Of a stretch of 45,695 bases of DNA, positions 1 to 45,695 are shown in pieces; position 1 is the first letter of the stretch, and each line of letters starts with the position of its first letter. The stretch is taken from the NCBI GenBank assembly GCA_032325415.1, contig GCA_032325415.1_4119.2. The stretch is one strand, 5' to 3'. Under the pieces are notes generated by a model that was not told the origin of the DNA, did not search any database, and saw nothing but the letters and a program-made list of their open reading frames with translations. Both the position numbers and the translations under genes were made by a program. This stretch comes from a phage.

Positions 1-150
1 AGCATGGGTTAACAATTTAATCCCCCTGGCAATGACTCAATACGAATTTAATATGTGTACAAAGATTGTTTTAACTACTAATGATATCTCTAATACGTAC
101 TACTTCCTATTAAGAGTACTATATGGTACTTTGAAATAATAAGGTATACT

Positions 151-357
151 ATGCAGAACATAAAAAACTATAAAGAGTACTATATAAGTAAACTACCACC
201 GACTGACCAAGCATGGATTAGATCTATAATAGTACTGGCATTTAATAGATATGCATTTAACAGATGTACCGAGATTGCTATAGACCCTTATAATATTAAA
301 GAGAATGTACAGCATAATCAGTACTACTATATGTTAATGCTTATATATAGGAAGTAA
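151..357 (+). CDS. hypothetical small protein (68 aa)
   Basis: ORF from track; weak SD-like AAGG upstream; no canonical promoter cassette; lies in ORF-poor structured region. Confidence 0.3.
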   Translation: MQNIKNYKEYYISKLPPTDQAWIRSIIVLAFNRYAFNRCTEIAIDPYNIKENVQHNQYYYMLMLIYRK

Positions 358-796
358 TTCAACATATAGACAGGGGAAGCTCCGCAGGGAAAGCATTGGA
401 CAGGCTTTAACATATGTTATATATGTTAAAATTCAGCCTGGACAAATGCGATCACTAGGATTCTCCCCAGGCTAAACCCCGTAATCATATGTAGTCATAA
501 GTAATCATATATAAACATTTATATGAGCACCGTAGAATCACAGAATGATTATATATGATTCAGTACTGATTAGTATAGACAAGATTGCTCAAGAATGCTA
601 GGGAAGGATTCAGTACTGCCCCAAAAGTATTCAGTACTGAAGGTGTCGATATGCCACTAAGTAGGCAGAGGAAGTCTGCCGTACTTTGTAGTTTCCAAGC
701 TCCTTTTCCATTTTGCAAATTACATCAAATGTAATCAAAAGTAATCACGCAATGATTAGTACTGAATTATTACTTTCACCTTAATTTCAATTACCC

Positions 797-816
797 TTTT
801 ACCCTTCGGGGTAAAA
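797..816. other. stable hairpin TTTTACCC-UUCG-GGGTAAAA, flanked by direct repeats TTCAATTACCC
   Basis: 8-bp stem with UUCG tetraloop; A/T runs on both sides (possible bidirectional terminator or structural element). Confidence 0.5.
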
Positions 817-1024
817 TTCAATTACCCCTTGAGGCTCCAGCAAAAAGTTGGTTAGTACTCCATCCTAAATCTCGATCCTAAAAATTTTGGAGTACCTATG
901 AAATAAAAGTTGGATCTTCGAAAGTTGAAATTTACGTTGGGACGTTTATGATTTGTGGGATATAATGATGTTTGTAGTCGGGTAGTTCTCAAGAATATCA
1001 GTACTGAAAGATGAAAGAAAGTTA

Positions 1025-1052
1025 TTGACTTTATGATTCAGTACTGTATAAT
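1025..1052 (+). promoter_or_regulatory. sigma70-like promoter with CAGTACTG in spacer; no ORF downstream (possible ncRNA)
   Basis: -35 TTGACT 1025-1030, 16-bp spacer, -10 TATAAT 1047-1052; downstream has hairpins CTGTC-GTGA-GACAG and CCACCAGC-ACAA-GCTGGTGG but only a 20-codon ORF. Confidence 0.45.
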
Positions 1053-1382
1053 GTTCTACATAGAGAGATGAGTTGCTGCGAACAATTCATTTACTCTACC
1101 TCCTGTCGTGAGACAGTACAGAAAAGATAGTTCCTCCTGTGGTGGTACATCTTTTTGAACCTCATATGAAAATCGTAATAACAGTACTGATATTAACAGA
1201 ATGGTATCAGTACTGATTTTAATCTAAAGCATTATGCCACCAGCACAAGCTGGTGGATTCCCTCTAACAGTATTCAGTACTACATGATGGTCTTCATCCT
1301 CCTAGGGTAACATAGTGAGGGCTATGATGGCAGTACTGAATACTCCCTTTCAAAAGATAGATCTATGGTATAGTACTGACGG

Positions 1383-1556
1383 ATTTTGGGCGTAGTTACC
1401 CTGGATGGATTTTGGACGTAGATATGTCTAGCCCTCCAGAAGTCTGGAAGTAAAGATGGCTATCCATCTAGACGGCTAAACGGCTAGATTTCTGGATGGC
1501 TGGATGGCTAGACGTTTGGACGGCTAAACGTCTGGATGTATGGATGGCTAAATCAA
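1383..1556. repeat. iteron-like cluster of short direct repeats (TGGATGGCT, GACGGCTAAACG, ATTTTGGGCGTAG)
   Basis: Repeated units seen directly: GACGGCTAAACG x2, TGGATGGCT x3-4, ATTTTGG(G/A)CGTAG x2; non-coding. Confidence 0.6.
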
Positions 1557-2170
1557 AATTTTTATTTTGTTTTTTCCAATAGTTCCCCTACCGCGTGGGG
1601 ATAGTTTCCCCGCAGTATCTGGTGTTAGATTTTTCTGAATCTGGAATCATTATCTTATAAACTGGGGGCAATGTCAACGGCCTGGACGGATATTTTTAAA
1701 AATTTTTTCAGTACTGAATTTTGGGCGTAACTATGCACCCGGTGGGCTTGAGTCTTTCTCGACTTGATGGAACTATTATACAGTACTGAAAAAATAAAGC
1801 AATACCCTGGAAGCAAAAAAGTTTTAATTAATTTGCTTGCTATCCTGGGCCGGACTATGGTACTATGTTTCAGTACTGAGAAAGTGCGTTTACCTGCTAG
1901 GGTGCGGGAGTGTATCCTTTTTTTATATCTTGAATTTTGGGCGTAATTCCGCACCCTCTGGGGTTTCCGCTTTCTCGCGTCTATGTAGTAATTATACGCT
2001 TTTTCAGGATCAAGTCAATACCTAAAAACAAAATAATTGAAAATAATTTAACGCGTTTAAACGGCCTGTAAAGCCCTGGAATGATTGGAATGGTGCAAAT
2101 GTATAGCTTATGTGTATTAATGCGTTAGAATGCGTCTGAGGCCGTTTTACGGGGTATAGGGATGATTTAG

Positions 2171-2268
2171 TGGATTGATTCAGTACTGAATAATAGTACT
2201 ACTATATAGAAAGATAGTTCCCCTGGATTGATTCAGTACTGAATAATAGTACTCCTATATAGAAAGAA
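2171..2268. repeat. tandem direct repeat, 2 copies of about 44 bp separated by about 10 bp
   Basis: TGGATTGATTCAGTACTGAATAATAGTACT(A/C)CTATATAGAAAGA at 2171-2214 and 2225-2268, one mismatch. Confidence 0.8.
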
Positions 2269-2298
2269 AACTATTTTAAAAGTATTTGTAGAAAGTAC

Positions 2299-2326
2299 TT
2301 GCACCGTACTGATAAAAGCGTATAAT
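2299..2326 (+). promoter_or_regulatory. sigma70-like promoter (cassette type)
   Basis: -35 TTGCAC, 16-bp spacer, -10 TATAAT 2321-2326; followed by GTTTTACATC and hairpin GCGGGA-ACACT-TCCCGC. Confidence 0.65.
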
Positions 2327-2381
2327 GTTTTACATCGAGAGCGGGAACACTTCCCGCTACACATTAAGAGAGATTAAAACG

Positions 2382-2744
2382 ATGGCGACTCAAATCAATA
2401 AAATCATGCTTAACCTGGTAAACTTCCGCGATGAGATGAAAGGTCTTCCGGCTGAAACGGTAAAAATTCACATTGCAGCTTATCGGGAACTTATTGCAAT
2501 GTTGCCGCTTAAGCGTGAACAATACGCCGCTACTTTGATGCTGGATTCAATGATCCATATAATGATCTCAAATGATTTGACGATGGTTTATCAGTATATG
2601 GGCGAAAATTTCGCGGTGTGTAGTAAGCCAGTACCAGGGATGGCAACAACTGAGGAATTGCACGGCTTAAACTTAAAACAAGATGCATGGGATAATATGC
2701 CTCGTTTCCTGGTATGGGCTGACAGTGGCAAAATTTACAAATAA
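2382..2744 (+). CDS. hypothetical protein (120 aa)
   Basis: ATG 2382 after promoter, 5' hairpin and SD; track ORF 2325 start lies inside the -10 element and is rejected. Confidence 0.65.
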   Translation: MATQINKIMLNLVNFRDEMKGLPAETVKIHIAAYRELIAMLPLKREQYAATLMLDSMIHIMISNDLTMVYQYMGENFAVCSKPVPGMATTEELHGLNLKQDAWDNMPRFLVWADSGKIYK

Positions 2745-2758
2745 GTTTAATAAAGTAC

Positions 2759-2786
2759 TTGCAAACTATGTTTAAAAGCGTATAAT
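2759..2786 (+). promoter_or_regulatory. sigma70-like promoter (cassette type)
   Basis: -35 TTGCAA 2759-2764, 16-bp spacer, -10 TATAAT 2781-2786; hairpin GGGGAA-TAG-TTCCCC 2800-2815. Confidence 0.65.
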
Positions 2787-2837
2787 GTTTTACATCAGGT
2801 GGGGAATAGTTCCCCACTATATAAGAGGATTAAAAAA

Positions 2838-3077
2838 ATGGCTAAATCAAAAATGTTCTTAGGTCACAAAAACAAAACTCATTGGAATGTAAGCCTTTGG
2901 ATTAATAACGATGAGGGATTGTATCGGTTGGCCCAGGACTTTATTAACGATAGCACTAATCGCAATGATGCGGCCCGTCATATGATGTTATTTTTAGAAC
3001 AGACTGGACAAGATAAAACACCGGACGGATTCAAATATAGCACTACTGCGATCCGTGCGGCGATGGTTGGAATGTAA
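2838..3077 (+). CDS. hypothetical protein (79 aa), paralog of 4875..5114
   Basis: SD AAGAGGA then ATG 2838; shares GHKNKTHWNVSLW...TPDGFKYSTTAIRAAMVGM with 4875..5114. Confidence 0.7.
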   Translation: MAKSKMFLGHKNKTHWNVSLWINNDEGLYRLAQDFINDSTNRNDAARHMMLFLEQTGQDKTPDGFKYSTTAIRAAMVGM

Positions 3078-3089
3078 TAGAATTTATTT

Positions 3090-3125
3090 AAAGTACTATC
3101 ATTTTTTGCGATAGTACTTTATAAT
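3090..3125 (+). promoter_or_regulatory. inverted repeat AAAGTACTATC-N9-GATAGTACTTT overlapping a -10 TATAAT (operator-type or terminator/promoter)
   Basis: Perfect 11-bp IR 3090-3100 / 3110-3120; TATAAT 3120-3125; -35 degenerate. Confidence 0.45.
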
Positions 3126-3162
3126 AGTGTTTTATTCATACACCAACGATAAGGGCAACAGC

Positions 3163-3429
3163 ATGAATATTAAGTATTTTGCGACGCGTGAACAAGCTCG
3201 GATCGCCGCACGCCAGGACGGGGCAACGTTTAAAGATATGGGAGCGGGATCGGCAAGTGGTGAACGTTGGGCCATTGTAAAGCGTAGTACGGCCAGATCA
3301 TTACAGTACTGGTTAGCGGCCTTAAAAAGTCCCGATAGTGTATCGCGTCGAGTGGTAGAAATAAAGCTCGACCGAAAGGGCAACCGCGTGACCGTGTACC
3401 GTACTAAAAAGATTGCAGTACTTGAATAA
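3163..3429 (+). CDS. hypothetical protein (88 aa), paralog of 15901..16296
   Basis: ATG 3163 downstream of TATAAT; shares KYFATREQARIAARQDGATFKDMG and DRKGNRVTVYRTKK with 15901..16296. Confidence 0.65.
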   Translation: MNIKYFATREQARIAARQDGATFKDMGAGSASGERWAIVKRSTARSLQYWLAALKSPDSVSRRVVEIKLDRKGNRVTVYRTKKIAVLE

Positions 3430-3436
3430 AAAGTAC

Positions 3437-3464
3437 TTGCAAACTATGTTTAAAGGCGTATAAT
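3437..3464 (+). promoter_or_regulatory. sigma70-like promoter (cassette type)
   Basis: -35 TTGCAA, 16-bp spacer, -10 TATAAT 3459-3464; hairpin GCGGGAA-CTC-TTCCCGC. Confidence 0.65.
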
Positions 3465-3516
3465 GTTTTACATCGAGAGCGGGAACTCTTCCCGCCTATA
3501 ACCTGGAGTAATAAAA

Positions 3517-3747
3517 ATGACTAATATGTATATGACTGAAGTTAAAACCGTAAAAGATACTACCACGAATAAAACTACTTACTTACAGCGGATCTGTGGT
3601 GTATGGCAACGTATCAGCAAATCAAAGTACTTTAAATTAACATCATATGCAAATCGTTCGGATTCATTCAGTACTGAAATAAAAGGTAATAAAGTACACC
3701 AATACGGCACTTATTATTATTACAGCCTGGACGCGATTGTAGTATAA
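3517..3747 (+). CDS. hypothetical protein (76 aa)
   Basis: SD GGAGT then ATG 3517; track ORF. Confidence 0.65.
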   Translation: MTNMYMTEVKTVKDTTTNKTTYLQRICGVWQRISKSKYFKLTSYANRSDSFSTEIKGNKVHQYGTYYYYSLDAIVV

Positions 3748-3777
3748 GAAGTTTACAAATCTTTACAATTGCCGGTA

Positions 3778-3806
3778 TTGACTTATTTTGTCAGTACTGG
3801 CATAAT
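3778..3806 (+). promoter_or_regulatory. sigma70-like promoter with no ORF downstream
   Basis: -35 TTGACT 3778-3783, 17-bp spacer, -10 CATAAT 3801-3806. Confidence 0.5.
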
Positions 3807-3960
3807 GTATTCATTGGCAGATAAGCCGTAGCCCATAGGGTGCGGGAGTGTATCTATAGCAAAATTAGTTTAGTATAGTTACAATTGTGCACCCGGTGGG
3901 TTAGCTGTTGTCATGGGGTATATTATGCCAGTACTTGATAATGCTGTCAATACTTTTTTA
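3807..3960 (+). other. candidate structured non-coding transcript carrying GCCCATAGGGTGC and its inverted partner GCACCCGGTGGG
   Basis: No ORF; the two motif copies are about 50 nt apart in opposite orientation and could pair; ends in T-run near 3950. Confidence 0.3.
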
Positions 3961-3989
3961 CTATTCAGTACTGAAAACTATTTTTAAAA

Positions 3990-4172
3990 AGTACTTGCAA
4001 ACTATGTTTAAAGGCGTATAATGTTTTACATCAGGACGGGGAACGAAATAAGTAACTCCCCGTTAAGTAGCCCAGGAGTAAGGCACACGAAAAACTCCCC
4101 TGATAAAATAGTTTGACAAATGTTTTTAAAAGCGTATAATACTTACATCAACTACTGAATGAGGGTTACAAA
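3990..4172 (+). repeat. dual-promoter leader module, copy 1 (near-identical to 14936-15117)
   Basis: Promoter A (-35 TTGCAA 3995-4000, -10 TATAAT 4017-4022), hairpin ACGGGGA...TCCCCGT, conserved AAGTAGCCCAGGAGTAAGGCACACGAAAAACTCCCCTGATAAAATAG, promoter B (-35 TTGACA 4113-4118, -10 TATAAT 4135-4140). Confidence 0.7.
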
Positions 4173-4784
4173 ATGAAAACTATCACTACTACTACTTATG
4201 TTATGGCTTTTTCTGAATTGAACGCAGAACAACAAACGTCAGCTATCGAACTGGTTCGGGAACGTGAAAAAAACTCAAACGACAATTATTTTTCTGAAAG
4301 TGAAATTGAATACTATAAAGAAACAGTACTACCGGAATATGGCATTAATGACGCTGAAATACAATTCAGTGGTTTTTGGTCCCAGGGTGACGGTGCATCA
4401 ATCAGTACTGACAGCGTGGACGCAGTGAAGTTTTTACGCAAGATTAAAGCGTTAACGAAATATCGTTCTATCCGTCACTTGTTGAATGAAGATGATTTGG
4501 CAATGAGTGTAGAACGTTCACACTCTCGCTACGCACACGAAAACACGGTAAGCGGGTACATTGAATCGGCTTACACTGATTTAACCGCAAAACAAGAAAC
4601 GTTAGTTAATGAGCTTGAGGAACTACTCACTGAAACTATTCGTGAATTGTCCCGCAAGTTGTACCGTGATTTAGAGAATGCATATGAGGATCAATTCACT
4701 ACTGAAAACATTACGGCACTGATTGAGGGTAACGAGTATCAATTCAATGTTATTGATGGCGTAGTAGAATCAATCGAATATTAA
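4173..4784 (+). CDS. hypothetical acidic protein (203 aa)
   Basis: SD GAGGG then ATG 4173; track ORF; contains FSGFWSQGDGASI motif; function not recognised with confidence. Confidence 0.7.
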   Translation: MKTITTTTYVMAFSELNAEQQTSAIELVREREKNSNDNYFSESEIEYYKETVLPEYGINDAEIQFSGFWSQGDGASISTDSVDAVKFLRKIKALTKYRSIRHLLNEDDLAMSVERSHSRYAHENTVSGYIESAYTDLTAKQETLVNELEELLTETIRELSRKLYRDLENAYEDQFTTENITALIEGNEYQFNVIDGVVESIEY

Positions 4785-4796
4785 TTTAAAAAGTAC

Positions 4797-4824
4797 TTGC
4801 AAACTAAGTTTAAAAGCGTATAAT
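4797..4824 (+). promoter_or_regulatory. sigma70-like promoter (cassette type)
   Basis: -35 TTGCAA, 16-bp spacer, -10 TATAAT 4819-4824; hairpin GCGGGGA-GTGGT-TCCCCGC. Confidence 0.65.
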
Positions 4825-4874
4825 ACTTTATATCGAGGCGGGGAGTGGTTCCCCGCTCAAACGAGGATTTAAAA

Positions 4875-5114
4875 ATGGCTAGTACTAAAACTTACAACGG
4901 TCACAAAAACAAAACTCATTGGAATGTAAGCCTTTGGGTTAATAACGGTGAGTCATTGTATCGGCTTGCTCAAAGTTGCATCGCACAAAGTAGAACTAAA
5001 GATATTGCTGCGGAATGTATGTACCGCAGATTAAAAGCCAACGGTACTACTACAACGCCGGACGGCTTTAAGTATAGCACTACTGCGATCCGTGCTGCAA
5101 TGGTTGGAATGTAA
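4875..5114 (+). CDS. hypothetical protein (79 aa), paralog of 2838..3077
   Basis: SD ACGAGGA then ATG 4875; paralogy with 2838..3077. Confidence 0.7.
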   Translation: MASTKTYNGHKNKTHWNVSLWVNNGESLYRLAQSCIAQSRTKDIAAECMYRRLKANGTTTTPDGFKYSTTAIRAAMVGM

Positions 5115-5133
5115 TATTCAGTACTGAGATAAT
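5104..5133 (+). promoter_or_regulatory. putative promoter with CAGTACTG in spacer and downstream hairpin
   Basis: -35 TTGGAA 5104-5109, 18-bp spacer, -10 GATAAT 5128-5133; hairpin GGCGGG-N8-CCCGCC 5134-5153. Confidence 0.45.
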
Positions 5134-5171
5134 GGCGGGTAATAGTTCCCGCCTTTACTGAGGGTTATCTA

Positions 5172-5432
5172 ATGAGTAAAGTAATTGCCTATACAGTACT
5201 AAGTAAATCATTATCTATCAGTCATTGCACCGATGGTTATTGGCTATTTGATGAAACGCGTGGCATGAATTTAGCTATGCGTGCAAAAACTGCTGAGGCG
5301 GCGTATATTCAAGCACTGGAATACTACCAGGAACGTTTAAAGGAAGTAGAAGAAGATTATAAAAGCCTCAAAGCGAAAGTAGATCATTTCGTCGGTCAAT
5401 TCATCGAGGAAGACGACGACAAACAATATTGA
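5172..5432 (+). CDS. hypothetical protein (86 aa)
   Basis: SD GAGGG then ATG 5172; track ORF. Confidence 0.65.
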   Translation: MSKVIAYTVLSKSLSISHCTDGYWLFDETRGMNLAMRAKTAEAAYIQALEYYQERLKEVEEDYKSLKAKVDHFVGQFIEEDDDKQY

Positions 5433-5440
5433 AAAAGTAC

Positions 5441-5468
5441 TTGCAATTAGTTTTCAGTACTGTATAAT
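5441..5468 (+). promoter_or_regulatory. sigma70-like promoter
   Basis: -35 TTGCAA 5441-5446, 16-bp spacer containing CAGTACTG, -10 TATAAT 5463-5468. Confidence 0.6.
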
Positions 5469-5506
5469 ACTTTATATCGAGTTAACACTATCCAGGAGCT
5501 TTAATC

Positions 5507-5689
5507 ATGACAACATTATCTGAGGTTATCCGCGAGCAAGCTGCGAAAGCTGGAATGACTGTTATTGATGTAGGGATCGAGGTCGAGATCTCCCCTAACG
5601 AATTGCAAGGCATACCCATGCCTACTAGCTGGGATCGTGCGGGGCGTATGATGCGTGATCACTGGACACTAAGCAATAAAGGCGTATAA
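5507..5689 (+). CDS. hypothetical protein (60 aa)
   Basis: SD CCAGGAG then ATG 5507; stop TAA 5687-5689 lies inside the next -10 hexamer. Confidence 0.6.
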   Translation: MTTLSEVIREQAAKAGMTVIDVGIEVEISPNELQGIPMPTSWDRAGRMMRDHWTLSNKGV

Positions 5690-5690
5690 T
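5663..5690 (+). promoter_or_regulatory. sigma70-like promoter embedded in 3' end of upstream gene
   Basis: -35 TGGACA 5663-5668, 16-bp spacer, -10 TATAAT 5685-5690; leader is a duplicate of the 5469-5506 leader. Confidence 0.55.
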
Positions 5691-5728
5691 ACTTTATATC
5701 GAGTTAACACTATCCAGGAGTAACGGCA

Positions 5729-5917
5729 ATGTTTAATATTTTAATCGTTAATGAACAAGGTAACGAGATTGAAACAATTCAATCCCCAATTAATCCGATT
5801 GGTGCTCATAGTCTGGTAACAGAAAAAGCGGTTTATGATTGTATAGAGTTTTCTGCGTCCTTTAAAAATAATCAGATTGTTGTGCACGTTGAAAATGATT
5901 TTATGGAATTTAATTAA
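5729..5917 (+). CDS. hypothetical protein (62 aa)
   Basis: SD CCAGGAGT then ATG 5729; track ORF. Confidence 0.6.
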   Translation: MFNILIVNEQGNEIETIQSPINPIGAHSLVTEKAVYDCIEFSASFKNNQIVVHVENDFMEFN

Positions 5918-5923
5918 AAGTAC

Positions 5924-5951
5924 TTGCAATTAGTTTTCAGTACTGTATAAT
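5924..5951 (+). promoter_or_regulatory. sigma70-like promoter (cassette type)
   Basis: -35 TTGCAA 5924-5929, 16-bp spacer, -10 TATAAT 5946-5951; hairpin AGGGAGAA-ATGG-TTCTCCCT. Confidence 0.65.
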
Positions 5952-6001
5952 GGTTTACATCAAAGGGAGAAATGGTTCTCCCTGGTAATGAGGAAAATAC
6001 A

Positions 6002-6223
6002 ATGGCTAATATCACTACTCTTTCCCAACTGGAAGCACTGGTTAAATCTATGCGGGAACATGCTGACAAAATCGGCGTACAAGATCCAGCCGTTTGCTTC
6101 TGCGACGAATTGAATGATGATACCCTGGTAATAGCAGAAGTCCAGGACGTTTCTAACTATTCCTCGCGTTACACTGGCGGCGTAGCAAATAAAGGCGACT
6201 TCTGTTTATACCTTACAAAATAA
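6002..6223 (+). CDS. hypothetical protein (73 aa)
   Basis: SD GAGGAAA then ATG 6002, in frame with track ORF 5972 whose start lies in the leader hairpin. Confidence 0.65.
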   Translation: MANITTLSQLEALVKSMREHADKIGVQDPAVCFCDELNDDTLVIAEVQDVSNYSSRYTGGVANKGDFCLYLTK

Positions 6224-6228
6224 CAACG

Positions 6229-6258
6229 CGGGGAGATAATAACTCCCCGTTACTTTTT
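6229..6258 (+). terminator. rho-independent terminator
   Basis: CGGGGAG-ATAATAA-CTCCCCG followed by TTACTTTTT. Confidence 0.7.
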
Positions 6259-6391
6259 CAGTACTGAATCATTTAATAGACGGATCTCGGCACCCGGTGG
6301 GTTAGTGACTGTTTCGTCTTGATGTAGTAATTATGCCAGTACTGGATGCACTTGTCAACAATTATTTTTCAAATACTTTTTATTAAAATAC

Positions 6392-6419
6392 TTGCAATTA
6401 GTTTTTAAACGCGTATAAT
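6392..6419 (+). promoter_or_regulatory. sigma70-like promoter (cassette type)
   Basis: -35 TTGCAA 6392-6397, 16-bp spacer, -10 TATAAT 6414-6419; hairpin GGGGA-GCGGT-TCCCC. Confidence 0.65.
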
Positions 6420-6466
6420 GTTTTGCATAGGGGGAGCGGTTCCCCTGGTAACTAAGGAATAAGAAA

Positions 6467-6703
6467 ATGGTCGAACAAATCAAATCAACGTCTGCGAATG
6501 TAACGGGAACGGTATCCCACTTTACTAGTGATGAATCGCGTGGTGTTCCTTATTGTGCTGTACATGTAAACACTGATGGCAACTACTGGTTTACGGTTTA
6601 CGGATCATATTCATTTGGTCGGCCAGGACATCAAAAAATCCTGGATAAAGTACAACCAACGGGTAAAAATATCACTGCCGAAATGTTTTATAAAAAATCA
6701 TAA
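6467..6703 (+). CDS. hypothetical protein (78 aa)
   Basis: SD TAAGGAAT then ATG 6467; track ORF. Confidence 0.65.
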   Translation: MVEQIKSTSANVTGTVSHFTSDESRGVPYCAVHVNTDGNYWFTVYGSYSFGRPGHQKILDKVQPTGKNITAEMFYKKS

Positions 6704-6708
6704 AGTAC

Positions 6709-6736
6709 TTGATAATAGTTTTTAGTACTGTATAAT
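6709..6736 (+). promoter_or_regulatory. sigma70-like promoter (cassette type)
   Basis: -35 TTGATA 6709-6714, 16-bp spacer, -10 TATAAT 6731-6736; hairpin GGGGGAGCGGTTCCCCC. Confidence 0.6.
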
Positions 6737-6787
6737 ATTTTACATCGCAAGGGGGAGCGGTTCCCCCTGGTAACTAAGGATAATCAA

Positions 6788-7087
6788 ATGAAAATTGCAA
6801 TCATCGCCCTGGCTTTATCTGTTTCCTCTTTCGCTGTTAATGCGTCGTTAGATGTAAGTAGTGAAAAATTCATTCAGTGCACTGTTGCAATGACCGATGA
6901 AAGTACTGGCGAGATTGTATTAAAGGATTTAGAGATCCAGCCGGAAGCATTTAAAAACGGCCCGTTCCATGAAGAAGACGAAAAAGGTAGCACGACAATT
7001 TATTACGATGCAAGTACTAAACGCGGTTCGGTCACTGTAATGGATACGGAGAAAGTAACTCATACTGGCGTTATTAATTGCCGTTGA
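6788..7087 (+). CDS. predicted secreted/periplasmic protein (99 aa) with N-terminal signal peptide
   Basis: N-terminus MKIAIIALALSVSSFAVNA has a basic residue, hydrophobic core and AxA-like cleavage context; SD TAAGGAT. Confidence 0.65.
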   Translation: MKIAIIALALSVSSFAVNASLDVSSEKFIQCTVAMTDESTGEIVLKDLEIQPEAFKNGPFHEEDEKGSTTIYYDASTKRGSVTVMDTEKVTHTGVINCR

Positions 7088-7108
7088 TAGATACTACGGG
7101 GTAACATC

Positions 7109-7339
7109 ATGACTAAGCGAATTGTTTTACTTAACGAAAGCAGTACTACACAACTACTTAACGCCGTACATTATGATATTGAAACGAGTGTTAATCTTAT
7201 CAGTACTGTAGTACTATTGGACACTGGAAAGGTCGCCAATGAAAAAGCTATTGCAGGTGTACTAACTGATCTTGAGCCTGGTAGCAGTACACCCATAACG
7301 TTAAATGATAAAGTGTTTAATGTTTTAATTACTGAATAA
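7109..7339 (+). CDS. hypothetical protein (76 aa)
   Basis: Track ORF 22 nt after previous stop; likely co-transcribed; followed by terminator. Confidence 0.55.
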   Translation: MTKRIVLLNESSTTQLLNAVHYDIETSVNLISTVVLLDTGKVANEKAIAGVLTDLEPGSSTPITLNDKVFNVLITE

Positions 7340-7345
7340 GTACAT

Positions 7346-7368
7346 AGCCCACCTGGTGGGCTTTTTTG
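7346..7368 (+). terminator. rho-independent terminator
   Basis: AGCCCACC-TGGT-GGGCT hairpin followed by TTTTTTGTTTTTG. Confidence 0.75.
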
Positions 7369-7421
7369 TTTTTGTAGTATCGTAGTACTGAGATACTTTG
7401 AAAATAGTTTTAAGAAAGTAG

Positions 7422-7449
7422 TTGACATTACCGCAGAAAAGCGTAGAAT
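7422..7449 (+). promoter_or_regulatory. sigma70-like promoter; leader is a diverged variant of the dual-promoter module
   Basis: -35 TTGACA 7422-7427, 16-bp spacer, -10 TAGAAT 7444-7449; hairpin ACGGGGAG...; second putative promoter TTGATA 7523-7528 / TAAACT. Confidence 0.55.
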
Positions 7450-7572
7450 GTATTACATCAAGACGGGGAGCACTAAGTAGACCGCCAGTAAGTCGAACGA
7501 AAAACTGGACACGTCGAGAAAACTTTGATACACTAATAAACGTAAACTAAACTTTAATTGAGGATTTATAAA

Positions 7573-8055
7573 ATGGCTAATGTAAAATCATTCATCAAAG
7601 CACTGGTAGCAAATGAAACTAACGTCGCGGCTGAGATCCTGGCTGAACTGGATAACGATACCATGAAAGCGGTACGCAATAATTTTAACATCGCTTACAG
7701 TACTGCGAAAGAACTACAAGCAAATAAAGCGGCAGAAATTGAAGCGGCAAAGGCGGCCCGTGAAGCAGAACTACAAGCAACAATCGAAAGTATTCAGGCG
7801 GCAGTAGTTGGATTGGATCTGGAAGTAGTTACAGAGATGGCACAAAAAGCCCTGGCGGTTAAGTATGGGGAAGACAAGCCAGAAGTAAAAGCCAAAAAAT
7901 GGATTCAGGAACGCGTAGCGGTAGTACTGGACAACGGGGAAGAATATCTGATTCCGGTGCGTGGTAACTGCATTGCGGTAGTACTGGACGCGATTAACGC
8001 CAGCGGTATGACTCGCGAGGAATGGATCGAATCTCATCGCAAAGTTGAAGCATAA
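7573..8055 (+). CDS. hypothetical Ala/Glu-rich protein (160 aa)
   Basis: SD TGAGGAT then ATG 7573, in frame with track ORF 7558. Confidence 0.65.
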   Translation: MANVKSFIKALVANETNVAAEILAELDNDTMKAVRNNFNIAYSTAKELQANKAAEIEAAKAAREAELQATIESIQAAVVGLDLEVVTEMAQKALAVKYGEDKPEVKAKKWIQERVAVVLDNGEEYLIPVRGNCIAVVLDAINASGMTREEWIESHRKVEA

Positions 8056-8076
8056 CAATTAAAGTACTGAATCACT

Positions 8077-8104
8077 AGCCCACCTTAAACGGTGGGCTTT
8101 TTTG
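8077..8104 (+). terminator. rho-independent terminator
   Basis: GCCCACC-TTAAAC-GGTGGGC followed by TTTTTTGTG. Confidence 0.8.
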
Positions 8105-8257
8105 TGTTTATCGTTTACCAGGCCACCAGCACCGCCTAGAAACGATTCTAACGCATTAAACTGATTATCTGATGCATTGCCCTAGCTGGTGGCGTTAAGG
8201 CTGTAAGAACGCGATTGAGAGCGTTTAAAGTATTTTGCAAAAAGTAATAAAAAGTAC

Positions 8258-8285
8258 TTGCACGATTAAGAGATTAGCGTATAAT
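8258..8285 (+). promoter_or_regulatory. sigma70-like promoter (cassette type)
   Basis: -35 TTGCAC 8258-8263, 16-bp spacer, -10 TATAAT 8280-8285; GTTTTACATC then GC hairpin. Confidence 0.65.
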
Positions 8286-8340
8286 GTTTTACATCGAGAG
8301 GGGGAAACGGTTCTCCTTCCAAATCAAAGGAATCAAAACA

Positions 8341-8568
8341 ATGGCTATTATCATTACTCGCGTATCTGGTACTACTGGCAACGAACAAGTAGTTGCAGTC
8401 ATTACCAATAAGGAAGGTGCGGAATTGCAAAATGCAATGAATACCTGGGCCGTTAATGAGTTCGGTCAGTGGGCTAGTGTAGCATACATTGAAACCTATC
8501 AAGTGCCGTCGATTAGTTTAACTGATTTGGGCGTTGAGCGTATCCTTTGCCTGGATGAATTAAATTAA
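8341..8568 (+). CDS. hypothetical protein (75 aa)
   Basis: SD AAAGGAAT then ATG 8341; track ORF 8284 start lies inside the promoter. Confidence 0.65.
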   Translation: MAIIITRVSGTTGNEQVVAVITNKEGAELQNAMNTWAVNEFGQWASVAYIETYQVPSISLTDLGVERILCLDELN

Positions 8569-8576
8569 AAAAGTAC

Positions 8577-8604
8577 TTGCAAAGTAAATCGAATAAAGTA
8601 TAAT
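8577..8604 (+). promoter_or_regulatory. sigma70-like promoter (cassette type)
   Basis: -35 TTGCAA 8577-8582, 16-bp spacer, -10 TATAAT 8599-8604; hairpin GGGGAGAA-ATGG-TTCTCCCC. Confidence 0.65.
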
Positions 8605-8653
8605 ACATTACATCAAGGGGAGAAATGGTTCTCCCCACTACAAGGAAACTAAA

Positions 8654-8797
8654 ATGAAAACTTGTCAATGTGGTCAGAAATCTATTACGGGTTTAAAGCG
8701 GGGCGTTGCTCTTTGCCAGTACCATTATAATTTACAAGTATGGGGTAAAGAATGGGCCGATCAAGTGGAAGCAATCAAGAAAGCAAAAAGTAAGTAA
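8654..8797 (+). CDS. small Cys-rich protein (47 aa), not in ORF track
   Basis: Complete cassette (promoter, hairpin, SD AAGGAAA, ATG 8654) with ORF MKTCQCGQKSITGLKRGVALCQYHYNLQVWGKEWADQVEAIKKAKSK; possible metal-binding CxC...C..H. Confidence 0.55.
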   Translation: MKTCQCGQKSITGLKRGVALCQYHYNLQVWGKEWADQVEAIKKAKSK

Positions 8798-8809
8798 AAA
8801 TATTATCAC

Positions 8810-8845
8810 AGTACTATTGACATAGTTTGATAGTACTGGCATAAT
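8810..8845 (+). promoter_or_regulatory. promoter with operator-like inverted repeat AGTACTAT-N12-ATAGTACT
   Basis: AGTACTAT 8810-8817, -35 TTGACA 8817-8822, ATAGTACT 8830-8837, -10 CATAAT 8840-8845. Confidence 0.6.
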
Positions 8846-8878
8846 AGATTTTATCAAGACAACTAAGAGGAAATTAAA

Positions 8879-9223
8879 ATGGCTAACATCAACACTATCG
8901 CAGCACAAAATATCAACCTGTCTTCTGTTGAAGTTGTACATATTGCCGCTCGGCGTTGGTTCCAGGCTTCATATGGTAACACTTATTTCTCTTTAAGTGT
9001 AGACGTAGAAATTGATGGTAATTTTATTGAAGTAGTAAACGTGCCGTTCCAATATGGATACGGGGATCACTTTGACACTGTAGCAATGGAAGAATTTAGC
9101 AAGGTTATTAATATGGAAGATAAAGAGTTTTTACGCGGTTCTTATCTTTCCCGTTTTTGCCGTGACAATAATATCACTGTTTACAGTTCGGTAACTGATG
9201 TTAAACGCAAAAAAGATCTTTAA
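8879..9223 (+). CDS. hypothetical protein (114 aa), distant paralog of 15482..15805
   Basis: SD TAAGAGG then ATG 8879; shares RW..GNTY and C-terminal DVKRKKD with 15482..15805. Confidence 0.65.
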   Translation: MANINTIAAQNINLSSVEVVHIAARRWFQASYGNTYFSLSVDVEIDGNFIEVVNVPFQYGYGDHFDTVAMEEFSKVINMEDKEFLRGSYLSRFCRDNNITVYSSVTDVKRKKDL

Positions 9224-9303
9224 TTAGCTTTACTTTATGCAGATACTTTGATATAGTGTCTGCATAGGGGAAAGAAATTAAATTAACTTAAGAGGATAGT
9301 ATA

Positions 9304-9573
9304 ATGAAAAATATCAGTACTTTAATCGATGCAGGTACTCATGTTCGTCGGTCTATGGTTGCAACCAGTACTACAAAACAAGTAGCGAGCGGTTATCTTG
9401 TATTTGTGCACGATGGAAAACTCCTGGAACGTTCAATCAATTTTGATGTTAAAAACAATTGCCGTTTTATTATCTTTAAGCGTGAGCAATATAAAATTGA
9501 TTTGCCAGCGAAGCCCATTAGCGGGGCGTATAACGTCTATTCATTGTTTGAGCGTCAACCATACACCTATTAA
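9304..9573 (+). CDS. hypothetical protein (89 aa)
   Basis: SD TAAGAGGA then ATG 9304; preceded by hairpin ATGCAGA-N-TCTGCAT 9236-9266. Confidence 0.6.
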   Translation: MKNISTLIDAGTHVRRSMVATSTTKQVASGYLVFVHDGKLLERSINFDVKNNCRFIIFKREQYKIDLPAKPISGAYNVYSLFERQPYTY

Positions 9574-9624
9574 TCAAAACATCGTTAGCGGTCGATTTAG
9601 GCCGCTTATATTGGGGATTATACC

Positions 9625-9897
9625 ATGAACGTTAATCAAGTACTGAATGAAGTTGAAAGCATCATTAAACCAATGAAACGCATTGATGCTATGTTAACAC
9701 CGGAAGAATGCCGCCTTTATGAGCGTTACAGCGTCGAACAAGTCCAGGCAATGGCTATGGCTACCCCAGCCGTTAAACCGCCTGAGAATGCGTTACAGGA
9801 CGTTACAGGGGATTATATCATTAATCCAGTACTAGGGAAGATGGCTGCAATCACCGAAGATCAACAAGACTACTTAAGCCAGTACTTAAAAGGTTAA
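9625..9897 (+). CDS. hypothetical protein (90 aa)
   Basis: Track ORF; SD GGGGA upstream. Confidence 0.55.
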   Translation: MNVNQVLNEVESIIKPMKRIDAMLTPEECRLYERYSVEQVQAMAMATPAVKPPENALQDVTGDYIINPVLGKMAAITEDQQDYLSQYLKG

Positions 9898-9902
9898 TTA
9901 AT

Positions 9903-10112
9903 ATGCTTACTGTACAGGATAAGATCGACATCTTAAAGGTTAATATGTATGTGATTGATGCCGTACCTGGTAAAGTATTTGCATACGATGATAGTACTGT
10001 AAGCGATTTCTACTATAGCCAGGCCGTGGGGGATCTTTCTGTACAGTCGGTTATTGAAAATGTAGTTAATGCAGCGTATGAGCATTTACTTTCAAATAGT
10101 ACTTGCAATTAG
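9903..10112 (+). CDS. hypothetical protein (69 aa)
   Basis: Track ORF 5 nt after previous stop; its stop TAG 10110-10112 lies immediately after the next -35. Confidence 0.55.
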   Translation: MLTVQDKIDILKVNMYVIDAVPGKVFAYDDSTVSDFYYSQAVGDLSVQSVIENVVNAAYEHLLSNSTCN

Positions 10113-10130
10113 TTTTTAAACGCGTATAAT
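10103..10130 (+). promoter_or_regulatory. sigma70-like promoter (cassette type)
   Basis: -35 TTGCAA 10103-10108, 16-bp spacer, -10 TATAAT 10125-10130; hairpin GCGGGAATAGTTCCCCC. Confidence 0.65.
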
Positions 10131-10182
10131 GTTTTACATCGAGAGCGGGAATAGTTCCCCCCTCACTTTTAAGGAATATGAA

Positions 10183-10329
10183 ATGAAAGCATCAAAAAAG
10201 AGTACTAACAAGAAAGCACGTTCAACCTTAGATGGGGTATTCCCTTTACGTTTCGTTGATGAAGTGGTTTCCTACCCGCCTGGCCTTACTCCTGAGATGG
10301 TAGAAAGTTTGCGTAAATCTAAAAAATAG
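10183..10329 (+). CDS. small basic protein (48 aa)
   Basis: SD AAGGAAT then ATG 10183, in frame with track ORF 10129 whose start is in the promoter. Confidence 0.55.
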   Translation: MKASKKSTNKKARSTLDGVFPLRFVDEVVSYPPGLTPEMVESLRKSKK

Positions 10330-10332
10330 TAC

Positions 10333-10360
10333 TTGCAATTAGTTTTTAGTACTGTATAAT
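10333..10360 (+). promoter_or_regulatory. sigma70-like promoter (cassette type)
   Basis: -35 TTGCAA 10333-10338, 16-bp spacer with CAGTACTG, -10 TATAAT 10355-10360; hairpin GGGGAGAA-ATGA-TTCTCCCC. Confidence 0.65.
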
Positions 10361-10410
10361 GTTTTACATGAAGGGGAGAAATGATTCTCCCCAATAACAG
10401 GAGAAACAAA

Positions 10411-10563
10411 ATGAAACAATACAACGCTCGGTTTGATGTTACTATCGGTAACGGCAAAGGTCAATTCTCTTTCAGTACTCGCCGCAGTTATACAGAAAAC
10501 TTCCTGCGTAATTGTGCACTGACCGCCGCTCAAATTAAACATTACTTTCAGGCTAAAAAATGA
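10411..10563 (+). CDS. small protein (50 aa)
   Basis: SD CAGGAGA then ATG 10411, in frame with track ORF 10381. Confidence 0.55.
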   Translation: MKQYNARFDVTIGNGKGQFSFSTRRSYTENFLRNCALTAAQIKHYFQAKK

Positions 10564-10649
10564 GATCATTAGCTTATTACAGTTCGGCCCTGGTCGGTGC
10601 ATTGATCGCGGCGTTGTTAGTAACCTATCTATTCTTTATGGTGATTTAA
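10560..10649 (+). CDS. small hydrophobic membrane peptide (29 aa)
   Basis: ATG 10560 overlaps upstream stop (ATGA); MRSLAYYSSALVGALIAALLVTYLFFMVI is a single predicted transmembrane helix; not in track. Confidence 0.45.
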   Translation: MRSLAYYSSALVGALIAALLVTYLFFMVI

Positions 10650-10784
10650 ATGAATCCTAACGGTATAGTTTACAGTACTCCTAAAACGAAAGCAGATAAA
10701 GCTAAAGCACGTAAAGCGAAAGTAAAGGAGTACATCAAGCAAGGCATGACACGAAAGGCCGCAGTACTTAAAGCTAAAAAATAA
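10650..10784 (+). CDS. small Lys-rich basic protein (44 aa)
   Basis: ATG 10650 directly follows the previous stop (TAAATG); MNPNGIVYSTPKTKADKAKARKAKVKEYIKQGMTRKAAVLKAKK; not in track. Confidence 0.4.
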   Translation: MNPNGIVYSTPKTKADKAKARKAKVKEYIKQGMTRKAAVLKAKK

Positions 10785-10787
10785 ATG

Positions 10788-10882
10788 AAAAAAGTGGTTG
10801 ACTTCGGTCAGCCATTTTGCTATTATATATTCATTGAGAGATAGCTCACTAGCCCACAGGGTGCAGGAGTGTATCTATTATA
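10788..10882 (+). repeat. R module copy 1: terminator-like hairpin with embedded promoter plus conserved core AGCCCACAGGGTGCAGGAGTGTATCT
   Basis: Hairpin GTGGTTGAC-TTCG-GTCAGCCAT (wobble-compensated), -35 TTGACT 10798-10803, -10 TATTAT 10821-10826; homologous to 14813, 17527, 19497. Confidence 0.65.
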
Positions 10883-10920
10883 TGAGTATTGAGTACTGAA
10901 AACTATTTTTAAAAAAGTAC

Positions 10921-10948
10921 TTGCAAACTATCTCAATAAGCGTATAAT
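10921..10948 (+). promoter_or_regulatory. sigma70-like promoter (cassette type)
   Basis: -35 TTGCAA 10921-10926, 16-bp spacer, -10 TATAAT 10943-10948; hairpin AGGGGAAAC-G-GTTTCCCCT. Confidence 0.65.
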
Positions 10949-10999
10949 GTTTTACATCGAAAGGGGAAACGGTTTCCCCTGGTAATAAGGAAACAAATC

Positions 11000-11341
11000 A
11001 TGACTATCTCAATTGCTCAATCTAACTTTGAAAATGAAATCATCGCCCAGGCACTGCGTTTAAATGATGGTCGGGCCGAAATTAATTACGGTTTCAATTC
11101 AGGCGGTTGTGAAAAATATCAGTACTTTGTAACGGCTGATGGCGGTGTCCTGGGTATCAATACAGTTATTGTAAACATCCAAAAAATTAATTTCAATGAT
11201 CCAGAGGATAGCCAGTTTTACATCACTGGCGTAGACGTGAACTATGAGGATGACTCACTAACTGATGATCACACTGGTGAGCGGTTAGAAAGTGCATACG
11301 GTGAAGATGATTATCAGTCCGGTCCAGAAGATTTCGAATAA
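11000..11341 (+). CDS. hypothetical acidic protein (113 aa)
   Basis: SD TAAGGAAA then ATG 11000; track ORF. Confidence 0.65.
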   Translation: MTISIAQSNFENEIIAQALRLNDGRAEINYGFNSGGCEKYQYFVTADGGVLGINTVIVNIQKINFNDPEDSQFYITGVDVNYEDDSLTDDHTGERLESAYGEDDYQSGPEDFE

Positions 11342-11355
11342 TATAAAAAAATAGT

Positions 11356-11383
11356 TTGACAATAGATTATAGTACTGTATAAT
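11356..11383 (+). promoter_or_regulatory. sigma70-like promoter (cassette type)
   Basis: -35 TTGACA 11356-11361, 16-bp spacer with AGTACTG, -10 TATAAT 11378-11383; hairpin GGGGAGAA-TAG-TTCTCCCC. Confidence 0.65.
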
Positions 11384-11436
11384 AGTTTACATCAAGGGGA
11401 GAATAGTTCTCCCCACTAACAGAGAGAGAAAACAAA

Positions 11437-11649
11437 ATGGCTAATATCCGGTCGAAATTAAAAAATGCAAAACAAGTTTTATTTTCAGATCATGAATACT
11501 TTAATAAAGATATTACAGGAGTTACAAGTATCAAGGAAGTAAAAGAAAAAACCGGCGTTTTGTGTGATGTGCGATTAGTTGGAACATTTGGGAATAACGT
11601 GCTATATCGCTGCGGTGATTACAATTTTACACTGACTATCATTAACTAA
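11437..11649 (+). CDS. hypothetical protein (70 aa)
   Basis: ATG 11437 after AGAGAGAGAAAACAAA leader; track ORF. Confidence 0.6.
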   Translation: MANIRSKLKNAKQVLFSDHEYFNKDITGVTSIKEVKEKTGVLCDVRLVGTFGNNVLYRCGDYNFTLTIIN

Positions 11650-11661
11650 AAATATTATCAC

Positions 11662-11697
11662 AGTACTATTGACATAGTTTGATAGTACTGACATAAT
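11662..11697 (+). promoter_or_regulatory. promoter with operator-like inverted repeat AGTACTAT-N12-ATAGTACT
   Basis: AGTACTAT 11662-11669, -35 TTGACA 11669-11674, ATAGTACT 11682-11689, -10 CATAAT 11692-11697. Confidence 0.6.
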
Positions 11698-11731
11698 AAC
11701 TTTTATCAACTACACTACTAAGGAATTAAAA

Positions 11732-11911
11732 ATGGCTATCATCGCAAAAACTGAAATCATCGGCCTGGATTCTATCATCATGACGTTTGAAGATCAAAAA
11801 GGTATGTATGTGGTTTCCTATGGTGATTATGTTCGGGAGTATGAAACGGTAGACGAAGCCTTTGAAAGTTACATTCGCCAGGTGAATAAAGCATACGACG
11901 ACTACCGCTAA
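11732..11911 (+). CDS. small protein (59 aa), not in ORF track
   Basis: SD TAAGGAAT then ATG 11732; ORF MAIIAKTEIIGLDSIIMTFEDQKGMYVVSYGDYVREYETVDEAFESYIRQVNKAYDDYR; the minus-strand track ORF 11778..11978 is rejected. Confidence 0.55.
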   Translation: MAIIAKTEIIGLDSIIMTFEDQKGMYVVSYGDYVREYETVDEAFESYIRQVNKAYDDYR

Positions 11912-11922
11912 AATATATTACC

Positions 11923-11966
11923 AGTACTATTAAATCTATTGACAATGTTTGATAGTACTGTATAAT
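11923..11966 (+). promoter_or_regulatory. promoter with operator-like inverted repeat AGTACTAT-N21-ATAGTACT
   Basis: AGTACTAT 11923-11930, -35 TTGACA 11939-11944, ATAGTACT 11952-11959, -10 TATAAT 11961-11966. Confidence 0.6.
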
Positions 11967-12010
11967 AAGTTTTATCAACAGTAGTTAACTTAACCTAAGA
12001 GAGAAACAAA

Positions 12011-12154
12011 ATGATCGCACTGGATTCATTCATCGACGCAGTACTGGCAAAAACTGGCGAGGATCTGACCGCAGAACAATACGCGATGATCGAGCAATGC
12101 CAGCAAGACGGTAAATCGGTGAAAGATACTGTTAAGATTATCCGCAAGATGTAA
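12011..12154 (+). CDS. small protein (47 aa), not in ORF track
   Basis: SD TAAGAGAGA then ATG 12011; ORF MIALDSFIDAVLAKTGEDLTAEQYAMIEQCQQDGKSVKDTVKIIRKM; followed by terminator. Confidence 0.5.
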   Translation: MIALDSFIDAVLAKTGEDLTAEQYAMIEQCQQDGKSVKDTVKIIRKM

Positions 12155-12160
12155 GATTAT

Positions 12161-12190
12161 AGCCCACTGGTTAACGCTGGTGGGCTTTAA
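12161..12190 (+). terminator. probable rho-independent terminator
   Basis: AGCCCAC-TGGTTAACGC-TGGTGGGCT hairpin then TTTAATT (weak T-run). Confidence 0.55.
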
Positions 12191-12259
12191 TTCATTACCC
12201 TATACAATGCCAGTACTACACCGTTTATCTCGTTAGAATGCGTTACAGGACGTTTGACA

Positions 12260-12457
12260 ATGATTAGCATGAAATCAGTACAAAAACAAATAGAAACATT
12301 ATCAAAAATTAAACGTAAACAGTACTCCTTAGAATATACAATCAATGGTAACTATCATCTAATGAAAGAGAATAATTTTATCGTCATTGATGAATCATTG
12401 CAAATCATTAGTATAGTACTGAAAGCATTAATCAATGACAGAAAAAAATTAAAATAA
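12260..12457 (+). CDS. hypothetical AT-rich protein (65 aa)
   Basis: Track ORF; ATG 12260 with SD-like AGGACG 7 nt upstream; no cassette promoter; composition differs from neighbours. Confidence 0.4.
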   Translation: MISMKSVQKQIETLSKIKRKQYSLEYTINGNYHLMKENNFIVIDESLQIISIVLKALINDRKKLK

Positions 12458-12461
12458 ACTA

Positions 12462-12490
12462 TTGACAATATCATCAAGTACTGGCATAAT
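12462..12490 (+). promoter_or_regulatory. sigma70-like promoter
   Basis: -35 TTGACA 12462-12467, 17-bp spacer with AGTACTG, -10 CATAAT 12485-12490. Confidence 0.55.
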
Positions 12491-12541
12491 ACTTACATCA
12501 AGACGAGAACGTCACTAACCCATAGGGTGCACAAATGTAAC

Positions 12542-12625
12542 TGTATAATATTGATCAAAAAATGATCTGATCAATACTTGATCAATTTGCGTAAAGTAGT
12601 ATAATTCTGATCAATTCTTGATCAA
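12542..12625. promoter_or_regulatory. cluster of six GATC sites (five within TGATCAA palindromes) flanked by extended -10-like elements
   Basis: GATC at 12553, 12564, 12569, 12580, 12609, 12620; TGTATAAT 12542-12549 and TAGTATAAT 12597-12605. Confidence 0.55.
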
Positions 12626-12786
12626 AGGCAATAAACGCAGTTGAATTTATATAGACAATACAAAGGCGTTACTATCCGTGGTAATGCTGGTGGATATGTA
12701 GTATCATATGGTTTGAATAAGATTAGCACTAGTAGTATTATTGTAGCATTACAGTACTATAGTATTTTTATAATGAGGTTAAAATA

Positions 12787-13044
12787 ATGGCTGTTGGATT
12801 CGCGAAGGACGGGGCCGAGCAAGACGAGATTAACGCAGTGATTCAGGCCGCTGTAAACCACGCTAGAACGCAAATTAACGCACAAATAGAATCACTGATA
12901 CATTGCCTCGACTGTGGCGATAAAATCCCTGAGAATCGCCGCCAGGTCGTTAAGGGGTGTAAGTACTGTATCACTTGCCAGGAGGATCATGATAGTACTT
13001 TTAAACGTCAACCGCGTAATTGTTGGCATAGATCTATGAGATAA
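12787..13044 (+). CDS. TraR/DksA-family C4 zinc-finger protein (85 aa), likely RNA-polymerase-binding regulator
   Basis: CLDCGDKIPENRRQVVKGCKYCITCQ matches the TraR/DksA zinc-finger pattern CxxCG-x-IP-x-x-RR ... CxxCQ (compare F-plasmid TraR CEACGNPIPEARRK...CVECQ). Confidence 0.8.
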   Translation: MAVGFAKDGAEQDEINAVIQAAVNHARTQINAQIESLIHCLDCGDKIPENRRQVVKGCKYCITCQEDHDSTFKRQPRNCWHRSMR

Positions 13045-13050
13045 AAAGTA

Positions 13051-13078
13051 TTGACAGTACTGAAAGATAGTGTATAAT
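13051..13078 (+). promoter_or_regulatory. sigma70-like promoter
   Basis: -35 TTGACA 13051-13056, 16-bp spacer with AGTACTG, -10 TATAAT 13073-13078. Confidence 0.6.
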
Positions 13079-13107
13079 GTTTTATATCTTAACTGAGGAT
13101 AGAAATC

Positions 13108-13464
13108 ATGGGAATACAACATATCACGCGTACTACTGACAATGGCGAGATCACTGGCTATCAAGTACAGGGCAAAGTAGCACAATTGCAGTACTGGTTT
13201 GTTAAACGTGGAATCATTGCACCGGATCTTGATTATGACCGTGTAGCGTTTATTGATTCTCTTTATGTTGATCCTGATAGTCGGGGGAATGGTGAAGGTA
13301 ACGAATTAATGAATGCCTTTATTGATGCCGCCGATGATTCAGATTGTATCATCTTAGAATGCGATACGGGAGAAGATAACGCCTTTAATCTTAAAGAATG
13401 GTATGAAGGTTTCGGATTCGAGGTACTGATCGATAGTGAATATCCTATCATGATTTTATCATAG
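13108..13464 (+). CDS. putative GNAT-family N-acetyltransferase (118 aa)
   Basis: SLYVDPDSRGNGEGNELMNAF resembles GNAT motif A (R/Q-x-x-G-x-G/A acetyl-CoA loop) and EWYEGFGFE resembles motif B; SD TGAGGAT. Confidence 0.55.
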   Translation: MGIQHITRTTDNGEITGYQVQGKVAQLQYWFVKRGIIAPDLDYDRVAFIDSLYVDPDSRGNGEGNELMNAFIDAADDSDCIILECDTGEDNAFNLKEWYEGFGFEVLIDSEYPIMILS

Positions 13465-13467
13465 TAC

Positions 13468-13496
13468 TTGCATTTAGTTTTCAGTACTGTTATAGT
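13468..13496 (+). promoter_or_regulatory. sigma70-like promoter (cassette type)
   Basis: -35 TTGCAT 13468-13473, 17-bp spacer with CAGTACTG, -10 TATAGT 13491-13496; hairpin AGGGGAA-ACATC-TTCCCCT. Confidence 0.55.
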
Positions 13497-13542
13497 ACTT
13501 GCATCAAGGGGAAACATCTTCCCCTACTAAGAGGAAATAAAA

Positions 13543-13731
13543 ATGGAAAACTTATCAAGTATTTTAGTACAAGATGATTTCGGTAATCCTGGAAGTGCTA
13601 TCATTGTTCGGGGTAATAAAGCAACATTTGTTATTGCTGGTGGACCTGTACAGCGTAGCATTAAAAACAATGCCGTTACTATTAATAATGTACGCTATCG
13701 CTTAGATAAAGAATTGATTCATAAACTGTAA
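13543..13731 (+). CDS. hypothetical protein (62 aa)
   Basis: SD TAAGAGGA then ATG 13543; track ORF. Confidence 0.6.
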   Translation: MENLSSILVQDDFGNPGSAIIVRGNKATFVIAGGPVQRSIKNNAVTINNVRYRLDKELIHKL

Positions 13732-13758
13732 TATTAATTTAATAGAGGATAACAATAA

Positions 13759-14082
13759 ATGTACATTCATACTACTATCACAAAGGAAGTCCGTTGCCAG
13801 TTCGAAAGTATTCCGGGCGTATGTTTCATCACTGGTACGTTTTCCCCTGGTGATCGTGATAATCCAGTACTGTTACAATTACGCCATCCATCATGGGATA
13901 AAGCATTTGATCTACCGTTGAATGAATTCGCAACTACTGCTGAAAAGTACATTAAAAATATTCGCGAGAATGATCGACTATTCATTAATGCTTTTAGTGA
14001 TTCCGCGTTAAGCGAGATCCACGGCGTATTGGTTGCAATCATGGAATCAATGCAGAAAACTAAATTCAAACAAGGTGAATAA
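13759..14082 (+). CDS. hypothetical protein (107 aa)
   Basis: SD AGAGGA then ATG 13759; track ORF; overlapping minus-strand ORF 13767..14177 rejected. Confidence 0.6.
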   Translation: MYIHTTITKEVRCQFESIPGVCFITGTFSPGDRDNPVLLQLRHPSWDKAFDLPLNEFATTAEKYIKNIRENDRLFINAFSDSALSEIHGVLVAIMESMQKTKFKQGE

Positions 14083-14088
14083 AAACTA

Positions 14089-14116
14089 TTGACAATGCAA
14101 TCCAGTACTGTATAAT
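14089..14116 (+). promoter_or_regulatory. sigma70-like promoter (cassette type)
   Basis: -35 TTGACA 14089-14094, 16-bp spacer with CAGTACTG, -10 TATAAT 14111-14116; hairpin GGGGAGAA-ATGA-TTCTCCCC. Confidence 0.65.
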
Positions 14117-14165
14117 AAGTTACATGAAGGGGAGAAATGATTCTCCCCACTGAGAGGAAAGAAAA

Positions 14166-14378
14166 ATGCAAGGTCAACTAATCGTTCGTAAATGGTCTGA
14201 TACTAACGAAAAACCGTGGGATGTACAATACATCGGACCGGATGGGGTATCACGTTATCAGCCTGGCGTAACGCATAGTACTGAGCAATTCGCCAACGCT
14301 CACCGCGAACGCCTGTTAGAATCCATGAAACAGGGATACGGTGAAAAATTCATTCAAGATCATTGGCTGAAAGATTAA
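14166..14378 (+). CDS. hypothetical protein (70 aa)
   Basis: SD TGAGAGGA then ATG 14166; track ORF. Confidence 0.65.
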   Translation: MQGQLIVRKWSDTNEKPWDVQYIGPDGVSRYQPGVTHSTEQFANAHRERLLESMKQGYGEKFIQDHWLKD

Positions 14379-14395
14379 TATAAGGAGTACAGCTT

Positions 14396-14488
14396 ATGCA
14401 AATGAATCCGATGATTATTGTTTTAGCTGTACTTATGATCATTCATGCAATAGTAGAAGTATTAACGCAATCAGGAGTAATAAAATGA
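14396..14488 (+). CDS. small hydrophobic membrane peptide (30 aa)
   Basis: Strong SD TAAGGAG then ATG 14396; MQMNPMIIVLAVLMIIHAIVEVLTQSGVIK; not in track. Confidence 0.5.
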   Translation: MQMNPMIIVLAVLMIIHAIVEVLTQSGVIK

Positions 14489-14658
14489 TTCAAGTAGAAT
14501 TATCAGTACTGAAAGATCTGTTTTATCGGTTAGGTACTACTGGAGAGTATCCTAAAAGTGATACCGCAAAACTTTTTGTATCACTCGACTTATGGCAACG
14601 CGAACAATTAGTAATGTCCTGGCGTAAAGGTAAAGCAGATAGCGAGGTGAAAGCATGA
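14485..14658 (+). CDS. small protein (57 aa)
   Basis: ATG 14485 overlaps upstream stop (ATGA) with SD CAGGAG inside the upstream ORF; not in track. Confidence 0.45.
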   Translation: MIQVELSVLKDLFYRLGTTGEYPKSDTAKLFVSLDLWQREQLVMSWRKGKADSEVKA

Positions 14659-14804
14659 AAGAATTCTTATTCGAAGTAGTGTTTCAAGGTGTCGGTAGTA
14701 ACCAACTGATTCGCTCAAGTGGTTATAATGTTAACCAGGCATGGAATAACATTAAACAAATGTACCCGAACGCTATCACCTATCGCAACCCGAAAGAAGT
14801 TTAA
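14655..14804 (+). CDS. small protein (49 aa)
   Basis: ATG 14655 overlaps upstream stop (ATGA); SD GAGGTG; not in track. Confidence 0.45.
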   Translation: MKEFLFEVVFQGVGSNQLIRSSGYNVNQAWNNIKQMYPNAITYRNPKEV

Positions 14805-14812
14805 AAATATTT

Positions 14813-14900
14813 GAAAAAGGGATTGACTCCGGTCAGTCCCTTTGCTATTATATACGCATAGAAACAAATCAGCCCACAGGGTGCATAAATGTATCTATTG
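14813..14900 (+). repeat. R module copy 2 (terminator-like hairpin, embedded promoter, conserved core)
   Basis: AAAAAGGGATTGACTCCGGTCAGTCCCTTT hairpin; -35 TTGACT 14823-14828, -10 TATTAT 14846-14851; core AGCCCACAGGGTGCATAAATGTATCT. Confidence 0.65.
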
Positions 14901-14935
14901 TTTGCTGGTGGCTAGTACTGAAAACTATTTTTAAA

Positions 14936-15117
14936 AAGTACTTGCATTGTACTTAGAATCAAGTATAATGTTTTACATCAGGACGGGGAACGAAACAAGT
15001 AACCCCGTTAAGTAGTCCAGGAGTAAGACATAAGAAAACCTCCCCTGATAAAATAGTTTGACAATAGAAAGTAAAAGAGTATAATACTTACATCAACCAC
15101 TGATAAGGAAACATAAA
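14936..15117 (+). repeat. dual-promoter leader module, copy 2 (near-identical to 3990-4172)
   Basis: Promoter A (-35 TTGCAT 14942-14947, -10 TATAAT 14964-14969), hairpin ACGGGGAA...CCCCGT, conserved AAGTAGTCCAGGAGTAAGACATAAGAAAACCTCCCCTGATAAAATAG, promoter B (-35 TTGACA 15058-15063, -10 TATAAT 15080-15085). Confidence 0.7.
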
Positions 15118-15393
15118 ATGCGGATTCTACTGACAGCTAACGAAATCGAACAAGTACTGACTACTAACCTGGAAGACTGGAAACGTGAAGCAGATATCCA
15201 GGCGGTTCAACGGCTTAACGATGAGTTAACGCCGGATGACTTAAGCAAGATTGTAGATCCTCAATTCTACGAAGATATCCACGACACCGCGTTAAGCGTC
15301 GAGGATGTACTAGATAAGCACTACATTGATATTGATTTGCAGGTTTACGGTCGTAAAAACTTTATCACTATTCACGACATTTACAATAATTAA
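15118..15393 (+). CDS. hypothetical acidic protein (91 aa)
   Basis: SD TAAGGAAA then ATG 15118; track ORF. Confidence 0.65.
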   Translation: MRILLTANEIEQVLTTNLEDWKREADIQAVQRLNDELTPDDLSKIVDPQFYEDIHDTALSVEDVLDKHYIDIDLQVYGRKNFITIHDIYNN

Positions 15394-15396
15394 GTA

Positions 15397-15424
15397 TTGA
15401 CAAAGTATCTTAGTACTGTATAAT
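15397..15424 (+). promoter_or_regulatory. sigma70-like promoter (cassette type)
   Basis: -35 TTGACA 15397-15402, 16-bp spacer with AGTACTG, -10 TATAAT 15419-15424; hairpin GAGGGGAA-ACGG-TTCCCCTC. Confidence 0.65.
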
Positions 15425-15481
15425 AGTTTACATCAAGTGAGGGGAAACGGTTCCCCTCCTAACAAAGAGAGAGAAATAAAA

Positions 15482-15805
15482 ATGGCTATGATCCTTACCC
15501 AGAAAGTGGAACTGAAAATTGTAACCTCCTTTGACATTAACGTTAATCGGTGGACTGATTCACACGGCAATACTTACCACTCTTGCTACGTGTCTGCTTT
15601 AATTGGCGACCGCTGGGAAGACCTGGGACACGAAACCTTTACATACGGTTACGGTACACAAGGCGAATACACGGGCTTGGAGATCATTAAAGAAACCGTT
15701 ATAGGTTTCAACCCGAAAGAAAAAGTTATTCACCGCATCGAGGAAGAGATCAACAAAGAAATAACAGTTCGCTACCACGATGTAAAACGTAAGAAAGACA
15801 TGTAA
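15482..15805 (+). CDS. hypothetical protein (107 aa), distant paralog of 8879..9223
   Basis: ATG 15482 in frame with track ORF 15437 whose start is in the leader hairpin. Confidence 0.65.
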   Translation: MAMILTQKVELKIVTSFDINVNRWTDSHGNTYHSCYVSALIGDRWEDLGHETFTYGYGTQGEYTGLEIIKETVIGFNPKEKVIHRIEEEINKEITVRYHDVKRKKDM

Positions 15806-15819
15806 TAGAATCCATTTAA

Positions 15820-15856
15820 AGTACTATTTGACATTGCCCAGATAGTACTTTATAAT
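15820..15856 (+). promoter_or_regulatory. promoter with operator-like inverted repeat AGTACTAT-N14-ATAGTACT
   Basis: AGTACTAT 15820-15827, -35 TTGACA 15828-15833, ATAGTACT 15842-15849, -10 TATAAT 15851-15856. Confidence 0.6.
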
Positions 15857-15900
15857 AGACTCTAACTTGTAGTACTAACTCAACTAATAGGATGTATACC

Positions 15901-16296
15901 ATGATTACTAAATTCTACGCTACCCGTGAAGCTGCCCGTATTGTTGCACGCGAGGAAGGAGCAGCATTTAAAGACATGGGCAAAGATGCACCGAAAGGCC
16001 AACGCTGGGCCGTACAGTTCAAAGAGATCTCTGATATTGTGAATTCACCTGAGCCAGTACTAACAGCAGCAGAACTAAAACGAGCGGATTTACTGGCGTC
16101 AATACTTGATGCACAAGATGAGTTTATCGCTGATTCTGATATCAAAGTACAGACAAACCATACCGCTTGGACTCACGCGGATCACCTGGCAAACCTGAAG
16201 CGTCCAAGTGAACTGGTACGCAACCAGAAAGAGATCCGACACGACCGTAAGGGTAATCGTGTAACAGTATACAGTAAACGCCGCCAGGTTATCTAA
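15901..16296 (+). CDS. hypothetical protein (131 aa), paralog of 3163..3429
   Basis: ATG 15901 chosen by paralog alignment and SD AGGAT spacing; track start 15892 is an alternative. Confidence 0.6.
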   Translation: MITKFYATREAARIVAREEGAAFKDMGKDAPKGQRWAVQFKEISDIVNSPEPVLTAAELKRADLLASILDAQDEFIADSDIKVQTNHTAWTHADHLANLKRPSELVRNQKEIRHDRKGNRVTVYSKRRQVI

Positions 16297-16318
16297 TAAC
16301 TTGCAGTACTAACAACAC

Positions 16319-16344
16319 GGCGGGATCAGTTCCCGCCTTTTTTA
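16319..16344 (+). terminator. rho-independent terminator
   Basis: GGCGGGA-TCAG-TTCCCGCC followed by TTTTTTAT. Confidence 0.8.
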
Positions 16345-16357
16345 TAGGACAAACAAA

Positions 16358-16612
16358 ATGATTAAGGTTCAACTATATAAAGATAATATCTTGCGGGTAC
16401 ACTATAAAGCCCCTCAGAGAATCATCACAAAGGCCGTACAGCTTGCTAATGAGTTTATTAATGGTAACCTATTACCTAGGAAGTTAAGCAACGGGAAACT
16501 GCGTGTAATCGACGTGGACACTAACAACAGGATAGTAATCGAGAACACAGGAAAGATAAACCTTTATGAGCATCAACAATACAATAAGAAAATAAAACTA
16601 ATATCACGTTGA
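16358..16612 (+). CDS. hypothetical protein (84 aa)
   Basis: Track ORF downstream of terminator; weak SD. Confidence 0.5.
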   Translation: MIKVQLYKDNILRVHYKAPQRIITKAVQLANEFINGNLLPRKLSNGKLRVIDVDTNNRIVIENTGKINLYEHQQYNKKIKLISR

Positions 16613-16637
16613 CAGTACTCAAATGTTTTAGTACTAT
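16609..16637 (+). promoter_or_regulatory. putative sigma70-like promoter
   Basis: -35 TTGACA 16609-16614, 17-bp spacer, -10 TACTAT 16632-16637. Confidence 0.45.
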
Positions 16638-16666
16638 ATGTACATACCAACACGGGGAGAAACAAA

Positions 16667-16909
16667 ATGATTACTTTAGAAAAACGTATCAAAGAAACTA
16701 CATCGCTGGTGGAACTGTTAACAGTACTCAAATGTAAAACTACTCGGTTTAGTACACCGGACTTTATTAATATGGTTGATGTTAATGGTCGCTATCGTAT
16801 CACGGTCGAACAAGGAGCGGCGAAAGTATTCAGTACTAAAAACACTAAGGAAGTGATTCACGCTGTAAGTGTTAAAAAAGTAGTTGCCATTGATAGTAAA
16901 GTACTGTAA
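16667..16909 (+). CDS. hypothetical protein (80 aa)
   Basis: SD GGGGAGA then ATG 16667; track ORF. Confidence 0.55.
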   Translation: MITLEKRIKETTSLVELLTVLKCKTTRFSTPDFINMVDVNGRYRITVEQGAAKVFSTKNTKEVIHAVSVKKVVAIDSKVL

Positions 16910-16940
16910 GATAGTTTCATTAACTCAAGGAGAACATGCA

Positions 16941-17525
16941 ATGCGTAATTATACTAAATTCATCCGTACCCTGTCAGAAATGGAAACCAACAAAGAGATC
17001 CTTTCAGCTTGTCGGTTAGCTGGTCTGGAGATCATCGGTGCGGGTTCTTCCCGTATTGTATTCGCTTTAAATGATCGGTTAGTGATTAAGGTCGCGAATT
17101 GTGATGCGGGTGTAGAACAAAATGAAACTGAATGTAAGGTATGGAATTTTTTAGATTATGACCGCCCTCAATTGAAACAGTACTTTGCAAAGGTGCATAT
17201 GCATTTATGCGATCCTGATAATATGTTTATCGTTATGGATCGGTTGAGTACTGCAAGTAAAGGCAGTGTAAAGCACGTAAACGCGTGCAATGAATTAAAG
17301 TACAATATTAAACGTAATGCCATTGAACGCCAGCACCGCTTTGCTGATGCACTACAACACGTTGATGATACATTATCAACACTAACGATAAGAGATATCA
17401 GAAAACAGAATATCGGCCAGGATCGTAATGGCCTTATTAAAGTACTTGATTACGGTTTAACCCGCAATATCTGGAATCAGTACTATAAAAAGCGTGATGT
17501 AGAAGCAAGTAAGGTAACACGATAA
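16941..17525 (+). CDS. putative small protein-kinase-like protein (194 aa)
   Basis: SD AAGGAG then ATG 16941; motifs IGAGSSRIVF (Gly-rich loop), LVIKVA (VAIK-like Lys), IRDIRKQNIG (HRD-x-K-x-x-N-like catalytic loop), KVLDYGL (DFG-like). Confidence 0.55.
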   Translation: MRNYTKFIRTLSEMETNKEILSACRLAGLEIIGAGSSRIVFALNDRLVIKVANCDAGVEQNETECKVWNFLDYDRPQLKQYFAKVHMHLCDPDNMFIVMDRLSTASKGSVKHVNACNELKYNIKRNAIERQHRFADALQHVDDTLSTLTIRDIRKQNIGQDRNGLIKVLDYGLTRNIWNQYYKKRDVEASKVTR

Positions 17526-17526
17526 A

Positions 17527-17612
17527 AAAAGATTAAAAAAGGGATTGACTCCGGTCAGTCCCTTTGCTATTATATATTCATTGAGAGATAACTCACTGAC
17601 CCATAGGGTGCG
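17527..17612 (+). repeat. R module copy 3 (terminator-like hairpin, embedded promoter, conserved core)
   Basis: AAAAAAGGGATTGACTCCGGTCAGTCCCTTT; -35 TTGACT 17545-17550, -10 TATTAT 17568-17573; core GACCCATAGGGTGCGGAAGTGTATCT. Confidence 0.65.
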
Positions 17613-17666
17613 GAAGTGTATCTATTATATAAGTATTCAGTACTGAAAACTATTTTTAAAAAGTAC

Positions 17667-17694
17667 TTGCATTGTACTTAGAATCAAGTATAAT
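17667..17694 (+). promoter_or_regulatory. sigma70-like promoter (cassette type)
   Basis: -35 TTGCAT 17667-17672, 16-bp spacer, -10 TATAAT 17689-17694; hairpin GAGAGGGGAA-ATGG-TTCTCCCTC. Confidence 0.65.
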
Positions 17695-17747
17695 GTTTTA
17701 TATCGAGAGGGGAAATGGTTCTCCCTCAAAGAACAAGGAATAAAATC

Positions 17748-17969
17748 ATGACTACAATGACTTGCATTCACGCTTCAAACCTGCTTAATGATGCGGCCTT
17801 TAATGTTGAAACAGAATATCAATGTTATCGGGATGAAAATAAAAAAGTTTTTGTAGTTGATAATAATGGTTTCCATATTGAATTGCAATCCGGCTTCACT
17901 GGCGTTGATGGTAAATCAGTATGGGGAGTACAGGATGATAAAGGCACATATCATTTTAAACGTAATTAA
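17748..17969 (+). CDS. hypothetical protein (73 aa)
   Basis: SD AAGGAAT then ATG 17748, in frame with track ORF 17715. Confidence 0.65.
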   Translation: MTTMTCIHASNLLNDAAFNVETEYQCYRDENKKVFVVDNNGFHIELQSGFTGVDGKSVWGVQDDKGTYHFKRN

Positions 17970-17972
17970 GTA

Positions 17973-18000
17973 TTGACAAAGTATATCAGTACTGTATAAT
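17973..18000 (+). promoter_or_regulatory. sigma70-like promoter (cassette type)
   Basis: -35 TTGACA 17973-17978, 16-bp spacer with CAGTACTG, -10 TATAAT 17995-18000; hairpin GGGGAGAA-TAG-TTCTCCCC. Confidence 0.65.
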
Positions 18001-18053
18001 AGTTTACATCAAGGGGAGAATAGTTCTCCCCACCAATAAAAGGAAACAAAATT

Positions 18054-18326
18054 ATGTCCAGCTACTCCGCTACTATGATTATTAAAGATATGAACGGTAA
18101 TCCTACTTCTGCTGGTGGATCATTTGGTAACATTAACTTAGATGGGCGGTTATCAATTGAATCAGCCATCAATGCCGCGAAAGAAGTTTTTAAGAATGAA
18201 TGTACTGTAAGCAAGCTGGATTATATGGGCTTCGCTATCGAGAAAACTAATCGTTTTGTGGACTACAAAAAACCACTGATGATCGATACTAACCTGAAAG
18301 CTAACGAAGTGGAATACTTATTATGA
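18054..18326 (+). CDS. hypothetical protein (90 aa)
   Basis: SD AAAGGAAA then ATG 18054; track ORF. Confidence 0.65.
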   Translation: MSSYSATMIIKDMNGNPTSAGGSFGNINLDGRLSIESAINAAKEVFKNECTVSKLDYMGFAIEKTNRFVDYKKPLMIDTNLKANEVEYLL

Positions 18327-18514
18327 CAGTAGAAGAAGTTAAAAAAGTACTGGCAGTACTACGCTATCATAATCATTGCAAGGTGAAGAATGATCCTGAT
18401 TATGTTGATTCATCCCTGGAGGAAGACACATTAAACGCAATAAGCCATATGCAAAAAATGCTTAAGCGTATGACCGAAAAGAACAGGCCAGACTATATCG
18501 GAAATAAAATTTAA
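18323..18514 (+). CDS. hypothetical protein (63 aa)
   Basis: ATG overlaps upstream stop (ATGA), translational coupling; track ORF. Confidence 0.55.
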   Translation: MTVEEVKKVLAVLRYHNHCKVKNDPDYVDSSLEEDTLNAISHMQKMLKRMTEKNRPDYIGNKI

Positions 18515-18521
18515 AAAGTAC

Positions 18522-18549
18522 TTGCATTGTAGTTAGATTAACGTATAAT
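18522..18549 (+). promoter_or_regulatory. sigma70-like promoter (cassette type)
   Basis: -35 TTGCAT 18522-18527, 16-bp spacer, -10 TATAAT 18544-18549; hairpin GCGGGGGAA-TAG-TTCTCCCGC. Confidence 0.65.
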
Positions 18550-18600
18550 GTTTTACATAGAGCGGGGGAATAGTTCTCCCGCCAGTCCAGGAGATACACC

Positions 18601-18864
18601 ATGAACACTATCGAAATCACTATCAATGCACACGTATACGACAACGTAGTACTGCAAACTACTATGACCGCCAATGATACCAGTACTTTGCGGAATGCCG
18701 TTGTAAGTGCTGTATGTGCTGCAATCGGTGATGTAGCCCTGGAAAATGCAGAACACATCAACAACGGTTTCACTATGTGCAAACGTGATAACGCAAAACA
18801 TATCATCGTAGAAGGTTACGGCGGTGTAGAATTTAATGTTTATATGAAAAAAGTACTTGCATAA
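18601..18864 (+). CDS. hypothetical protein (87 aa)
   Basis: SD CCAGGAGA then ATG 18601; last codons overlap the next -35. Confidence 0.65.
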   Translation: MNTIEITINAHVYDNVVLQTTMTANDTSTLRNAVVSAVCAAIGDVALENAEHINNGFTMCKRDNAKHIIVEGYGGVEFNVYMKKVLA

Positions 18865-18884
18865 TAACTAAAACAAAGTATAAT
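18857..18884 (+). promoter_or_regulatory. sigma70-like promoter (cassette type)
   Basis: -35 TTGCAT 18857-18862, 16-bp spacer, -10 TATAAT 18879-18884; hairpin GGGGGAG-ATAT-CCTCCCCC. Confidence 0.65.
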
Positions 18885-18931
18885 GTTTTGCATAGGGGGA
18901 GATATCCTCCCCCACTAAAAGGAGTAATAAA

Positions 18932-19156
18932 ATGGCTAACTTTGATGAACTGATGCGGGAAGTAGCTAACCTGGCAGAAGAGAAGAAATCATTCGATTCT
19001 ATCTATAACACCGCTCACCGTGATTCAGTACTGGCATGTACTCAGGATCAAAAAGATGAACTAATCGCCACCTATCATGAAGCATGGAAGTACTACCGAC
19101 AATGGGAGAAAGAAGAAAGTGAGTCTACCATTGACGGCCTCAATAATCTAATCTAA
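18932..19156 (+). CDS. hypothetical acidic protein (74 aa)
   Basis: SD AAAGGAGT then ATG 18932; track ORF. Confidence 0.65.
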   Translation: MANFDELMREVANLAEEKKSFDSIYNTAHRDSVLACTQDQKDELIATYHEAWKYYRQWEKEESESTIDGLNNLI

Positions 19157-19168
19157 AAGTTTTATTTC

Positions 19169-19205
19169 AGTACTATTGACATAGCTTGATAGTACTGATG
19201 TAATA
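19169..19205 (+). promoter_or_regulatory. promoter with operator-like inverted repeat AGTACTAT-N12-ATAGTACT
   Basis: AGTACTAT 19169-19176, -35 TTGACA 19176-19181, ATAGTACT 19189-19196, -10-like TGTAAT about 19199-19204. Confidence 0.55.
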
Positions 19206-19232
19206 ACTTTACTAACTACAAGGGGAAACATA

Positions 19233-19490
19233 ATGGAACAGTTCACACAATATCGGGTAAATCCTCAAGCTATGGCCTACGTAGAAGACCATAAAACATT
19301 ACCAGTACTGCAACCAGTTAAAGGCCATATCTATCGTGCTATGTCGTGGAGTACGGCCCAGGATGGCTATAAAACCGTAGCCGTTGGTATGTATTGCGGG
19401 AATGGTGAATGGTTTGATCCAAATAATCCGGTAGCCATTGACAGTACTGAAAAAATGAAATGGGCCGACTACATCGAAGATATTTCATAA
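19233..19490 (+). CDS. hypothetical protein (85 aa)
   Basis: SD AAGGGGA then ATG 19233; track ORF. Confidence 0.6.
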   Translation: MEQFTQYRVNPQAMAYVEDHKTLPVLQPVKGHIYRAMSWSTAQDGYKTVAVGMYCGNGEWFDPNNPVAIDSTEKMKWADYIEDIS

Positions 19491-19496
19491 AAAGAA

Positions 19497-19585
19497 TAAA
19501 AAAGGGATTGACTCCGGTCAGTCCCTTTGCTATTATATACGCATAGACAAAAACTAGCCCACAGGGTGCATAGGTGTATCTAAAA
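19497..19585 (+). repeat. R module copy 4 (terminator-like hairpin, embedded promoter, conserved core)
   Basis: AAAAAAGGGATTGACTCCGGTCAGTCCCTTT; -35 TTGACT 19508-19513, -10 TATTAT 19531-19536; core AGCCCACAGGGTGCATAGGTGTATCT. Confidence 0.65.
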
Positions 19586-19670
19586 TATATAGTTAATAAC
19601 GGTGAGTAACTATCTGCTGGTGGATGTACTGCCAGTACTCAAGGGAACTAAAACTATTAATAAAAAAGTA

Positions 19671-19699
19671 TTGACAAAGTATATCAGTACTGCGATAAT
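19671..19699 (+). promoter_or_regulatory. sigma70-like promoter
   Basis: -35 TTGACA 19671-19676, 17-bp spacer with CAGTACTG, -10 GATAAT 19694-19699. Confidence 0.55.
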
Positions 19700-19752
19700 G
19701 TATCTCGTAGGGCGGCAATGGTGCGACGGCCCACAAAGTTAGGAGATTCAAA

Positions 19753-20085
19753 ATGAGTACTTCAATCGCTATCGTTAAAGCTTTCATCCGTACCAATGTT
19801 TCATCTGTATTCATCGACGGACTGGATCGTGAAGTAGAATACTCAATCATTATCGCACAGACTGCAAACGGTGCTCGGTATATCCTCAATGATAGTGAAG
19901 CAAATCACTACTACTTCACTAAAGCTACTGGCTTTAAACGCATCGATGCCGATGTAGTATACGCTAAGATGAATAAGCTGGTAGACAAGATTAACGCTAA
20001 AGGCACTATTGATTTACAGTACTGGACCGAAACCGATCCAGAATATGGATCTCACCGCTACCTGAATCCAGGTATCAAAATGTAA
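19753..20085 (+). CDS. hypothetical protein (110 aa)
   Basis: SD TAGGAG then ATG 19753; track ORF; overlapping minus-strand ORF 19593..19889 rejected. Confidence 0.65.
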   Translation: MSTSIAIVKAFIRTNVSSVFIDGLDREVEYSIIIAQTANGARYILNDSEANHYYFTKATGFKRIDADVVYAKMNKLVDKINAKGTIDLQYWTETDPEYGSHRYLNPGIKM

Positions 20086-20092
20086 AAAGTAC

Positions 20093-20120
20093 TTGCATAG
20101 TACTTAGATTCATGTATAAT
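20093..20120 (+). promoter_or_regulatory. sigma70-like promoter (cassette type)
   Basis: -35 TTGCAT 20093-20098, 16-bp spacer, -10 TATAAT 20115-20120; hairpin GAGGGGGAA-ATGG-TTCTCCCTC. Confidence 0.65.
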
Positions 20121-20174
20121 GTTTTACATAGAGAGGGGGAAATGGTTCTCCCTCCTAAATTAAGGAGTTTTATC

Positions 20175-20576
20175 ATGACCTTCTCAATCACTTCCTTCGC
20201 TGACGTTTTAGTACTGGCTCGGACTTTTGGTAAAGATGCACTGGAGTACGCTGTAAGTAATGGTACTATCCAACCGGAACAGTGCCGCATCATTGGAAAC
20301 TGCAAACGTTGGGCGGTATCCAATACTATTGCACTGGAAAACTTCCACGATGGCAACAATGAATATTCTGTTGATGTAGTATTCGAAGCCGTTGATCTCG
20401 GCGGTATCTATAATACTAACCTGAATGATGTGCGTATCGTTCGCACGGGGTTCGGTGCTTATGATGTATCTATTCGTGAAGCTATGAACACCGGATACAT
20501 TAGCAAGGACTTACTTGCTCACATCATGCAGCTGTGTACGGAACGTAACGAAGCACGTACTATCTTAGGGCTGTAA
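20175..20576 (+). CDS. hypothetical protein (133 aa)
   Basis: SD TAAGGAGT then ATG 20175, in frame with track ORF 20112 whose start is in the promoter. Confidence 0.65.
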   Translation: MTFSITSFADVLVLARTFGKDALEYAVSNGTIQPEQCRIIGNCKRWAVSNTIALENFHDGNNEYSVDVVFEAVDLGGIYNTNLNDVRIVRTGFGAYDVSIREAMNTGYISKDLLAHIMQLCTERNEARTILGL

Positions 20577-20600
20577 GCAATACACATCACCAAACATCAT

Positions 20601-20620
20601 AGGCCGCTCTCTAGCGGCCT
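20601..20620 (+). other. GC hairpin AGGCCGC-TCTCTA-GCGGCCT (weak terminator or RNA-stability element)
   Basis: 7-bp GC stem; no T-run follows. Confidence 0.35.
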
Positions 20621-20644
20621 TAACTATATCAGGAGTACATACAT

Positions 20645-20854
20645 ATGTTCTATACAGTATACAGCGTTCTAGGTACTATTGCAGGCGTACATGATAACGT
20701 CAATGATGCTATGCGTACAGTACTGCAACAGGTTCCACTAAAGCCTAAGACCATTAAGCAGATGACAGCACGACTAACCAGGGCGACCGATGGCGTGGAA
20801 GTATGGCAGGACTACGGGGATACACAGATAATCGTTAGCGTAACGAAGGATTAA
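20645..20854 (+). CDS. hypothetical protein (69 aa)
   Basis: SD CAGGAGT then ATG 20645; track ORF; last gene before the compositional boundary. Confidence 0.6.
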   Translation: MFYTVYSVLGTIAGVHDNVNDAMRTVLQQVPLKPKTIKQMTARLTRATDGVEVWQDYGDTQIIVSVTKD

Positions 20855-20882
20855 TGCGTAAAGGGATCTAGTACTGATTCAG

Positions 20883-20948
20883 AAAAAAGTCAAGGCGTTT
20901 TTAAAATTATGCGTTAAAAAAATGCATAGGTAATCCCTTGACTTTTTT
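20883..20948. promoter_or_regulatory. perfect 13-bp inverted repeat AAAAAAGTCAAGG / CCTTGACTTTTTT with about 40-bp spacer at module boundary
   Basis: Arms at 20883-20895 and 20936-20948; flanked by AAGGGAT / ATCCCTT; related in sequence to the R-module hairpin. Confidence 0.6.
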
Positions 20949-21045
20949 GAAATAAAAGGGATTGGACTATGGCAAAATGCGTAGGGGGCTAAAGGGCGGG
21001 TAACCTTAGCGACTTCGATAAAGGTGTATTACGAATAAAATGTTA

Positions 21046-21073
21046 TTGATTTTTTATACGAATCGTATATTAT
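21046..21073 (+). promoter_or_regulatory. putative promoter for the paralog array, with palindromic operator-like site TATACGA-A-TCGTATA
   Basis: -35 TTGATT 21046-21051, 16-bp spacer, -10 TATTAT 21068-21073; near-perfect palindrome 21055-21069. Confidence 0.45.
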
Positions 21074-21103
21074 AGGATTGATATTATTTTTAATGGAGTC
21101 CCT

Positions 21104-21301
21104 ATGCGTATTTTAACTAAAGAACAGCACCACGAAAGACTTATCAATAACATGGCTATGATAATGTATAAGTCCCATGACCGTGGTATTGCCTATAAGC
21201 GTGAATTAATTATGGCACTATTCATTGGAACTAACTTTCAGGAAAGGTATGTCAACGATTGGATTTGGTATTTAATTGAAGATATAACGAGTAAACTATG
21301 A
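21104..21301 (+). CDS. family-A small paralog (65 aa)
   Basis: Track ORF; C-terminal FIGTNFQERYVNDWIWYLIEDITSKL; SD GGAG. Confidence 0.65.
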   Translation: MRILTKEQHHERLINNMAMIMYKSHDRGIAYKRELIMALFIGTNFQERYVNDWIWYLIEDITSKL

Positions 21302-21498
21302 AAATGCGTATTTTAAATAAAGAAGAATATCAATCACTGTTACGTAAAAACTTCACAAAGATTTATAATACAGACACACACGTAGAACGAATGGAGTTAT
21401 ACCTTTTGATTACTTTGGGAACTAACTATCAGGAAAGATGGGTGATTCAATATATGGATACATTGAAAAATAAAATATTGTCCACGAGGAAACAATGA
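21298..21498 (+). CDS. family-A small paralog (66 aa)
   Basis: ATGA overlap; LGTNYQERWV motif. Confidence 0.65.
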   Translation: MKMRILNKEEYQSLLRKNFTKIYNTDTHVERMELYLLITLGTNYQERWVIQYMDTLKNKILSTRKQ

Positions 21499-21704
21499 AA
21501 ACTATAACACGAACCCAATCATACGGTCTTATCTTGAAATACATGGACTTAATGGTGGATATCAGCAAAGACCTTCCTAAAACTGAAATTGAAGTTGCAA
21601 GAGCAGAGATCCGCATGTTGGCTGTACTGAACACAAACCATCAGGAAGAGTATGTTGACGATTGGATTCGATTTTTAATAGAAGATATTAAGAGTAAACT
21701 ATGA
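21495..21704 (+). CDS. family-A small paralog (69 aa)
   Basis: ATGA overlap; LNTNHQEEYVDDWIRFLIEDIKSKL. Confidence 0.65.
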   Translation: MKTITRTQSYGLILKYMDLMVDISKDLPKTEIEVARAEIRMLAVLNTNHQEEYVDDWIRFLIEDIKSKL

Positions 21705-21916
21705 TTATTATAGAAAACTCATATCAATATACTGAACGCATCGCTGCCAGACAACTTGAAATCCTCATAATATACGAAGCGACTTCTGATTTAAACTTAG
21801 CCGAGGTATTGGAAAATGATATACTATTGGGTGCATTCTTAGGAACAGACTATCAGAAGTATTATGAGGAAAAGTATTTGTCATCTCTTGAGAAATATAT
21901 CAGGAGCAAATTATGA
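21701..21916 (+). CDS. family-A small paralog (71 aa)
   Basis: ATGA overlap; LGTDYQKYYEEKYLSSLEKYIRSKL. Confidence 0.65.
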   Translation: MIIIENSYQYTERIAARQLEILIIYEATSDLNLAEVLENDILLGAFLGTDYQKYYEEKYLSSLEKYIRSKL

Positions 21917-22125
21917 TTTTTTTAACACCAGAAGAATATAAGAAACGTTTCAATTCCGCACAGGGTGAAATCTTACTTATATACCTTTCAAATGCAGACC
22001 TTAACTTATCAAGGGCAATGGAGAAGGATTTACTTATGGGTGCATTTTTGGATACAGACTTTCAGGAGTATTATGTAGGGAAATACTTAATTGAACTTCA
22101 GAACTACATTAAGAGTAAACTATGA
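21913..22125 (+). CDS. family-A small paralog (70 aa)
   Basis: ATGA overlap; LDTDFQEYYVGKYLIELQNYIKSKL. Confidence 0.65.
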   Translation: MIFLTPEEYKKRFNSAQGEILLIYLSNADLNLSRAMEKDLLMGAFLDTDFQEYYVGKYLIELQNYIKSKL

Positions 22126-22349
22126 AACATTTAAGTAATATTGAGAAGATGAGAATTATCATTGATGCATTAAACAAATACGATACCCTTTTACAAATAA
22201 AAGGTTTAACTCGATTGGAACACAAGATAAACACCACCGATGTACGCATGTTGGCTGTACTGGGGACGAACTTTCAGGAAGAGTATGTTGTTGCACACAT
22301 AGTTGCACTCACTAATTACATAATGGACAAATGTAATGAACATCATTAA
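22122..22349 (+). CDS. family-A small paralog (75 aa)
   Basis: ATGA overlap; LGTNFQEEYVVAHIVALTNYIMDKC. Confidence 0.65.
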   Translation: MKHLSNIEKMRIIIDALNKYDTLLQIKGLTRLEHKINTTDVRMLAVLGTNFQEEYVVAHIVALTNYIMDKCNEHH

Positions 22350-22560
22350 TAACTTTGAATACGAGGCCCGTGCTAAGAGTGCCAGAAAAAAAGAGAACAC
22401 CATTTACTTCACTATGATGTACTTACAATGGACTGAAATTGAAGAAAAGGTTGCTGAAGTATGGATGTTGGAATTCATGGGGACGCAGTATCAGAATAGG
22501 TTTGCGGGTGAGTATATCAATGTTCTTATGAAACAAATAGAAAGAAAGGAAAAGAACTAA
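22336..22560 (+). CDS. family-A small paralog (74 aa)
   Basis: Overlapping start; MGTQYQNRFAGEYINVLMKQI. Confidence 0.6.
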   Translation: MNIINNFEYEARAKSARKKENTIYFTMMYLQWTEIEEKVAEVWMLEFMGTQYQNRFAGEYINVLMKQIERKEKN

Positions 22561-22718
22561 TGGTTTTCATTAACATATCTGACCAACTCGATACTAAACT
22601 AGAAGTCGAGCAGAGTGAGGGATGGATGCTGTACTTTCTTGGAACTTCTCATCAGAATTTTTATATCCATGAACACATAGTTGCACTCAAGAATTACATT
22701 ATGGACAAATGCAAATGA
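22560..22718 (+). CDS. family-A paralog, shortened copy (52 aa), not in track
   Basis: ATG 22560 overlaps upstream stop (TAATG); MVFINISDQLDTKLEVEQSEGWMLYFLGTSHQNFYIHEHIVALKNYIMDKCK carries the family motif. Confidence 0.5.
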   Translation: MVFINISDQLDTKLEVEQSEGWMLYFLGTSHQNFYIHEHIVALKNYIMDKCK

Positions 22719-22972
22719 AATACTTAACACAAGATGAATATTCACTTAGAATTCGAAAGCTCACCCCAGAAGCAAGAGTAATCTACGATGACCCCACCCT
22801 TACATGGAACCAAATGCGAGCTAAAGTTAATGAGCTATGGTTGCTGTACTTTATGGGGACTCAATATCAAGATAAGTTTTGCAAAGAATTTGTCGATCAA
22901 TTAATGAATGTTATACAGGATAAACTAGATGAATATTGGCTCGCAAAACATGAAGACTTTATCAGGAGTTGA
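22709..22972 (+). CDS. family-A small paralog (87 aa)
   Basis: Track ORF; MGTQYQDKFCKEFVDQLMNVIQDKL. Confidence 0.6.
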   Translation: MQMKYLTQDEYSLRIRKLTPEARVIYDDPTLTWNQMRAKVNELWLLYFMGTQYQDKFCKEFVDQLMNVIQDKLDEYWLAKHEDFIRS

Positions 22973-23201
22973 GTATCAAACTGCCCTCTTCTCTCTTATT
23001 AACACCCTTAGAAAAAACAATGCATTACATGGTGCACCTGAAGTGGATGTTATCAACGGTGATGTTTATCTTATGAAATTCATTGGAACAAACTATCAAG
23101 ATCTGTTCATTCAACGATACTTGGCAGCATTAAGAAACCAAATCCAATATAAAACCCAGAGAGCCAAAAAAGAATGGAATAAACAATGCGACAAAGAATG
23201 A
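22950..23201 (+). CDS. family-A small paralog (about 83 aa; start uncertain, track start 22929)
   Basis: IGTNYQDLFIQRYLAALRNQI; start set at MKTLSG by analogy to other members. Confidence 0.55.
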   Translation: MKTLSGVEYQTALFSLINTLRKNNALHGAPEVDVINGDVYLMKFIGTNYQDLFIQRYLAALRNQIQYKTQRAKKEWNKQCDKE

Positions 23202-23434
23202 ACCACAAAATGTATTGTAAACTATTGCAGACACTGGCACAGAAACACTATGACACTGTATCTGAAATATTACCCTATGATATCATGCGTTTAATTCATA
23301 GTGAGGCAGAGATGCTTGTACTGATGACAGGCACTGATAAAACAGCAATCGCCAGATCGATAGAGCAATATATTGATGCACACTGCCAACACATGAGAAC
23401 CGAAATCTGGAGGAAAGAGAATGATAATTCTTAA
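23198..23434 (+). CDS. family-A-like small paralog (78 aa; track start 23186)
   Basis: ATGA overlap at 23198; degenerate motif LMTGTDKTAIARSIEQYIDAH. Confidence 0.5.
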   Translation: MNHKMYCKLLQTLAQKHYDTVSEILPYDIMRLIHSEAEMLVLMTGTDKTAIARSIEQYIDAHCQHMRTEIWRKENDNS

Positions 23435-23636
23435 TGAGTATCAGTATCATTGGAGGTTACAAACTATCAAATCAAAAGTGTATAGTATTGTGTTAAACAA
23501 ATCTATTGCACAAGAGGACAAATGTGTTATAATAGCTGAAATGAAGTTGGGTGTATTCGTAGGGACAAACTATCAAAACATCTACACTGACGTATTATTA
23601 AGTTCCTTACGTAACAAGGTGGTATCCAAAATATGA
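23421..23636 (+). CDS. family-A small paralog (71 aa)
   Basis: Track ORF; VGTNYQNIYTDVLLSSLRNKV. Confidence 0.6.
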   Translation: MIILNEYQYHWRLQTIKSKVYSIVLNKSIAQEDKCVIIAEMKLGVFVGTNYQNIYTDVLLSSLRNKVVSKI

Positions 23637-23851
23637 GAAATTTACAAGGCTTTGAATACATCAGACTCCTGAAAACATGTGGAAGCAGAAGGAGAATGAT
23701 ATCAAGCGATAAGAGCATCCAAGCTAACCTTAAGCACGCACTAGTAACTGAACTCTATGTAGGTGCACTCTTAGGCACAAACTATCAACAAATGTATGTA
23801 GATCTATGGATTGACGCTCTACAGAAAGAGGTTAAAAGTAAATGCAAATGA
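23633..23851 (+). CDS. family-A small paralog (72 aa)
   Basis: ATGA overlap; LGTNYQQMYVDLWIDALQKEVKSK. Confidence 0.65.
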   Translation: MRNLQGFEYIRLLKTCGSRRRMISSDKSIQANLKHALVTELYVGALLGTNYQQMYVDLWIDALQKEVKSKCK

Positions 23852-24060
23852 TTAATTTAAGTAAAGACGAATTTTATGTTATACTGGCGAAAACTTATCC
23901 AGCACGTAAGGCCGTTTATGATAGTAACATTATTGAACCCTCAAAGAAGTTGATTTTAGTAAATGAGATAAAGATGCTTTCAGTCTTAGGGACAAACTAT
24001 CAAGAGAATGCTGTACTGATGTTAATTGATGCCCTCCAGCGAGAGGTTAAACGTAAATGA
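23842..24060 (+). CDS. family-A small paralog (72 aa)
   Basis: Track ORF; LGTNYQENAVLMLIDALQREV. Confidence 0.65.
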   Translation: MQMINLSKDEFYVILAKTYPARKAVYDSNIIEPSKKLILVNEIKMLSVLGTNYQENAVLMLIDALQREVKRK

Positions 24061-24287
24061 AAATGATTCATTTAACTTACCATGAATATCAAAAACGTTT
24101 AAATGCATCCAGAGATATAAGGATTCAAATATTCAATAACAAAAGATTGAAGCCTGATATCAGAAAAATCAAAATTATAGAAGCAGAGTTATGCAACTTT
24201 CTAGGGACCAACTATCAGGCAGGTAAGGTAAAAAACTATCTTAGAGAACTAAAGAATAGTATTGAAAATAAATGTGAGGGTAATTAA
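24057..24287 (+). CDS. family-A small paralog (76 aa)
   Basis: ATGA overlap; LGTNYQAGKVKNYLRELKNSIENK. Confidence 0.65.
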   Translation: MKMIHLTYHEYQKRLNASRDIRIQIFNNKRLKPDIRKIKIIEAELCNFLGTNYQAGKVKNYLRELKNSIENKCEGN

Positions 24288-24288
24288 C

Positions 24289-24528
24289 ATGAAAATGATT
24301 AAATTATCTCAAGCAAAATATAAAGAACGCCTGGTGAAAATTGCACCTGGACTTAATGAAATCCATCACGGAGAAGTCATTAAACACGGAAATAAGATGA
24401 TTATGAAACTTGAGTTAAAGGTGGGTGCATTCATAGGAACAAACTATCAGGAGTATTATGTAGATGAATACATAATCGCACTTAAGAGATACATTGGAAG
24501 AAAACTATATCTACAAACTAAAGAATAG
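24289..24528 (+). CDS. family-A small paralog (79 aa; track start 24262)
   Basis: ATG 24289 just after upstream stop; IGTNYQEYYVDEYIIALKRYI. Confidence 0.6.
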   Translation: MKMIKLSQAKYKERLVKIAPGLNEIHHGEVIKHGNKMIMKLELKVGAFIGTNYQEYYVDEYIIALKRYIGRKLYLQTKE

Positions 24529-24557
24529 TATTGAAAATAAATGTGAGGTTGATGAAC

Positions 24558-24821
24558 ATGCAAATGATCAATTTAAGTAAAGATGAATATACCGAGCGTA
24601 TGACAAAAATTACGCACAAACGTAATACAATCTATCACAACCCAGAAATTCAACACAGTAAGAAAATGATTATGATGCGTGAGTTAAAGATGGGTGTATT
24701 CTTAGGAACAAACTATCAAGATACAGAAGTAAATCGCTTAATCGCGGAGTTACTACTGGAAATCAAAGGTAAGCTGTACTTTTATCAAATGACCCAACCA
24801 CTAAGGTGTACTGATCGATGA
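24558..24821 (+). CDS. family-A small paralog (87 aa; track start 24531)
   Basis: Start MQMINLSKDEY matches N-terminus of 23842 gene; LGTNYQDTEVNRLIAELLLEI. Confidence 0.6.
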   Translation: MQMINLSKDEYTERMTKITHKRNTIYHNPEIQHSKKMIMMRELKMGVFLGTNYQDTEVNRLIAELLLEIKGKLYFYQMTQPLRCTDR

Positions 24822-25069
24822 ATACTATGAATAAAATTAATAAAATCGACTTAGCAGAAAGTTTTGCCAGAATGGGGGAAGCTCTGAAAAGATACGAAAA
24901 GGAATATGGTCATTTAAGCTTTTCTATAGAAAAGAGATATGAACTGGAAACAGAGTTTAAAATGCAGAGTCTCTTAGGAACACAATATCAAACAAGATAT
25001 GTTCAAACTTGGATTGATTGTTTAATCCAGACAATTCATGTAAGGAACATTAAATGCAAAATGAAATGA
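24818..25069 (+). CDS. family-A small paralog (83 aa)
   Basis: ATGA overlap; LGTQYQTRYVQTWIDCLIQTI. Confidence 0.65.
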   Translation: MNTMNKINKIDLAESFARMGEALKRYEKEYGHLSFSIEKRYELETEFKMQSLLGTQYQTRYVQTWIDCLIQTIHVRNIKCKMK

Positions 25070-25308
25070 TATACTTAACCTATAATGAATACGTCGAGAG
25101 ATTAGTTCGTGCCAAGAGATATACCAATAAACGTCCAATTGACCTAAACCAAACCCCAGCAGAAAGGAGTGCAGAAGTATTATTCCAATCACTACCATAT
25201 CTTCTGGGAACTGATAGACAAGAGGAATATGTTGCACGTATGATTAGATATCTTAAAATCACTATTAAGGAAAAAGTAAATGCAAATGAAATACTTAACA
25301 GACGATGA
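25054..25308 (+). CDS. family-A small paralog (84 aa; alternative start 25066)
   Basis: Track ORF; LGTDRQEEYVARMIRYLKITIKEK. Confidence 0.6.
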   Translation: MQNEMIYLTYNEYVERLVRAKRYTNKRPIDLNQTPAERSAEVLFQSLPYLLGTDRQEEYVARMIRYLKITIKEKVNANEILNRR

Positions 25309-25531
25309 GTTAAAAGAACGACTAATTAAATCCAGAAAACTTACAAATCAACTTCCAAACGACACAAACAAGTCACATGCCGAAAGGAGTGCAGAAGTTT
25401 TATACATTCAACTCATGTACTTTCTTGGAACTGACAGACAAGAGTATTACATTGAAAGTATGCTTCGATATCTTAAATTCTCTATAAAGGAAAAGATACA
25501 TGCTCAAGAATTTAAAAATCCTAACAGTTAA
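25280..25531 (+). CDS. family-A small paralog (83 aa)
   Basis: Track ORF; close paralog of 25054 (SHAERSAEVLY...LGTDRQEYYIESMLRYLKFSIKEK). Confidence 0.6.
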   Translation: MQMKYLTDDELKERLIKSRKLTNQLPNDTNKSHAERSAEVLYIQLMYFLGTDRQEYYIESMLRYLKFSIKEKIHAQEFKNPNS

Positions 25532-25742
25532 TGAATATCATACGATTGTAATGAAAACTAATAGTGCAATTTCTAAAAAATCAAACCCAAAGTACATACT
25601 GGAACACACATTTGAAGAACGTCAATTAGCTTTAGTTGAAGCAAAACTTCTTGCACTCCTAGGGACTAACTATCAAGAAGAATACATCAGAAAACTAATA
25701 TACCTTTTAACTAAACATATAAGAAAAAGAAAAAATGCATGA
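25500..25742 (+). CDS. family-A small paralog (80 aa)
   Basis: Track ORF; LGTNYQEEYIRKLIYLLTKHI. Confidence 0.6.
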   Translation: MLKNLKILTVNEYHTIVMKTNSAISKKSNPKYILEHTFEERQLALVEAKLLALLGTNYQEEYIRKLIYLLTKHIRKRKNA

Positions 25743-25969
25743 AACACTTGACAGATGATGAACATGGGCTTATAGTAATGGATGTAATCAACATCGAATA
25801 CAAAAAGTTGATACGCTACCGTTGTTATGAAGATAAGCAACTCGTTCTAGCAGAACAGAAGTTGTTTCGACTCTTAAACACAAACTTCCAAGCACAATAC
25901 GAAGAATCGTATATGTACCTTTTGGCGAGGAAAGCAAAAAGAGATTATGAAAATTTTAAGCAAAGGTGA
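25739..25969 (+). CDS. family-A small paralog (76 aa)
   Basis: ATGA overlap; LNTNFQAQYEESYMYLLARK. Confidence 0.6.
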   Translation: MKHLTDDEHGLIVMDVINIEYKKLIRYRCYEDKQLVLAEQKLFRLLNTNFQAQYEESYMYLLARKAKRDYENFKQR

Positions 25970-26162
25970 TTCAGTAATATTACTTATAGAGAGTTCAAGT
26001 AAATTCTTAAACATAACACTGTCTGATATAGATGAAGATGACAAAGAAGTACTGAGAGCAGATTTAAGAGTACTGTTACATATCGGAACAAACCTACAAG
26101 AAGAATATGTAGAGTGCTACATCAATGAACTTAAAGAATCCGTATTGAGAAAATGCAAATGA
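25947..26162 (+). CDS. family-A small paralog (71 aa)
   Basis: Track ORF; IGTNLQEEYVECYINELKESV. Confidence 0.6.
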   Translation: MKILSKGDSVILLIESSSKFLNITLSDIDEDDKEVLRADLRVLLHIGTNLQEEYVECYINELKESVLRKCK

Positions 26163-26401
26163 AAATGAAAATCATTTCACCCACAGAATACAACCAACTA
26201 TTAAGTAGTTTAATTCTAAAGTTGTTTATAACAAAAAGCATGAAATTACCAGATGATGAAATAAGTATTCTAGTAAGTGAAATCTATGTTCAAGCTACAC
26301 TAGGGACTAACTACCAAGAATGCAATATTAATGATTACATCAAAGAACTAAAAAGGTTTATCCAATGCAAATGCGAATCATTACCGACGAAGAATACCTA
26401 A
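26153..26401 (+). CDS. family-A small paralog (82 aa)
   Basis: Track ORF; LGTNYQECNINDYIKELKRFI. Confidence 0.6.
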   Translation: MQMKMKIISPTEYNQLLSSLILKLFITKSMKLPDDEISILVSEIYVQATLGTNYQECNINDYIKELKRFIQCKCESLPTKNT

Positions 26402-26607
26402 CAATCTTAAATGGACTGTTTTTGAAGTTATTTGCCATTAACACATCAAAACTACCAGATACTGATAAAATTATTAAGTTAAATGAAATCTATGTTCAAG
26501 CTACTCTAGGAACTAACTATCAAGAAGCCAATGTGTATAATTACATTAATACACTCAAAAGGGTAATAAAATTAAAATGCACAGACAACACACACACAAA
26601 CCCCTAG
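26365..26607 (+). CDS. family-A small paralog (80 aa)
   Basis: Track ORF; close paralog of 26153 (KLPD...EIYVQATLGTNYQEANVYNYINTLKRVI). Confidence 0.6.
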   Translation: MQMRIITDEEYLTILNGLFLKLFAINTSKLPDTDKIIKLNEIYVQATLGTNYQEANVYNYINTLKRVIKLKCTDNTHTNP

Positions 26608-26807
26608 GAACAGCAGAATACATTGAACTAATGGCATTACACTTCTCATCCTTTCAGAAACTTAGGCGAGAATCAAAGAATGATTTAGAATATACCATCA
26701 GAGGTTCCGATTTAAGAATGCTTCTCACCCTAGACACAGATTCCCAAGAGCGATTTGTCAATGAGCATATTAGAGCACTTTTAATGGAAATTCAAAGTAA
26801 ACTATGA
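26577..26807 (+). CDS. family-A small paralog (76 aa)
   Basis: Track ORF; LDTDSQERFVNEHIRALLMEIQSKL. Confidence 0.6.
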   Translation: MHRQHTHKPLGTAEYIELMALHFSSFQKLRRESKNDLEYTIRGSDLRMLLTLDTDSQERFVNEHIRALLMEIQSKL

Positions 26808-27019
26808 AGATAATATCAAACCAAGAGTACTTGGCACTATTCAGGAAGAATAATCACAAATATATGGCACTTGATTCAAGAACTGATATAAGTGAACTTG
26901 AAAAAAATCTTTTGCGTTCAGATATGATAGTACTGACACTCTTAGGAACACAGCATCAAGAGAGAACTGTTAATTCACACATAGGTATTCTTATACAGAT
27001 TGTACAGGAAAAGATATGA
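26804..27019 (+). CDS. family-A small paralog (71 aa)
   Basis: ATGA overlap; LGTQHQERTVNSHIGILIQIV. Confidence 0.65.
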   Translation: MKIISNQEYLALFRKNNHKYMALDSRTDISELEKNLLRSDMIVLTLLGTQHQERTVNSHIGILIQIVQEKI

Positions 27020-27237
27020 GAATCATAACACAACAAGATATTCTTAAGTTCACAAGGGTTCATGCATCTGAATTTGATGCTATATTATCAAAAAGTTACA
27101 ACAACCCTTATACACAAGATGTACATTACAGTGAATTATGGATGTATATACTTTTAGGTACAAATAAGCAAGAGCAAGCCGTACAGAAGTATTTGACAGC
27201 TTTACGTGATGCTACAGCTAATGGAGTATGTGTTTAA
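27016..27237 (+). CDS. family-A small paralog (73 aa)
   Basis: ATGA overlap; LGTNKQEQAVQKYLTALRDA. Confidence 0.65.
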   Translation: MRIITQQDILKFTRVHASEFDAILSKSYNNPYTQDVHYSELWMYILLGTNKQEQAVQKYLTALRDATANGVCV

Positions 27238-27238
27238 T

Positions 27239-27481
27239 ATGAAAGTACTGACAGAACTAGAAATGTATCATAGATTTAATAAGTACTATCATTTACTTAA
27301 GCCTATACAGAGGATTAAATGTCCATTTGAAGAGAAACAGGTTTTAATCTATGAGCACAAGTTCTTTGTATCATTAGGTACAGATCAACAAGAGTACTAT
27401 TTGACGTTGTACTTGATTACATTAATAGATTTAATTCACTATAAAACCAAACAAGCTAATAAAGAGAAATATGAAAACTAA
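27239..27481 (+). CDS. family-A small paralog (80 aa; track start 27206)
   Basis: ATG 27239 right after upstream stop; LGTDQQEYYLTLYLITLIDLI. Confidence 0.6.
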   Translation: MKVLTELEMYHRFNKYYHLLKPIQRIKCPFEEKQVLIYEHKFFVSLGTDQQEYYLTLYLITLIDLIHYKTKQANKEKYEN

Positions 27482-27815
27482 TATACAACTCAAGGTATAT
27501 AAATCATTTGAACATACATATATCAAAAGTAGTCTATGTAGAGATGTAATGGATTACAAGGGTAAGCCATTCACAATTACCTATGATTCTTATGTTAGTG
27601 ATTTATATATATCATTTGTTAATTACGAAAATAAAATATACAAGCACGTTGATATTAAAGATTTAAGTACTTTATCACCAGAGGAATACTTTCAGGAATC
27701 ATTAGTATGGGATTTAGAGTTTCCTATGCCATTAGTACATAAGATGATAGTACTAATGAAAGAATCTAAACAGGAGCCTAATGGTGATTATGAAGAACAC
27801 ACAGTTGAGTATTAA
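27471..27815 (+). CDS. family-B paralog (114 aa)
   Basis: Track ORF; motif LSPEEYFQESLVWDLEFP. Confidence 0.6.
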   Translation: MKTNIQLKVYKSFEHTYIKSSLCRDVMDYKGKPFTITYDSYVSDLYISFVNYENKIYKHVDIKDLSTLSPEEYFQESLVWDLEFPMPLVHKMIVLMKESKQEPNGDYEEHTVEY

Positions 27816-28185
27816 AAGTACTGATAATATTAAGAGTTATACAAGCTCAAGTACTGTGACAATCGAAGTGAATTCTATTAATGCTGGTAATGCAGTAGAT
27901 AAGTTCTTTATTGCTCAAGGGTACAGGAAAGATATTCATCAATATTGTTCAGTATATGGGGAGTACAATAGTACTGAAGATATAATTTATTGGTCAACAC
28001 ATCAAGATTATCTAACTAAAATTGGAGTCCCAGATGTTAGTACTTTATCTGAAGAAGAATACTTTCAGTACAGCTTAATATGTGATGTACCTATACCTTT
28101 AGGGTTAATCAAGGGTATACAGGAAGAGGTTCATAAGCTTAAATCCATGAGTAAAGGTACTTTCATTAGAACAGTGCAATACTAG
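27781..28185 (+). CDS. family-B paralog (134 aa)
   Basis: Track ORF; motif LSEEEYFQYSLICDVPIP. Confidence 0.6.
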   Translation: MVIMKNTQLSIKSTDNIKSYTSSSTVTIEVNSINAGNAVDKFFIAQGYRKDIHQYCSVYGEYNSTEDIIYWSTHQDYLTKIGVPDVSTLSEEEYFQYSLICDVPIPLGLIKGIQEEVHKLKSMSKGTFIRTVQY

Positions 28186-28186
28186 C

Positions 28187-28215
28187 TTGACAGTACTTTT
28201 CATTACTGATATAGT
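28187..28215 (+). promoter_or_regulatory. internal sigma70-like promoter within array
   Basis: -35 TTGACA 28187-28192, 17-bp spacer, -10 TATAGT 28210-28215. Confidence 0.5.
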
Positions 28216-28244
28216 ACACTAACGTTAATCATAGGGTAAAAATT

Positions 28245-28490
28245 ATGTTAAATTTTTTAAATTTCCTTATCGTTTTGTGTATTGTTCTTGGGATTGCACC
28301 ATTTGTATTGTATTTCATGGATTCAGATGAAATGCAGAAGATGAATTGTACAAGGACAGGACAGAGTAGAGAAGAGACGATTCTTATGCCTGTTACGGTT
28401 ATTGTTAACAACATGCCCATTACAAACATGGTCCCTACCCTAACGACAACGTACCAGTACTCTTGTGCTGACGGAGAGAGGTGGAGATGA
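28245..28490 (+). CDS. small membrane protein (81 aa) with N-terminal transmembrane helix
   Basis: MLNFLNFLIVLCIVLGIAPFVLYF hydrophobic N-terminus; own promoter; track ORF. Confidence 0.55.
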   Translation: MLNFLNFLIVLCIVLGIAPFVLYFMDSDEMQKMNCTRTGQSREETILMPVTVIVNNMPITNMVPTLTTTYQYSCADGERWR

Positions 28491-28807
28491 AATTTAATAT
28501 TGCAAAAACATCGAGTATATGTATTTTTGGTTATGCTGATGAGTTAGGTGATATTGACATTCTTTTGTACAAAAAGGATGGTGTTATGCATTTCAAGTAC
28601 CAGGATGAAGAGGCAGACAATTATCTTTTACCTAATTTAGTACAAATGCAGGAAGAGGAATTATTCCAGTACAGCTTAGTATACGACATTGATATTTGCA
28701 CGATGCCAGTACTAATTAGTATTCAAAAAGTGATGCTCGATATGTATGATAAGCTAATACAAGGTATGTCAGGGAGAATCATTGAAATCGATATACAAGA
28801 CAATTAA
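28487..28807 (+). CDS. family-B paralog (106 aa; track start 28481 is GTG)
   Basis: ATGA overlap; motif QEEELFQYSLVYDIDI. Confidence 0.6.
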   Translation: MKFNIAKTSSICIFGYADELGDIDILLYKKDGVMHFKYQDEEADNYLLPNLVQMQEEELFQYSLVYDIDICTMPVLISIQKVMLDMYDKLIQGMSGRIIEIDIQDN

Positions 28808-29000
28808 TCAAGAATGGAAGACCCAAAAGTACAGGGAATTCAACAGGAATTTTACAAAAGATGCATTGAATTTAAAAACAACAGAGTTTGATATGTTTAT
28901 TTTTCTTGGAACACGTTCACAAGAACAATTTGTTCATTATTATATAAATTCGTTGCGAACGGAGATAGTATGCAAAACACAGGGTATTATAAAAAGGTAA
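28782..29000 (+). CDS. family-A-like small paralog (72 aa)
   Basis: Track ORF; LGTRSQEQFVHYYINSLRTEI. Confidence 0.55.
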   Translation: MKSIYKTINQEWKTQKYREFNRNFTKDALNLKTTEFDMFIFLGTRSQEQFVHYYINSLRTEIVCKTQGIIKR

Positions 29001-29236
29001 ACCAATATTTGTACGCTACAAAGTACAGGGATTTTTGTTTAAAGGGTGGTGATGAAGATTTTTCTTTGCGATTATCAGAATTTAATCTGTTATTTTATCT
29101 TGGTACAAAAGAACAAGAAGAAATGGCACAGAAATTTATCAAGCACCTTGTACAAAAAATTAATATGCAAATTTTGATGCTTAAGATACAGAATGAGATA
29201 AATGAATATGAATCCAGAAATAGTTCAGGATCTTAA
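28970..29236 (+). CDS. family-A-like small paralog (88 aa)
   Basis: Track ORF; LGTKEQEEMAQKFIKHLVQKI. Confidence 0.55.
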   Translation: MQNTGYYKKVNQYLYATKYRDFCLKGGDEDFSLRLSEFNLLFYLGTKEQEEMAQKFIKHLVQKINMQILMLKIQNEINEYESRNSSGS

Positions 29237-29594
29237 AAAAGTAATATTTCTTTTGAATACCAGAAGTGAATTGTATACAGAGTTAAAAGAGATTAATGCA
29301 TTTTATCAGAATTTTGTAATCCAAGAGTTCAGTGATTTAATTACAGATGCATTATTTGAATTCTCGGAGAAATACAAAGGTTCAGAGTTCAGTGTTAAGA
29401 ATGTTATTCGTCCAAGTACAAGGAAAATTATATTATCACATTTTACATTTGACAATAAAGATTTATTCAGTCATAATCCAAGTACAGCTTTATATTTTAT
29501 TCCTGATTCAGACAAAAATCATCCTATTCATTACGGATGGATTTTGTCATATATAGTACAAGGAAAGGAGTATCCTATTAAATGGAAAGATTAG
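29202..29594 (+). CDS. hypothetical protein (130 aa), no family motif recognised
   Basis: Track ORF within array. Confidence 0.5.
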   Translation: MNMNPEIVQDLKKVIFLLNTRSELYTELKEINAFYQNFVIQEFSDLITDALFEFSEKYKGSEFSVKNVIRPSTRKIILSHFTFDNKDLFSHNPSTALYFIPDSDKNHPIHYGWILSYIVQGKEYPIKWKD

Positions 29595-29743
29595 GGCGAT
29601 TAGATTATTACACAATTAATACAAATTATTTGTTGCGTAATATAAAATCCGATTACAAAATATGGATAAAGAACAGAGATAGCATGTGTTATGAATTTTA
29701 TTTAGATTATGCTATCAAACGATTTTTAAGAGAAGAACATTAA
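29582..29743 (+). CDS. possible small protein (53 aa), not in track
   Basis: ATG 29582 to TAA 29741-29743, which overlaps the next ATG (TAATG); fills an otherwise empty gap. Confidence 0.35.
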   Translation: MERLGRLDYYTINTNYLLRNIKSDYKIWIKNRDSMCYEFYLDYAIKRFLREEH

Positions 29744-29946
29744 TGCAAAAGATTAATACGATAACATTAAATGCATTACAGGATTCATTATTAGATAGTA
29801 TTAAGATGTATTACAATATACATTTGAAGGGTGGTATTGATAATTACGATTATTATTTGAGTTTAATTACATTTGAGCACCTTTCAGTACAGGACAGGAT
29901 TTTACATCCTACAAATCCTAGGTATCCATCGATAGGTAAATTATGA
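29743..29946 (+). CDS. hypothetical protein (67 aa)
   Basis: Track ORF; start overlaps the 29582..29743 stop; next gene joins by ATGA. Confidence 0.5.
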   Translation: MQKINTITLNALQDSLLDSIKMYYNIHLKGGIDNYDYYLSLITFEHLSVQDRILHPTNPRYPSIGKL

Positions 29947-30491
29947 ATGAGATAGAGTTATTAGCACACAAGATAAGTACAATAATGCTTATCCTCAATA
30001 ACAACCATCCTATATCGCATATAGATGGAATCCTGAGTCAGAGGACAGGTGGTAGTTTATATTTGTCCATAAACGCAGATATCGCAAGGAAATACATTGA
30101 TATCGATGTTGAAATCGAATATGATACAACGGGGATTGTTGATGTAGGTGCATTAATCAGTTCAAATCCAGTATCAGCATCCCCATTGACCAAAGATGTT
30201 AGTACAGGATTCGAAGGATATTTGTGGTACAATACCAATGATGATTATTTTATATATCAGCATTCCAATACAAATTATGATGAAGACAAATTTCAGTTCA
30301 TAGACCCTTATGATGAAGCTGGCGTATTCCAACAATCATTAATCACAAAACCGCATGAGATGATGTATCTAATGTTATTCAGTACAATGCATTTGAATTC
30401 ATTAATTAAAGGTTTAAAATTTTATATTCAATTAAATTTAGTCCATGTAGTTTATGATTTATTAATGCAAGGATATAGTTATGAAGTATAA
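29943..30491 (+). CDS. family-B-like paralog (182 aa), degenerate motif
   Basis: Track ORF; DEAGVFQQSLITKPHEMMYLML. Confidence 0.55.
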   Translation: MNEIELLAHKISTIMLILNNNHPISHIDGILSQRTGGSLYLSINADIARKYIDIDVEIEYDTTGIVDVGALISSNPVSASPLTKDVSTGFEGYLWYNTNDDYFIYQHSNTNYDEDKFQFIDPYDEAGVFQQSLITKPHEMMYLMLFSTMHLNSLIKGLKFYIQLNLVHVVYDLLMQGYSYEV

Positions 30492-30792
30492 AATGATGTA
30501 TACCCCAGATATGATTTATGTTGAATTAGAAGATGATGACGATGGGTGGAATTTGATTTATTCAAGAAGTTCAGGTTGGTACATGGCACATTTAAATGAT
30601 TCGATAGTTACAGATTATTTTGTAGATTTCAATACATTATCCGATGAAGAATTGTTCCAACAGCAATTAGTGATTGACACGGGTGGTTATGATGTCTTAT
30701 TATTAAAAAAGATACAGAAAGCTGTTATTGATTTTAAGCCCATGATATGGCAAAGGAAATATTATGACCTCGAAGTACCGTACCAGCAATGA
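30481..30792 (+). CDS. family-B paralog (103 aa)
   Basis: Track ORF; LSDEELFQQQLVIDTGGYDVLLLKKIQ. Confidence 0.6.
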   Translation: MKYKMMYTPDMIYVELEDDDDGWNLIYSRSSGWYMAHLNDSIVTDYFVDFNTLSDEELFQQQLVIDTGGYDVLLLKKIQKAVIDFKPMIWQRKYYDLEVPYQQ

Positions 30793-31330
30793 AATTCAGT
30801 ACACCTACGCTAATGCAATCCTTATGGGACAAAAGTTAGCTTGTATTGTTGCAGCCTTATATAATGCCCAGAAATATCACAAGCGTCATTTCCACAAATG
30901 TATTGGTATTATTCCATCGAAGTACAATACATATATTGTGTGCACGAGTCATTTTGATAAACGATTCAATACACCTGATACCCCAAATTCCCGTAGTGTT
31001 ATTGGTCTTTTAGATTTCGCCCCTGGTGCTGTTATTGGAAAGAATGATTTAGAGTACGCATGGTATAATAAAAATTCCCCATTAGTAATGGTAACATATG
31101 ATAAAGAAACGAACAAAACAATAGAGTACAATACATATAAATCAGAGGAAGAATTTTTCCAAGGTTCATTGCTTGTACCAGTGCGTTTATTGTTTTATAA
31201 TGTCATAATGAGTACAGTACACAATAGTCCATTACACAAGAATCACAAAATTAATTTCAATTTTTGTGCTTATGCGATTGATGGTGTATATGAGTGTTTA
31301 ATGGAGGTATTGAGTTATGAAGCTGAATAA
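30764..31330 (+). CDS. family-B paralog (188 aa)
   Basis: Track ORF; SEEEFFQGSLLVPVRLL. Confidence 0.6.
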   Translation: MTSKYRTSNEIQYTYANAILMGQKLACIVAALYNAQKYHKRHFHKCIGIIPSKYNTYIVCTSHFDKRFNTPDTPNSRSVIGLLDFAPGAVIGKNDLEYAWYNKNSPLVMVTYDKETNKTIEYNTYKSEEEFFQGSLLVPVRLLFYNVIMSTVHNSPLHKNHKINFNFCAYAIDGVYECLMEVLSYEAE

Positions 31331-31658
31331 TACATTTGATATTAATAAGTTAAGAGAATGGTTTTATAGTATTGAAATTGAAGCCATCCCGTATCATAGA
31401 TATGAACAATATAATTTAACCAGTATTGATATCAGTGAGTTGTACGCGTATTATCAAAGTGCATTAGAGATGCATAAGTTATTTTTGAGTACAGATTTTG
31501 TTCTAAATTACAATTTTGAGGAATTTAATAATTATAATTTAGTACAGAAATATGTAGTAGCAAAGTACATGTACCTTCAAGGAATTACAAGTATAGTGGA
31601 ATTCAATACAGTCCTTGCTTTAGTTGAGGTAATTTTATGCAGTACATGTATGATTTAG
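31317..31658 (+). CDS. family-B-like paralog (113 aa), degenerate motif
   Basis: Track ORF; SELYAYYQSALEMHKLF. Confidence 0.5.
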   Translation: MKLNNTFDINKLREWFYSIEIEAIPYHRYEQYNLTSIDISELYAYYQSALEMHKLFLSTDFVLNYNFEEFNNYNLVQKYVVAKYMYLQGITSIVEFNTVLALVEVILCSTCMI

Positions 31659-32143
31659 AGTTCAGCTTAGATGCTGCATTTAAATATGTTCACAAGATAG
31701 AAACAATATACAGTACATTATGTGCAATAAAATCAGTAACAGAAGAGCTTGATGTTGGTGAAAGGTATCAGGTGTGGAATAATTCATTTTTTAATAAAGA
31801 ACATTCTGCGACGGTATTTTATATTTTAGCATTTAATCCCAGCAATTGTTACCCAGAGAAGCATGAACGTTATCCAAATGACGACATGTGGTTTGAGTAC
31901 AAAGAAGATGCTGATATGTCGTCAATTGAAGTTCCTGATGATTTTAATGCACAAGATTTAACAGAAGAGTGGTGGTTCCAGCAGAATTTAGTACATGATG
32001 ATATTGATTTATTTTTCTATATTGCATTTAAAATGCTTTATCACAACAATATAGTTAAAGAAAGTGTATCGTTTTCATGTCTATATATTGATGATTTGTA
32101 CAATGAAATTCAAATAAACATGCCCAGAACGCCTGTATCGTAA
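31637..32143 (+). CDS. family-B paralog (168 aa)
   Basis: Track ORF; LTEEWWFQQNLVHDDIDLFF. Confidence 0.6.
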   Translation: MQYMYDLEFSLDAAFKYVHKIETIYSTLCAIKSVTEELDVGERYQVWNNSFFNKEHSATVFYILAFNPSNCYPEKHERYPNDDMWFEYKEDADMSSIEVPDDFNAQDLTEEWWFQQNLVHDDIDLFFYIAFKMLYHNNIVKESVSFSCLYIDDLYNEIQINMPRTPVS

Positions 32144-32169
32144 GATATGGGCTTTTTTTCGTTTTGGTA

Positions 32170-32198
32170 TTGACATAGAAGACCAAAGCTGTTATCAT
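32170..32198 (+). promoter_or_regulatory. internal sigma70-like promoter within array
   Basis: -35 TTGACA 32170-32175, 17-bp spacer, -10 TATCAT 32193-32198; preceded by GCCCA...TGGGC hairpin plus T7 run (terminator-like). Confidence 0.45.
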
Positions 32199-32226
32199 GT
32201 GTATTCATTTTAAAGGAGAACATATA

Positions 32227-32739
32227 GTGAGTTTCATAATCCCAAGTACATACGAAGATGCATCAAGTGCAGTTCATAAGATTCATTATATTTTTAATTT
32301 AATTATTAGATCTGCAAAAATTAAAATGTATGCACCTCTTGTGACAAATAATCGAAATGAAGAAATTTTTATTAGCACAGACAAAATTATTTTTCCATAT
32401 TTCAATGAAGATAGATTGTGGTTCATACATTTAGCTGCATTACAAAAATATAAGATGTCAATTCGTAATAATTTGGTTATACCGTTATATCATCCAGATA
32501 TTGGAGAGGATGAGTATTTTCAGTACAGTACAGTACATCGCCATGAAGATATCTTTGTTGCTATGCTTATTGCTAAATTGAACACCGTTGATTTGGAGTA
32601 CCACAAATACAATAATAAATCATGTAAGATCATAATCCCTGCATTCATAGCTCTTTATGATTATGTGGTGCATAACAAAAAAGATGATACATATGCTTTC
32701 AATGAAGAGTATTTGGATTTTTTTAAGGATAACATATGA
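32227..32739 (+). CDS. family-B paralog (about 170 aa; GTG start, track start 32197)
   Basis: SD AAAGGAGAA precedes GTG 32227; motif IGEDEYFQYSTVHRHEDIFV. Confidence 0.55.
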   Translation: MSFIIPSTYEDASSAVHKIHYIFNLIIRSAKIKMYAPLVTNNRNEEIFISTDKIIFPYFNEDRLWFIHLAALQKYKMSIRNNLVIPLYHPDIGEDEYFQYSTVHRHEDIFVAMLIAKLNTVDLEYHKYNNKSCKIIIPAFIALYDYVVHNKKDDTYAFNEEYLDFFKDNI

Positions 32740-33275
32740 GCAGTACAACAGTATCAAAAGTACAGAAAGCAATGTCATTCAATGAAATTGGTACATTTAA
32801 AGATAAGATCATTGATTGCCTTGAATACATGATTTGTAGTAATATCGAAAGTATCGAGATATTTAACAAGACAAATCGCTCTTACCATATGATGTACATT
32901 GCAAACAATAATGGTATCATTCCATTTATTTCGGATAGTACAATATGGTACGCATGTGATACGAAAAAAACCACAATAGGTTTACATTTATTTGAGACAC
33001 ATTATGATCTAATTATTCCTGAACATTGTATGCAAGAAGAAGAATATTTTCAAATGCAATGTATACATTCACCATTAGTGTTGTTTAGTTTATATATTAT
33101 ACCTTATATCACCAAATGTGTTCATGACAATAAAGCTCCGTGGAATCATGAATTTGTATCGTTGAAGTTATTGTATAATGTATTAGTAGAATATTATGAT
33201 TACAGGCACAATGGTACAATCAGTGATGTATGGGATTTTGAATCGCTAAGGGTGAAAACATACACAGGTGAATGA
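32736..33275 (+). CDS. family-B paralog (179 aa)
   Basis: ATGA overlap; CMQEEEYFQMQCIHSPLVLF. Confidence 0.6.
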   Translation: MSSTTVSKVQKAMSFNEIGTFKDKIIDCLEYMICSNIESIEIFNKTNRSYHMMYIANNNGIIPFISDSTIWYACDTKKTTIGLHLFETHYDLIIPEHCMQEEEYFQMQCIHSPLVLFSLYIIPYITKCVHDNKAPWNHEFVSLKLLYNVLVEYYDYRHNGTISDVWDFESLRVKTYTGE

Positions 33276-33891
33276 TATGACCAGAATTAAAATGTATGAT
33301 TTGATGCAGTACAGTAAAATTGCCATTCCAGTGCTTAATAAAGTGCTGGATGCATTCATTGCCAAATACCCTGAGAATTCAGTGTTATGTATTCCATTTA
33401 GTGTTCCAGATAAAGATGATATATTCCAAGTGAATGTCAGTACACGTGGTATTACATTACAGCAGAAATACATGGATACGGAATATTATGGAATAAAGTT
33501 GGATTCAGTACAGGGTTCAAAATCAGCCTATGATTTTTTTGTTCCTAATAATATAGAGTCATGGGAAACAAACATTTCAAAGAAAGATGAAAATGATGTT
33601 CCTATTAGTGGTGTGTTCAACAATAAAGTTTTTTATTATTACGAAACCGACAAATTCCCTGAAGAGTTATATTACAATTCAGAAATGAATGAAGATGTAG
33701 ATGCATTCATGTTTCAATTATCTTTAGTACATGATATCATTGATGTTAAAGAGTTAAGAGCAGAAATCAATTTAGCTAAAGAGTTATCGGACATGCTGCC
33801 ACCGTTTAGTATGCTTTTTTGTGAAGGTGGTTATTTTTCAAAAGAAGTGTTTGAACATTTCGTAGATGTTGTAAAAGGGTTGGATATATAG
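33268..33891 (+). CDS. family-B paralog (207 aa)
   Basis: Track ORF; DVDAFMFQLSLVHDIIDVKELRAEI. Confidence 0.6.
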   Translation: MNDMTRIKMYDLMQYSKIAIPVLNKVLDAFIAKYPENSVLCIPFSVPDKDDIFQVNVSTRGITLQQKYMDTEYYGIKLDSVQGSKSAYDFFVPNNIESWETNISKKDENDVPISGVFNNKVFYYYETDKFPEELYYNSEMNEDVDAFMFQLSLVHDIIDVKELRAEINLAKELSDMLPPFSMLFCEGGYFSKEVFEHFVDVVKGLDI

Positions 33892-33892
33892 T

Positions 33893-34087
33893 ATGCTTAC
33901 AGTTGATGTTAAACAAAAATACCGTAAGTTTGATTGGTTCACCGACAGTTTCCAGCTTGAATTATTACATTTGAATATCTGTGAAACATTATGTGCAGAA
34001 ACACAAGATGAATTTGATGATAGAGTGATGAACATAGTAATGCTTTCTTGCTTTAAACATTTTGGTTATTTTTTCGGACAGAATTGA
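33893..34087 (+). CDS. hypothetical protein (64 aa)
   Basis: Track ORF within array. Confidence 0.45.
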   Translation: MLTVDVKQKYRKFDWFTDSFQLELLHLNICETLCAETQDEFDDRVMNIVMLSCFKHFGYFFGQN

Positions 34088-34095
34088 GGTAAAAA

Positions 34096-34611
34096 ATGCA
34101 TCAACACAAGCATCATTCATATGATTTTGCAATTAACATTATGAAGTTCATTCGAGCGTTGGAGGATGGGAAGCTTAGTCATAAGTACACCAAAGTGGGT
34201 GACAATTGGTTCAGAAATGATGATGAGTTCAGAAGTCATAAGATTGTTTACAGCAATAATTACAGTGCCAATTACCTACAAGATGTAGTGATGTGTTTTG
34301 AATACGTGTTGCAGTTCAGGGGTTCAATCCAGGATGAGTTGATGGAGCACATGTACATCAGATACCTTCCAATGCTCAAAGATGAAAATGTATTATTAAA
34401 TTCAATATACCAACGAGTTCGTGAAATTGAGTGCAGGGATATATTAGATACAGAAGAATCGTATTTCCAGCAATCCCTGATTTATGCACCTGATTTATTA
34501 CAGGTACATAATTTGTTTAATACATTACGTCAAAACATCAGTACAGACATATTTTTGTCATTATCGGATTATGATACATTTGTCAAAGATTTAGAGGAAA
34601 TAGGTTTATGA
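34096..34611 (+). CDS. family-B paralog (171 aa)
   Basis: SD GAGG then ATG 34096; LDTEESYFQQSLIYAPDLLQVHNLF. Confidence 0.6.
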   Translation: MHQHKHHSYDFAINIMKFIRALEDGKLSHKYTKVGDNWFRNDDEFRSHKIVYSNNYSANYLQDVVMCFEYVLQFRGSIQDELMEHMYIRYLPMLKDENVLLNSIYQRVREIECRDILDTEESYFQQSLIYAPDLLQVHNLFNTLRQNISTDIFLSLSDYDTFVKDLEEIGL

Positions 34612-34952
34612 GTCGATTTTCGGTTTATATAGTAAACGTCAGTAAAGATGGTAGTTTAATTGAATTTGATGTAGTTGATAACAATGATAATTCATATGGT
34701 ATTAAGGTACAGGACAATGATGTACAGTTCAGTACAAGGACAAATTTTGAGAATCCAGTCCAAGTTCCGAATTTCATAGAAGATGAAGCTGCACGATTCC
34801 AATACGAAACGGCATATGACAATGTACATATGCATATTATTATGCAACAGAGTTTAGTTCAATTAGTTCCTTTGTTCAGACAAAATATATATGTACATGA
34901 AGTGTCGATTAATGGCATTCAAAGTTCCGTTTTGTTCGGTACAAATATGTAA
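34608..34952 (+). CDS. family-B paralog (114 aa)
   Basis: ATGA overlap; EDEAARFQYETAYDNVHMHII. Confidence 0.55.
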   Translation: MSRFSVYIVNVSKDGSLIEFDVVDNNDNSYGIKVQDNDVQFSTRTNFENPVQVPNFIEDEAARFQYETAYDNVHMHIIMQQSLVQLVPLFRQNIYVHEVSINGIQSSVLFGTNM

Positions 34953-34962
34953 GGAAAGTACA

Positions 34963-35505
34963 ATGAGTTTATTAGATACATTAGAAAAAGACAGAAGTGC
35001 AATTAAGCGTTTAAAAGAGCAAGTACAAAAGATTGTATACAACGTTGATAAGTTTGAAGTCCCAGGAAGATTTGGTGATATTTCCCATACGGAGATCAAA
35101 TCCCTTAAGTCAGATTTGTTGATTAAAAATAAAAATGGGTTGATTTTAGTTTTGAGTTCAGATATGATGGGGGCAACACATAGTTATAATGCAGTATCGG
35201 TGCGTTCAGAGTGTGAAGGTATATATCTATCACAGGGTTTCAATAGCGAGACACAGGTTTGTTTTTGTGATGCAGTACATGACCCTATGAAGTTCACGAG
35301 AAGTGAAGCCCAAGCGTTATTAGAGCTATCAGACGAGAGTTTGTTTCAGTACAGTACAATGTATGACAATGATAAGCTTCGTTGTATGTACGCTGTAAAG
35401 CATTATACACAGGAGTTTTCTGGATTTGCATACCTTTTAGTTAGAACCAATACCAGATATATTGATATGTTAGAAGATTACATCGATAAAGTTGTTAATG
35501 TATGA
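34963..35505 (+). CDS. family-B paralog (180 aa; track start 34891)
   Basis: SD AAGGAAAG then ATG 34963; LSDESLFQYSTMYDNDKLRCMY. Confidence 0.6.
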   Translation: MSLLDTLEKDRSAIKRLKEQVQKIVYNVDKFEVPGRFGDISHTEIKSLKSDLLIKNKNGLILVLSSDMMGATHSYNAVSVRSECEGIYLSQGFNSETQVCFCDAVHDPMKFTRSEAQALLELSDESLFQYSTMYDNDKLRCMYAVKHYTQEFSGFAYLLVRTNTRYIDMLEDYIDKVVNV

Positions 35506-35687
35506 TGTATGATTATGTGATGGTATAATGCTGATGAAAGAGTTATTTGAAGATCAGTTCAATACATATGTGGATAATATTCTTTATTCCAGCCGTGCTA
35601 GTCAACGAGGAAATCGTGCTTACAATATAGATTACCTATTAGTGGTGCTGAGTTCACAGTACACCTACGCTGTACAGAGGACATATT

Positions 35688-35891
35688 ATGAATAATTTTA
35701 GAGATGTTGCTAAGGAGAAGTTCAAGTGCAGTTTAGATTTTGGGTTAAATGATTTTCTGACATGCACAATGTACAGGAATGATGATTATGAGCAATCCGT
35801 AATTTCGTTGCACAGATATTTCGAAATAATTTACGCAAGATATCTTAGAAGGTTAGAGGGAATAGGGGATTGGAATTATGATTACGTTTGA
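35688..35891 (+). CDS. hypothetical protein (67 aa)
   Basis: Track ORF; upstream gap holds a possible 56-aa ORF (35528..35698) sharing QYTYA with the 30764 gene. Confidence 0.45.
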   Translation: MNNFRDVAKEKFKCSLDFGLNDFLTCTMYRNDDYEQSVISLHRYFEIIYARYLRRLEGIGDWNYDYV

Positions 35892-36102
35892 AGAGCCGGA
35901 AGTGGCATATTGCTTTAGTGTGAAAGGTTTTGAATTCATGATGGATTCTATTTTGAAGGATACATATTTGGTTCAGATTGCAGTTGCAGATAATACAGAT
36001 AATGCATTACAGCGAGTATTGAATATATACGAGAGGACGAGTCGAAGGCTTTGTGCGATGAAAAGGATTGAAGAAATCAAGGTTTCTAGGCTGAATAAAT
36101 AG
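35878..36102 (+). CDS. hypothetical protein (74 aa)
   Basis: Track ORF, overlapping start. Confidence 0.45.
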   Translation: MITFEEPEVAYCFSVKGFEFMMDSILKDTYLVQIAVADNTDNALQRVLNIYERTSRRLCAMKRIEEIKVSRLNK

Positions 36103-36111
36103 AGACGTTTC

Positions 36112-36250
36112 ATTTTGACAGGCCGCAGGGGGGTCAAAAAAATTTCCGCTGAAAAACATGCTAAGGTATATGTTTAATATAAAGTTTTATATTGTGTTTT
36201 TCAGAGTACAGGGCATGTTTCCTGAAACAAAAAATACCCCGCCGCCGCAA
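36112..36250. repeat. imperfect inverted repeat with GC-rich arms flanking an AT-rich core, inside the AT-rich array
   Basis: GGCCGCAGGGGGGTCAAAAAAATTTCCGCTGAAAAACATGC versus GCATGTTTCCTGAAACAAAAAATACCCCGCCGCCGC (reverse-complement related); non-coding. Confidence 0.45.
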
Positions 36251-36299
36251 CGTGCTCCTTATATTGGAGTTTACCTTATTAATTATAGTAGAGATTAAG

Positions 36300-36677
36300 A
36301 TGGAAATAAAATATAATGAATTTTGTGCAAGGACATGGATGTACACTGGTGAGTTAGTTACGCACTCTAACTTATACAAGGGTGATTTAAACTACGCTAG
36401 GGACAAGATTTTAAAGTACTGGAATGCTGACTTTTATTTGATGGATTTTAGTACTGGGTTTAGGGGTAAAGCAACCGAGATGTTGGACTATACAGTACTT
36501 GATGATGCTGCACTGTTTCAGGAGGCATTAGTATTTGATAAGAAGTACATCTGTACATTAGAAGAGATGATTGAAATCCAGCGTAGAATTAAATGTATTC
36601 ACAGAGAATGTATAGACATCTGGTGCAGTACTGGTGAAGATGATTTTTGTAATCATTTCAATCTAGGGGAAGAGTGA
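36300..36677 (+). CDS. family-B paralog, B1 subgroup (125 aa; track start 36192)
   Basis: ATG 36300; LDDAALFQEALVFDKKYICTLEEMIEIQ; upstream part of the track ORF crosses the inverted-repeat region. Confidence 0.55.
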   Translation: MEIKYNEFCARTWMYTGELVTHSNLYKGDLNYARDKILKYWNADFYLMDFSTGFRGKATEMLDYTVLDDAALFQEALVFDKKYICTLEEMIEIQRRIKCIHRECIDIWCSTGEDDFCNHFNLGEE

Positions 36678-36838
36678 TGGAATTTGATTTTTTAATATCA
36701 GTACATTCTTTTAAGCACAGTTATCAGTACTTTTGTAATTTAAACAAAGGTGATTTGATTATGGATACAGATACAGAGGCTGTATACAGTTCTAATATTC
36801 TGTACAAATTCAGTACTAATCTGAAGGAGATTTTATGA
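36677..36838 (+). pseudogene. truncated duplicate of the N-terminus of the 37206 gene (53-aa ORF)
   Basis: MEFDFLISVHSFKHSYQYFCNLNKGDL is near-identical to the first 27 aa of 37206..37562, then diverges and stops; lacks the family-B motif. Confidence 0.45.
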
Positions 36839-37206
36839 AAAAAGAAATTAGAATTCAATTCGGTATGAGGAAAAAAGAGGTCATCTGTACACTGAATCAT
36901 GCGGTCGTGGAAAGCCTTGGTGGTGCATTACAAAAATTCTCCCATTTTGTTCTTGTACTATATGAAAATGGGTCTTTTAAAATCTTCACATATGATGATT
37001 CAAAAAATTACCGTAATGATTTTGTAAATCTGACAGTACTGTCAGAAGAGGAATTCTTTCAGGAAAGTACTGTCTGGAATTTACCAGGAGCACCAATTGA
37101 ATACGTCCGTGCTACACAGGCAGAAATGATCAAAGTAATGCAGAACTATCCAGAAGATTATATGACTAAGTTTCCTGAATCTATTTATGTAGAGGTTGAG
37201 TACTGA
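36835..37206 (+). CDS. family-B paralog (123 aa)
   Basis: SD GAAGGAGA then ATG 36835; LSEEEFFQESTVWNLPGAPIEYV. Confidence 0.6.
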   Translation: MKKEIRIQFGMRKKEVICTLNHAVVESLGGALQKFSHFVLVLYENGSFKIFTYDDSKNYRNDFVNLTVLSEEEFFQESTVWNLPGAPIEYVRATQAEMIKVMQNYPEDYMTKFPESIYVEVEY

Positions 37207-37562
37207 TGGAATTTGATTTTTTAATATCAGTACATACTTTCAAGCACAGTTATCAGTACTTTTGTAATTTAAACAAAGGTGATTTAATGCACAGTGCAAA
37301 TGAGTATATTCATTACACTCAGGGTAAATTTACATTCATTGATTACAGTTCATTACAGTATCCACACCAAGATATGCCGGACTATACATTAATGGATACC
37401 GCAGAACTATTCCAAGAATCATTAGTATTTGATAAGAAGTACTTGTGTACATTTGAAGAAGTTATTGCAATACAAAATGAAATGAAAGAGTATGCTGCTT
37501 TGCATAAACCCAATGCAAGTATTAATCAAGAATACAAATTCAATTTAGGAATTCAAGAATGA
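37206..37562 (+). CDS. family-B paralog, B1 subgroup (118 aa)
   Basis: Overlapping start; MDTAELFQESLVFDKKYLCTFEEVIAIQNEMK. Confidence 0.6.
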   Translation: MEFDFLISVHTFKHSYQYFCNLNKGDLMHSANEYIHYTQGKFTFIDYSSLQYPHQDMPDYTLMDTAELFQESLVFDKKYLCTFEEVIAIQNEMKEYAALHKPNASINQEYKFNLGIQE

Positions 37563-37918
37563 CATATGATTATTCTATGTACTATTATAAGTTACCTAAA
37601 GGATGGGACTTGTGCTGTAATCTTATTAAGGGCGACTCGGAACATGAGTTGAGTTTATATATGCATTACAAAGATTCTTGTTTTAAATTTATTCATGTAT
37701 CACATGACGACTATGACTATGAATCTGAGAGTCTTATAGATTATACAGTACTGGACGATGGTGAACTATTTCAGGCTGCATTAGTGTTTGATAAGAATAA
37801 GTACTCCTGTACATTTGAAGAAATGGTTTCTTTGCAAAATGAAATGAAGAGATTTGAAAAAGAAAACGTATTTAATCCATCCCCATCAAGAACGAATAAT
37901 TATTATTTCAATATATGA
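37559..37918 (+). CDS. family-B paralog, B1 subgroup (119 aa)
   Basis: ATGA overlap; LDDGELFQAALVFDKNKYSCTFEEMVSLQNEMK. Confidence 0.6.
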   Translation: MTYDYSMYYYKLPKGWDLCCNLIKGDSEHELSLYMHYKDSCFKFIHVSHDDYDYESESLIDYTVLDDGELFQAALVFDKNKYSCTFEEMVSLQNEMKRFEKENVFNPSPSRTNNYYFNI

Positions 37919-37927
37919 GATTATAAA

Positions 37928-38419
37928 ATGACATTACAGAGTGCATTGAAAGAAGCAAAGAAGATTCATGAGTACATGATTATGGCAAAAGAAGGTTCAG
38001 TTTACGGTGTTTTCAAAGACACAAGTACTCAATATTATGTACCGGATAACCTCCTTTATAATGACTGCTCAGATACAGAAACGTGTGTACTGGATACAGA
38101 AACGTGCATACTAGATACCGACCCTAATGATTATGAATGCTTCATTAATATGCATAATGAGTACATGGTCTATATTAATGATACAGATACCATCAACAGT
38201 ACTGACAGCGATTCCAATGACATTATAATTCCGAGTGAAGTACTGGAAGGTCCGTGGGATAGTGAAGAGTATTACTTCCAACAGAGTACTGTATATGATA
38301 ATGAAGTACTTGATGTTATTATAATTATGTGGTACTTTAAAAGTATTGGTTCTGGGAACTTCTATTTCGATTACAAATACGTAAAGAAAACTGTAGATAA
38401 CGGTATTAACAGGGGTTGA
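37928..38419 (+). CDS. family-B paralog, B2 subgroup (163 aa)
   Basis: N-terminus MTLQSALKEAKKIHEYMIM; C-terminus LEGPWDSEEYYFQQSTVYDNEVLDVIIIMWYFK; internal tandem repeat DTETCVLDTETCILDTD. Confidence 0.65.
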   Translation: MTLQSALKEAKKIHEYMIMAKEGSVYGVFKDTSTQYYVPDNLLYNDCSDTETCVLDTETCILDTDPNDYECFINMHNEYMVYINDTDTINSTDSDSNDIIIPSEVLEGPWDSEEYYFQQSTVYDNEVLDVIIIMWYFKSIGSGNFYFDYKYVKKTVDNGINRG

Positions 38420-38420
38420 A

Positions 38421-38891
38421 ATGAGTTTAGAAAGAGCATTAGAGATTGCGAAGTTAATTGATTTATGCAGCAAAGAAATTGTAGCAAATTGTCTTAATGG
38501 ATATCTATTCAAGGAAGGTAAATCATATTGTCGAATGAGATACGATGACAGTAGTGAGTACATTCACATGTATGAAGAAAACTTAGATTCTTCTGAAACA
38601 ACACTCAATGGGTGTGATGTTAATTTGGAAGATAATTACATGTACTTCTGTCGTGATGCTGATATTTTAATACAAGATTCTGACATTATATCTGGTGCAG
38701 CAGAGAAACATCTTCCGTATTCAGTACTGGATAATGACTGGGGAAGTGAAGAGTACTACTTCCAGCAGAATACTATCTACGAGGAAGATGTACTTGACAA
38801 GCTTGTCATTCTGTGGTACTTTAATAATACAGATTGTCCTAGCTTCTATTTGGACTTGGATCTACTACGAGTTATTAAAGAGGATATATGA
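38421..38891 (+). CDS. family-B paralog, B2 subgroup (156 aa)
   Basis: MSLERALEIAKLI ... LDNDWGSEEYYFQQNTIYEEDVLDKLVILWYF. Confidence 0.65.
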   Translation: MSLERALEIAKLIDLCSKEIVANCLNGYLFKEGKSYCRMRYDDSSEYIHMYEENLDSSETTLNGCDVNLEDNYMYFCRDADILIQDSDIISGAAEKHLPYSVLDNDWGSEEYYFQQNTIYEEDVLDKLVILWYFNNTDCPSFYLDLDLLRVIKEDI

Positions 38892-39331
38892 GTTTAGCAA
38901 GTGCACTTGAACTAGCACACAGAATACATCACTTCCACGATAACATAAAAAGTGGGTTCTATGGTGATAAAGTAAGTGCATTTGGTGATGAGTATTATCT
39001 ATCAGGTATAAAGACATACTCTGATGATATTTTACTTATGGGACAGGATAAAGACAATACTATACAGTACTCTTCATGTAGTCAATATACTAGTTTTTTT
39101 GTATATATTCCAGGTACTAAGATTACGTTTGACACATCAAATGCACCTGTTGACTTCGGGGTACTTGATGGCCCGTGGGGTACTGAAGAGTATTACTTCC
39201 AACAGAGTTTCATTTTTAACCAAGAAATGCTTGATTCCTTGGTTGTGTTGTGGTACTTTAAGGAATTGAATTTTGAACCATTCTTTCTTGACTGGGGAGC
39301 ATGTGAATATTTAAGTACAGGGGATTTGTAA
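38888..39331 (+). CDS. family-B paralog, B2 subgroup (147 aa)
   Basis: MSLASALELAHRIHH ... LDGPWGTEEYYFQQSFIFNQEMLDSLVVLWYFK. Confidence 0.65.
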   Translation: MSLASALELAHRIHHFHDNIKSGFYGDKVSAFGDEYYLSGIKTYSDDILLMGQDKDNTIQYSSCSQYTSFFVYIPGTKITFDTSNAPVDFGVLDGPWGTEEYYFQQSFIFNQEMLDSLVVLWYFKELNFEPFFLDWGACEYLSTGDL

Positions 39332-39819
39332 TGTCATTACAAAGTGCATTGAAAGAAGCAAAGAAGATTCATGAGTACATGATTATGGTACAGGAAGGTT
39401 CAGTACCAGGTGTATATAAAACATCTGATACTGAATTTTTTGTAAAAGACCGTGACGATTATGACGAGTCCGAGATATGTGCAGAAACATTAGTACTGCA
39501 CACTGATACTGGTGACAGTGATAACTGTGAATATCATATGTACAATCAGTACATTAGTTATTGCCGTAATGAAGATATTACCATCTACAACACAGATAGT
39601 GATGCTGATGACACTATCATTCCTTATTCAGTACTGGAAGGTCCGTGGGATAGTGAAGAGTATTACTTCCAGAATACTACGTTGTACAATGAAGAAGAAT
39701 TAGATGTTATTGTAATTATGTGGTATTTCAAAAGTATTGACTCCAGTAGTTTCTATTTTGATTATGAATATGTAGAGAATACTGTAGGAGAAGGTAATGT
39801 CATTACAAAGTGCTCTTGA
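39331..39819 (+). CDS. family-B paralog, B2 subgroup (162 aa)
   Basis: MSLQSALKEAKKIHEYMIM ... LEGPWDSEEYYFQNTTLYNEEELDVIVIMWYFK. Confidence 0.65.
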   Translation: MSLQSALKEAKKIHEYMIMVQEGSVPGVYKTSDTEFFVKDRDDYDESEICAETLVLHTDTGDSDNCEYHMYNQYISYCRNEDITIYNTDSDADDTIIPYSVLEGPWDSEEYYFQNTTLYNEEELDVIVIMWYFKSIDSSSFYFDYEYVENTVGEGNVITKCS

Positions 39820-40249
39820 AAAAGCAAAAGAACTACATGGATACTTTGACGATATAAAGGCAGGAAAGTTCAAAGAAGTGTACAAAGCCGAGAACGGCAA
39901 CTACTACAAGGATGAAATGTATAATAACTCCGTTGGTGTAAGGGTTATTCTTGGGTTGAATTCCAATAGTCCTATATCGTTTTCTGAATACAATAGAGAT
40001 GCAGAATTTATTAGTTATGTTGAAAATGGTAGCATTCGTTTTATTAATCGCAAAAAACCATTAATTTTGAATTATGAAGTACTGGAAGGTCCGTGGGATA
40101 GTGAAGAGTATTACTTCCAAAACAGTACTGTTTACGATGATGAAGTACTTGAAGCATTAGTTATTATGTGGTACTTAAAGAGTGTTAACTGTCCTCGATT
40201 TTATTTGGATTTCGAAGAACTTCGTAAAGATCCAGAAGGTATAGAATGA
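39797..40249 (+). CDS. family-B paralog, B2 subgroup (150 aa)
   Basis: MSLQSALEKAKELHGYF ... LEGPWDSEEYYFQNSTVYDDEVLEALVIMWYLK. Confidence 0.65.
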   Translation: MSLQSALEKAKELHGYFDDIKAGKFKEVYKAENGNYYKDEMYNNSVGVRVILGLNSNSPISFSEYNRDAEFISYVENGSIRFINRKKPLILNYEVLEGPWDSEEYYFQNSTVYDDEVLEALVIMWYLKSVNCPRFYLDFEELRKDPEGIE

Positions 40250-40560
40250 AAAACTTATTCAGTGTTCAGTACGTCCCTGGTGAAATTAGTTTATTGTATC
40301 TGTTTGATCATGATAATTCATTATTACTAGTAGTAAAGAAATGCCAAGCTAGTTCATTTGTTGAATACATTCACGATAGTGAATATATACCTGATTTTTT
40401 AGAGTGTGATTATTACGATGAACATGAATCATTTATTTTCCAGGAATCGCTCGTGTGGGATAAATCGATCAACTTCTTTACGTTAATTGAATTACAAAAG
40501 CAGGTGAAGTATCATTGGAATTACTTAATCACACAGGATTACATTGAGATAGAAATATAA
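40246..40560 (+). CDS. family-B paralog (104 aa)
   Basis: ATGA overlap; DEHESFIFQESLVWDKSINFFTLIELQ. Confidence 0.6.
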   Translation: MKNLFSVQYVPGEISLLYLFDHDNSLLLVVKKCQASSFVEYIHDSEYIPDFLECDYYDEHESFIFQESLVWDKSINFFTLIELQKQVKYHWNYLITQDYIEIEI

Positions 40561-40868
40561 TGACTAAAAATGAATTTGATTCACTTTGTACGGTTTATAA
40601 TTCATTGACAGAAATACCTGACTTTATTAATTACATTTCAGCTTTAAATCAAATTATGCATAGTTTTGAACAATCGTTTGAAGAGAAATATGCTGGTAGA
40701 AAAGTTCTATGTCATATGTCAATGTACTTAGGAGATGGTGAGCCTTACACTACAAGTACTACATGTGAAATAAAAAAATATAATATATTATTGGGGACAA
40801 TAGAATTCACAGTATCCAATGGTGGTAGTTATATGTACTTTAGAGATGGAGTGGTTGAATTATTATGA
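40560..40868 (+). CDS. hypothetical protein (102 aa), no family motif recognised
   Basis: Track ORF joined to neighbours by overlapping start/stop. Confidence 0.5.
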   Translation: MTKNEFDSLCTVYNSLTEIPDFINYISALNQIMHSFEQSFEEKYAGRKVLCHMSMYLGDGEPYTTSTTCEIKKYNILLGTIEFTVSNGGSYMYFRDGVVELL

Positions 40869-41314
40869 GTTACGAAAGTGCAATCAAGAAAGCAAATGAT
40901 ATTCTACGCGTCGTTAAATTCTTCAAAGAAAATCCTGAATACTTAGCTGATGAAAACCATGATCACGATGAGAGATTGAGACGAAAAATTGTCGCTTTAT
41001 TTGACACTAATGCGGATAATTATAGTCTAATTGAGTTAGCATACGATTATATTTCATTGAACCGAAACGGCAATATAGTTAATATAGAAAGACATGCAAC
41101 TGAAGAATCTTTTAAAATTTCAGATATTTTATCCCTGAGTACTGAAGAAGGGTACTTCCAGGGTAGTACTGTTTATGAACAAGGGACACTTGACAATCTA
41201 TGCACATTCAGTGTAATATATCAGAAATCTGTACTAGATGTATTTTATCTTGACACTGCTGAACTGGATACACTAACCAATTTTGTTACTACTGAAGAGG
41301 CTACATTCGAGTGA
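40865..41314 (+). CDS. family-B paralog, B2-like (149 aa)
   Basis: MSYESAIKKANDILRVV ... LSTEEGYFQGSTVYEQGTLDNL. Confidence 0.6.
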   Translation: MSYESAIKKANDILRVVKFFKENPEYLADENHDHDERLRRKIVALFDTNADNYSLIELAYDYISLNRNGNIVNIERHATEESFKISDILSLSTEEGYFQGSTVYEQGTLDNLCTFSVIYQKSVLDVFYLDTAELDTLTNFVTTEEATFE

Positions 41315-41847
41315 TGAAAGTTAACATCAATGACTTTGATGCATTACAAGATTTATCAAAAAAGATTCGCACCATTGTACCAGTACTCAAAAAATGCAGT
41401 ACTGGTTTAATCGATCCTAGTACTGTTGTTAATGAGAAGTACAATTTTCATTATGTATTACAGGGTACTGGGGCATTCCAGAAGTGTGAGGTGCGTGAGA
41501 CACACGTAATTGATACATCATTGTTTTCTATTGGTGCACCTGTGTCGAATAATACTATTTTCCTAGACAACGCTGGAAATATTCAACAATTAACATTTAA
41601 GAAAAGGAAAAAGAACAATAACATTGGTGTGTATGCGATGAAGTGGGGTCAACCTGATTTGAAGCGTGAAATTCACATCCCTAAGTACAATTACAATGCA
41701 TTTGACGAACAGTGTTTTCAACTATCGTGTACTGACCCTGACTATGCTATCATTCAGTTCTATATGGAATTGCAGATAGCATTTAACAGTAATTTGTATA
41801 TTAACTTATTGGCGATTAACATTGATGAAGTATTCAAAAACATTTAA
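41311..41847 (+). CDS. family-B-like paralog (178 aa), degenerate motif
   Basis: ATGA overlap; FDEQCFQLSCTDPDYAIIQFYMELQ. Confidence 0.55.
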   Translation: MMKVNINDFDALQDLSKKIRTIVPVLKKCSTGLIDPSTVVNEKYNFHYVLQGTGAFQKCEVRETHVIDTSLFSIGAPVSNNTIFLDNAGNIQQLTFKKRKKNNNIGVYAMKWGQPDLKREIHIPKYNYNAFDEQCFQLSCTDPDYAIIQFYMELQIAFNSNLYINLLAINIDEVFKNI

Positions 41848-42043
41848 TCGAATTGAATACATGAGAACTGTGAGTGCAGTGTGGGACATATGGTTCACTA
41901 CTAAACCAAAAATGGATTACCATGACTTTAAGCTCTTGTTCTTCGTTGGCTCTAACAAACAGGATGTTGCAATGAAGGGTTATATTCAGCACTTACAGGA
42001 ACTAATCCAGAAGAGAATATATGAAAATAATAGACCAAAATGA
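41822..42043 (+). CDS. family-A-like small paralog (73 aa)
   Basis: Track ORF; VGSNKQDVAMKGYIQHLQELI. Confidence 0.55.
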   Translation: MMKYSKTFNRIEYMRTVSAVWDIWFTTKPKMDYHDFKLLFFVGSNKQDVAMKGYIQHLQELIQKRIYENNRPK

Positions 42044-42212
42044 CATTGCTAAACTATTCAATATATATTCTACTAGAATGATGCAAACAGACTCATATAG
42101 TACTGAATTCAAAGAGTTGAAAGTCCTGATGTACTTGGGAACCCAATATCAGGAACAAGTTATTTTGGAATATATTAATTCGCTGAAGAAGGATATCCGT
42201 TATGTACGATGA
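42021..42212 (+). CDS. family-A small paralog (63 aa)
   Basis: Track ORF; LGTQYQEQVILEYINSLKKDI. Confidence 0.6.
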   Translation: MKIIDQNDIAKLFNIYSTRMMQTDSYSTEFKELKVLMYLGTQYQEQVILEYINSLKKDIRYVR

Positions 42213-42762
42213 TTTAGATATTGCGTTTGAACGTATGGTAATTTTAATGCAATGTGCAGAAATGCATGAAACAATCCGTCGCACCAAAGGGATTGAATAT
42301 ACAAGTAAACTATTCTCATACGAAAGTCGTCGAGGGATGGATCATTTTTACTGCACTGATTGTTCAAAGTTTTCAGTACTGAAATATTATCATCCTACTG
42401 TTTCCAATAATAGTTTAATATCCACATATGACGGTGTTCTGTTTAGTGTAATGTATGACACATTACATCCATCAATTTCAATCTATAAAGATTGCGATAG
42501 TAGTTTATCGTATATAATTGAAGATTACTTATCTCCTAATACTGAAGAGAATATTTTTCAGAACAGTGTGTTGCATGATGAATTAAGCATAAAATGCATC
42601 TATATGTTCAATAAGTTAAAAGAGTACGCCGATAATAATTACTTAATTGATAAGTTAGCAGTATTGTCTGTTTCCGTTTTTAATACAAATGACATTGATA
42701 TGAAATACTATAATGAGATTTGTAAAGTACATCATATGTATAAGGAACTATTATGTCAATAA
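42202..42762 (+). CDS. family-B paralog (186 aa)
   Basis: Track ORF; LSPNTEENIFQNSVLHDELSIKCIYMF. Confidence 0.6.
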   Translation: MYDDLDIAFERMVILMQCAEMHETIRRTKGIEYTSKLFSYESRRGMDHFYCTDCSKFSVLKYYHPTVSNNSLISTYDGVLFSVMYDTLHPSISIYKDCDSSLSYIIEDYLSPNTEENIFQNSVLHDELSIKCIYMFNKLKEYADNNYLIDKLAVLSVSVFNTNDIDMKYYNEICKVHHMYKELLCQ

Positions 42763-43355
42763 ATGCAAATAAATGTTGTAGTGCAGATGTGCATTTGTTT
42801 TTTAAGAAATTAGCAAATGATATTATATATATGCAGGAAATGATTTATCACAAACGAGCGGATTTAGAAAAAGCATTAGTACAGTTCTCATTTATGCTTG
42901 ATGGTGATATATTTCTAGAGAGTGATGCATTGCGAATAGTATTAGACAAAAATGCTAAAAGATTTTTATTTCATATAGATAATAAATTATGTTCCTCCGT
43001 ATGTCGTACTTTTTATAATCGTGATTCGGACTTATATCAATTCCTTTATTCTAAAGGTGCAGTAGAAGCATCATATGGTGATGGTTATGCCCTAGGAAAG
43101 AGTATTCCATTTATGAAATCATTTAAAATAGAACACATCAGTACTGATGAAGATGCAATGTTCACAAATGATATAACTATGGGACGTGAAGATGCAATGC
43201 GATATATTACAAATTCTATGCATACATTCTTTCAACGAACAGAATTTGATAATGTATATATATCAAATGTAAATATTTTCAATGACCTGTGTCAGTACTT
43301 GAGAAGTGTTTGTGATTTTGATGAAAGCTATTGTAAGCTTTATACTGAGGTATAA
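42753..43355 (+). CDS. hypothetical protein (200 aa), family-B motif not clear
   Basis: Track ORF in array. Confidence 0.5.
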   Translation: MSINANKCCSADVHLFFKKLANDIIYMQEMIYHKRADLEKALVQFSFMLDGDIFLESDALRIVLDKNAKRFLFHIDNKLCSSVCRTFYNRDSDLYQFLYSKGAVEASYGDGYALGKSIPFMKSFKIEHISTDEDAMFTNDITMGREDAMRYITNSMHTFFQRTEFDNVYISNVNIFNDLCQYLRSVCDFDESYCKLYTEV

Positions 43356-43360
43356 AACAA

Positions 43361-43723
43361 ATGAACACATTAAGTATTACATACTATACAACTAAAAAAT
43401 TAGTTACTTGTTTAATATCATTGAAGACAAACCATGATGATATGTTTGATATGGCTGCATATGAATTAGAATTATCAGAAGATGGCTTCAAGAGCTATGA
43501 AGTATATAGCTATGTTCGTGAAGATGTAATTGACACTACACTAATGCAAGAGGATGAGTTATTCCAAGAAAGTTTAGTATGGGATAATAAGTACGATTGT
43601 AACTTTGATTTCTTATGTTTAATCCAGAAAGAAATGAAAAGAATCTTTGATAATTATCCAGTGAAGAGATTGAGTACTGGACCGGAGCAGTACAGGAGAA
43701 TTTTATTCCGTTATGAAGACTGA
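43361..43723 (+). CDS. family-B paralog, B1 subgroup (120 aa)
   Basis: LMQEDELFQESLVWDNKYDCNFDFLCLIQKEMK. Confidence 0.6.
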   Translation: MNTLSITYYTTKKLVTCLISLKTNHDDMFDMAAYELELSEDGFKSYEVYSYVREDVIDTTLMQEDELFQESLVWDNKYDCNFDFLCLIQKEMKRIFDNYPVKRLSTGPEQYRRILFRYED

Positions 43724-44048
43724 ATTAGTGAAAGTAATGTACGCTACTCATATTAAACTACTACTTGTGAAATTTGATTATAATAAAAAACATAATGATT
43801 TCTATACTTTAATTCGTGATGAAAATACATTCTCCTTGCGATGCAACAATATACCGTTGAAGATAAATGATTTTACTTCACTTGACGAGGGTGAATTATT
43901 TCAAGAATCATTAGTTTTTAATAGTAATATAAAAATTGATATAGAAGTTATTAAAAAATACCAGATTTTATTGAACAAAATTATGAATTGTTATCCATGT
44001 GAAATAGGTGGTCATATGCAGTTCAAATCAAAAATGTATGAATTATGA
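43713..44048 (+). CDS. family-B paralog, B1-like (111 aa)
   Basis: LDEGELFQESLVFNSNIKIDIEVIKK. Confidence 0.6.
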   Translation: MKTELVKVMYATHIKLLLVKFDYNKKHNDFYTLIRDENTFSLRCNNIPLKINDFTSLDEGELFQESLVFNSNIKIDIEVIKKYQILLNKIMNCYPCEIGGHMQFKSKMYEL

Positions 44049-44055
44049 GGTTTAT

Positions 44056-44592
44056 ATGTTAGATAAAAAAATGAACTCTGGAACCCAATATAATCATCTT
44101 AAGTTGGATACATTCGAATCAGCTATCAGTACAGCACAAGATATAATTGATATTATCAAGTTCATTAAAGAAGATAAGTTCAAATGTTTGAAAATACTAA
44201 ATCGTTCAATGTACCGTGATAAAAATATTCATGTATCAGTACGTAGACCGAAAGAACAAGAAAGTGGGAGAGATTTCTATAACAACAGTGAGCAGTTCGA
44301 ATGTGAATATGATCCAGAATTTAGAGGTGGTTTCATGTGTTACTGTATGAAGGATACCTCACACATTGAGATACGTTCATCGAAAGGTGGCATACGTACA
44401 TTAGAGTTTATTGATATAGTTTTAAATCAGGAATACTACTTTCAACTATCATTATTGTTTCCTGCATACGATTTAGGAGTTCTATTCATGTATAAGTACT
44501 TTCATGAGCACTGGAATGAAGACTTCTATCTGGACTTAGAAGATTACCACTTAGTTTGGAAAGAAATGGTAAAACTTCGCAACCCATCTTGA
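44056..44592 (+). CDS. family-B paralog, B2-like (178 aa; track start 44008)
   Basis: SD GAGG then ATG 44056; FESAISTAQDIIDIIKFI ... NQEYYFQLSLLFPAYDLGVLFMYKYF. Confidence 0.6.
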   Translation: MLDKKMNSGTQYNHLKLDTFESAISTAQDIIDIIKFIKEDKFKCLKILNRSMYRDKNIHVSVRRPKEQESGRDFYNNSEQFECEYDPEFRGGFMCYCMKDTSHIEIRSSKGGIRTLEFIDIVLNQEYYFQLSLLFPAYDLGVLFMYKYFHEHWNEDFYLDLEDYHLVWKEMVKLRNPS

Positions 44593-44618
44593 CACCCTCC
44601 GATTCTTTGTGATATAAT
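44589..44618 (+). promoter_or_regulatory. internal sigma70-like promoter within array
   Basis: -35 TTGACA 44589-44594 overlapping the upstream stop, 18-bp spacer, -10 TATAAT 44613-44618. Confidence 0.5.
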
Positions 44619-44651
44619 CTCTTTATATTAATTGTAAAGGGTTATATCACA

Positions 44652-45128
44652 ATGTCCAAAGACCTATCATTTAGCAATGCACAAAAAATAGCAAAAGACA
44701 TTATCAGGGTTTATAAATTCCTTACAAATGTTACTGAAGATTTTTCCGTGGGCAAACATACAGTCAAAAAAAGAAATGGATACCTTTCCTTTATGGATGG
44801 GTTACTCTATAGTTCAGATGAATCAACTTGTAGTATTAGAGTGCTTGATGAAGTACCAAGTGGTGATTTTATTTCATACCATTTCCCAAGTTCAGATAAT
44901 TTCAAATACTACAATCATCATCTTATAAATGAAGGATTTGATACGGCTGAAATTAACACTGAAGAAGAGTTCTTCCAGTACAGTACTGTGTATCCAGAGA
45001 GGATTGTTTTCAGTTCAGTGATTTACACTGCCCTTAAAAATGAACTAAATTCAGATAGTGATCATTTCTACTTGGACCTGAACAATCTCGATTGTATTAT
45101 TGAGTACCTGGAGAAAAATGGTTTATGA
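44652..45128 (+). CDS. family-B paralog, B2-like (158 aa)
   Basis: SD AAAGGG then ATG 44652; FSNAQKIAKDIIRVYKFL ... NTEEEFFQYSTVYPERIVFSSV ... FYLDLNNL. Confidence 0.65.
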   Translation: MSKDLSFSNAQKIAKDIIRVYKFLTNVTEDFSVGKHTVKKRNGYLSFMDGLLYSSDESTCSIRVLDEVPSGDFISYHFPSSDNFKYYNHHLINEGFDTAEINTEEEFFQYSTVYPERIVFSSVIYTALKNELNSDSDHFYLDLNNLDCIIEYLEKNGL

Positions 45129-45619
45129 TTACTACAGAATATGATTACGATGGTGTTTTAGAATTTGCAGAAAATATCTATCGCATTGCAAAGGAGTTCA
45201 GAAGTCCTGACCCATTTGGTGGTATGTTCGAATACGATGAGTTTAGTTCATCCAAAGGAAGACTTGCGTTTACTAATGAAAGAGGTAATCAAATCTATGC
45301 CGAGTACTTTGATGACAATGACTTTCATTACAAAGCCGGATACATTTCATATTGCCCTGGGTCTGATTTGAAGATTAATATTGACAATTATAGAGAAGCA
45401 GTATTTGTTAAGTATGATGATTTAGTGCTCATGTCAGAGGAAATGTACTTTCAGGGTTCTTGTATTCATGATGTAAAAGTACTTAATGCTATGTTATTTT
45501 ATGGTGCACTACTTCATCATTACAAATACAAACAACGATTCTTTTTAGATTTAGTAGTATACTATAAATGCGTGGATTATTTGAATGCAAAATACGACAA
45601 CAATTCAGTACATGACTGA
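45125..45619 (+). CDS. family-B paralog (164 aa)
   Basis: ATGA overlap; LMSEEMYFQGSCIHDVKVLNAMLFYG ... FFLDLVVY. Confidence 0.65.
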   Translation: MITTEYDYDGVLEFAENIYRIAKEFRSPDPFGGMFEYDEFSSSKGRLAFTNERGNQIYAEYFDDNDFHYKAGYISYCPGSDLKINIDNYREAVFVKYDDLVLMSEEMYFQGSCIHDVKVLNAMLFYGALLHHYKYKQRFFLDLVVYYKCVDYLNAKYDNNSVHD

Positions 45620-45695
45620 TGGTACTGAATACTTTGTTTCAAGATATGTAATCAACCACAACCATTATGTGACCTATATTCCAGAATACAATCAA

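Follow-up and report, generated by a model that had tools for sequence, protein, structure and literature searches.

Six clustered GATC sites in a jumbo coliphage: most likely a small cis-regulatory protein-binding array in the control region of an optional early-gene cassette

What are six GATC sites doing within 71 bp of intergenic phage DNA? The question arises from a 45,695-bp stretch of phage sequence (the window, to which all positions refer), in which GATC begins at 12553, 12564, 12569, 12580, 12609 and 12620. These coordinates and the unusual density had both been reported in an earlier note on this DNA, and both hold, the former by direct count and the latter by simulation. The window contains 111 GATC in all (1 per 412 bp; 138 in dinucleotide shuffles), its densest stretch is the one considered here, followed by one with 4 sites in 100 bp, and a density of six in 71 bp was reached in 1 of 1000 first-order Markov simulations of the window, which on average contained more GATC than the real sequence. 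Successive sites are 11, 5, 11, 29 and 11 bp apart, and the pairs described earlier as lying about 11 bp apart turn out to be three exact 11-bp pairs (12553/12564, 12569/12580 and 12609/12620). Five of the six sites have the form TGATCA, the sole exception being TGATCT at 12564, and three are embedded in the 8-bp palindrome TTGATCAA (12551-58, 12578-85 and 12618-25). The description as "TGATCAA palindromes" was loosely worded, TGATCAA itself being no palindrome. On the + strand GATCAA is found at five of the six sites, which makes the motif directional; no tandem repeat was called in the cluster by TRF.

By megablast (92-96.5% identity to relatives including 121Q, PBECO4, vB_Ec-M-J and fEgEco12), the window belongs to an Asteriusvirus jumbo coliphage of ~350 kb from the 121Q/PBECO4 group. 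In vB_Ec-M-J the homologous site lies ~12.1 kb into an annotated direct terminal repeat of 21,525 bp, and for fEgEco12 a terminal repeat of 20,993 bp was determined with PhageTerm and then confirmed by restriction digests (PMC13070987). The cluster is located mid-way, 11-12 kb inside the ~21-kb direct terminal repeat, and assemblies that include both repeats contain it twice. It is surrounded by a dense run of small genes, each with a sigma-70-type promoter close to consensus, after which a 5' hairpin and a Shine-Dalgarno sequence often come; RpoD-like early promoters are known from the related phage CBB (PMC5259590), and those of the window match them. Between ~2270 and 20170 of the window, we observed ~20 near-identical early-promoter cassettes of the form AAAAAGTACTTGCAA-N16-TATAATGTTTTACATCGAG (for example at 2286, 3982, 10908, 14929 and 20080); downstream of them there are usually a 5' hairpin (GGGGAGAA..TTCTCCCC), a Shine-Dalgarno sequence and a small gene. 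TTGACA is used by another early-promoter family, and AGTACT motifs flank the early promoters, GTAC having an observed/expected ratio of 1.5. Further towards the presumed left end of the repeat, an ORF-poor, largely non-coding 2-kb stretch (~1-2200) harbors an array of ~11 units with 8-bp periodicity at 1467-1552 (CTAGACGG / CTAAACGG / CTGGATGG and so on), which could serve as an end-proximal signal in packaging, injection or protein binding. Diverged direct-repeat families with units of 140-270 nt, recurring every 210-480 bp at 21810-27400 and 38188-40244, are probably tandem arrays of small paralogous genes just past the terminal repeat. The literature searched contained no mention of the cluster, of early-promoter mapping or of methylomes for the Asteriusvirus group.

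As a genome-wide reference we used the complete genome of the relative TH47 (352,450 bp), in which GATC is depleted (581 observed versus 1243 expected; ratio 0.47) and the homologous cluster, with 5 sites in 71 bp, is the densest of the genome, the next best having 3. Observed/expected ratios are 0.91 at positions 1-21,000 and 0.31 at 21001-45695 of the window, and 0.95 in the repeat-homologous part (85-108 kb) and 0.43 elsewhere in TH47; GATC avoidance is confined to the genome outside the terminal repeat. At the repeat boundary the G+C content falls from ~0.385 to ~0.325, and the early genes of the terminal repeat and the remaining genome are different compositional regimes. GCGC is wholly absent from the window (0 versus ~50 expected) and from TH47 (0 versus 172 expected), a pattern that suggests very intense selection, such as a host or phage nuclease specific for GCGC might exert; CCGG (0.61) and CATG (0.72) are low as well. 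Adjacent GATC pairs spaced 10-12 bp apart number 10 in TH47 versus ~3 expected, as estimated from site density. The arrangement GATCAA-N5-GATCAA occurs there three times, twice in the cluster and once in an intergenic region at 26415. The GATC pair of this second locus (26415-26433 of TH47; GGATCAATTTTTGATCAAT), spaced by 11 bp, has a terminator hairpin on one side and the next gene, on the minus strand, on the other. A comparison of TH47, phAPEC6 and 121Q shows unchanged cores and spacing but variable flanks (GATCAAT, GATCAAA, GATCATT and GATCGAT), the conservation statistic for this locus being weak (about 0.1); for the genes adjoining the pair, no known function was found. The E. coli host is dam+. 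In addition, every Asteriusvirus checked, with or without the cassette described below, encodes a predicted phage-type N6-adenine methyltransferase of 174 aa (PF05869 at E 3.5e-33; the TIGR01712 match is just under the cut-off).

The 330-bp gap between the end of an upstream 65/67-aa ORF (12457) and the ATG of a TraR/DksA-like gene (12787) contains, in this order, a promoter P1, a conserved 55-nt element, the GATC array with a second promoter P2, and a 48-aa ORF (ORF48) that precedes the TraR/DksA-like gene; apart from the palindromic GATC sites, all features are given for the + strand. On its left the segment is bounded by one copy of a 9-bp direct repeat, TTAAAATAA (12449-12457), which contains the stop codon of the upstream ORF. 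P1 is predicted at 12462-12490 (TTGACA-17-CATAAT with TG at -15/-14; 11 of 12 consensus matches) with a start near 12497-98, and both of its hexamers are invariant in 8 phages while the spacer varies. Its predicted leader of ~143 nt contains all six GATC sites. P2 is predicted at 12578-12605 (TTGATC-16-TATAAT; 10 of 12 matches, -10 at 12600-12605) with a start near 12612-13, and its -35 hexamer is the TTGATC of the fourth GATC site. It represents a diverged member of the ~20-copy early-promoter family GTACTTGCAA-N16-TATAAT, of which TTGnnn-16-TATAAT preceded by GTACT / A-tract is characteristic, ranking 69 of 91,292 positions with the family PWM; the 121Q-type P2, which retains the AAAAAAGTACT upstream tract, outscores that of the window. 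The -10 hexamer of P2 and the motif GATCAATTT are invariant in 14 phages, the spacer being diverged. Of the two, P1 is predicted to be the stronger promoter.

The intervening 55-nt element (12495-12549; core CCCATAGGGTGCAC..ATGTAACT) does not vary among relatives, and the window has four paralogues of it. It ends in a TATAAT-like hexamer at 12544-49 that aligns with non-promoter sequence in the paralogues, reads TATAAC in CMSTMSU and Turkey5, and is probably not a promoter. The five copies (10791-10890, 14816-14912, 17538-17637, 19501-19597 and 12495-12549) share a core RCCCAYAGGGTGC..RTGTAWCT, and each is flanked by a promoter on its upstream side and a standard promoter on its downstream side; in four of the five, the former (TTGACT-17-TATTAT) sits within a terminator hairpin. 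As a structured RNA, the element gave neither covariation across the five paralogues nor an Rfam match, and in IMG/VR it was found only in 121Q itself. These details bear on the earlier proposal that the cluster sits between two extended -10 elements (TGnTATAAT), which fails on two counts. Neither TATAAT qualifies: in 12542-49 (TGTATAAT) TG directly abuts TATAAT, with zero spacer base, and 12596-605 (GTAGTATAAT) is without TG; it is P1 that has the extended -10 feature, at 12482-90 (TGGCATAAT). Moreover, two of the six sites lie 3' of the second TATAAT, so that the cluster is not located between both elements.

Counted from the P2 start as predicted, the GATC sites fall at -60, -49, -44, -33, -4 and +8, and they overlap the -35, upstream and start regions of this predicted promoter. 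Site 1 (TTGATCAA, 12551-12558; -60) and site 2 (TGATCT, 12562-12567; -49) have cores that are invariant in 14 of 14 phages, the 5' flank of the former being T or C. Sites 3 (12569, -44) and 4 (12580, -33) belong to copy A of a 20-mer, TCTGATCAATACTTGATCAA (12566-12585), which overlaps the P2 -35 region and is present in the PBECO4-type haplotype; site 3 is missing in the 121Q type. Sites 5 (12609, -4) and 6 (12620, +8) belong to copy B, TCTGATCAATTCTTGATCAA (12606-12625), which covers the P2 start and is found in the 121Q-type haplotype but is missing in the PBECO4 type; in Turkey5, site 6 is mutated to GTTC.

Downstream of the array, ORF48 (12641-12787; PHROG 38664) begins with TTG, 12 nt upstream of which AAAGG is found, and its stop codon overlaps the ATG of the TraR-like gene (TAATG). 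The cluster does lie upstream of the TraR-like gene, as had been noted, yet not immediately so, the intervening 48-aa ORF having been overlooked. ORF48 is annotated in 121Q, PBECO4 and Turkey3 and, despite ~35% DNA divergence between two alleles, has the same length and non-ATG start in both, so that it is probably a real ORF. In TH47 (an unverified record), a stop codon lies within ORF48. A single-sequence AlphaFold model consists of one long helix (pLDDT 71) with a hydrophobic C-terminal helix. We considered and rejected ORF48 as an autoregulator, the low-confidence single-sequence model having no DNA-binding fold and Pfam yielding no match. The C-termini of the upstream ORF and ORF48 look alike (KKLK and MRLK, each directly before the stop); as to a duplication, BLASTP detected no homology between ORF48 and the upstream 65-aa ORF. 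The gene that follows (12787-13044) encodes an 85-aa C4 zinc-finger protein of the TraR/DksA family (PF01258, E 2.3e-11). The right copy of TTAAAATAA (12779-12787) bounds the segment, which is optional: in phAPEC6 and ph0011 the stop of the upstream ORF is fused straight to the TraR-like ATG, with the 330 bp missing precisely between the two TTAAAATAA copies. Using blastn, the cluster was found in 28 records and was not detected in ~10 Asteriusvirus genomes (phAPEC6, ph0011, UE-S1, G17, Sharanji, EJP2, A4, ECO103 4-12-1 and EC22.5-2 among them), which match only the P1-plus-element part, at other loci. As judged from these genomes, the cassette is dispensable, and the direct repeats, together with the similar C-termini, hint at short-repeat recombination, by deletion or insertion, as the origin of the 330-bp polymorphism.

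Such optional presence weighs heavily against the reading in which the cluster serves DNA transactions, either as a Dam-controlled origin of the oriC or P1 oriR type or as a P1-like pac site. GATC clusters are characteristic of oriC and P1 oriR, and the earlier note had drawn the oriC analogy alongside its suggestion of a regulatory region. What keeps the reading alive at all is a formal resemblance to the P1 pac site: pac comprises seven TGATCA/G hexamers in 161 bp, each a Dam site, arranged in two groups and subject to methylation-controlled cleavage (PMC10028697), and the array likewise has five TGATCA hexamers in 71 bp with 11-bp spacing. However, pac is an essential sequence of 161 bp within pacA at which packaging starts, whereas the array spans 71 bp, is intergenic, lies 11-12 kb inside the terminal repeat with the genome ends mapped elsewhere, and is cleanly absent, together with its 330-bp segment, from close relatives. 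The cluster-less relatives share the replication and packaging genes, which makes a unique origin or pac site at this place very unlikely. The array furthermore lies among promoters, with two coupled ORFs after it; no exact DnaA box (TTATNCACA) was found within 12000-13200, no oriC-type 13-mer in the cluster and no IHF consensus nearby. A replication origin was thus rejected for want of DnaA boxes and 13-mers and for the segment missing in close relatives, and a P1-like pac site for its absence from congeners and the mid-repeat position. We consider either role extremely improbable; of the earlier suggestion, the regulatory region fits the promoter context, while the oriC analogy finds no support. 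Whichever function holds, our analysis removes these more exciting readings.

An alignment of 14 phages resolves the array into two halves, each with two forms. On the left, form L1 (PBECO4 type) reads TTGATCAAAAAATGATCTGATCAATACTTGATCAAT and has 4 GATC sites, and form L2 (121Q type) reads T(C/T)GATCAATAAATGATC-A(4-7)-GTACTGGATCAAT and has 3; on the right, form R1 (121Q type) reads TCTGATCAATTCTTGATCAAAGG with 2 sites, and form R2 (PBECO4 type) is unrelated sequence with none. Two pairings occur naturally, L1+R2 in 15 records (4 sites) and L2+R1 in 13 (5 sites). The window is an L1+R1 recombinant with six sites, a combination and a site count encountered in no database phage, so the number of sites per phage is 4, 5 or 6, and the phase of site 4 relative to site 2 shifts with the length of the A-tract (4-7 A). 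Of 50 positions compared, 15 differ between L1 and L2, among them the base directly 5' of two cores, and yet the shared GATC cores at 12553, 12564 and 12580 differ at 0 of 12 positions (hypergeometric P = 0.007). Similarly, the 9-nt island GATCAATTT at the P2 -35 region is intact between flanks that are ~50% diverged (P = 0.003). These statistics rest on few events, as there are only two or three independent haplotypes. The first two bases of the P2 -35 hexamer, the ones that matter most for sigma-70, vary (TT or TG), and TTGATC is changed to TCGATC or TGGATC in relatives; the comparison favors GATC itself over the TTGATCAA palindrome as the conserved unit. Conservation of the cores with changing flanks leans toward a version in which methylation or SeqA is what reads the sites.

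The same mosaic could be taken to mean that the cluster has no dedicated function and is a by-product of local history. According to this explanation, a -35 box (TTGCAAT or TTGACAAT) was converted to TTGATCAAT by a change of 1-3 nt and then duplicated locally, and in the window recombination united the GATC-rich halves of two haplotypes. The window is indeed composed of a left half of the PBECO4 type with 4 sites and a right half of the 121Q type with 2, and TTGATCAAT differs from the family -35 boxes by a small insertion. GATC is also undepleted in the terminal repeat (observed/expected 0.91), so clusters there face less counter-selection, and the dispensability of the cassette and the mutated site in Turkey5 point the same way. 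Against this, the parental haplotypes already have 4-5 GATC in ~70 bp, the genome-wide maximum, the cores were kept in the face of ~30% local divergence, and the 11-bp pairing is found three times here and again at the second conserved locus. On balance, we regard a mere by-product as fairly unlikely.

The main rival to a methylation-read array is an operator that acts independently of methylation. Here, a sequence-specific protein of phage or host would read GATCAAT-N3-TGATCAA, with half-sites one helical turn apart, and would repress or activate P2 by binding over the -35 region (copy A) or the start (copy B), GATC being merely part of the motif. The 20-mer, TCTGATCAAT(A/T)CTTGATCAA, occurs in two copies that are 95% identical well past the GATC cores, and each natural haplotype retains exactly one of them, upstream over the -35 in L1 (PBECO4 type) and over the start in R1 (121Q type). 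This likeness beyond the cores, together with the one copy per haplotype, fits a sequence-specific protein better than SeqA. The positions of the sites are those of classical operators, and the rarity of GATCAA-N5-GATCAA (only three times in the 352 kb of TH47) points in the same direction. On the other hand, the flanks change between haplotypes (TCGATCAAT, TGGATCAAT and GATCTG, as well as GATCATT/GATCGAT at the second locus) while the cores are kept. No candidate binding protein was found, with ORF48 modeled, at low confidence, as a single hydrophobic helix, and scans of IMG/VR (TGATCAA-N4-TGATCAA, a 14-base pair motif) and of GTDB genomes (the 17-base motif TGATCAATNCTTGATCAA) gave scattered, unrelated matches and no enterobacterial locus. 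An operator of this kind is possible, though on the unlikely side.

A fourth explanation moves the function to the RNA level, where the repeated, self-complementary GAUCAA in the P1 leader, either by its structure or by binding a protein, would control translation or stability of the ORF48/TraR-like mRNA. P1, if active, would transcribe all six sites, the motif has a direction (five of six sites read GATCAA on the + strand), and the leader folds somewhat better than shuffled sequences (z = -2.1). Yet palindromic repeats yield such an excess of folding automatically, no Rfam match was obtained in the whole window, and the downstream pair is missing from the PBECO4-type leader; palindromic TGATCA cores and helical-turn spacing indicate recognition of duplex DNA instead. 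An RNA element is, in our estimation, highly improbable.

Taken together, the six GATC sites most likely constitute a small cis-regulatory protein-binding array on the control region of the optional early-gene cassette, a reading best supported by promoter placement, helical-turn pairing and core-specific conservation. As to what reads the array, our tentative preference, held at somewhat less than an even chance, is for GATC-centered regulation, probably through Dam methylation state or SeqA. The protein SeqA recognizes hemimethylated GATC in pairs, preferably ~10 or 20 bp apart, and represses the E. coli promoter dnaAp2 when this is hemimethylated (PMC2912659); the three 11-bp pairs match the spacing preference. 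SeqA is also listed as a regulator of the phage lambda promoter pR (PMC2777414). The most probable reader would be host SeqA, bound to paired hemimethylated GATC on one face of the helix; alternatively, N6-methyladenine might act directly on RNA polymerase at the -35 region. In the SeqA scenario, virion DNA would enter fully methylated and the cassette would be expressed, the first round of phage replication would then render the sites hemimethylated, and SeqA might coat the array, occlude P2 and block read-through from P1. The outcome would be a replication-coupled change in expression of the early cassette, off in the proposed scenario, as at dnaAp2, or possibly on. Carried to its full extent, this would mean that a lytic jumbo phage uses the replication-coupled epigenetic clock of its host, with SeqA silencing a TraR/DksA-type host-takeover cassette at the start of replication, a proposal that we judge quite unlikely in this complete form. 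It might also be this clock that underlies the twofold to threefold purge of GATC from the rest of the genome, which spares the pre-replicative genes of the terminal repeat.

If the array is indeed read by methylation, it would offer a clean and compact case in which a lytic phage sets the timing of an early gene through hemimethylation coupled to replication. To date this mechanism is documented mainly from chromosomal genes, transposons and temperate phages. Natural allelic variants with 4, 5, 6 or 0 sites are at hand. If it proves to be an operator for another factor or a historical by-product, it would represent ordinary phage promoter architecture.

Among the nearest known systems, dnaAp2 corresponds to the preferred Dam/SeqA reading. 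Several GATC lie within and around a sigma-70 promoter, as they do at the predicted P2, with pairs about one helical turn apart, and the expected read-out is transient repression after replication, while the sites are hemimethylated (PMC2912659). The array differs in that it belongs to a predicted early promoter of a lytic jumbo phage with an N6-adenine methyltransferase of its own, and in having six sites in 71 bp that include the -35 hexamer. Lambda pR shares with it the nature of a phage promoter, the activity of which depends on nearby GATC and host SeqA (as cited in PMC2777414). At pR, however, SeqA stimulates, and the GATC sites are few and dispersed, some of them downstream. Unlike this arrangement, the array is dense and overlaps core promoter elements, which suggests occlusion. 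In Mu mom, P22 gtr and agn43, clustered GATC sites lie upstream and methylation decides on the binding of a regulatory protein. The array resembles mom and gtr in its position upstream of a phage gene, but the GATC sites of these systems lie within OxyR recognition sequences, and phase variation of the OxyR/Dam kind would make no sense for a lytic phage. An OxyR/Dam switch (ATAGnTnnnAnCTAT twice) was rejected as well, the search returning one half-site with 2 mismatches at 12601 and no partner. In the pIN promoter of IS10/Tn10, GATC lies in a core hexamer, where its methylation state directly sets how well RNA polymerase binds and links expression to replication. The array has this placement of GATC inside a core promoter hexamer in common with pIN, although pIN has a single GATC in its -10 and the array has one in the -35 plus five more. 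If functional, the array would be an addition to the Dam/SeqA-sensitive promoters with clustered GATC that are already known, unusual in residing in a lytic jumbo phage that otherwise purges GATC.

Follow-up and report, generated by a model that had tools for sequence, protein, structure and literature searches.

A YbiI-like DksA/TraR-family zinc-finger protein with a phage-specific tip and tail in an Asteriusvirus coliphage

Introduction

The locus described here raises the question of whether a jumbo coliphage encodes an effector of host RNA polymerase (RNAP) of the kind exemplified by TraR of the F plasmid. The window, a stretch of phage DNA of 45,695 nucleotides, carries a short plus-strand gene at 12787-13044 that the original prediction had assigned to the TraR/DksA family on account of its C4 zinc-finger signature. 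The features that a working TraR requires are well defined: an N-terminal helix tipped with DxxDxA, P45 and the C4 zinc domain, together with R48 (acting on the rim helices), R49 and E46 (acting on β′Si3) and a C-terminal helix that touches β Si1 (PMC9239242; PMC6970531). The contacts of the TraR docking residues with the β′ rim helices and β′Si3 have been demonstrated experimentally (PMC9239242; PMC6970531). The DxxDxA motif is required for the activity of TraR, lambda Orf73 and DksA alike (PMC9239242). A DksA-like mode of action is not universal among C4 zinc-finger homologues, and some of those without DxxDxA do not share it (PMC9239242). The phage protein is therefore considered below element by element, from the gene and its family to the docking surface, the tip, the tail and the genomic setting.

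The gene and its source genome

The open reading frame was confirmed, with an ATG start and 85 codons followed by a stop codon (Table 1). The window derives from an Asteriusvirus (121Q-like) jumbo coliphage, and the 2 kb around the gene share 93-97% identity with the Asteriusvirus jumbo coliphages 121Q, fEgEco12 and vB_Ec-M-J. A protein of Escherichia phage Turkey3 is 100% identical to the 85-aa product, and the 121Q counterpart is gp294, annotated as "DksA-like zinc-finger protein". Near-identical genes are publicly annotated under this name or as "TraR/DksA C4-type zinc finger protein"; the family-level assignment is correct, already present in public annotations and expected from homology.

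Table 1. Positions of the zinc-finger gene, its sequence elements and the upstream features of its unit in the window.
Feature	Position	Strand	Remarks
DksA/TraR-family C4 zinc-finger CDS, YbiI-like branch	12787..13044	+	85 aa, ATG start, stop included
Shine-Dalgarno GAGG	12775-12778	+	8 nt 5' of the zinc-finger ATG, read from the sequence
N-terminal segment MAVGFAKDGAEQDE, presumed channel-inserting tip	12787..12828	+	Residues 1-14, near-invariant
Zinc ribbon C40-x2-C43-x17-C61-x2-C64, including I47-P48-E49-x-R51-R52	12904..12978	+	Pfam residues 39-68
C-terminal tail FKRQPRNCWHRSMR	13000..13041	+	Residues 72-85, near-invariant, subfamily-specific; replaces the YbiI-type YNRRGSKDSQLR
48-aa ORF, TTG start	12641..12787	+	121Q gp293, phrog_38664; upstream of the zinc-finger gene
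Likeliest promoter of the unit, TTGACA-17-CATAAT with TG	12462..12490	+	Followed by the ACTTACATCAAG leader
Alternative promoter-like site, TTGATC-16-TATAAT (10/12)	12578..12605	+	Embedded in the TGATCA cluster
TGATCA (Dam GATC) cluster, five sites	12552..12624	.	5' leader/promoter region of the unit

Family assignment and branch

The zinc ligands are C40, C43, C61 and C64, arranged as C-x2-C-x17-C-x2-C with the same spacing as in F TraR, and CLDCGDKIPENRRQVVKGCKYCITCQ corresponds to residues 40-65; C58 and C79 are further cysteines. This signature, from which the original prediction had started, is indeed present, and all four ligands are invariant in 46 homologues. The profile search that had been proposed as a check bore out the assignment: Pfam PF01258 (zf-dskA_traR) matched residues 39-68 with 43.9 bits (E 2.3e-11), above its gathering score of 24.9, and PHROG 54 ("DksA-like zinc-finger protein") matched with an E value of 1.8e-18. 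A Pfam match to Cystatin (E 0.008, under the cut-off) was dismissed as noise. An AF2 model built from the 46 homologues (pLDDT 72.6) comprises a helix at residues 6-32, the zinc ribbon and a short helix at residues 62-68, which is the family's order of long helix, zinc ribbon and C-terminal helix. The top PDB matches of this model in Foldseek were YbiI (2KGO), RNAP-bound TraR (6N57_M and 5W1S_M) and RNAP-bound DksA (7KHI_M), with modest TM-scores of 0.4-0.5. Since the Pfam match lies above threshold and the fold best matches YbiI, TraR and DksA, membership in the DksA/TraR C4 zinc-finger family is supported.

Within this family, E. coli YbiI, and not F TraR, is the closest of the characterised members, and the protein is YbiI-like rather than TraR-like. 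The best NCBIfam match is NF008243, the YbiI equivalog (NF008243 / PRK11019), with a score of 80.1 that is below the cut-off of 96; the scores for the TraR subfamily (TIGR02419; 51.5, cut-off 59.7) and the TraR equivalog (NF010268; 32.4, cut-off 108) are likewise below their cut-offs, and the DksA model gives 17.9 bits. Among solved structures, E. coli YbiI (PDB 2KGO) ranks first by sequence (E 8.7e-12, residues 1-70) and F TraR (PDB 5W1S, 6N57) second (E ~3e-6). The claim of a close alignment with F TraR is somewhat generous: the BLASTP match to TraR is gapped and spans 59 residues at 36% identity, and YbiI is clearly closer. A literature search found no functional study on YbiI.

A word-indexed search returned 46 homologue clusters with 50-95% identity, 84-88 aa in length apart from one run-on variant of 145 aa, all from Asteriusvirus and T4-like phages. 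The T4-like carriers are Citrobacter phage Moon, the Yersinia phages MHG19, fHe-Yen9-01 and YenM_P8, and the Escherichia phages RZ and VR26; in T4-like phages the homologue is located in the tk-rI-mobD-nrdC hyperplastic region. An exhaustive HMMER search over 1.84 billion representatives gave 2121 matches at E<=1e-3. The only match below 1e-30 was the subfamily's own 50% cluster, and the next tier (E ~1e-23) consisted of YbiI-type proteins of 88 aa. An MAxG[FWY] N-terminus is found in 125 of the 149 family representatives, and 37 of the 149 end in the tail N[RK]RG[SNT]KDS[QR]LR.

Selection on the gene

Relative to 121Q, the zinc-finger gene evolves with a dN/dS of ~0.2. Given this ratio, the Pfam and PHROG matches and the 46 homologue clusters, the protein is a real gene product and not a chance ORF. 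In the comparison with the T4-like YenM_P8 homologue, dS is saturated, and all differences in codons 5-12 at the N-terminus, as well as those in most tail codons, are synonymous. Because the changes are confined to synonymous ones despite saturated dS, both termini are constrained as protein, and purifying selection acts on the amino-acid sequence of the two motifs. This constraint agrees with contact to a highly conserved host target. The same data bear on the reading that the ORF is a remnant in decay or without function, as might be suggested by the Mosigvirus phages PhAPEC2 and SA35RD, which carry only a chimeric truncated form. However, the ORF in the window is intact, the 46 clusters are full-length, and the low dN/dS and the retention of both motifs across saturated synonymous divergence effectively refute decay, the probability of which is regarded as negligible.

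In the two Mosigvirus phages, what is left of the zinc-finger gene (2390-2560 of the examined stretch in PhAPEC2) is a chimeric 56-aa ORF ending in ...YCVGCQSMHDEIFKREPRN, with a frameshift ahead of CWHRSMR. A secondary match of the window protein to phrog_25948 is due to this chimeric remnant.

The docking surface

The 46 homologues all share C40, C43, I47, P48, R51, R52, G57, C61 and C64, and the conservation of E49 is at least 90%. The residues I47, P48, E49, R51, R52 and G57 align to I44, P45, E46, R48, R49 and G54 of TraR, and the counterparts of TraR P43 and K50 vary within the subfamily. Alignment and model together point to a docking surface that is conserved and to a tip and C-terminal element that are variant.

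This pattern is pertinent to a role unrelated to RNAP, in which a YbiI-type zinc protein would use its conserved N-terminus and its Cys/Trp/His-rich tail to hold a second metal or to engage a different host target, metal or stress physiology being one conceivable setting. The closest relative, YbiI, is without an established function, and the authors who tested it favoured a role in iron metabolism (PMC2613031). The absence of DxxDxA and the inactivity of several C4 zinc-finger homologues on RNAP (PMC9239242) are compatible with such a role, and the co-occurrence of the NCWHRSMR tail with H25 may mean an extra metal or ligand site. On the other hand, the invariant residues other than cysteine are precisely those with which TraR contacts RNAP, the top fold matches include RNAP-bound TraR and DksA, and all phage TraR homologues tested so far act on RNAP (PMC9239242). 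A role away from RNAP is accordingly judged to be decidedly improbable.

The N-terminal tip

In place of the canonical tip motif, the alignment of 46 homologues has the near-invariant N-terminus MAVGFAKDGAEQ. The window protein begins with MAVGFAKDGA and the subfamily follows the pattern MAVGFAKDGAEQxE, in which M1, A2 and G4 are invariant and V3, F5, K7, D8, G9, A10, E11, Q12 and E14 are at least 90% conserved. A DxxDxA motif was sought in the protein with MAFFT, BLASTP and both global and local hhalign, and none was located. The conserved acidic pattern is instead D8-x-x-E11-x-x-E14 (D8-G-A-E11-Q-x-E14). The distance to the first cysteine is 32 residues for D8, 29 for E11 and 27 for position 13, the same as for D3, D6 and A8 of lambda Orf73, in whose family D6 and A8 are invariant. 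The N-terminal registers obtained with MAFFT (against TraR, Orf73 and YbiI), BLASTP and hhalign are mutually inconsistent, and a local profile-profile alignment with the Orf73 family covers only residues 21-73, leaving out residues 1-20. As the registers conflict, a correspondence of D8 and E11 to the DxxDxA residues is not claimed beyond their equal distance to the first cysteine.

A non-canonical tip on conserved docking residues could also belong to a secondary-channel binder with a different output, such as a Gre-like anti-arrest or cleavage factor, a passive plug or a general initiation inhibitor. The tip motif of Gre factors is DxxExA (PMC9239242), and the near-invariant D8-G-A-E11 resembles its D-x-x-E. 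If D8 and E11 were equivalent to D3 and D6, the five extra invariant residues MAVGF would occupy the active-site region. For the plug variant, Rnk is known to bind RNAP without Gre or DksA activity (PMC9239242), and a plug would exclude DksA, GreA and GreB. A Gre-like interpretation is nevertheless weakened by the tip register, which differs among alignment methods, and by the architecture of Gre factors, which have another globular domain and a two-helix coiled coil. Furthermore, overexpression of YbiI was reported, with data not shown, to rescue dksA auxotrophy, suggesting a DksA-like rather than a Gre-like output (PMC2613031). Overall, an output of this different type is considered unlikely, albeit with a probability large enough to be taken into account.

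The C-terminal tail and residue 25

At the other end of the protein, the window tail reads PRNCWHRSMR, and the subfamily consensus is (F)KRxPRNCWHRSMR. One representative (P0069) carries the intermediate tail HNRKVWHRSMR, which argues for an origin of the tail by ordinary divergence and not by frameshift. An origin by simple frameshift of YNRRGSKDSQLR-coding DNA was considered and rejected, the resemblance between phiEap-3 and window DNA being short and non-significant. In the AF2 model, the tail is mostly non-helical, with helical residues at 79-81 only and low confidence. As a comparison between models only, the C-terminal helix (residues 62-68) is about half as long as that of the Orf73-family control model (residues 57-70).

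Residue 25, on the N-terminal helix, tracks the type of tail. It is Arg in bacterial proteins with YNRRGSKDSQLR, Phe, Tyr or Trp in phage proteins with YNRRGSKDSQLR, and His in those with WHRSMR tails, the intermediate P0069 included. This covariation, seen in the alignment, may reflect a contact between helix and tail, a second metal site (H25/C79/H81) or only phylogenetic linkage.

From the unusual termini, a broader proposal can be framed in which the RNCWHRSMR-tailed YbiI-like proteins of virulent Asteriusvirus and T4-like phages constitute a mechanistically distinct class of secondary-channel effectors. In such a class, MAVGFAKDGAEQ, with a Gre-like D-x-x-E and extra residues but no DxxDxA, may reach or occlude the active site; the Cys/Trp/His tail that co-varies with H25 may make a new contact or form a second metal site; and the output may be unlike that of TraR and DksA, e.g., a shut-off of host initiation or an effect on elongation. 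This proposal is considered unlikely.

Genomic context, promoters and leader

In vB_Ec-M-J, the zinc-finger gene is EcMJ_029, located at 12.3 kb within an annotated direct terminal repeat of 21.5 kb. In fEgEco12, a terminal repeat of ~21 kb was confirmed by PhageTerm and restriction mapping (PMC13070987). The fEgEco12 genome paper lists a phage sigma factor and, among the annotated functions, no phage RNA polymerase (PMC13070987), which suggests that the phage depends on host RNAP. Around the gene lie dozens of small plus-strand genes. Nine perfect TTGACA-16/17-TATAAT promoters were found on the plus strand between 4.1 and 18 kb, all with A/T-rich discriminators, and the same interval contains no perfect -35/-10 pair on the minus strand. 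A host-takeover module built on sigma70-type promoters had been proposed as the setting of the gene, and the small plus-strand genes, the perfect TTGACA/TATAAT promoters and the terminal repeat agree with that description.

The early promoters (4113-18000 of the window) share the template aaaaTAGT-TTGACA-N10-GTACTG-TATAAT-AGTTTACATCAAG, as exemplified at 11356-11383, 13051-13078 and 14089-14116, and several of them are followed in the 5' UTR by a GGGGAGAA...TTCTCCCC hairpin. In the promoter scan of the window, the zinc-finger gene had no perfect promoter of its own. Judged by its sequence, the site at 12462-12490 most likely starts the transcription unit, and the ACTTACATCAAG leader behind it is typical of the phage's early promoters. 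The leader from this promoter would be ~290 nt long and contains a mini-ORF, the TGATCA cluster and the 48-aa ORF. A structured RNA or riboswitch in the leader was considered and set aside, with no Rfam match at E<=1 and a fold z-score of -0.77.

Five of the 13 TGATCA hexamers of the window fall within the 73 bp of the cluster, and the hexamer is not enriched window-wide (13 observed, 18.6 expected). Both 121Q and vB_Ec-M-J keep four of the five hexamers, with five GATC sites in all. The cluster resembles sites under Dam/SeqA control, such as the TGATCA/G hexamer clusters of the P1 pac site. The mini-ORF, an ATG-TAA start-stop at 12536-12541, lies 7 nt after an SD-like AGGGTG. It stands where other early units place their first gene, the gap here being unusually long (330 bp), and is possibly the scar of a deleted gene.

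The TAA stop of the 48-aa ORF overlaps the zinc-finger ATG (TAATG). Relative to 121Q, this ORF shows 11 differences, nine of them at third codon positions; its own frame has seven synonymous and three non-synonymous codons, and the other two frames have no synonymous ones. The 48-aa ORF is probably a real gene that is translationally coupled to the zinc-finger gene. Neither in T4-like phages nor in a Salmonella jumbo-phage contig was this ORF found next to the zinc-finger homologue. A "YVVSYG" motif is common to the 48-aa ORF and ORF 11732-11911.

The probable coupling invites the suggestion that the zinc-finger protein acts only in complex with a phage partner, for which the product of the 48-aa ORF, with its stop/start overlap and coding substitution pattern, would be the candidate. 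There is a precedent in the TraR-QisA complex of vibriophage VP882, which causes growth arrest (bioRxiv 10.64898/2026.07.27.740977). However, the 48-aa ORF is confined to Asteriusvirus, and homologues elsewhere have unrelated upstream genes. Because the termini are invariant while the upstream genes differ, any universal partner is more likely to be a host molecule, and an obligate phage partner is given only a slim chance.

Directly downstream, at 13108-13464, lies a gene for a very small GNAT acetyltransferase (118 aa), which has a perfect promoter to itself (13051-13078); this enzyme, too, is a candidate for an early protein that modifies the host. ORF 13759-14082 matches DUF7247.

Proposed function

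The gene is real and under purifying selection, its product belongs to the DksA/TraR family with conserved docking residues, and its predicted fold and genomic context fit an action on RNAP. With confidence slightly better than even, the protein is therefore proposed to be an early, ppGpp-independent effector of host RNAP that works through the secondary channel in the manner of TraR and Orf73; binding to RNAP, promoter selectivity, expression timing and benefit to the phage are here derived from the family and the context. The analogy draws on the phage TraR homologues tested, five out of five of which bound RNAP, complemented a dksA deletion and inhibited rRNA and ribosomal-protein promoters (PMC9239242). 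In the case of lambda Orf73, an increase in burst size was also reported (PMC9239242). The reported rescue of dksA auxotrophy by overexpressed YbiI, the closest relative, points in the same direction (PMC2613031). Several observations count against a TraR-like function: DxxDxA is missing, the C-terminal helix is predicted to be short, the NCBIfam scores lie under their cut-offs, and inactive C4 homologues exist.

Under the proposed mechanism, the protein would be made early by host sigma-70 RNAP from the terminal-repeat early region. Its long N-terminal helix would run down the secondary channel and thereby bring the invariant acidic N-terminus (D8, E11, E14) near the active site. RNAP would then be altered allosterically without ppGpp, and promoters with short-lived open complexes, i.e., those for rRNA and ribosomal proteins, would be inhibited. 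The phage early promoters, with their consensus -35 and -10 elements and A/T-rich discriminators, would be spared. As host promoters would be inhibited and phage early promoters spared, host polymerase and resources would shift toward the phage.

If this function holds, the protein would be one of the means by which large virulent coliphages, which appear to rely on host RNAP, redirect that enzyme within minutes of infection while the stringent response stays untriggered. The TraR/Orf73 paradigm, drawn from plasmids and temperate phages, would then also cover lytic phages of the jumbo and T4-like kinds, and the uncharacterised YbiI branch, E. coli YbiI included, would gain its first functional handle. 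The conserved N- and C-terminal motifs offer ready targets for mutagenesis.

Comparison with known systems

Of the systems described so far, E. coli YbiI matches best in both sequence and fold, with a profile-profile probability of 99.8% over the whole length. The two proteins share the N-terminus MAxG[F/W]AxDxA, a single long N-terminal helix and a zinc ribbon with IPxxRR, and they are similar in size (88 aa for YbiI and 85 aa for the window protein); the N-terminal signature MAxG[F/W]xxDxA of YbiI is also present in the window protein. They differ at position 11, which is Val in YbiI-type proteins and Glu in the window protein, at position 25, which is Arg in bacterial YbiI and His in the window protein, and in the tail, where a near-universal YNRRGSKDSQLR is replaced by RNCWHRSMR. 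Furthermore, ybiI is a chromosomal gene without functional characterisation, whereas the window gene is phage-borne and predicted to be early. Closer in setting are the YbiI-like proteins of Slopekvirus phiEap-3, Alcyoneusvirus Muenster, Salmondvirus JA13 and Lazarusvirus Berthold, which are 37-51% identical to the window protein and share with it MA(V/S)G(F/W), the zinc ribbon and a length of ~85-88 aa. Their genes, like the window gene, belong to large lytic phages and are found there in regions that are early or hyperplastic. These four differ from the window protein in retaining the YNRRGSKDSQLR tail and in the aromatic nature of residue 25.

F TraR has in common with the window protein the C-x2-C-x17-C-x2-C spacing, the equivalent docking residues, a single N-terminal helix in place of the DksA coiled coil and residence on a mobile element. 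In contrast to F TraR, the window protein is without DxxDxA, is 12 residues longer, has a shorter predicted C-terminal helix and carries an extra tail. Lambda Orf73, an experimentally established phage-encoded TraR homologue with a proposed role in diverting host transcription during lytic growth (PMC9239242), is 47% identical over the zinc ribbon, where the two share CQED as well as the extra cysteine of VV(K/Q)GC. D3xxD6xA8 is invariant in Orf73, whose C-terminal helix reaches the protein end and whose gene belongs to the exo-xis region of a temperate phage, whereas the window gene comes from a virulent jumbo phage and lies in the early region of its terminal repeat. DksA belongs to the same Pfam zinc-finger family, and its RNAP-bound form (7KHI) is among the top fold matches, but DksA is larger (151 aa) and has a coiled coil of two helices, residues for ppGpp binding and DxxDxA at its tip. 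Among these systems, the window protein, whose family-level annotation was already public, is YbiI-like and set apart by a tip and a tail that are specific to phages.

Follow-up and report, generated by a model that had tools for sequence, protein, structure and literature searches.

The gene and its transcription unit

Is the 194-aa product of a small gene in a jumbo coliphage a protein kinase, and what would so short an enzyme do during infection? The gene lies in a window of 45,695 nt (the whole stretch of DNA analysed), which derives from a 350-kb coliphage of the Asteriusvirus group. The initial annotation recognized four kinase-like motifs in its product, hereafter the mini-kinase, and proposed a host-manipulation enzyme comparable to the bacteriophage T7 protein kinase gp0.7 (T7K). 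The gene and its surroundings comprise the following features:

16358..16612, plus strand: ParE-like toxin-domain gene in the same terminator-bounded unit as the mini-kinase (PF24732, E 6.4e-11, above threshold)
16609..16637, plus strand: nearest upstream sigma-70-like promoter, TTGACA, 17 nt, TACTAT, 10/12 matches (consensus scan)
16927..16933, plus strand: Shine-Dalgarno sequence AAGGAGA, 7 nt 5' of the ATG (direct sequence reading)
16941..17525, plus strand: mini-kinase gene, 194 codons plus the stop (open reading frame and translation)
17538..17565, plus strand: strong hairpin with a 12-bp stem, 13 nt past the stop codon (-24.6 kcal/mol, z -5.5)

The list of open reading frames extends this one to an alternative TTG start at 16884. 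We rejected that start in favour of the ATG at 16941 because of the Shine-Dalgarno sequence, the 585-nt orthologous coding sequences annotated in fEgEco12, Sharanji and G17, and the N-terminal alignment, in which all homologues begin at M1. This is a genuine gene that evolves under purifying selection; compared with the fEgEco12 orthologue it shows 12 synonymous changes against 2 non-synonymous ones (dN/dS ~0.04).

The mini-kinase is the last gene of a terminator-bounded unit. A terminator-like hairpin (16319-16337) precedes the ParE-like gene, and the hairpin at 17538..17565 is likely the transcription terminator closing the unit; the equivalent site is annotated as a terminator in phage G17. 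Judged by its sequence, the promoter at 16609..16637 is a candidate for the transcription of an 80-aa ORF together with the mini-kinase. On the plus strand of the window we found nine perfect sigma-70 promoters, whereas 0.1 were expected. Rfam returned nothing in 14500-20000, Pfam gave no significant domains on ten larger ORFs of the window, and neither a paralogue nor a T7K-like gene was found within the window. We regard the ParE-like gene as genomic context only; a ParE_like gene also lies directly upstream of the kinase in loci L004 and L005, and four genes upstream in L006. No gene is conserved beside the mini-kinase across the family loci compared.

Catalytic residues and predicted fold

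Residue roles were assigned by alignment to MKK4/MKK7 and by position in an AlphaFold2 model. The model was built on a 58-sequence alignment; with 13 close homologues alone, the C-terminal half reaches a pLDDT of only 50. The parts of the protein are encoded as follows:

16950..17018, plus strand: two N-terminal helices (residues 4-12 and 17-26) that extend the chain ahead of the kinase core (AlphaFold2, pLDDT 94-98)
17034..17063, plus strand: Gly-rich ATP-binding loop IGAGSSRIVF, residues 32-41, subdomain I, strands 1-2 (conservation; aligned to the MKK7 Gly loop)
17079..17096, plus strand: strand 3, LVIKVA, residues 47-52, with the ATP-anchoring Lys50, subdomain II (K50 58/58; model strand 47-52)
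17103..17159, plus strand: helix C, residues 55-73, subdomain III (conservation; model helix 55-73)
17226..17252, plus strand: strand 5 and hinge FIVMDRLST, residues 96-104, subdomain V (conserved [FWY]-[IVL]-[VI]-M-[ED]-R; model strand 96-100)
17265..17375, plus strand: the two helices of the reduced C-lobe, D (residues 109-120) and E (residues 130-145), subdomain VIa (model helices; aligned with MKK4 helix E)
17388..17417, plus strand: catalytic loop IRDIRKQNIG, residues 150-159, subdomain VIb, with Asp152 and Asn157 (aligned to MKK4 HRDIKPSN)
17439..17459, plus strand: metal-binding loop KVLDYGL, residues 167-173, subdomain VII, equivalent of DFG (conservation; spacing)
17463..17522, plus strand: aromatic helix RNIWNQYY, residues 175-182, and basic tail KKRDVEASKVTR (model helix 175-182; conservation)

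All four motifs quoted in the initial annotation (IGAGSSRIVF, LVIKVA, IRDIRKQNIG and KVLDYGL) are found, and in the order given there. Its list was incomplete in two respects, missing the helix C glutamate E64 and the end of the chain 24 residues past the DYG motif. Conservation is concentrated on these elements: R38, K50, G57, Q60, E64, D170 and G172 never vary among 58 homologues with identities as low as ~20%. In the Gly loop, the invariant R38 (58/58) is accompanied by G33 (47/58), G35 (51/58) and S36 (56/58). Helix C carries a family signature, G57-x-x-Q60-N61-x-x-E64, where only N61 deviates (55/58), and E64 is presumed to be the partner of K50. The catalytic loop retains D152 and G159 in 57/58 homologues each and a Lys or Arg at D+2 to D+4 in 47/58, while the N157 column is occupied by N, S, H or Q. 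Because R151 is not conserved, the mini-kinase is a non-RD kinase. In the metal-binding loop D170 and G172 are present in 58/58 and Y/F171 in 55/58, and D170 sits 18 residues past D152, as in T7K and canonical kinases. Conserved positions continue into the C-terminal helix ([VI]177, W/Y/F178, Y/H181 and Y182).

The predicted structure displays the fold of the protein-kinase-like (PKL) superfamily: a five-stranded N-lobe with helix C, a hinge, and a C-lobe bearing the catalytic and metal-binding loops. The catalytic constellation of the superfamily is present as well (K50, E64 and D170 in 58/58, D152 in 57/58, and N157 in the mini-kinase itself). Profile searches point in the same direction. 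The best Pfam match of the single sequence is Pkinase (PF00069; E 0.0024, 17.8 bits), which falls below the gathering cut-off of 31.7, and Pkinase is matched individually by 6/58 family members at E<=0.01 (best E 5.7e-6). A single-sequence search of the PDB yields 82 weak matches; every one of them is a protein kinase, and the catalytic loop and DFG are what aligns. From the Gly loop to a little beyond DFG, family profiles match MKK4/MKK7 with E-values of 1.5e-4 and 4.4e-5, with further matches to STK3/4, FGFR and BTK besides the MAP2Ks. An NCBIfam search gave nothing useful, and PADLOC returned weak generic kinase matches to PD-T4-6 and nothing else. UniProt, GenBank and a single genome paper already annotate orthologues as "protein kinase". 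We found no paper on the family or its function, and the virion-proteome paper of phAPEC6 is silent on the mini-kinase.

Sequence and model thus identify the gene product as a real but strongly shortened enzyme of the protein-kinase fold in which every catalytic residue is retained, whereas the half that serves regulation and substrate docking in a normal kinase is missing. The notion of a protein-kinase-like enzyme with an intact catalytic apparatus is supported by the profile searches, the residue conservation and the confident predicted structure. The initial annotation had also looked to structure prediction for a bilobal kinase fold. A kinase fold is predicted, but it is not fully bilobal: only subdomains I-VII are present, and most of the C-lobe is missing.

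The structural neighbours raise a different assignment, namely a small-molecule kinase of the aminoglycoside/choline-kinase type that would act on a metabolite, an antibiotic, a nucleotide signal or an envelope sugar; miniature enzymes with this fold do include small-molecule kinases, the APHs. The Foldseek list of PDB structures is dominated by APH(2'') aminoglycoside 2''-phosphotransferases (TM-scores against the mini-kinase of 0.36-0.43) and includes methylthioribose kinase. Pfam ABC1 is matched by one family member and weakly by two others. The defining features of APHs are the catalytic motif H-x-D-x4-N and, at the C-terminus, a helical subdomain for substrate binding; the His of H-x-D is typical of APH-type kinases, and APHs and related kinases bind their substrates by the helical subdomain. 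The mini-kinase has neither the motif nor the subdomain. The D-2 column of the family, where the His would stand, is mostly a gap or Ile, the profiles match protein kinases, and APH Pfam models find no match even at E<=10. We regard a small-molecule substrate as improbable.

Truncation after subdomain VII as a family trait

The chain ends 24 residues past D170, and the model places a single 8-residue helix after the DYG motif. Subdomain VIII (activation segment and APE motif) is absent, and so are subdomains IX-XI (helix F, which bears a conserved Asp, and helices G to I, to which a conserved Arg belongs), as no sequence is left to encode them. The aromatic helix and the basic tail stand in place of the absent activation segment and helices F-I. 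The PDB profile alignments reflect the same boundary: they end at kinase residue 171-186, just past DFG.

The truncation is a trait of the whole family, in which a median of 27.5 residues follows the metal-binding Asp. The family corresponds to PHROG 4301 (E 1e-41 for the mini-kinase in a PHROG scan), which is listed as 'unknown function' and is without a Pfam model. It comprises 2,074 clusters at 50% identity, mostly of 180-260 aa, and is spread among large phages, both jumbo and T4-like. Some relatives carry 3-6 tandem copies within one polypeptide.

Proposed activity and role

Taking the evidence together, we place somewhat better than even confidence in the following explanation: the mini-kinase is an ATP- and Mg-dependent, constitutive early phosphotransferase, probably acting on host proteins. 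The enzyme would be reduced to the catalytic minimum of the PKL superfamily. A complete N-lobe, with the Gly loop, Lys50 and helix C with Glu64, would be joined to a stub C-lobe that consists of helices D and E, the catalytic loop with Asp152/Asn157 and the metal-binding Asp170-Tyr-Gly, followed by the aromatic helix and the basic tail. Since the activation segment, the RD arginine and helices F-I are absent, such an enzyme would not be switchable by activation-loop phosphorylation and would have no peptide-docking platform; most likely, it is constitutively active and poorly selective. Transcription would be performed by the host RNA polymerase from the early region rich in sigma-70 promoters. 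As with the T7 kinase, whose kinase domain shares the layout, host proteins, and perhaps phage proteins as well, would most likely be phosphorylated early in infection, in the course of takeover or counter-defence. It is from the early-region context that we infer the modification of host proteins during takeover. Several observations stand against this explanation: the Pkinase score lies below the Pfam cut-off, the comparisons with T7K gave no significant homology, the same phages carry a separate T7K-like kinase, and the nearest promoter is imperfect (10/12). Helix F is also lost; as it normally serves the kinase core as hydrophobic anchor, its loss could weaken activity or make a partner protein necessary.

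The loss of helix F leads to the possibility that the protein is catalytically compromised: a pseudokinase, an ATP-binding scaffold, an enzyme of some other chemistry, or a kinase dependent on a partner that supplies the missing C-lobe. Helix F and the C-lobe anchor the hydrophobic spines of canonical kinases, and in the mini-kinase helix F and the remaining C-lobe are absent. The family also possesses invariant or near-invariant residues of its own (R38, G57, Q60 and N61), and the tandem copies seen in some relatives hint at function as an oligomer. On the other hand, the phosphotransfer residues K50, E64, D152, N157 and D170 are all retained under strong conservation, which is atypical of pseudokinases, and no neighbour gene is conserved across the family. 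Precedents exist on both sides: the kinase fold can support other chemistries, with SidJ cited as a pseudokinase-type effector (PMC9950578), whereas T7K, which is truncated in the same way, has very high kinase activity (PMC13645617), and HopBF1 is active at 176 aa (PMC9950578). A compromised enzyme appears to us a poor prospect, of the same low order as a small-molecule kinase.

A substrate other than protein is also conceivable. The mini-kinase has a pI of 9.2 and a basic C-terminal tail, YYKKRDVEASKVTR, and a basic surface could serve an RNA kinase that phosphorylates a ribose hydroxyl, for example of tRNA, perhaps in tRNA protection or repair during infection. The precedents for a miniature kinase fold include such an enzyme, the archaeal ArkI, a mini ePK-like enzyme without subdomain VIII that acts on tRNA through a basic patch (PMC9095486). 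Among distant family members, an RNA ligase (Rnl1, RtcB or PF09414) is found at <=6 kb in 3/7 distinct contexts, twice together with an AAA_33 P-loop kinase. A family-wide link to RNA repair did not hold on four more loci, and for this reason we keep it only as part of a minor alternative. Three loci are replication modules, and there are no RNA-repair genes near the mini-kinase or its close relatives. Large phages commonly carry RNA ligases, so their proximity may be due to chance. The hallmarks of ArkI are missing too: the archaeal tRNA 2'-kinases ArkI/Ark1 (PDB 7VNX, 8YV5) have HGQ and DFE for HRD and DFG and retain subdomains IX and XI, with a YKR RNA-binding motif on the long helix of subdomain XI (PMC9095486), whereas the family has retained its catalytic Asp (57/58) together with D-[YF]-G and is devoid of subdomains IX-XI; the mini-kinase itself reads IRD and DYG and has no subdomain XI helix. 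An RNA kinase is hence an unlikely identity, if marginally less so than the two alternatives above, and phosphorylation of host proteins is the reading that we prefer.

If the mini-kinase and its relatives are active, they would amount to a widespread yet unexplored means by which phages control host physiology and supply candidates for new anti-defence functions. They would also be among the smallest functional kinase cores and inform the minimal requirements of a kinase. Should the mini-kinase turn out to be an ordinary kinase of narrow specificity, the result would amount to a routine improvement of annotation.

Comparison with known kinases

The best sequence matches of the mini-kinase are canonical eukaryotic-like protein kinases. 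With the canonical Ser/Thr/Tyr kinases (PF00069/PF07714; MKK4, MKK7, PknB) it has subdomains I-VII in common, in order and at canonical spacing. It differs from them by the replacement of the third Gly of GxGxxG, by I-R-D in place of H-R-D (in the family, D-1 is mostly Gly and D-2 a gap or Ile), and by the complete absence of subdomains VIII-XI. Another close system is the HopBF1 family of bacterial type III effectors (PDB 6PWD), which have a minimal protein kinase fold; the crystallized protein comprises 176 residues, and the enzyme is active (PMC9950578).

The likeness to T7 gp0.7, raised in the initial annotation, is borne out for the truncated layout and the spacing of landmarks, while no significant match places the mini-kinase in the T7K family. 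T7K (PHROG 2828, PF27024) has its kinase domain at residues 1-242, a limit taken from PMC13645617; the kinase-only construct 1-242 is active, and T7K has most of the E. coli proteome among its phosphorylation targets and renders several defence systems inactive (PMC13645617). In phages that encode T7K, early proteins are reported to be depleted of Ser, Thr and Tyr relative to late ones. Both are phage proteins of the kinase fold, T7K early and the mini-kinase presumably so, and both have a helical extension before the Gly loop, which is longer in T7K. The distance from GxG to the metal-binding Asp is 135 residues in the mini-kinase, 136 in the family median and 137 in T7K; 18 residues separate the catalytic from the metal-binding Asp in all three; and the tail after the metal-binding Asp measures 24, 27.5 and 29 residues, respectively. 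The kinase domain of T7K is likewise without a canonical activation segment, APE motif and helices F-I (PMC13645617). A kinase domain that ends soon past the metal-binding loop while maintaining canonical spacing is therefore found in the mini-kinase as it is in T7K. The catalytic stretch reads DMHSGN...DPV in T7K and DMHSRN...DYG in the family member P0017, and among Foldseek neighbours the T7-like phage kinases score higher (TMq 0.53-0.56) than cellular PDB kinases (0.35-0.45).

Sequence profiles do not unite the two families. PHROG 2828 has no match to the mini-kinase at E<=1, while T7K itself matches at E 1.6e-169, and in precomputed Pfam annotation PF27024 occurs on 0 of ~130 mini-kinase homologues but on all T7K homologues. 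An hhalign comparison of the family profile with T7K, for which the alignment was shallow (23 sequences, all >=57% identical to T7K), gives a probability of 12.9% (P 0.0022) and covers the N-lobe only, with the Gly loop, the Lys and strand 5 in register; an unfiltered HMM search of the family against T7K scores 0.1 bits. The D-P-V motif and following Ser of T7K (the autoinhibitory Ser216; PMC13645617) are not found in the mini-kinase, which has D170-Y-G-L-T (D-[YF]-G in 55/58 of the family), and the C-terminal DNA-binding shut-off domain of T7K is missing from it. Conversely, the G-x-x-Q-N-x-x-E helix C and the GSSR Gly loop set the family apart from T7K.

The recurrence, in a large uncharacterised family, of a kinase core that stops soon past the metal-binding loop indicates that this layout is no oddity of T7. 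A bolder interpretation, which we think doubtful but less so than any of the alternatives weighed above, would unite the mini-kinase, its ~2,000 relatives and T7K in one ancient, phage-specific clade of 'half-kinases', constitutively active and ending after subdomain VII, with the aromatic helix replacing helix F. The Asteriusvirus enzyme would then represent a second promiscuous kinase, independent in mechanism, by which host defences or translation are disarmed, and in the radical version, members beside RNA ligases and P-loop polynucleotide kinases would now phosphorylate RNA. At another place in their genomes, Asteriusvirus phages encode a separate T7K-like kinase (PMC11895373, PMC13645617), so the mini-kinase need not have the role of T7K. 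Jumbo coliphages of this group thus have both the mini-kinase and a T7K-like kinase, and what each of them does would be worth comparing directly.

Reading frame and kinase motifs

The mini-kinase is encoded by a genuine reading frame at 16941-17525 (+), which translates into 194 residues and a stop codon, is preceded by AAGGAGA (16927-16933, +; 7 nt 5' of the ATG) and is kept as a 585-nt frame in three annotated orthologues. A mechanical ORF list begins the same frame at an upstream TTG (16884); this start is disfavoured by the 585-nt frame of these orthologues and by the homologues, all of which align from Met1. Relative to the orthologue of Escherichia phage fEgEco12, the gene shows 12 synonymous and 2 non-synonymous differences (dN/dS about 0.04, from small counts), and it is under purifying selection.

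The four motifs quoted in the initial annotation are present in the order claimed: IGAGSSRIVF (32-41), LVIKVA (47-52), IRDIRKQNIG (150-159) and KVLDYGL (167-173). The resemblance to kinases exceeds chance, as supported by four independent lines of evidence. The single sequence matches Pfam Pkinase with E 0.0024 (17.8 bits, below the 31.7-bit threshold), and its 82 weak matches in the PDB are protein kinases in 82 of 82 cases, aligned across the catalytic loop and DFG. A 13-sequence family profile matches MKK4 and MKK7 (E 1.5e-4 to 5e-4), with profile positions 29 (Gly loop) to 182 aligned to MKK7 residues 21-171; the MKK4 match improves to 4.4e-5 with a 58-sequence profile. Among 58 homologues, with identity down to ~20%, R38, K50, G57, Q60, E64, D170 and G172 are invariant, and D152 (57/58), G159 (57/58) and S36 (56/58) nearly so. 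The conserved positions of the family are the predicted catalytic ones. In kinase terms, K50 corresponds to the lysine of strand 3 and E64 to the glutamate of helix C, D152 and N157 form the pair in the catalytic loop, and D170 is the aspartate that binds metal. We consider it very probable that the protein is a phosphotransferase of the kinase fold whose active site is intact.

A truncated kinase fold

The initial interpretation as a small kinase proved largely right on the fold and catalytic motifs, which are borne out by profiles, conservation and the predicted model. Of the Hanks-Hunter subdomains, I-VII are present and VIII-XI absent. The predicted model comprises:

Residues 4-12 and 17-26: two N-terminal helices
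Residues 30-34, 38-42 and 47-52: strands 1-3
Residues 55-73: helix C
Residues 96-100: strand 5
Residues 109-120 and 130-145: helices D and E
Residues 150-157: catalytic loop, followed by two short strands
Residues 170-172: DYG
Residues 175-182: 8-residue helix, followed by a 12-residue basic tail

The activation segment, the APE motif and helices F, G, H and I are lacking. The post-DYG helix carries conserved hydrophobic or aromatic positions (V/I177, W/Y/F178, Y/H181, Y182) and may pack in the position of helix F. Loss of helix F could point to a pseudokinase or a partner-dependent enzyme, which is quite unlikely given that the catalytic residues are all conserved and that the bacteriophage T7 protein kinase gp0.7 (T7K) and HopBF1, a minimal kinase among bacterial type III effectors, show activity with folds of comparably small size. 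In the family alignment the Arg of 'RD' is not retained, the D-1 column being mostly Gly; the mini-kinase is therefore a non-RD kinase, in agreement with the absence of a phosphorylatable activation loop. The top fold matches are aminoglycoside 2''-phosphotransferases, APH(2''), as would suit a small-molecule kinase. That function is improbable: the families matched by sequence profiles are protein kinases, and the protein lacks both the His of the H-x-D motif and a substrate-binding subdomain.

Family, previous annotation and gene contexts

When 1.84 billion cluster representatives were searched exhaustively with a profile, 2,074 proteins matched at E<=1e-3, 245 of them at E<=1e-10. Most members have 180-260 residues and end 10-45 residues past D-(Y/F)-G, with a median tail of 27.5 residues past the metal-binding Asp in the 58-member alignment; extensions of longer members are N-terminal, not C-terminal. 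Judged from these sequences, C-terminal truncation is a family trait. The family corresponds to PHROG 4301 ('unknown function', E 1e-41), and precomputed Pfam domains across about 130 homologues amount to one unrelated PF06315. Among predicted viral structures, the closest belong to uncharacterised proteins from other jumbo phages, namely Klebsiella RaK2 (TM 0.85), Pectobacterium CBB (two paralogues) and Ralstonia RP12. A few metagenomic relatives of 640-2,130 residues (P0021, P0023, P0030, P0037, P0120) hold three to six tandem mini-kinase units at ~275-residue spacing; these may be genuine poly-kinase proteins or else gene calls that were fused.

The kinase resemblance of orthologues has been noticed previously. 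In UniProt the truncated orthologue from PBECO4 is named 'Protein kinase domain-containing protein', and the Sharanji genome paper (PMC11895373) lists the orthologue WNN14351.1, in addition to a distinct T7K-like gene, as 'another protein kinase, which function is unknown'. Most other database records read 'hypothetical protein'. The fEgEco12 orthologue (XBS49126.1; L001 4186-4770) is labelled 'serine/threonine-protein kinase PRP4', an over-specific automatic annotation, dozens of other kinases being equally close or closer. Our literature search found neither experimental work on the truncated mini-kinase family nor a description of it.

Kinase genes of close relatives sit in early small-gene arrays. 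Elsewhere the gene stands alone on the opposite strand within replication modules (three loci), adjoins T4-like structural genes (one locus) or lies near RNA-repair genes (two loci). Since family members share no conserved genomic context, the enzyme appears to act alone. One alternative reading is an RNA kinase activity. ArkI, an archaeal mini-kinase without subdomain VIII, can phosphorylate tRNA (PMC9095486), the window protein is basic (pI 9.2), and an RNA ligase is nearby in three of seven distant loci; this activity is nevertheless unlikely, as the ArkI motifs HGQ, DFE and YKR are absent, the neighbourhood is inconsistent among loci and four other contexts show no RNA-repair association. 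In some distant family members, of three lineages, the RNA-repair genes within 6 kb of the mini-kinase are:

L008/L009, 5717-8967: AAA_33/tRNA_lig_CPD kinase, NUDIX, T4 Rnl1-type ligase, HD_4
L010, 6348-6827 and 10135-10765: KTI12/AAA_33 kinase and RtcB
L013, 202-873: PF09414 RNA ligase

Transcriptional setting

The region is 95-97% identical to ~350-kb Asteriusvirus jumbo coliphages (vB_EcoM_E9.1, G17, Sharanji, SP27, slurp01 and fEgEco12). Genes surrounding the mini-kinase ORF are all small and on the + strand, and no Pfam match was noted among them apart from the ParE-like gene. The kinase is the final gene of a short unit:

16319-16337: terminator-like hairpin opening the unit
16358-16612 (+): ParE-like toxin-domain gene, 84 aa (PF24732, E 6.4e-11, above threshold)
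16609-16637: imperfect sigma-70-like promoter, before an 80-aa ORF and the kinase
17538-17565: strong closing hairpin (-24.6 kcal/mol, z -5.5)

The G17 record has a terminator annotated at the site equivalent to the closing hairpin. No recognisable antitoxin lies beside the ParE-like gene. In L004/L005 a ParE-like gene likewise directly precedes the kinase homologue, and in L006 one lies four genes before it, so that the linkage persists at 40-52% kinase identity; it reflects either function or merely inherited gene order.

Perfect TTGACA-N16/17-TATAAT promoters number nine in the window, every one on the + strand and within 4113-18000, with 0.1 expected by chance:

4113, 11356, 11939, 13051, 14089, 15058, 15397, 15828, 17973 (+): perfect sigma-70 promoters

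An extended AGTACTGTATAAT box is common to six of the nine. These promoters indicate a putative phage-specific family of strong early promoters, and from the promoter content we infer that the region is early and transcribed by host RNA polymerase. The exact 22-nt hairpin core GGGATTGACTCCGGTCAGTCCC occurs at 14819-14840, 17541-17562 and 19504-19525 (+), three times against 0 expected, and begins a ~170-nt intergenic repeat whose copies are about 80% identical and reach about 130-170 nt downstream. Its stem holds a -35-like TTGACT, and behind the stem comes TGCTATTAT, a -10-like box that has an extended TG; the repeat may thus combine a terminator with a promoter, or else be a small RNA gene, and it has no Rfam match. 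Further downstream, at 27781-45619 (+), about 25 ORFs of 120-207 aa follow one another on the same strand, and in several of them stop and start codons overlap; the five that were scanned gave no Pfam match at E<=0.01.

Probable function and comparison with the T7 kinase

We hold, with somewhat more confidence than doubt, that the mini-kinase would be a constitutively active protein kinase, expressed early in infection and acting on host proteins; the phosphate acceptor is the weak link of this best-supported reading. A jumbo phage encoding a kinase will not surprise a specialist, and a large uncharacterised family with a shared half-kinase architecture makes a worthwhile, directly testable target after recent results on T7K.

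T7K belongs to PHROG 2828 and Pfam PF27024, and the window protein matches neither: its PHROG scan gave no 2828 match, and PF27024 never occurs among its homologues, an absence that refers to precomputed Pfam annotations, the library used to scan the window protein being without PF27024. Profile-profile comparison with T7K gives 13% probability, with the Gly loop, Lys and strand 5 in register in the N-lobe only, and an unfiltered HMM alignment with T7K is non-significant. Because none of these comparisons yields a significant match, membership of the T7K family is not supported.

The architecture, by contrast, is the same. The second Gly of GxG and the metal-binding Asp are 135 residues apart in the window protein, 136 in the family median and 137 in T7K; the catalytic and metal-binding Asp are 18 apart in all three; and the tail after the latter measures 24, 27.5 and 29 residues, respectively, the last in T7K construct 1-242, a kinase-only construct that is active (PMC13645617). 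DMHSGN...DPV of T7K resembles DMHSRN...DYG of some family members. Kinases of the T7-like phages Pantoea SK1, Yersinia fPS-53 and Xylella Cota are structural neighbours of the predicted model (TMq 0.53-0.56); scores for cellular kinases in the PDB are lower, at 0.35-0.45. T7K has been reported to act as a dual-specificity kinase that is constitutively 'on' and hyper-promiscuous and disarms defence systems (PMC13645617), and the window protein plausibly works likewise. As differences, it has D-Y-G where T7K has D-P-V, carries no DNA-binding shut-off domain and bears a helix-C signature of its own, G-x-x-Q-N-x-x-E. The window protein is a sequence-distinct, phage-encoded miniature kinase of T7K layout rather than a categorically new system.

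Follow-up and report, generated by a model that had tools for sequence, protein, structure and literature searches.

The stretch of DNA analysed here, which we call the window, is the 45,695-nt contig GCA_032325415.1_4119.2, and the subject of this study is a 249-nt intergenic junction at positions 20855-21103. Nearly all of the plausible genes in the window lie on the + strand, and no tRNA genes were found in it. On its left, the junction is bordered by a 69-aa gene that has an orthologue, 37% identical, at the same position in fENko-Kae01 and Munch; on its right begins a long run of small, overlapping genes (Table 1). Pfam and PHROGs searches with the proteins near the junction returned no family with an assigned function. 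IMG/VR was queried with the 69-aa protein and with the pattern GATTGGACTATG-N32-CCTTAG, and nothing came back but 121Q itself and one chance match in a coding region of an unrelated contig.

A sequence search with a 3.5-kb segment around the junction matched 42 phage records at 80-99% identity. The closest, at 88-96%, are Asteriusvirus phages, among them JP4, G17, Sharanji, slurp01, PBECO4 and 121Q; these six are all jumbo myoviruses of approximately 350-385 kb, and the matching records whose lineage was checked were either Asteriusvirus or unclassified. Judged by these matches, the window is part of an Asteriusvirus jumbo coliphage resembling 121Q, PBECO4 and G17. RaK2 was also considered for comparison, and it carries a homologue of the 69-aa protein, but within a tight gene array that has no comparable junction or box, so that it was uninformative.

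Table 1. Features in and around the junction, in window coordinates; a bar within a sequence marks the cut. DTR, direct terminal repeat.
Feature	Position	Strand	Details
Unique DNA, right genome end	1-659	+	GC 33.7%; precedes the DTR in the concatemer or collapsed assembly
DTR, single copy	660-21006	+	20,347 bp; GC 38.6%; monocistronic genes, sigma70-consensus promoters, hairpin terminators
Last DTR gene	20645-20854	+	69 aa; phrog_17833
Nested hairpin	20883-20948	+	Outer 13-bp arms 20883-20895 and 20936-20948; inner hairpin 20907-20929; 3' arm ends in T6
Conserved box GATTGGACTATG	20960-20971	+	Ends exactly 35 nt before the end of the DTR
Terminus core CCT|TAGC	21004-21010	+	Right end of virion DNA after 21006, by the ends of relatives
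Predicted sigma70-like promoter TTGATT-16-TATTAT	21046-21073	+	9/12 match; first promoter of the unique region
Putative ribosome-binding site GGAG of the first array gene	21095-21098	+	Read from sequence
Run of overlapping small genes, phrog_4148 family	21104-27481	+	65-96 aa; GC ~33%

Composition and gene layout

The initial annotation described a sharp boundary here, with separately promoted genes upstream and translationally coupled genes downstream, and both parts of that description are borne out. The maximum-likelihood GC change point falls at 21017 (2-log-likelihood support interval 20816-21069; log-likelihood ratio 88, against a block-shuffle maximum of 14.6). The step is abrupt rather than gradual, from 38.5% GC on the left to 32.5% on the right, and it is present at all three codon positions (GC3 medians 0.386 vs. 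0.313, p=6e-6). Left of the boundary, genes are separated by a median of 75 nt, with 4.5% overlaps; right of it, the median is -4 nt and 80% of the genes overlap or abut. Perfect 12/12 sigma70 consensus promoters number nine on the + strand inside the DTR and one to the right of it, and there are none on the - strand; between 660 and 15000, 76 promoter-like sites were found by consensus match where 49+/-6 were expected. Composition and gene layout change here because two modules meet, the DTR and the unique region.

Several repeated elements were seen in and near the DTR. A terminator-promoter cassette, AAAGGGATTGACTCCGGTCAGTCCCTTT-GC-TATTAT, occurs at 17538-17565 and 19501-19528, and also at 14816-14843 and 10791-10818; the ascending arm of its hairpin holds the -35 of the next promoter (TTGACT), and its first bases resemble AAAAGGGATTGGACT of the junction box region. 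The palindrome CAGTACTG is present in 51 copies in the window, where 0.64 would be expected, and AGTACT in 201, both being densest in 561-20725. Per kilobase, AGTACT occurs 6.7 times in the terminal repeat, 1.2 times in 21007-36600 and 4.2 times in 36601-45695, and CAGTACTG is absent from 20726-36625. AGTACTG often fills the spacer just ahead of the -10 in consensus promoters (TTGACA-N8/9-(C)AGTACTG-TATAAT) and is also found after and within genes. AGTACT is enriched in the fENko-Kae01 repeat as well, and a literature search for the CAGTACTG motif yielded nothing relevant. The first ~1.66 kb of the DTR (660-2324) has no + strand ORF of at least 60 aa and is rich in repeats, with tandem units of 24 and 40 nt at 1467-1552, a direct repeat at approximately 2178-2244 and many copies of AGTACTG; a near-consensus promoter lies within it at 1025-1052.

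The right boundary of the direct terminal repeat

The identity of the junction comes from the ends of its relatives. Six independently deposited relatives have records that stop at ...GGGCGGGTAACCT (window 20967-21006): those of fEgEco12, vB_Ec-M-J, CRJP21 and E9.1 end with it, and those of G17 and WPEC5 start with its reverse complement. In its shortest form, the right end at which the six records finish is ...GGGTAACCT. The final 40 nt of the fEgEco12 record are identical to window 20967-21006 at 40/40 positions. The left end, AGTAGGCAGAGG... or, in its longer form, AGTAGGCAGAGGAAGTCTGCC..., is where the records of fEgEco12 and CRJP21 start and, in reverse complement, where that of G17 ends; it maps to window 660, with 60/60 bases of 660-719 identical to the relatives' end. 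In vB_Ec-M-J, a repeat_region annotated as 'Direct Terminal Repeats' (1..21525) ends 152 nt past the stop codon of the 69-aa orthologue, which corresponds to window 21006. Both DTR termini therefore match experimentally determined virion DNA ends and, with the left end at 660 and the right end at 21006, the DTR occupies 660-21006 and its right boundary is 21006|21007.

The length of this repeat is in line with what has been published. The fEgEco12 DTR is 20,993 bp by PhageTerm, confirmed by restriction digests (PMC13070987), the G17 repeat is 'of about 20 kb', from coverage (PMC6563267), and the Sharanji DTR is 20,668 bp by PhageTerm (PMC11895373), the last being the same length as that implied by the G17 annotation. 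The 20,347 bp found here thus stands beside 20,668, 20,993 and 21,525 bp in relatives, a range of ~20-21.5 kb. The DTRs of G17, Sharanji, fEgEco12 and vB_Ec-M-J are the same sequence, and window positions 660 and 21006 coincide with record ends base for base; the window differs from those records in carrying a single, collapsed copy. Because there is only one copy, the assignment of the terminus rests on homology to the relatives' ends. Window 1-659 aligns at 97% with fEgEco12 353082-353740, directly upstream of the right DTR copy of that phage, so the order in the window of unique end (1-659), DTR (660-21006) and unique start (21007 onward) is, from these alignments, that of a concatemer-like, collapsed assembly. 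We are confident that the 249-bp junction spans the right boundary of the long, exact Asteriusvirus DTR, which would make it the physical end of the virion DNA. The initial annotation had thus picked out a real junction and missed its identity as the right boundary of the DTR.

The junction is orthologous to a repeat boundary that others have annotated and published; the kind of feature is already known, and its fine detail is partly new. In the available portions of the Asteriusvirus papers (PMC13070987, PMC6563267, PMC11895373, PMC12805682), we found no mention of the GC island, the hairpin, the box and its 35-nt spacing to the cut, or the promoter beyond the end. The value of this detail is chiefly for annotation and engineering, and no new kind of element is revealed. 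Many Asteriusvirus genomes, among them 121Q, PBECO4 and slurp01, were, like the window, deposited permuted or with the repeat collapsed, and, according to the fEgEco12 paper, the 8.3-kb repeat reported for UE-S1 appears to have been incorrectly assigned (PMC13070987). Since the end sequences are invariant, true termini can be placed by sequence alone, the left one by AGTAGGCAGAGG... and the right one by ...GATTGGACTATG-N35|TAGC.

The DTR is a GC island, at 38.6% against 33.7% on its left and 32.5% on its right. The same is true of fEgEco12 (38.5% vs. 33-34%, with 33.3% in the unique DNA on the other side of its DTR) and vB_Ec-M-J (38.6% vs. 32.5%), and in fENko-Kae01, which belongs to another genus, the repeat has 37.3% GC against 33.5%, with a change point at most 160 nt from the annotated repeat end. 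Published whole-genome GC values are 33.7-35.8% (sources including PMC13070987, PMC11895373 and PMC12805682). The compositional outlier is therefore the DTR and not the paralog array, whose GC is normal for the genome, and this argues against a recent acquisition of the array.

By analogy with other phages, the DTR is probably an immediate-early module of small, individually promoted genes. A relative's repeat was classed by PhageTerm as 'long-ended T5 type', and the 10.1-kb long terminal repeat of T5 itself carries the pre-early genes and an injection stop signal (PMC12805682; bioRxiv 10.1101/866236; PMC7472727). The likeness to T5 lies in a long, exact, non-permuted repeat, in small genes of a host-takeover style with host sigma70 promoters (here consensus matches, nine of them 12/12) and in inverted repeats near the inner end. 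PA5oct, a Pseudomonas jumbo phage described as related to 121Q/PBECO4 (and RaK2), has a 39-kb terminal repeat with many genes highly transcribed early, TTGAC/TATAATA promoters and factor-independent terminators (PMC7318152). Its repeat differs from that of the window in length and gene content, and the likeness is drawn from gene expression and promoters, not from the boundary sequence. The terminal region of the Bacillus phage SPO1 holds small early genes with promoters and ribosome-binding sites typical of high expression (PMC6873191); it too is a host-takeover module in a terminal region, but in another family and host and with no sequence relationship. As in PA5oct, T5 and SPO1, the DTR genes would be the earliest set to be transcribed, and by the host RNA polymerase. 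On one side of the boundary is a probable immediate-early module, of which each virion has two copies, and on the other a differently organised paralog array, a division that helps in the design of transcriptomics and deletions and in the hunt for host-takeover genes.

Hairpin, conserved box and cut site

A perfect 13-bp inverted repeat had also been reported in the junction. It is present, AAAAAAGTCAAGG and CCTTGACTTTTTT being complementary at 13/13 positions with 40 nt between the arms, and only 0.045% of shuffles of the 249-nt junction gave a perfect 13-bp repeat of this kind with at most 80 nt between its arms, so that it exceeds chance. Seven perfect 13-bp inverted repeats were seen in the whole window, where ~0.14 would be expected; most of the other six, where checked, are built on the CAGTACTG palindrome. 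The arms enclose an inner hairpin, and the resulting nested structure, which starts 29 nt past the stop of the 69-aa gene, has U6 within or after the stem and folds with z-scores of -3.2 to -4.1 (-3.85 in the lineage comparison). With its 40-nt loop, it was not picked up by a simple terminator scan. A search for known RNA families gave a single, sub-threshold match to a bglG cis-regulatory element (28 bits against a gathering score of 80), which we took as chance. The arms were also considered as promoters and rejected, as no usable -10 hexamer stands 16-18 nt from TTGACT on either strand. The junction motifs CCTTGACTTTTT, AAGTCAAGG and TTGAYTTTTTATAY are confined to the junction or occur at chance level elsewhere in the window.

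The fine structure of the junction was compared over 13 sequences. In four of five lineages, the interval from the last DTR gene to the terminus contains a significantly stable hairpin (z -3.6 to -4.2), and three of those four hairpins have a U-rich tail; JNE01 has no significant structure in this interval (z -0.3). In fENko-Kae01, the same outer-stem core, AAGUCA/UGACUU, encloses an unrelated inner hairpin and is followed by UUUCU. The core AGTCAA/TTGACT recurs in both A4 and fENko-Kae01, A4 having an 11-bp stem with the same core and no U-run, and EJP2 has an unrelated hairpin with a U-rich tail in the same place. The 13-bp inverted repeat itself is absent in Turkey5, JNE01 and EJP2.

A stable hairpin with a U-rich tail 29 nt past a stop codon, in a region of individually terminated genes, can be read as an intrinsic terminator. 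We give even chances to the suggestion that the nested hairpin is one, and that it keeps DTR transcription away from both the DNA end and the array. In that role, it would stop transcription of the last DTR gene, with no run-off at the right-hand physical end, and at the left-hand copy of the DTR it would block read-through into the array.

It is less probable, indeed rather unlikely, that the hairpin works at the level of DNA, whether in duplication of the repeat during concatemer processing, as an accessory terminase site or as a T5-like stop or pause in injection. Its position 58-123 bp from the physical right end would suit such a role, it folds well as single-stranded DNA (z -4.1), and what it has in common with the different genus of fENko-Kae01 is a core of sequence, beyond mere structure. 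The right end of the T5 repeat is likewise dense in inverted repeats and palindromes, tied there to the injection stop signal (bioRxiv 10.1101/866236). Against this, the hairpin is dispensable in three lineages with identical cut sites, and so is not essential for end formation, and the left junction has no counterpart of it. The end of the T5 repeat is straddled by a 1.66-kb non-coding repeat region with paired DnaA boxes, whereas here there are 249 nt and one hairpin; no DnaA site (TTWTNCACA) was found in 11116-26532, and no tandem repeats in 17382-23000. A T5-like injection stop signal, for which a large non-coding repeat region and DnaA boxes would be expected, was therefore rejected.

The T7 repeat is 160 bp, with processing elements established experimentally, and in the T7 hairpin model a hairpin helps to duplicate the repeat during concatemer processing. 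The window has the same topology as a T7-type concatemer junction as generally described (unique end, single repeat, unique start), with defined cuts at both repeat borders. An inverted repeat of 17 nt, 94% complementary (AATCATATATAAACATT / AATGATTATATATGATT), is found at 503-560, which is 100-157 nt outside the left repeat border and, we presume, at the position where the T7 model puts the processing hairpin. At the left physical end, 660-684 contains a hairpin-capable inverted repeat, AGTAGGCAGA...TCTGCCGTACT; the left end of fENko-Kae01 has a different 8-bp inverted repeat, TATCTTCT...AGAAGATA, so that the structure is common to the two and the sequence is not.

At the cut site, CT|TAGC is invariant in eight distinct lineages (the window, 121Q, fEgEco12, Turkey5, JNE01, A4, EJP2 and fENko-Kae01), vB_Ec-M-J has one extra T, and the PhageTerm end of fENko-Kae01 and Munch reads GCCT|TAGCC. 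GGGTAACC precedes the cut in most of the Escherichia phages, and the 12 nt that follow it, TAGCGACTTCGA (21007-21018), are retained even in relatives with inserted extra genes. Upstream, the box GATTGGACTATG has a single copy in the window and a single copy in 40 kb of fENko-Kae01, at an equal offset to the cut in both genera. One copy per segment examined and the 35-nt distance are kept in the window's clade, Turkey5, JNE01, fENko-Kae01 and Munch, and the 35 nt themselves are mostly diverged in fENko-Kae01 and Munch; EJP2 has a degenerate box and A4 has none. Two further observations were made upstream of the cut: Turkey5 has an 80-nt tandem duplication just past the last repeat gene (L012 1712-1936), and in Turkey5 and JNE01 ACCTTAGCG occurs a second time, 64 nt ahead of the true cut site.

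An invariant cut position with conserved flanks across diverged relatives is what a site-specific terminase cleavage signal should look like. The packaging nuclease (terminase) would cut concatemers after 21006, at CCT|TAGC. We tentatively propose, at somewhat less than even chances, that the box, its 35-nt spacing, CCT|TAGC and the next 12 nt make up the cis signal that positions this cut. The broader proposal, in which the hairpin, the GATTGGACTATG box, 35 bp, CCT|TAGC and 12 bases form a terminase signal that holds across genera and defines the right end in 121Q/Kae01-like phages, is the more doubtful of the two. No description of a packaging signal for such jumbo phages was found in the literature searched, insofar as its text was available. 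Exact words were compared between the left and right cuts (+/-200 nt, both orientations) in the window and in fENko-Kae01, and nothing longer than in shuffles was found except the ubiquitous AGTACTG. With no motif beyond chance common to both junctions, a single shared terminase recognition sequence is not evident. An outward-facing CTA does appear in inverted orientation at both cuts, CCACTA|AGTAGG (654-664) and, on the bottom strand, GTCGCTA|AGGTTAC (21002-21013), and likewise in fENko-Kae01 (CCGCTA|TATC and GTGGCTA|AGGC). This symmetry, at both cuts and in both genera, is a weak hint of symmetric cleavage or of end recognition with two-fold symmetry. Both cut sites of the window read CTNAG across the cut.

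The candidate promoter and the paralog array beyond the terminus

To the right of the terminus, the initial annotation placed a candidate promoter at 21046-21073, with a palindrome inside it and a duplicated TACGAAT, and suggested a control region for the whole array. The promoter gains its support from position, since its 9/12 class is by itself at background level (55 sites found vs. 52 expected). Every lineage examined has a sigma70-like site 29-45 nt past the terminus, made up of TTGACT or TTGACA and a TATAAT-like hexamer, and in most relatives the -35 of this promoter reads TTGACT. The position is kept whichever gene comes next, be it a phrog_4148 paralog or a 121-aa, 272-aa or ~160-aa gene; in fENko-Kae01 and Munch, TTGACA-17-TATACT starts 29 nt past the cut and is followed by a tightly packed array. 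On this positional evidence, we somewhat favour the prediction that 21046-21073 is the promoter of the array, in which case the array would be expressed from a weaker sigma70-like promoter of its own, 40 bp past the terminus.

The other two elements are present and carry less weight. The palindrome, TATACGA-A-TCGTATA at 21055-21069, is perfect in the window (7+1+7), but one like it turns up in ~5% of junction shuffles, and it is broken in G17, vB_Ec-M-J and 121Q. TACGAAT does occur twice, at 21030-21036 and 21057-21063, a trivial duplication that is lost in vB_Ec-M-J and G17. Both are within chance and disrupted in close relatives, so we attach no function to them. What stands of the proposed control region is thus the sigma70-like promoter; the inverted repeat lies inside the DTR and is missing from Turkey5, JNE01 and EJP2, and the palindrome is not conserved.

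It is very unlikely that the inverted repeat, the palindrome TATACGAATCGTATA or both are an operator through which a dimeric regulator switches the whole array. The non-randomness of the inverted repeat, the recurrence of its AGTCAA/TTGACT core in A4 and fENko-Kae01 and the place of the palindrome within the promoter spacer are what such an operator would predict. However, the inverted repeat is 98-163 nt away from the -35, on its upstream side and across the DNA terminus, and the right-hand DTR copy has no adjoining array. The lineages without the inverted repeat retain the promoter, the palindrome has the chance expectation and the breaks already described, and neither motif was found again elsewhere in the window.

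The array beyond the predicted promoter is built from paralogs. The phrog_4148 family has 31 members, 27 of them in 21104-27481, two at 28782-29236 and two at 41822-42212; one ORF within the run of small genes, at 23186-23434, did not cluster with the family. A second paralog family has 21 members of ~100-200 aa in 27471-45619 (phrog_9317, phrog_19795, phrog_13866 and phrog_12674). In EJP2 and fENko-Kae01 the DTR boundary lacks the small-protein array, and proteins of ~160-190 aa, weakly related to the second family, abut the DTR directly. PBECO4 and BF17 carry an extra 121-aa gene inserted ~13 nt past the terminus, A4 has a different insert there, a 272-aa gene, and the Salmonella phage SD-2_S15 has lost ~80 nt, including the array promoter and ribosome-binding site (L011, about 3380). 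Judged from these comparisons, gene gain and loss have a hot spot in the bases just past the terminus.

These insertions, the deletion and the replacement of the array, along with the abrupt GC step, could be taken for a scar of horizontal transfer or recombination at which an AT-rich array was acquired as a block, with the inverted repeat marking the recombination site. Such an acquisition had been offered as the alternative in the initial annotation, and we consider it the most improbable of the readings: the array GC of 32.5% equals that of the unique DNA beyond the DTR (33.7% here, 33.3% in fEgEco12, 32.5% in vB_Ec-M-J) and is near the whole-genome values quoted above, the GC step falls 11 nt from genome ends that were determined experimentally, the inverted repeat sits 58-123 nt inside the DTR and away from the point at which relatives diverge, and among 36 records there is no relative with the same DTR end and the array elsewhere, flanked by copies of the inverted repeat. 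The sole large gap in the small-gene array, at 22561-22708, looks like a decayed paralog and not like a regulatory region.

What the first reader, a model, noticed from the sequence alone, without database searches (positions are those of the whole stretch)
21104..27481. Tandem array of about 30 family-A small paralogs with C-terminal LGTNYQE-x-YV motif
About 6.4 kb contains roughly 29 consecutive 65-90 aa genes, with four more related copies at 28782-29236 and 41822-42212. Each ends in a block like h-h-LGTNYQE-x-YV-x-x-x-I-x-x-L-x-x-x-I-x-x-K. N-termini are variable but often begin M-x-x-I/L-x-x-x-E-Y. Genes are translationally coupled through overlapping start and stop codons. Such dense amplification of one small-protein family is unusual and not something I can assign to a known function.
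Basis: seen in the sequence. Interest (0 to 1): 0.85.

Follow-up and report, generated by a model that had tools for sequence, protein, structure and literature searches.

The report
Jumbo-phage array of 33 small paralogs
A giant E. coli phage carries 33 diverged copies of one small four-helix protein gene, 29 of them packed into one operon-like block right after its terminal repeat; they are real, selected genes of unknown function, most likely a panel of early host-interaction proteins.

Summary
A profile of the family finds 33 members in the window: 29 back-to-back at 21104-27481, two at 28782-29236 and two at 41822-42212. All are on the + strand, and no other frame or strand gives a hit.

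The window is the terminal-repeat region of an Asteriusvirus jumbo coliphage (PBECO4/121Q group). The array starts about 100 bp after the right end of the ~21 kb direct terminal repeat. It lies behind a conserved sigma-70-like promoter and has no internal spacers or terminators.

The proteins are about 24% identical to each other. AlphaFold gives a very confident four-helix domain (pLDDT 97.8). The LGTNYQ motif sits in the loop before helix 4. No solved structure, Pfam, defence-system (PADLOC) or other viral protein matches; the only family hit is PHROG 4148, function unknown.

Orthologs are under purifying selection, on surface positions too. Copy number and content differ between phages (22-33). 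Klebsiella phage RaK2 has 12-13 scattered copies.

No function can be assigned by homology. My best inference is an early, translationally coupled operon of diversified binding modules for host takeover or counter-defence. The array is not new as an observation: the genomes are public, and a 2017 paper has one sentence that may refer to it.

The parts
20996..21018 (+). Conserved block GCGGGTAACCTTAGCGACTTCGA at the right end of the direct terminal repeat (DTR); the boundary is near 21005
   Evidence: It is invariant in the window, fEgEco12, 121Q and the divergent Turkey5. The published DTR ends of fEgEco12 (20,993 bp, PMC13070987) and vB_Ec-M-J (repeat_region 1..21525) map here through.
21046..21073 (+). 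Sigma-70-like promoter candidate for the array: TTGATT-16-TATTAT (TTGACT in relatives)
   Evidence: Found by the consensus scan. The -35 and -10 are conserved in fEgEco12, 121Q, Turkey5, ph0011, vB_Ec-M-J and UE-S1. Function is inferred, not shown.
21095..21098 (+). Shine-Dalgarno GGAG of the first array gene
   Evidence: Read from the sequence; GGAGTCCC is conserved in relatives.
21104..21301 (+). Family member 1 (65 aa)
   Evidence: HMM 64.5 bits
21298..21498 (+). Member 2 (66 aa; family-aligned start 21304)
   Evidence: HMM 67.3 bits; phrog_4148 E 1e-19
21495..21704 (+). Member 3 (69 aa)
   Evidence: HMM 73.9 bits
21701..21916 (+). Member 4 (71 aa)
   Evidence: HMM 60.5 bits
21913..22125 (+). 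Member 5 (70 aa)
   Evidence: HMM 72.8 bits
22122..22349 (+). Member 6 (75 aa)
   Evidence: HMM 79.2 bits
22336..22560 (+). Member 7 (74 aa)
   Evidence: HMM 76.4 bits
22560..22718 (+). Member 8 (52 aa; N-terminally short, matches profile positions 25-72 only)
   Evidence: HMM 59.6 bits
22709..22972 (+). Member 9 (87 aa; family-aligned start 22715)
   Evidence: HMM 87.7 bits
22929..23201 (+). Member 10 (90 aa; family-aligned start 22950)
   Evidence: HMM 64.2 bits; phrog_4148 E 1e-17
23186..23434 (+). Member 11 (82 aa; divergent, TGTDKT with a 6-residue insertion in the loop)
   Evidence: HMM 57.0 bits; alignment
23421..23636 (+). Member 12 (71 aa)
   Evidence: HMM 76.5 bits
23633..23851 (+). 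Member 13 (72 aa); the sequence modelled by AlphaFold2
   Evidence: HMM 84.0 bits; model pLDDT 97.8
23842..24060 (+). Member 14 (72 aa; family-aligned start 23848)
   Evidence: HMM 73.1 bits
24057..24287 (+). Member 15 (76 aa; family-aligned start 24063)
   Evidence: HMM 80.6 bits
24262..24528 (+). Member 16 (likely start 24289 or 24295)
   Evidence: HMM 85.0 bits. With member 17 it forms the only tandem duplication still visible at the DNA level (period 269, 76% matches).
24531..24821 (+). Member 17 (likely start 24558 or 24564)
   Evidence: HMM 82.5 bits; TRF
24818..25069 (+). Member 18 (83 aa)
   Evidence: HMM 61.1 bits
25054..25308 (+). Member 19 (family-aligned start 25066)
   Evidence: HMM 72.4 bits
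25280..25531 (+). Member 20 (family-aligned start 25286)
   Evidence: HMM 76.5 bits
25500..25742 (+). Member 21 (80 aa)
   Evidence: HMM 69.7 bits
25739..25969 (+). Member 22 (76 aa); contains an intragenic TTGACA-17-TATAGT site at 25748-25776
   Evidence: HMM 52.7 bits; promoter-like site, significance unresolved
25947..26162 (+). Member 23 (71 aa)
   Evidence: HMM 70.8 bits
26153..26401 (+). Member 24 (family-aligned start 26165)
   Evidence: HMM 84.7 bits
26365..26607 (+). Member 25 (family-aligned start 26371)
   Evidence: HMM 81.8 bits
26577..26807 (+). Member 26 (76 aa)
   Evidence: HMM 66.9 bits
26804..27019 (+). Member 27 (71 aa)
   Evidence: HMM 73.4 bits
27016..27237 (+). Member 28 (73 aa)
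   Evidence: HMM 72.3 bits
27206..27481 (+). Member 29 (family-aligned start 27239); last gene of the contiguous block
   Evidence: HMM 69.7 bits
28782..29000 (+). Member 30 (72 aa), outlying pair
   Evidence: HMM 63.1 bits
28970..29236 (+). Member 31 (88 aa), outlying pair
   Evidence: HMM 49.3 bits
41822..42043 (+). Member 32 (divergent, VGSNKQ), outlying pair inside the second paralog superfamily
   Evidence: HMM 59.0 bits; ORF
42021..42212 (+). Member 33 (63 aa), outlying pair
   Evidence: HMM 59.2 bits

Best explanation
The block is a single polycistronic unit of 29 real protein-coding genes, plus 4 outlying copies. It arose by repeated tandem duplication of one ~72-residue gene and then diverged deeply. 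It is the first transcription unit after the right end of the ~21 kb direct terminal repeat of an Asteriusvirus jumbo phage. It is probably read by host RNA polymerase from a conserved sigma-70-like promoter, and its cistrons are probably translated by coupling through ATGA/TAATG overlaps. Each product is a small soluble four-helix domain. Its conserved residues are the hydrophobic core and helix-capping positions (T/S5-x-x-E8 and G48-T49-x-x-Q52). Its surfaces differ completely between paralogs but are kept within each orthologous lineage. I infer that the array is a panel of binding modules with different specificities, made early in infection, that engage strain-variable host components: host takeover or neutralisation of defence systems. 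The repertoire turns over by unequal crossing-over at repeated gene junctions and by cassette exchange between related phages. Shown: gene reality, family, predicted fold, selection, copy-number turnover, position relative to the terminal repeat. Inferred: time of expression, translational coupling, and the binding or counter-defence role.
For: Real, constrained genes:
- There are 33 profile hits, only in the predicted frames.
- Ortholog dN/dS is 0.37-0.39 pooled.
- dN/dS is 0.11-0.23 at core columns and 0.41-0.51 at surface columns in six genome comparisons. Surfaces are therefore constrained within lineages, while paralogs share only 24% identity and range from pI 4.5 to 9.9 and net charge -5.5 to +7.8.

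Fold:
- AlphaFold2 on the 33-paralog alignment gives pLDDT 97.8 and four helices.
- The conserved columns are core and capping positions.

Position and signals:
- The DTR end maps to about 21005. The first array gene starts 98-99 bp after the DTR end in fEgEco12 and vB_Ec-M-J.
- A TTGAC(T)-16-TAT(A/T)AT site is conserved in seven relatives.
- There are no intergenic gaps above 35 nt, and 20 of 28 junctions have overlapping stop/start codons.
- No convincing terminator lies in the block.
- The adjacent DTR is a battery of at least 23 near-consensus sigma-70 promoters driving small genes. Relatives annotate spackle, a DksA-like protein, a GNAT acetyltransferase and a Ser/Thr kinase there. This is the layout of an early host-takeover region.

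Turnover:
- Total copies are 33, 32, 27 and 22 in the window, fEgEco12, 121Q and Turkey5. The main block holds 25-29 in four more phages.
- dS between orthologs varies about 30-fold from gene to gene, 0.02-0.74, which indicates mosaic exchange.
- Junction 12-mers recur: AGTAAACTATGA four times and AAATGCAAATGA four times exactly.
- Neighbouring copies are more alike than distant ones (31% against 25%).
- One duplication is still visible at the DNA level.

Not structural: none of the 62 virion proteins of phAPEC6 comes from this region (PMC7247149).
Against: There is no expression, interaction or phenotype data for any member. No homology links the family to any known anti-defence, regulatory or host-binding protein. 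The promoter is a consensus match only. These phages also encode their own sigma factor (PMC11895373), so timing is open. Ortholog comparisons show net purifying rather than positive selection, so an arms race is not demonstrated. The high divergence is shared by the whole 21-46 kb region and is not specific to this family. Near-equimolar coupled synthesis would fit a multi-subunit assembly as well as a panel of independent binders.
Confidence: 0.4

Rival explanations
1. The paralogs work on the phage's own processes. They could be subunits of a hetero-oligomeric assembly or adaptors for phage replication, transcription or morphogenesis, rather than acting on host targets.
For: Tight translational coupling is typical of operons whose products are needed in fixed ratios. 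All copies keep the same core, so they could pack against each other. Surface constraint within lineages fits any specific partner, including a phage one.
Against: Copy number and content vary between closely related phages, from 22 to 33, with gains, losses and order swaps. RaK2 has only 12-13 scattered copies. That is hard to reconcile with a fixed multi-subunit machine. None was detected in virions. Net charges from -5.5 to +7.8 argue against equivalent subunits.
Confidence: 0.2
2. The array is mostly dispensable ballast: duplicated DNA that filled an enlarged capsid (the capsid-size ratchet of Hua et al.). It would persist under weak selection with no distinct function per copy.
For: Hua et al. 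2017 (PMC5646251) proposed tandem duplication as a route to genome expansion in 121Q and phage G. Array dN/dS (0.37-0.39) is higher than in the DTR genes (0.15-0.16). Individual copies are lost in some phages.
Against: All 33 reading frames are intact despite 24% identity between paralogs. Orthologs are retained across phages at 57-100% identity. Even surface positions have dN/dS of 0.41-0.51, well below neutrality. These phages package a genome with defined ~21 kb terminal repeats rather than arbitrary headfuls, which weakens the filler argument.
Confidence: 0.15
3. They are small helix-turn-helix DNA-binding regulators, with LGTNYQExYV as the turn and recognition helix.
For: The motif hh-LG-T-x-x-Q-x-x-V-x-x-x-I-x-x-L looks superficially like HTH signatures (my own reading of the sequence).
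Confidence: 0.05
4. They are virion or inner-body components packaged with the DNA.
For: 121Q and phAPEC6 have an inner body whose composition is not fully assigned.
Against: None of the 62 proteins in the phAPEC6 virion proteome comes from this region, and there are no entries between gp347 and gp549. Small proteins are easily missed by MS, so the negative result is weak.
Confidence: 0.05

Closest known systems
PHROG family phrog_4148 (unknown function), i.e. the 'hypothetical proteins' annotated in PBECO4, 121Q, phAPEC6, fEgEco12 and other Asteriusvirus genomes
   Same: All ten members tested match the 74-position profile end to end, with E from 7e-9 to 1e-26. The DNA is 84-96% identical to the same block in those phages.
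   Different: Nothing; this is the same family. It carries no functional annotation. PBECO4's own annotation calls only 17 genes in a block where the profile finds 29.
[quoted passage not shown]
   Same: Same phage group, and the same idea of tandem duplication.
   Different: The paper gives no coordinates, family description or function. 121Q has 27 copies of this family. A second superfamily has at least 28 copies in the adjacent 18 kb of the window, so I cannot tell which array was meant. 'Very similar' does not describe paralogs that are 24% identical.
Host-takeover modules in phage terminal repeats (SPO1 gp37-60, T5 pre-early genes; my own knowledge of the literature)
   Same: Many small, same-strand genes of unknown function at a genome end beside a long terminal repeat. 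The DTR here has exactly that architecture of strong sigma-70 promoters.
   Different: The array lies just outside the repeat. It has one candidate promoter instead of one per gene, and it consists of paralogs of a single family rather than unrelated genes.
Multigene families near the termini of large eukaryotic DNA viruses (ASFV MGF110/360/505, poxvirus ankyrin/host-range families and 'genomic accordions'; my own knowledge)
   Same: Tandem same-strand paralogs next to terminal repeats, with copy-number variation between isolates, birth-and-death evolution, and a conserved scaffold with diverged surfaces.
   Different: The sequence and fold are unrelated, and the host is bacterial. A role in host range or immune evasion is established for those families and is only inferred here.
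Scattered copies of the same family in Klebsiella phage RaK2 (Alcyoneusvirus)
   Same: There are 12-13 profile hits with the same M-K-x-L...LGTNYQ...I-x-x-L architecture, interleaved with the same second superfamily.
   Different: They occur in clusters of 1-3 rather than one 29-gene block, and are only about 30-40% identical. The large block is an Asteriusvirus expansion.

Membership tests
phrog_4148 (PHROGs v4, unknown function) | Significant full-length match to the family profile | tested here: met
   10 of 10 members match, E from 7e-9 to 1e-26, covering profile positions about 1-73 of 74.
Helix-turn-helix DNA-binding proteins (Cro/Xre, MerR, sigma region 4) | Match to an HTH sequence profile | tested here: not met
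   No HTH family matched any of the 33 members at E up to 1. Each of the 23 weak Pfam hits is to a different family and comes from a single member.
Helix-turn-helix DNA-binding proteins (Cro/Xre, MerR, sigma region 4) | Three-helix HTH or winged-helix fold | tested here: not met
Virus multigene family made by tandem duplication | Several homologous genes head-to-tail on one strand | tested here: met
   29 contiguous members plus 4 nearby, all on the + strand.
Virus multigene family made by tandem duplication | Traces of duplication: neighbours more alike than distant copies, and recent duplicates | tested here: met
   Adjacent copies are 31% identical against about 25% for distant ones. Members 16 and 17 form a 269-bp tandem repeat at 76%. 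Junction 12-mers are repeated.
Virus multigene family made by tandem duplication | Copy-number and content variation between related genomes | tested here: met
   Total copies are 33, 32, 27 and 22. Main blocks hold 29, 27, 26 and 25. There are gains, losses and order swaps.
Virus multigene family made by tandem duplication | Role in host range or immune evasion | not testable with these tools
   This needs deletion mutants and host panels.
Terminal-repeat-encoded early host-takeover module (SPO1/T5 type) | Genes lie inside the terminal repeat | tested here: not met
   The DTR ends near 21005 and the array starts at 21104. In fEgEco12 and vB_Ec-M-J the first array gene starts 98-99 bp after the DTR end.
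Terminal-repeat-encoded early host-takeover module (SPO1/T5 type) | Strong host-type promoters in front of individual genes | tested here: not met
   The DTR has at least 23 promoters matching 10-12 of 12 positions. The array has one conserved upstream candidate and only 4 intragenic matches, about what chance gives.
Terminal-repeat-encoded early host-takeover module (SPO1/T5 type) | Expression in the first minutes of infection | not testable with these tools
   I found no transcriptome of an Asteriusvirus in the searched literature.
DNA-mimic anti-restriction proteins (Ocr/ArdA type) | Strongly acidic surface in all members | tested here: not met
   pI ranges from 4.5 to 9.9, and about half the members are basic.
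Known defence-system components (PADLOC-DB) | Match to a defence protein profile | tested here: not met
   Only single-member chance hits, to seven different models. No anti-defence (Acr and similar) library was available, so that was not tested.
Virion structural proteins | Detected in purified particles | tested here: inconclusive
   The published phAPEC6 virion proteome lists no protein from this region (PMC7247149). However, 7-10 kDa proteins are easily missed, and I mapped gene numbers by position only.

The most novel reading that the evidence does not exclude
The array, perhaps together with the neighbouring second superfamily of at least 28 copies, is a germline-encoded repertoire. One small four-helix scaffold with no structural relative would be diversified into some thirty specificities, each neutralising a different strain-variable host factor such as a defence system or toxin. 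Cassettes would be gained, lost and swapped between co-infecting jumbo phages. That would be a new anti-defence protein family and a bacterial-virus counterpart of the terminal multigene families of poxviruses and ASFV.
Probability: 0.3. Interest if true: 0.75.

Novelty: new variant of a known kind. Interest (0 to 1): 0.5.

Why it matters
Most genes of jumbo phages have no known function. Here about 14% of a 46 kb window (6.4 kb) is one family, and most of the next 18 kb is another. If the paralogs are specific binders of host factors, the array offers some thirty ready-made probes or inhibitors for E. coli defence or physiology. It would also help explain how these phages plate on varied hosts. 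The domain is small, predicted with very high confidence, and tolerates almost any surface, which makes it attractive as a scaffold. The sharp break at the terminal-repeat boundary is a clean case for studying how variable regions of large phage genomes evolve: 96% protein identity inside the repeat against about 41% just outside, for the same pair of phages.

Tried and rejected
- HTH or sigma-region-4 mimic reading of the motif: rejected. There are no profile matches and no fold matches.
- Profile search of 1.84 billion representative proteins: only 99 clusters, all small stand-alone proteins except one 269-aa fusion. The word-indexed search of 5.8 billion proteins returns only 'hypothetical protein' entries from phage or E. 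coli assemblies.
- Domain-fusion clue: P0091 (EC.P1/UB) joins a family domain to a ~190-aa part that is homologous to a RaK2 protein. That part has no Pfam match and is absent from the window.
- Dimerisation test: I tried the natural two-domain fusion P0100 (members 21 and 22 joined). MAFFT could not align single-domain members to it correctly. The single-sequence AlphaFold model was useless, with pLDDT 41.
- DNA-level function of the repeats: TRF finds only one 1.8-copy duplication, and Rfam finds nothing in the window. The periodicity is at the protein level only.
- Neighbouring genes as a guide: ten downstream proteins have no Pfam match and only unknown-function PHROGs.
- Literature: no paper in the searched library assigns a function or reports expression.

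Full report
**1. The observation**

The region 21104-27481 holds 29 consecutive + strand ORFs of 52-96 aa. Every one carries a [LIVM][GND]T[NDQ]xQ motif 25-39 residues from its C-terminus. Two more copies lie at 28782-29236 and two at 41822-42212.

A MAFFT alignment of the 33 sequences shows a shared architecture, with 13-39% identity to the reference member. A profile built from it and searched against all six reading frames of the window returns exactly these 33. All are on the + strand, with E-values from 1e-14 to 1e-26, and nothing else is hit.

Of the 28 junctions in the block, 20 have an ATGA or TAATG stop/start overlap. The others overlap by 14-32 nt or are separated by at most 35 nt.

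**2. Where the window comes from**

The block is 84-96% identical to a collinear block in Escherichia phages PBECO4, 121Q, phAPEC6, fEgEco12 and others, and in four Salmonella isolates. These are 36 records, all jumbo myoviruses of genus Asteriusvirus, and every gene is annotated 'hypothetical protein'.

These phages have ~21 kb direct terminal repeats: 20,993 bp in fEgEco12 (confirmed there by restriction mapping), 21,525 bp in vB_Ec-M-J and 20,668 bp in Sharanji (PMC13070987 and PMC11895373).

- Window 1-1500 aligns to fEgEco12 353,082-354,581. That puts the start of the repeat near window position 660.
- Window 19500-21400 aligns to fEgEco12 19,509-21,387.
- In fEgEco12 the first array gene, g057, starts at 21,091, which is 98 bp after the repeat ends.
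- In vB_Ec-M-J the annotated repeat ends at 21,525 and the first array gene starts at 21,624.
- The boundary falls in the block GCGGGTAACCTTAGCGACTTCGA (window 20996-21018). This block is invariant even in the divergent phage Turkey5.

The array is therefore the first coding unit of the unique region, immediately after the terminal repeat.

**3. Transcription and translation signals**

Inside the repeat nearly every small gene has its own cassette. It consists of a near-consensus sigma-70 promoter, a GGGGAG...CTCCCC hairpin and a strong ribosome-binding site. There are 23 promoters matching at least 10 of 12 positions, ten of them perfect. Relatives annotate spackle, a DksA-like protein, a GNAT acetyltransferase and a Ser/Thr kinase there. 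This is the layout of an early host-takeover region.

The array is organised quite differently.

- A 249-bp leader holds one sigma-70-like site, TTGATT-16-TATTAT at 21046-21073 (TTGACT in six relatives). It is conserved down to Turkey5.
- After that come 6.4 kb without spacers.
- The only strong intragenic promoter-like site is at 25748. It lies in a gene that is 97-99% conserved anyway, so its conservation says nothing.
- No convincing terminator lies in the block.

I infer one operon read by host polymerase with coupled translation. Neither point is shown, and these phages also encode their own sigma factor.

**4. The protein**

AlphaFold2 on the 33-paralog alignment gives a very confident model, with mean pLDDT 97.8 and pTM 0.83. 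It has helices at 6-14, 17-25, 31-45 and 52-71, and a one-residue bridge between residues 2 and 49.

Over 129 family sequences the conserved columns fall into two groups:

- Hydrophobic positions with helical spacing: L4, Y9, L13, I23, V36, L43, L47, V56, Y59, I60, L63 and I67.
- Polar positions at helix starts: T/S5-x-x-E8 before helix 1 and G48-T49-x-x-Q52 before helix 4. These look like capping boxes. E40 and K70 are also conserved.

The 'LGTNYQE' motif is thus the loop and N-cap of the last helix. Q52 is 98% conserved. That is more than capping alone would need, so a functional role for this loop is not excluded.

The other positions vary freely. Paralogs average 24% identity (maximum 54%), pI runs from 4.5 to 9.9 and net charge from -5.5 to +7.8. 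All are hydrophilic, with no membrane segments.

**5. No relative of known function**

- Pfam: nothing consistent. Each weak hit comes from a single member.
- PADLOC: the same picture.
- PDB sequences with the profile: nothing below E 0.9.
- Foldseek on PDB: nothing below E 3.
- BFVD: only the family's own members from 121Q, UB, PBECO4 and slurp01.
- PHROGs: phrog_4148, function unknown.

In 1.84 billion representative proteins the profile finds only 99 clusters. All are 52-122 aa except one fusion. The named ones are 'hypothetical protein' entries from these phages, or from E. coli assemblies that contain such a phage.

**6. Evolution**

Copy number differs between phages.

| Phage | Total copies | Copies in main block |
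|---|---|---|
| Window | 33 | 29 |
| fEgEco12 | 32 | 28 |
| 121Q | 27 | 23 |
| Turkey5 | 22 | not separated |
| PBECO4 | not counted | 29 |
| ph0011 | not counted | 27 |
| vB_Ec-M-J | not counted | 26 |
| UE-S1 | not counted | 25 |

There are losses, one lineage-specific extra copy, a duplicated member and local order swaps.

Duplication traces remain:

- Neighbours are more alike than distant copies (31% against about 25%).
- One 269-bp duplication is still visible in the DNA.
- Two 12-mers recur at gene junctions far above chance. They could serve unequal crossing-over.

Selection between orthologs:

- Pooled dN/dS is 0.37-0.39.
- Split by column class, dN/dS is 0.11-0.23 in the core and 0.41-0.51 on the surface, in six independent genome comparisons.
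- Each paralog's surface is therefore constrained within its lineage, although surfaces differ completely between paralogs. That is what distinct, maintained specificities would give. It also argues against pure ballast.
- I did not detect positive selection at this coarse level.
- dS varies about 30-fold from gene to gene within one genome pair (0.02-0.74), which indicates cassette-scale recombination.

Between the window and Turkey5, DTR proteins are 96% identical (dS 0.23). Array and downstream proteins are about 41% identical, with dS saturated. The break coincides with the repeat boundary and is not specific to this family.

The family is older than the genus. Klebsiella phage RaK2 (Alcyoneusvirus) has 12-13 copies in clusters of 1-3, interleaved with the second superfamily.

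**7. What it most likely does**

Homology gives no function, so this is inference from anatomy. The relevant features are:

- a position next to an early takeover region;
- a host-type promoter;
- soluble products of 7-10 kDa;
- one rigid scaffold with some thirty different but individually conserved surfaces;
- rapid gain, loss and exchange between phages;
- absence from the published virion proteome of phAPEC6, where 62 proteins were found and none comes from this region (PMC7247149).

Together these fit a panel of binding modules directed at strain-variable host components, for host takeover or counter-defence. I give this 0.4.

The rivals are:

- subunits or adaptors for the phage's own machinery (0.2);
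- weakly selected duplicated ballast, as in the capsid-ratchet idea of Hua et al. (0.15);
- HTH regulators (0.05, tested and not supported);
- virion components (0.05).

**8. Comparison with what is known**

The family is phrog_4148 and is present in public genomes. Hua et al. [quoted passage not shown] They gave no details. It may be this family or the neighbouring superfamily, which has at least 28 members in window 27471-45619.

Functionally the closest analogues are the terminal multigene families of ASFV and poxviruses, and the terminal-repeat takeover modules of SPO1 and T5 (my own knowledge). The array shares the position, the tandem paralogy and the turnover of the former. It fails two defining features of the latter, because it lies outside the repeat and lacks per-gene promoters.

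**9. Verdict**

The finding is real and accurately described, and it is not an artefact. It is not new as an observation, and no new mechanism is demonstrated.

New here:

- the exact placement relative to the terminal repeat;
- the confident four-helix model without structural relatives;
- the core/surface selection pattern;
- the turnover data;
- the link to RaK2.

Interest is moderate (0.5). It would rise if a counter-defence role were shown.

Noticed in passing
window 27471-45619: A second paralog superfamily has 28 members of 103-204 aa, many with a LSxEEYFQxS-like motif. It fills most of the 18 kb after the array and probably continues past the window end. It has no Pfam match and only unknown-function PHROGs. 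Family A copies 30-33 are embedded in it. RaK2 has at least 20 copies interleaved with family A.
   Followed up: partly
window ~660-21005 (direct terminal repeat): Almost every small gene in the repeat has its own cassette: AGTACT, a near-consensus sigma-70 promoter, a GGGGAGnnnnnTTCTCCCC-type 5'-UTR hairpin and a strong SD. There are 23 promoters matching at least 10 of 12 positions, ten of them perfect.
   Followed up: partly
window 3770-3900, 10790-10920, 14815-14945, 17537-17667, 19500-19630: There are five copies of an intergenic element. A promoter is embedded in a palindrome (AAAAGGGATTGACTCCGGTCAGTCCCTTT...TATTAT), followed by a conserved ~50-nt stretch (...GCCCACAGGGTGC..GTGTATCTAT). 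This could be a family of small RNAs or operator-controlled leaders. Rfam has no match. A related AAAAGGGATTGGACT box lies upstream of the array at 20955-20969 and is conserved in relatives.
   Followed up: partly
window ~21005 (repeat boundary): There is a sharp break in conservation between this phage and Turkey5. Proteins inside the repeat are 96% identical (dS 0.23), while those just outside are about 41% identical (dS saturated). This suggests recent exchange or homogenisation of the repeat, or an old, highly variable region next to it.
   Followed up: partly
window 28187-28215: A strong promoter-like site (TTGACA-17-TATAGT with an upstream TG) sits in the 59-bp gap before the gene at 28245-28490. 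That gene encodes an 81-aa protein with a hydrophobic N-terminus and matches phrog_8826.
   Followed up: no
L007 (PBECO4 KC295538 125226-132183): The reference PBECO4 record annotates only 17 genes in a block where the family profile finds 29. The array is under-annotated in older records.
   Followed up: yes
P0100 and P0091 (public proteins from metagenome and phage assemblies): Two gene fusions were found. Members 21 and 22 are joined into one 154-aa protein. In phages EC.P1 and UB a family domain is joined to a ~190-aa domain that RaK2 encodes separately. Either could be a frameshift or a sequencing error.
   Followed up: partly
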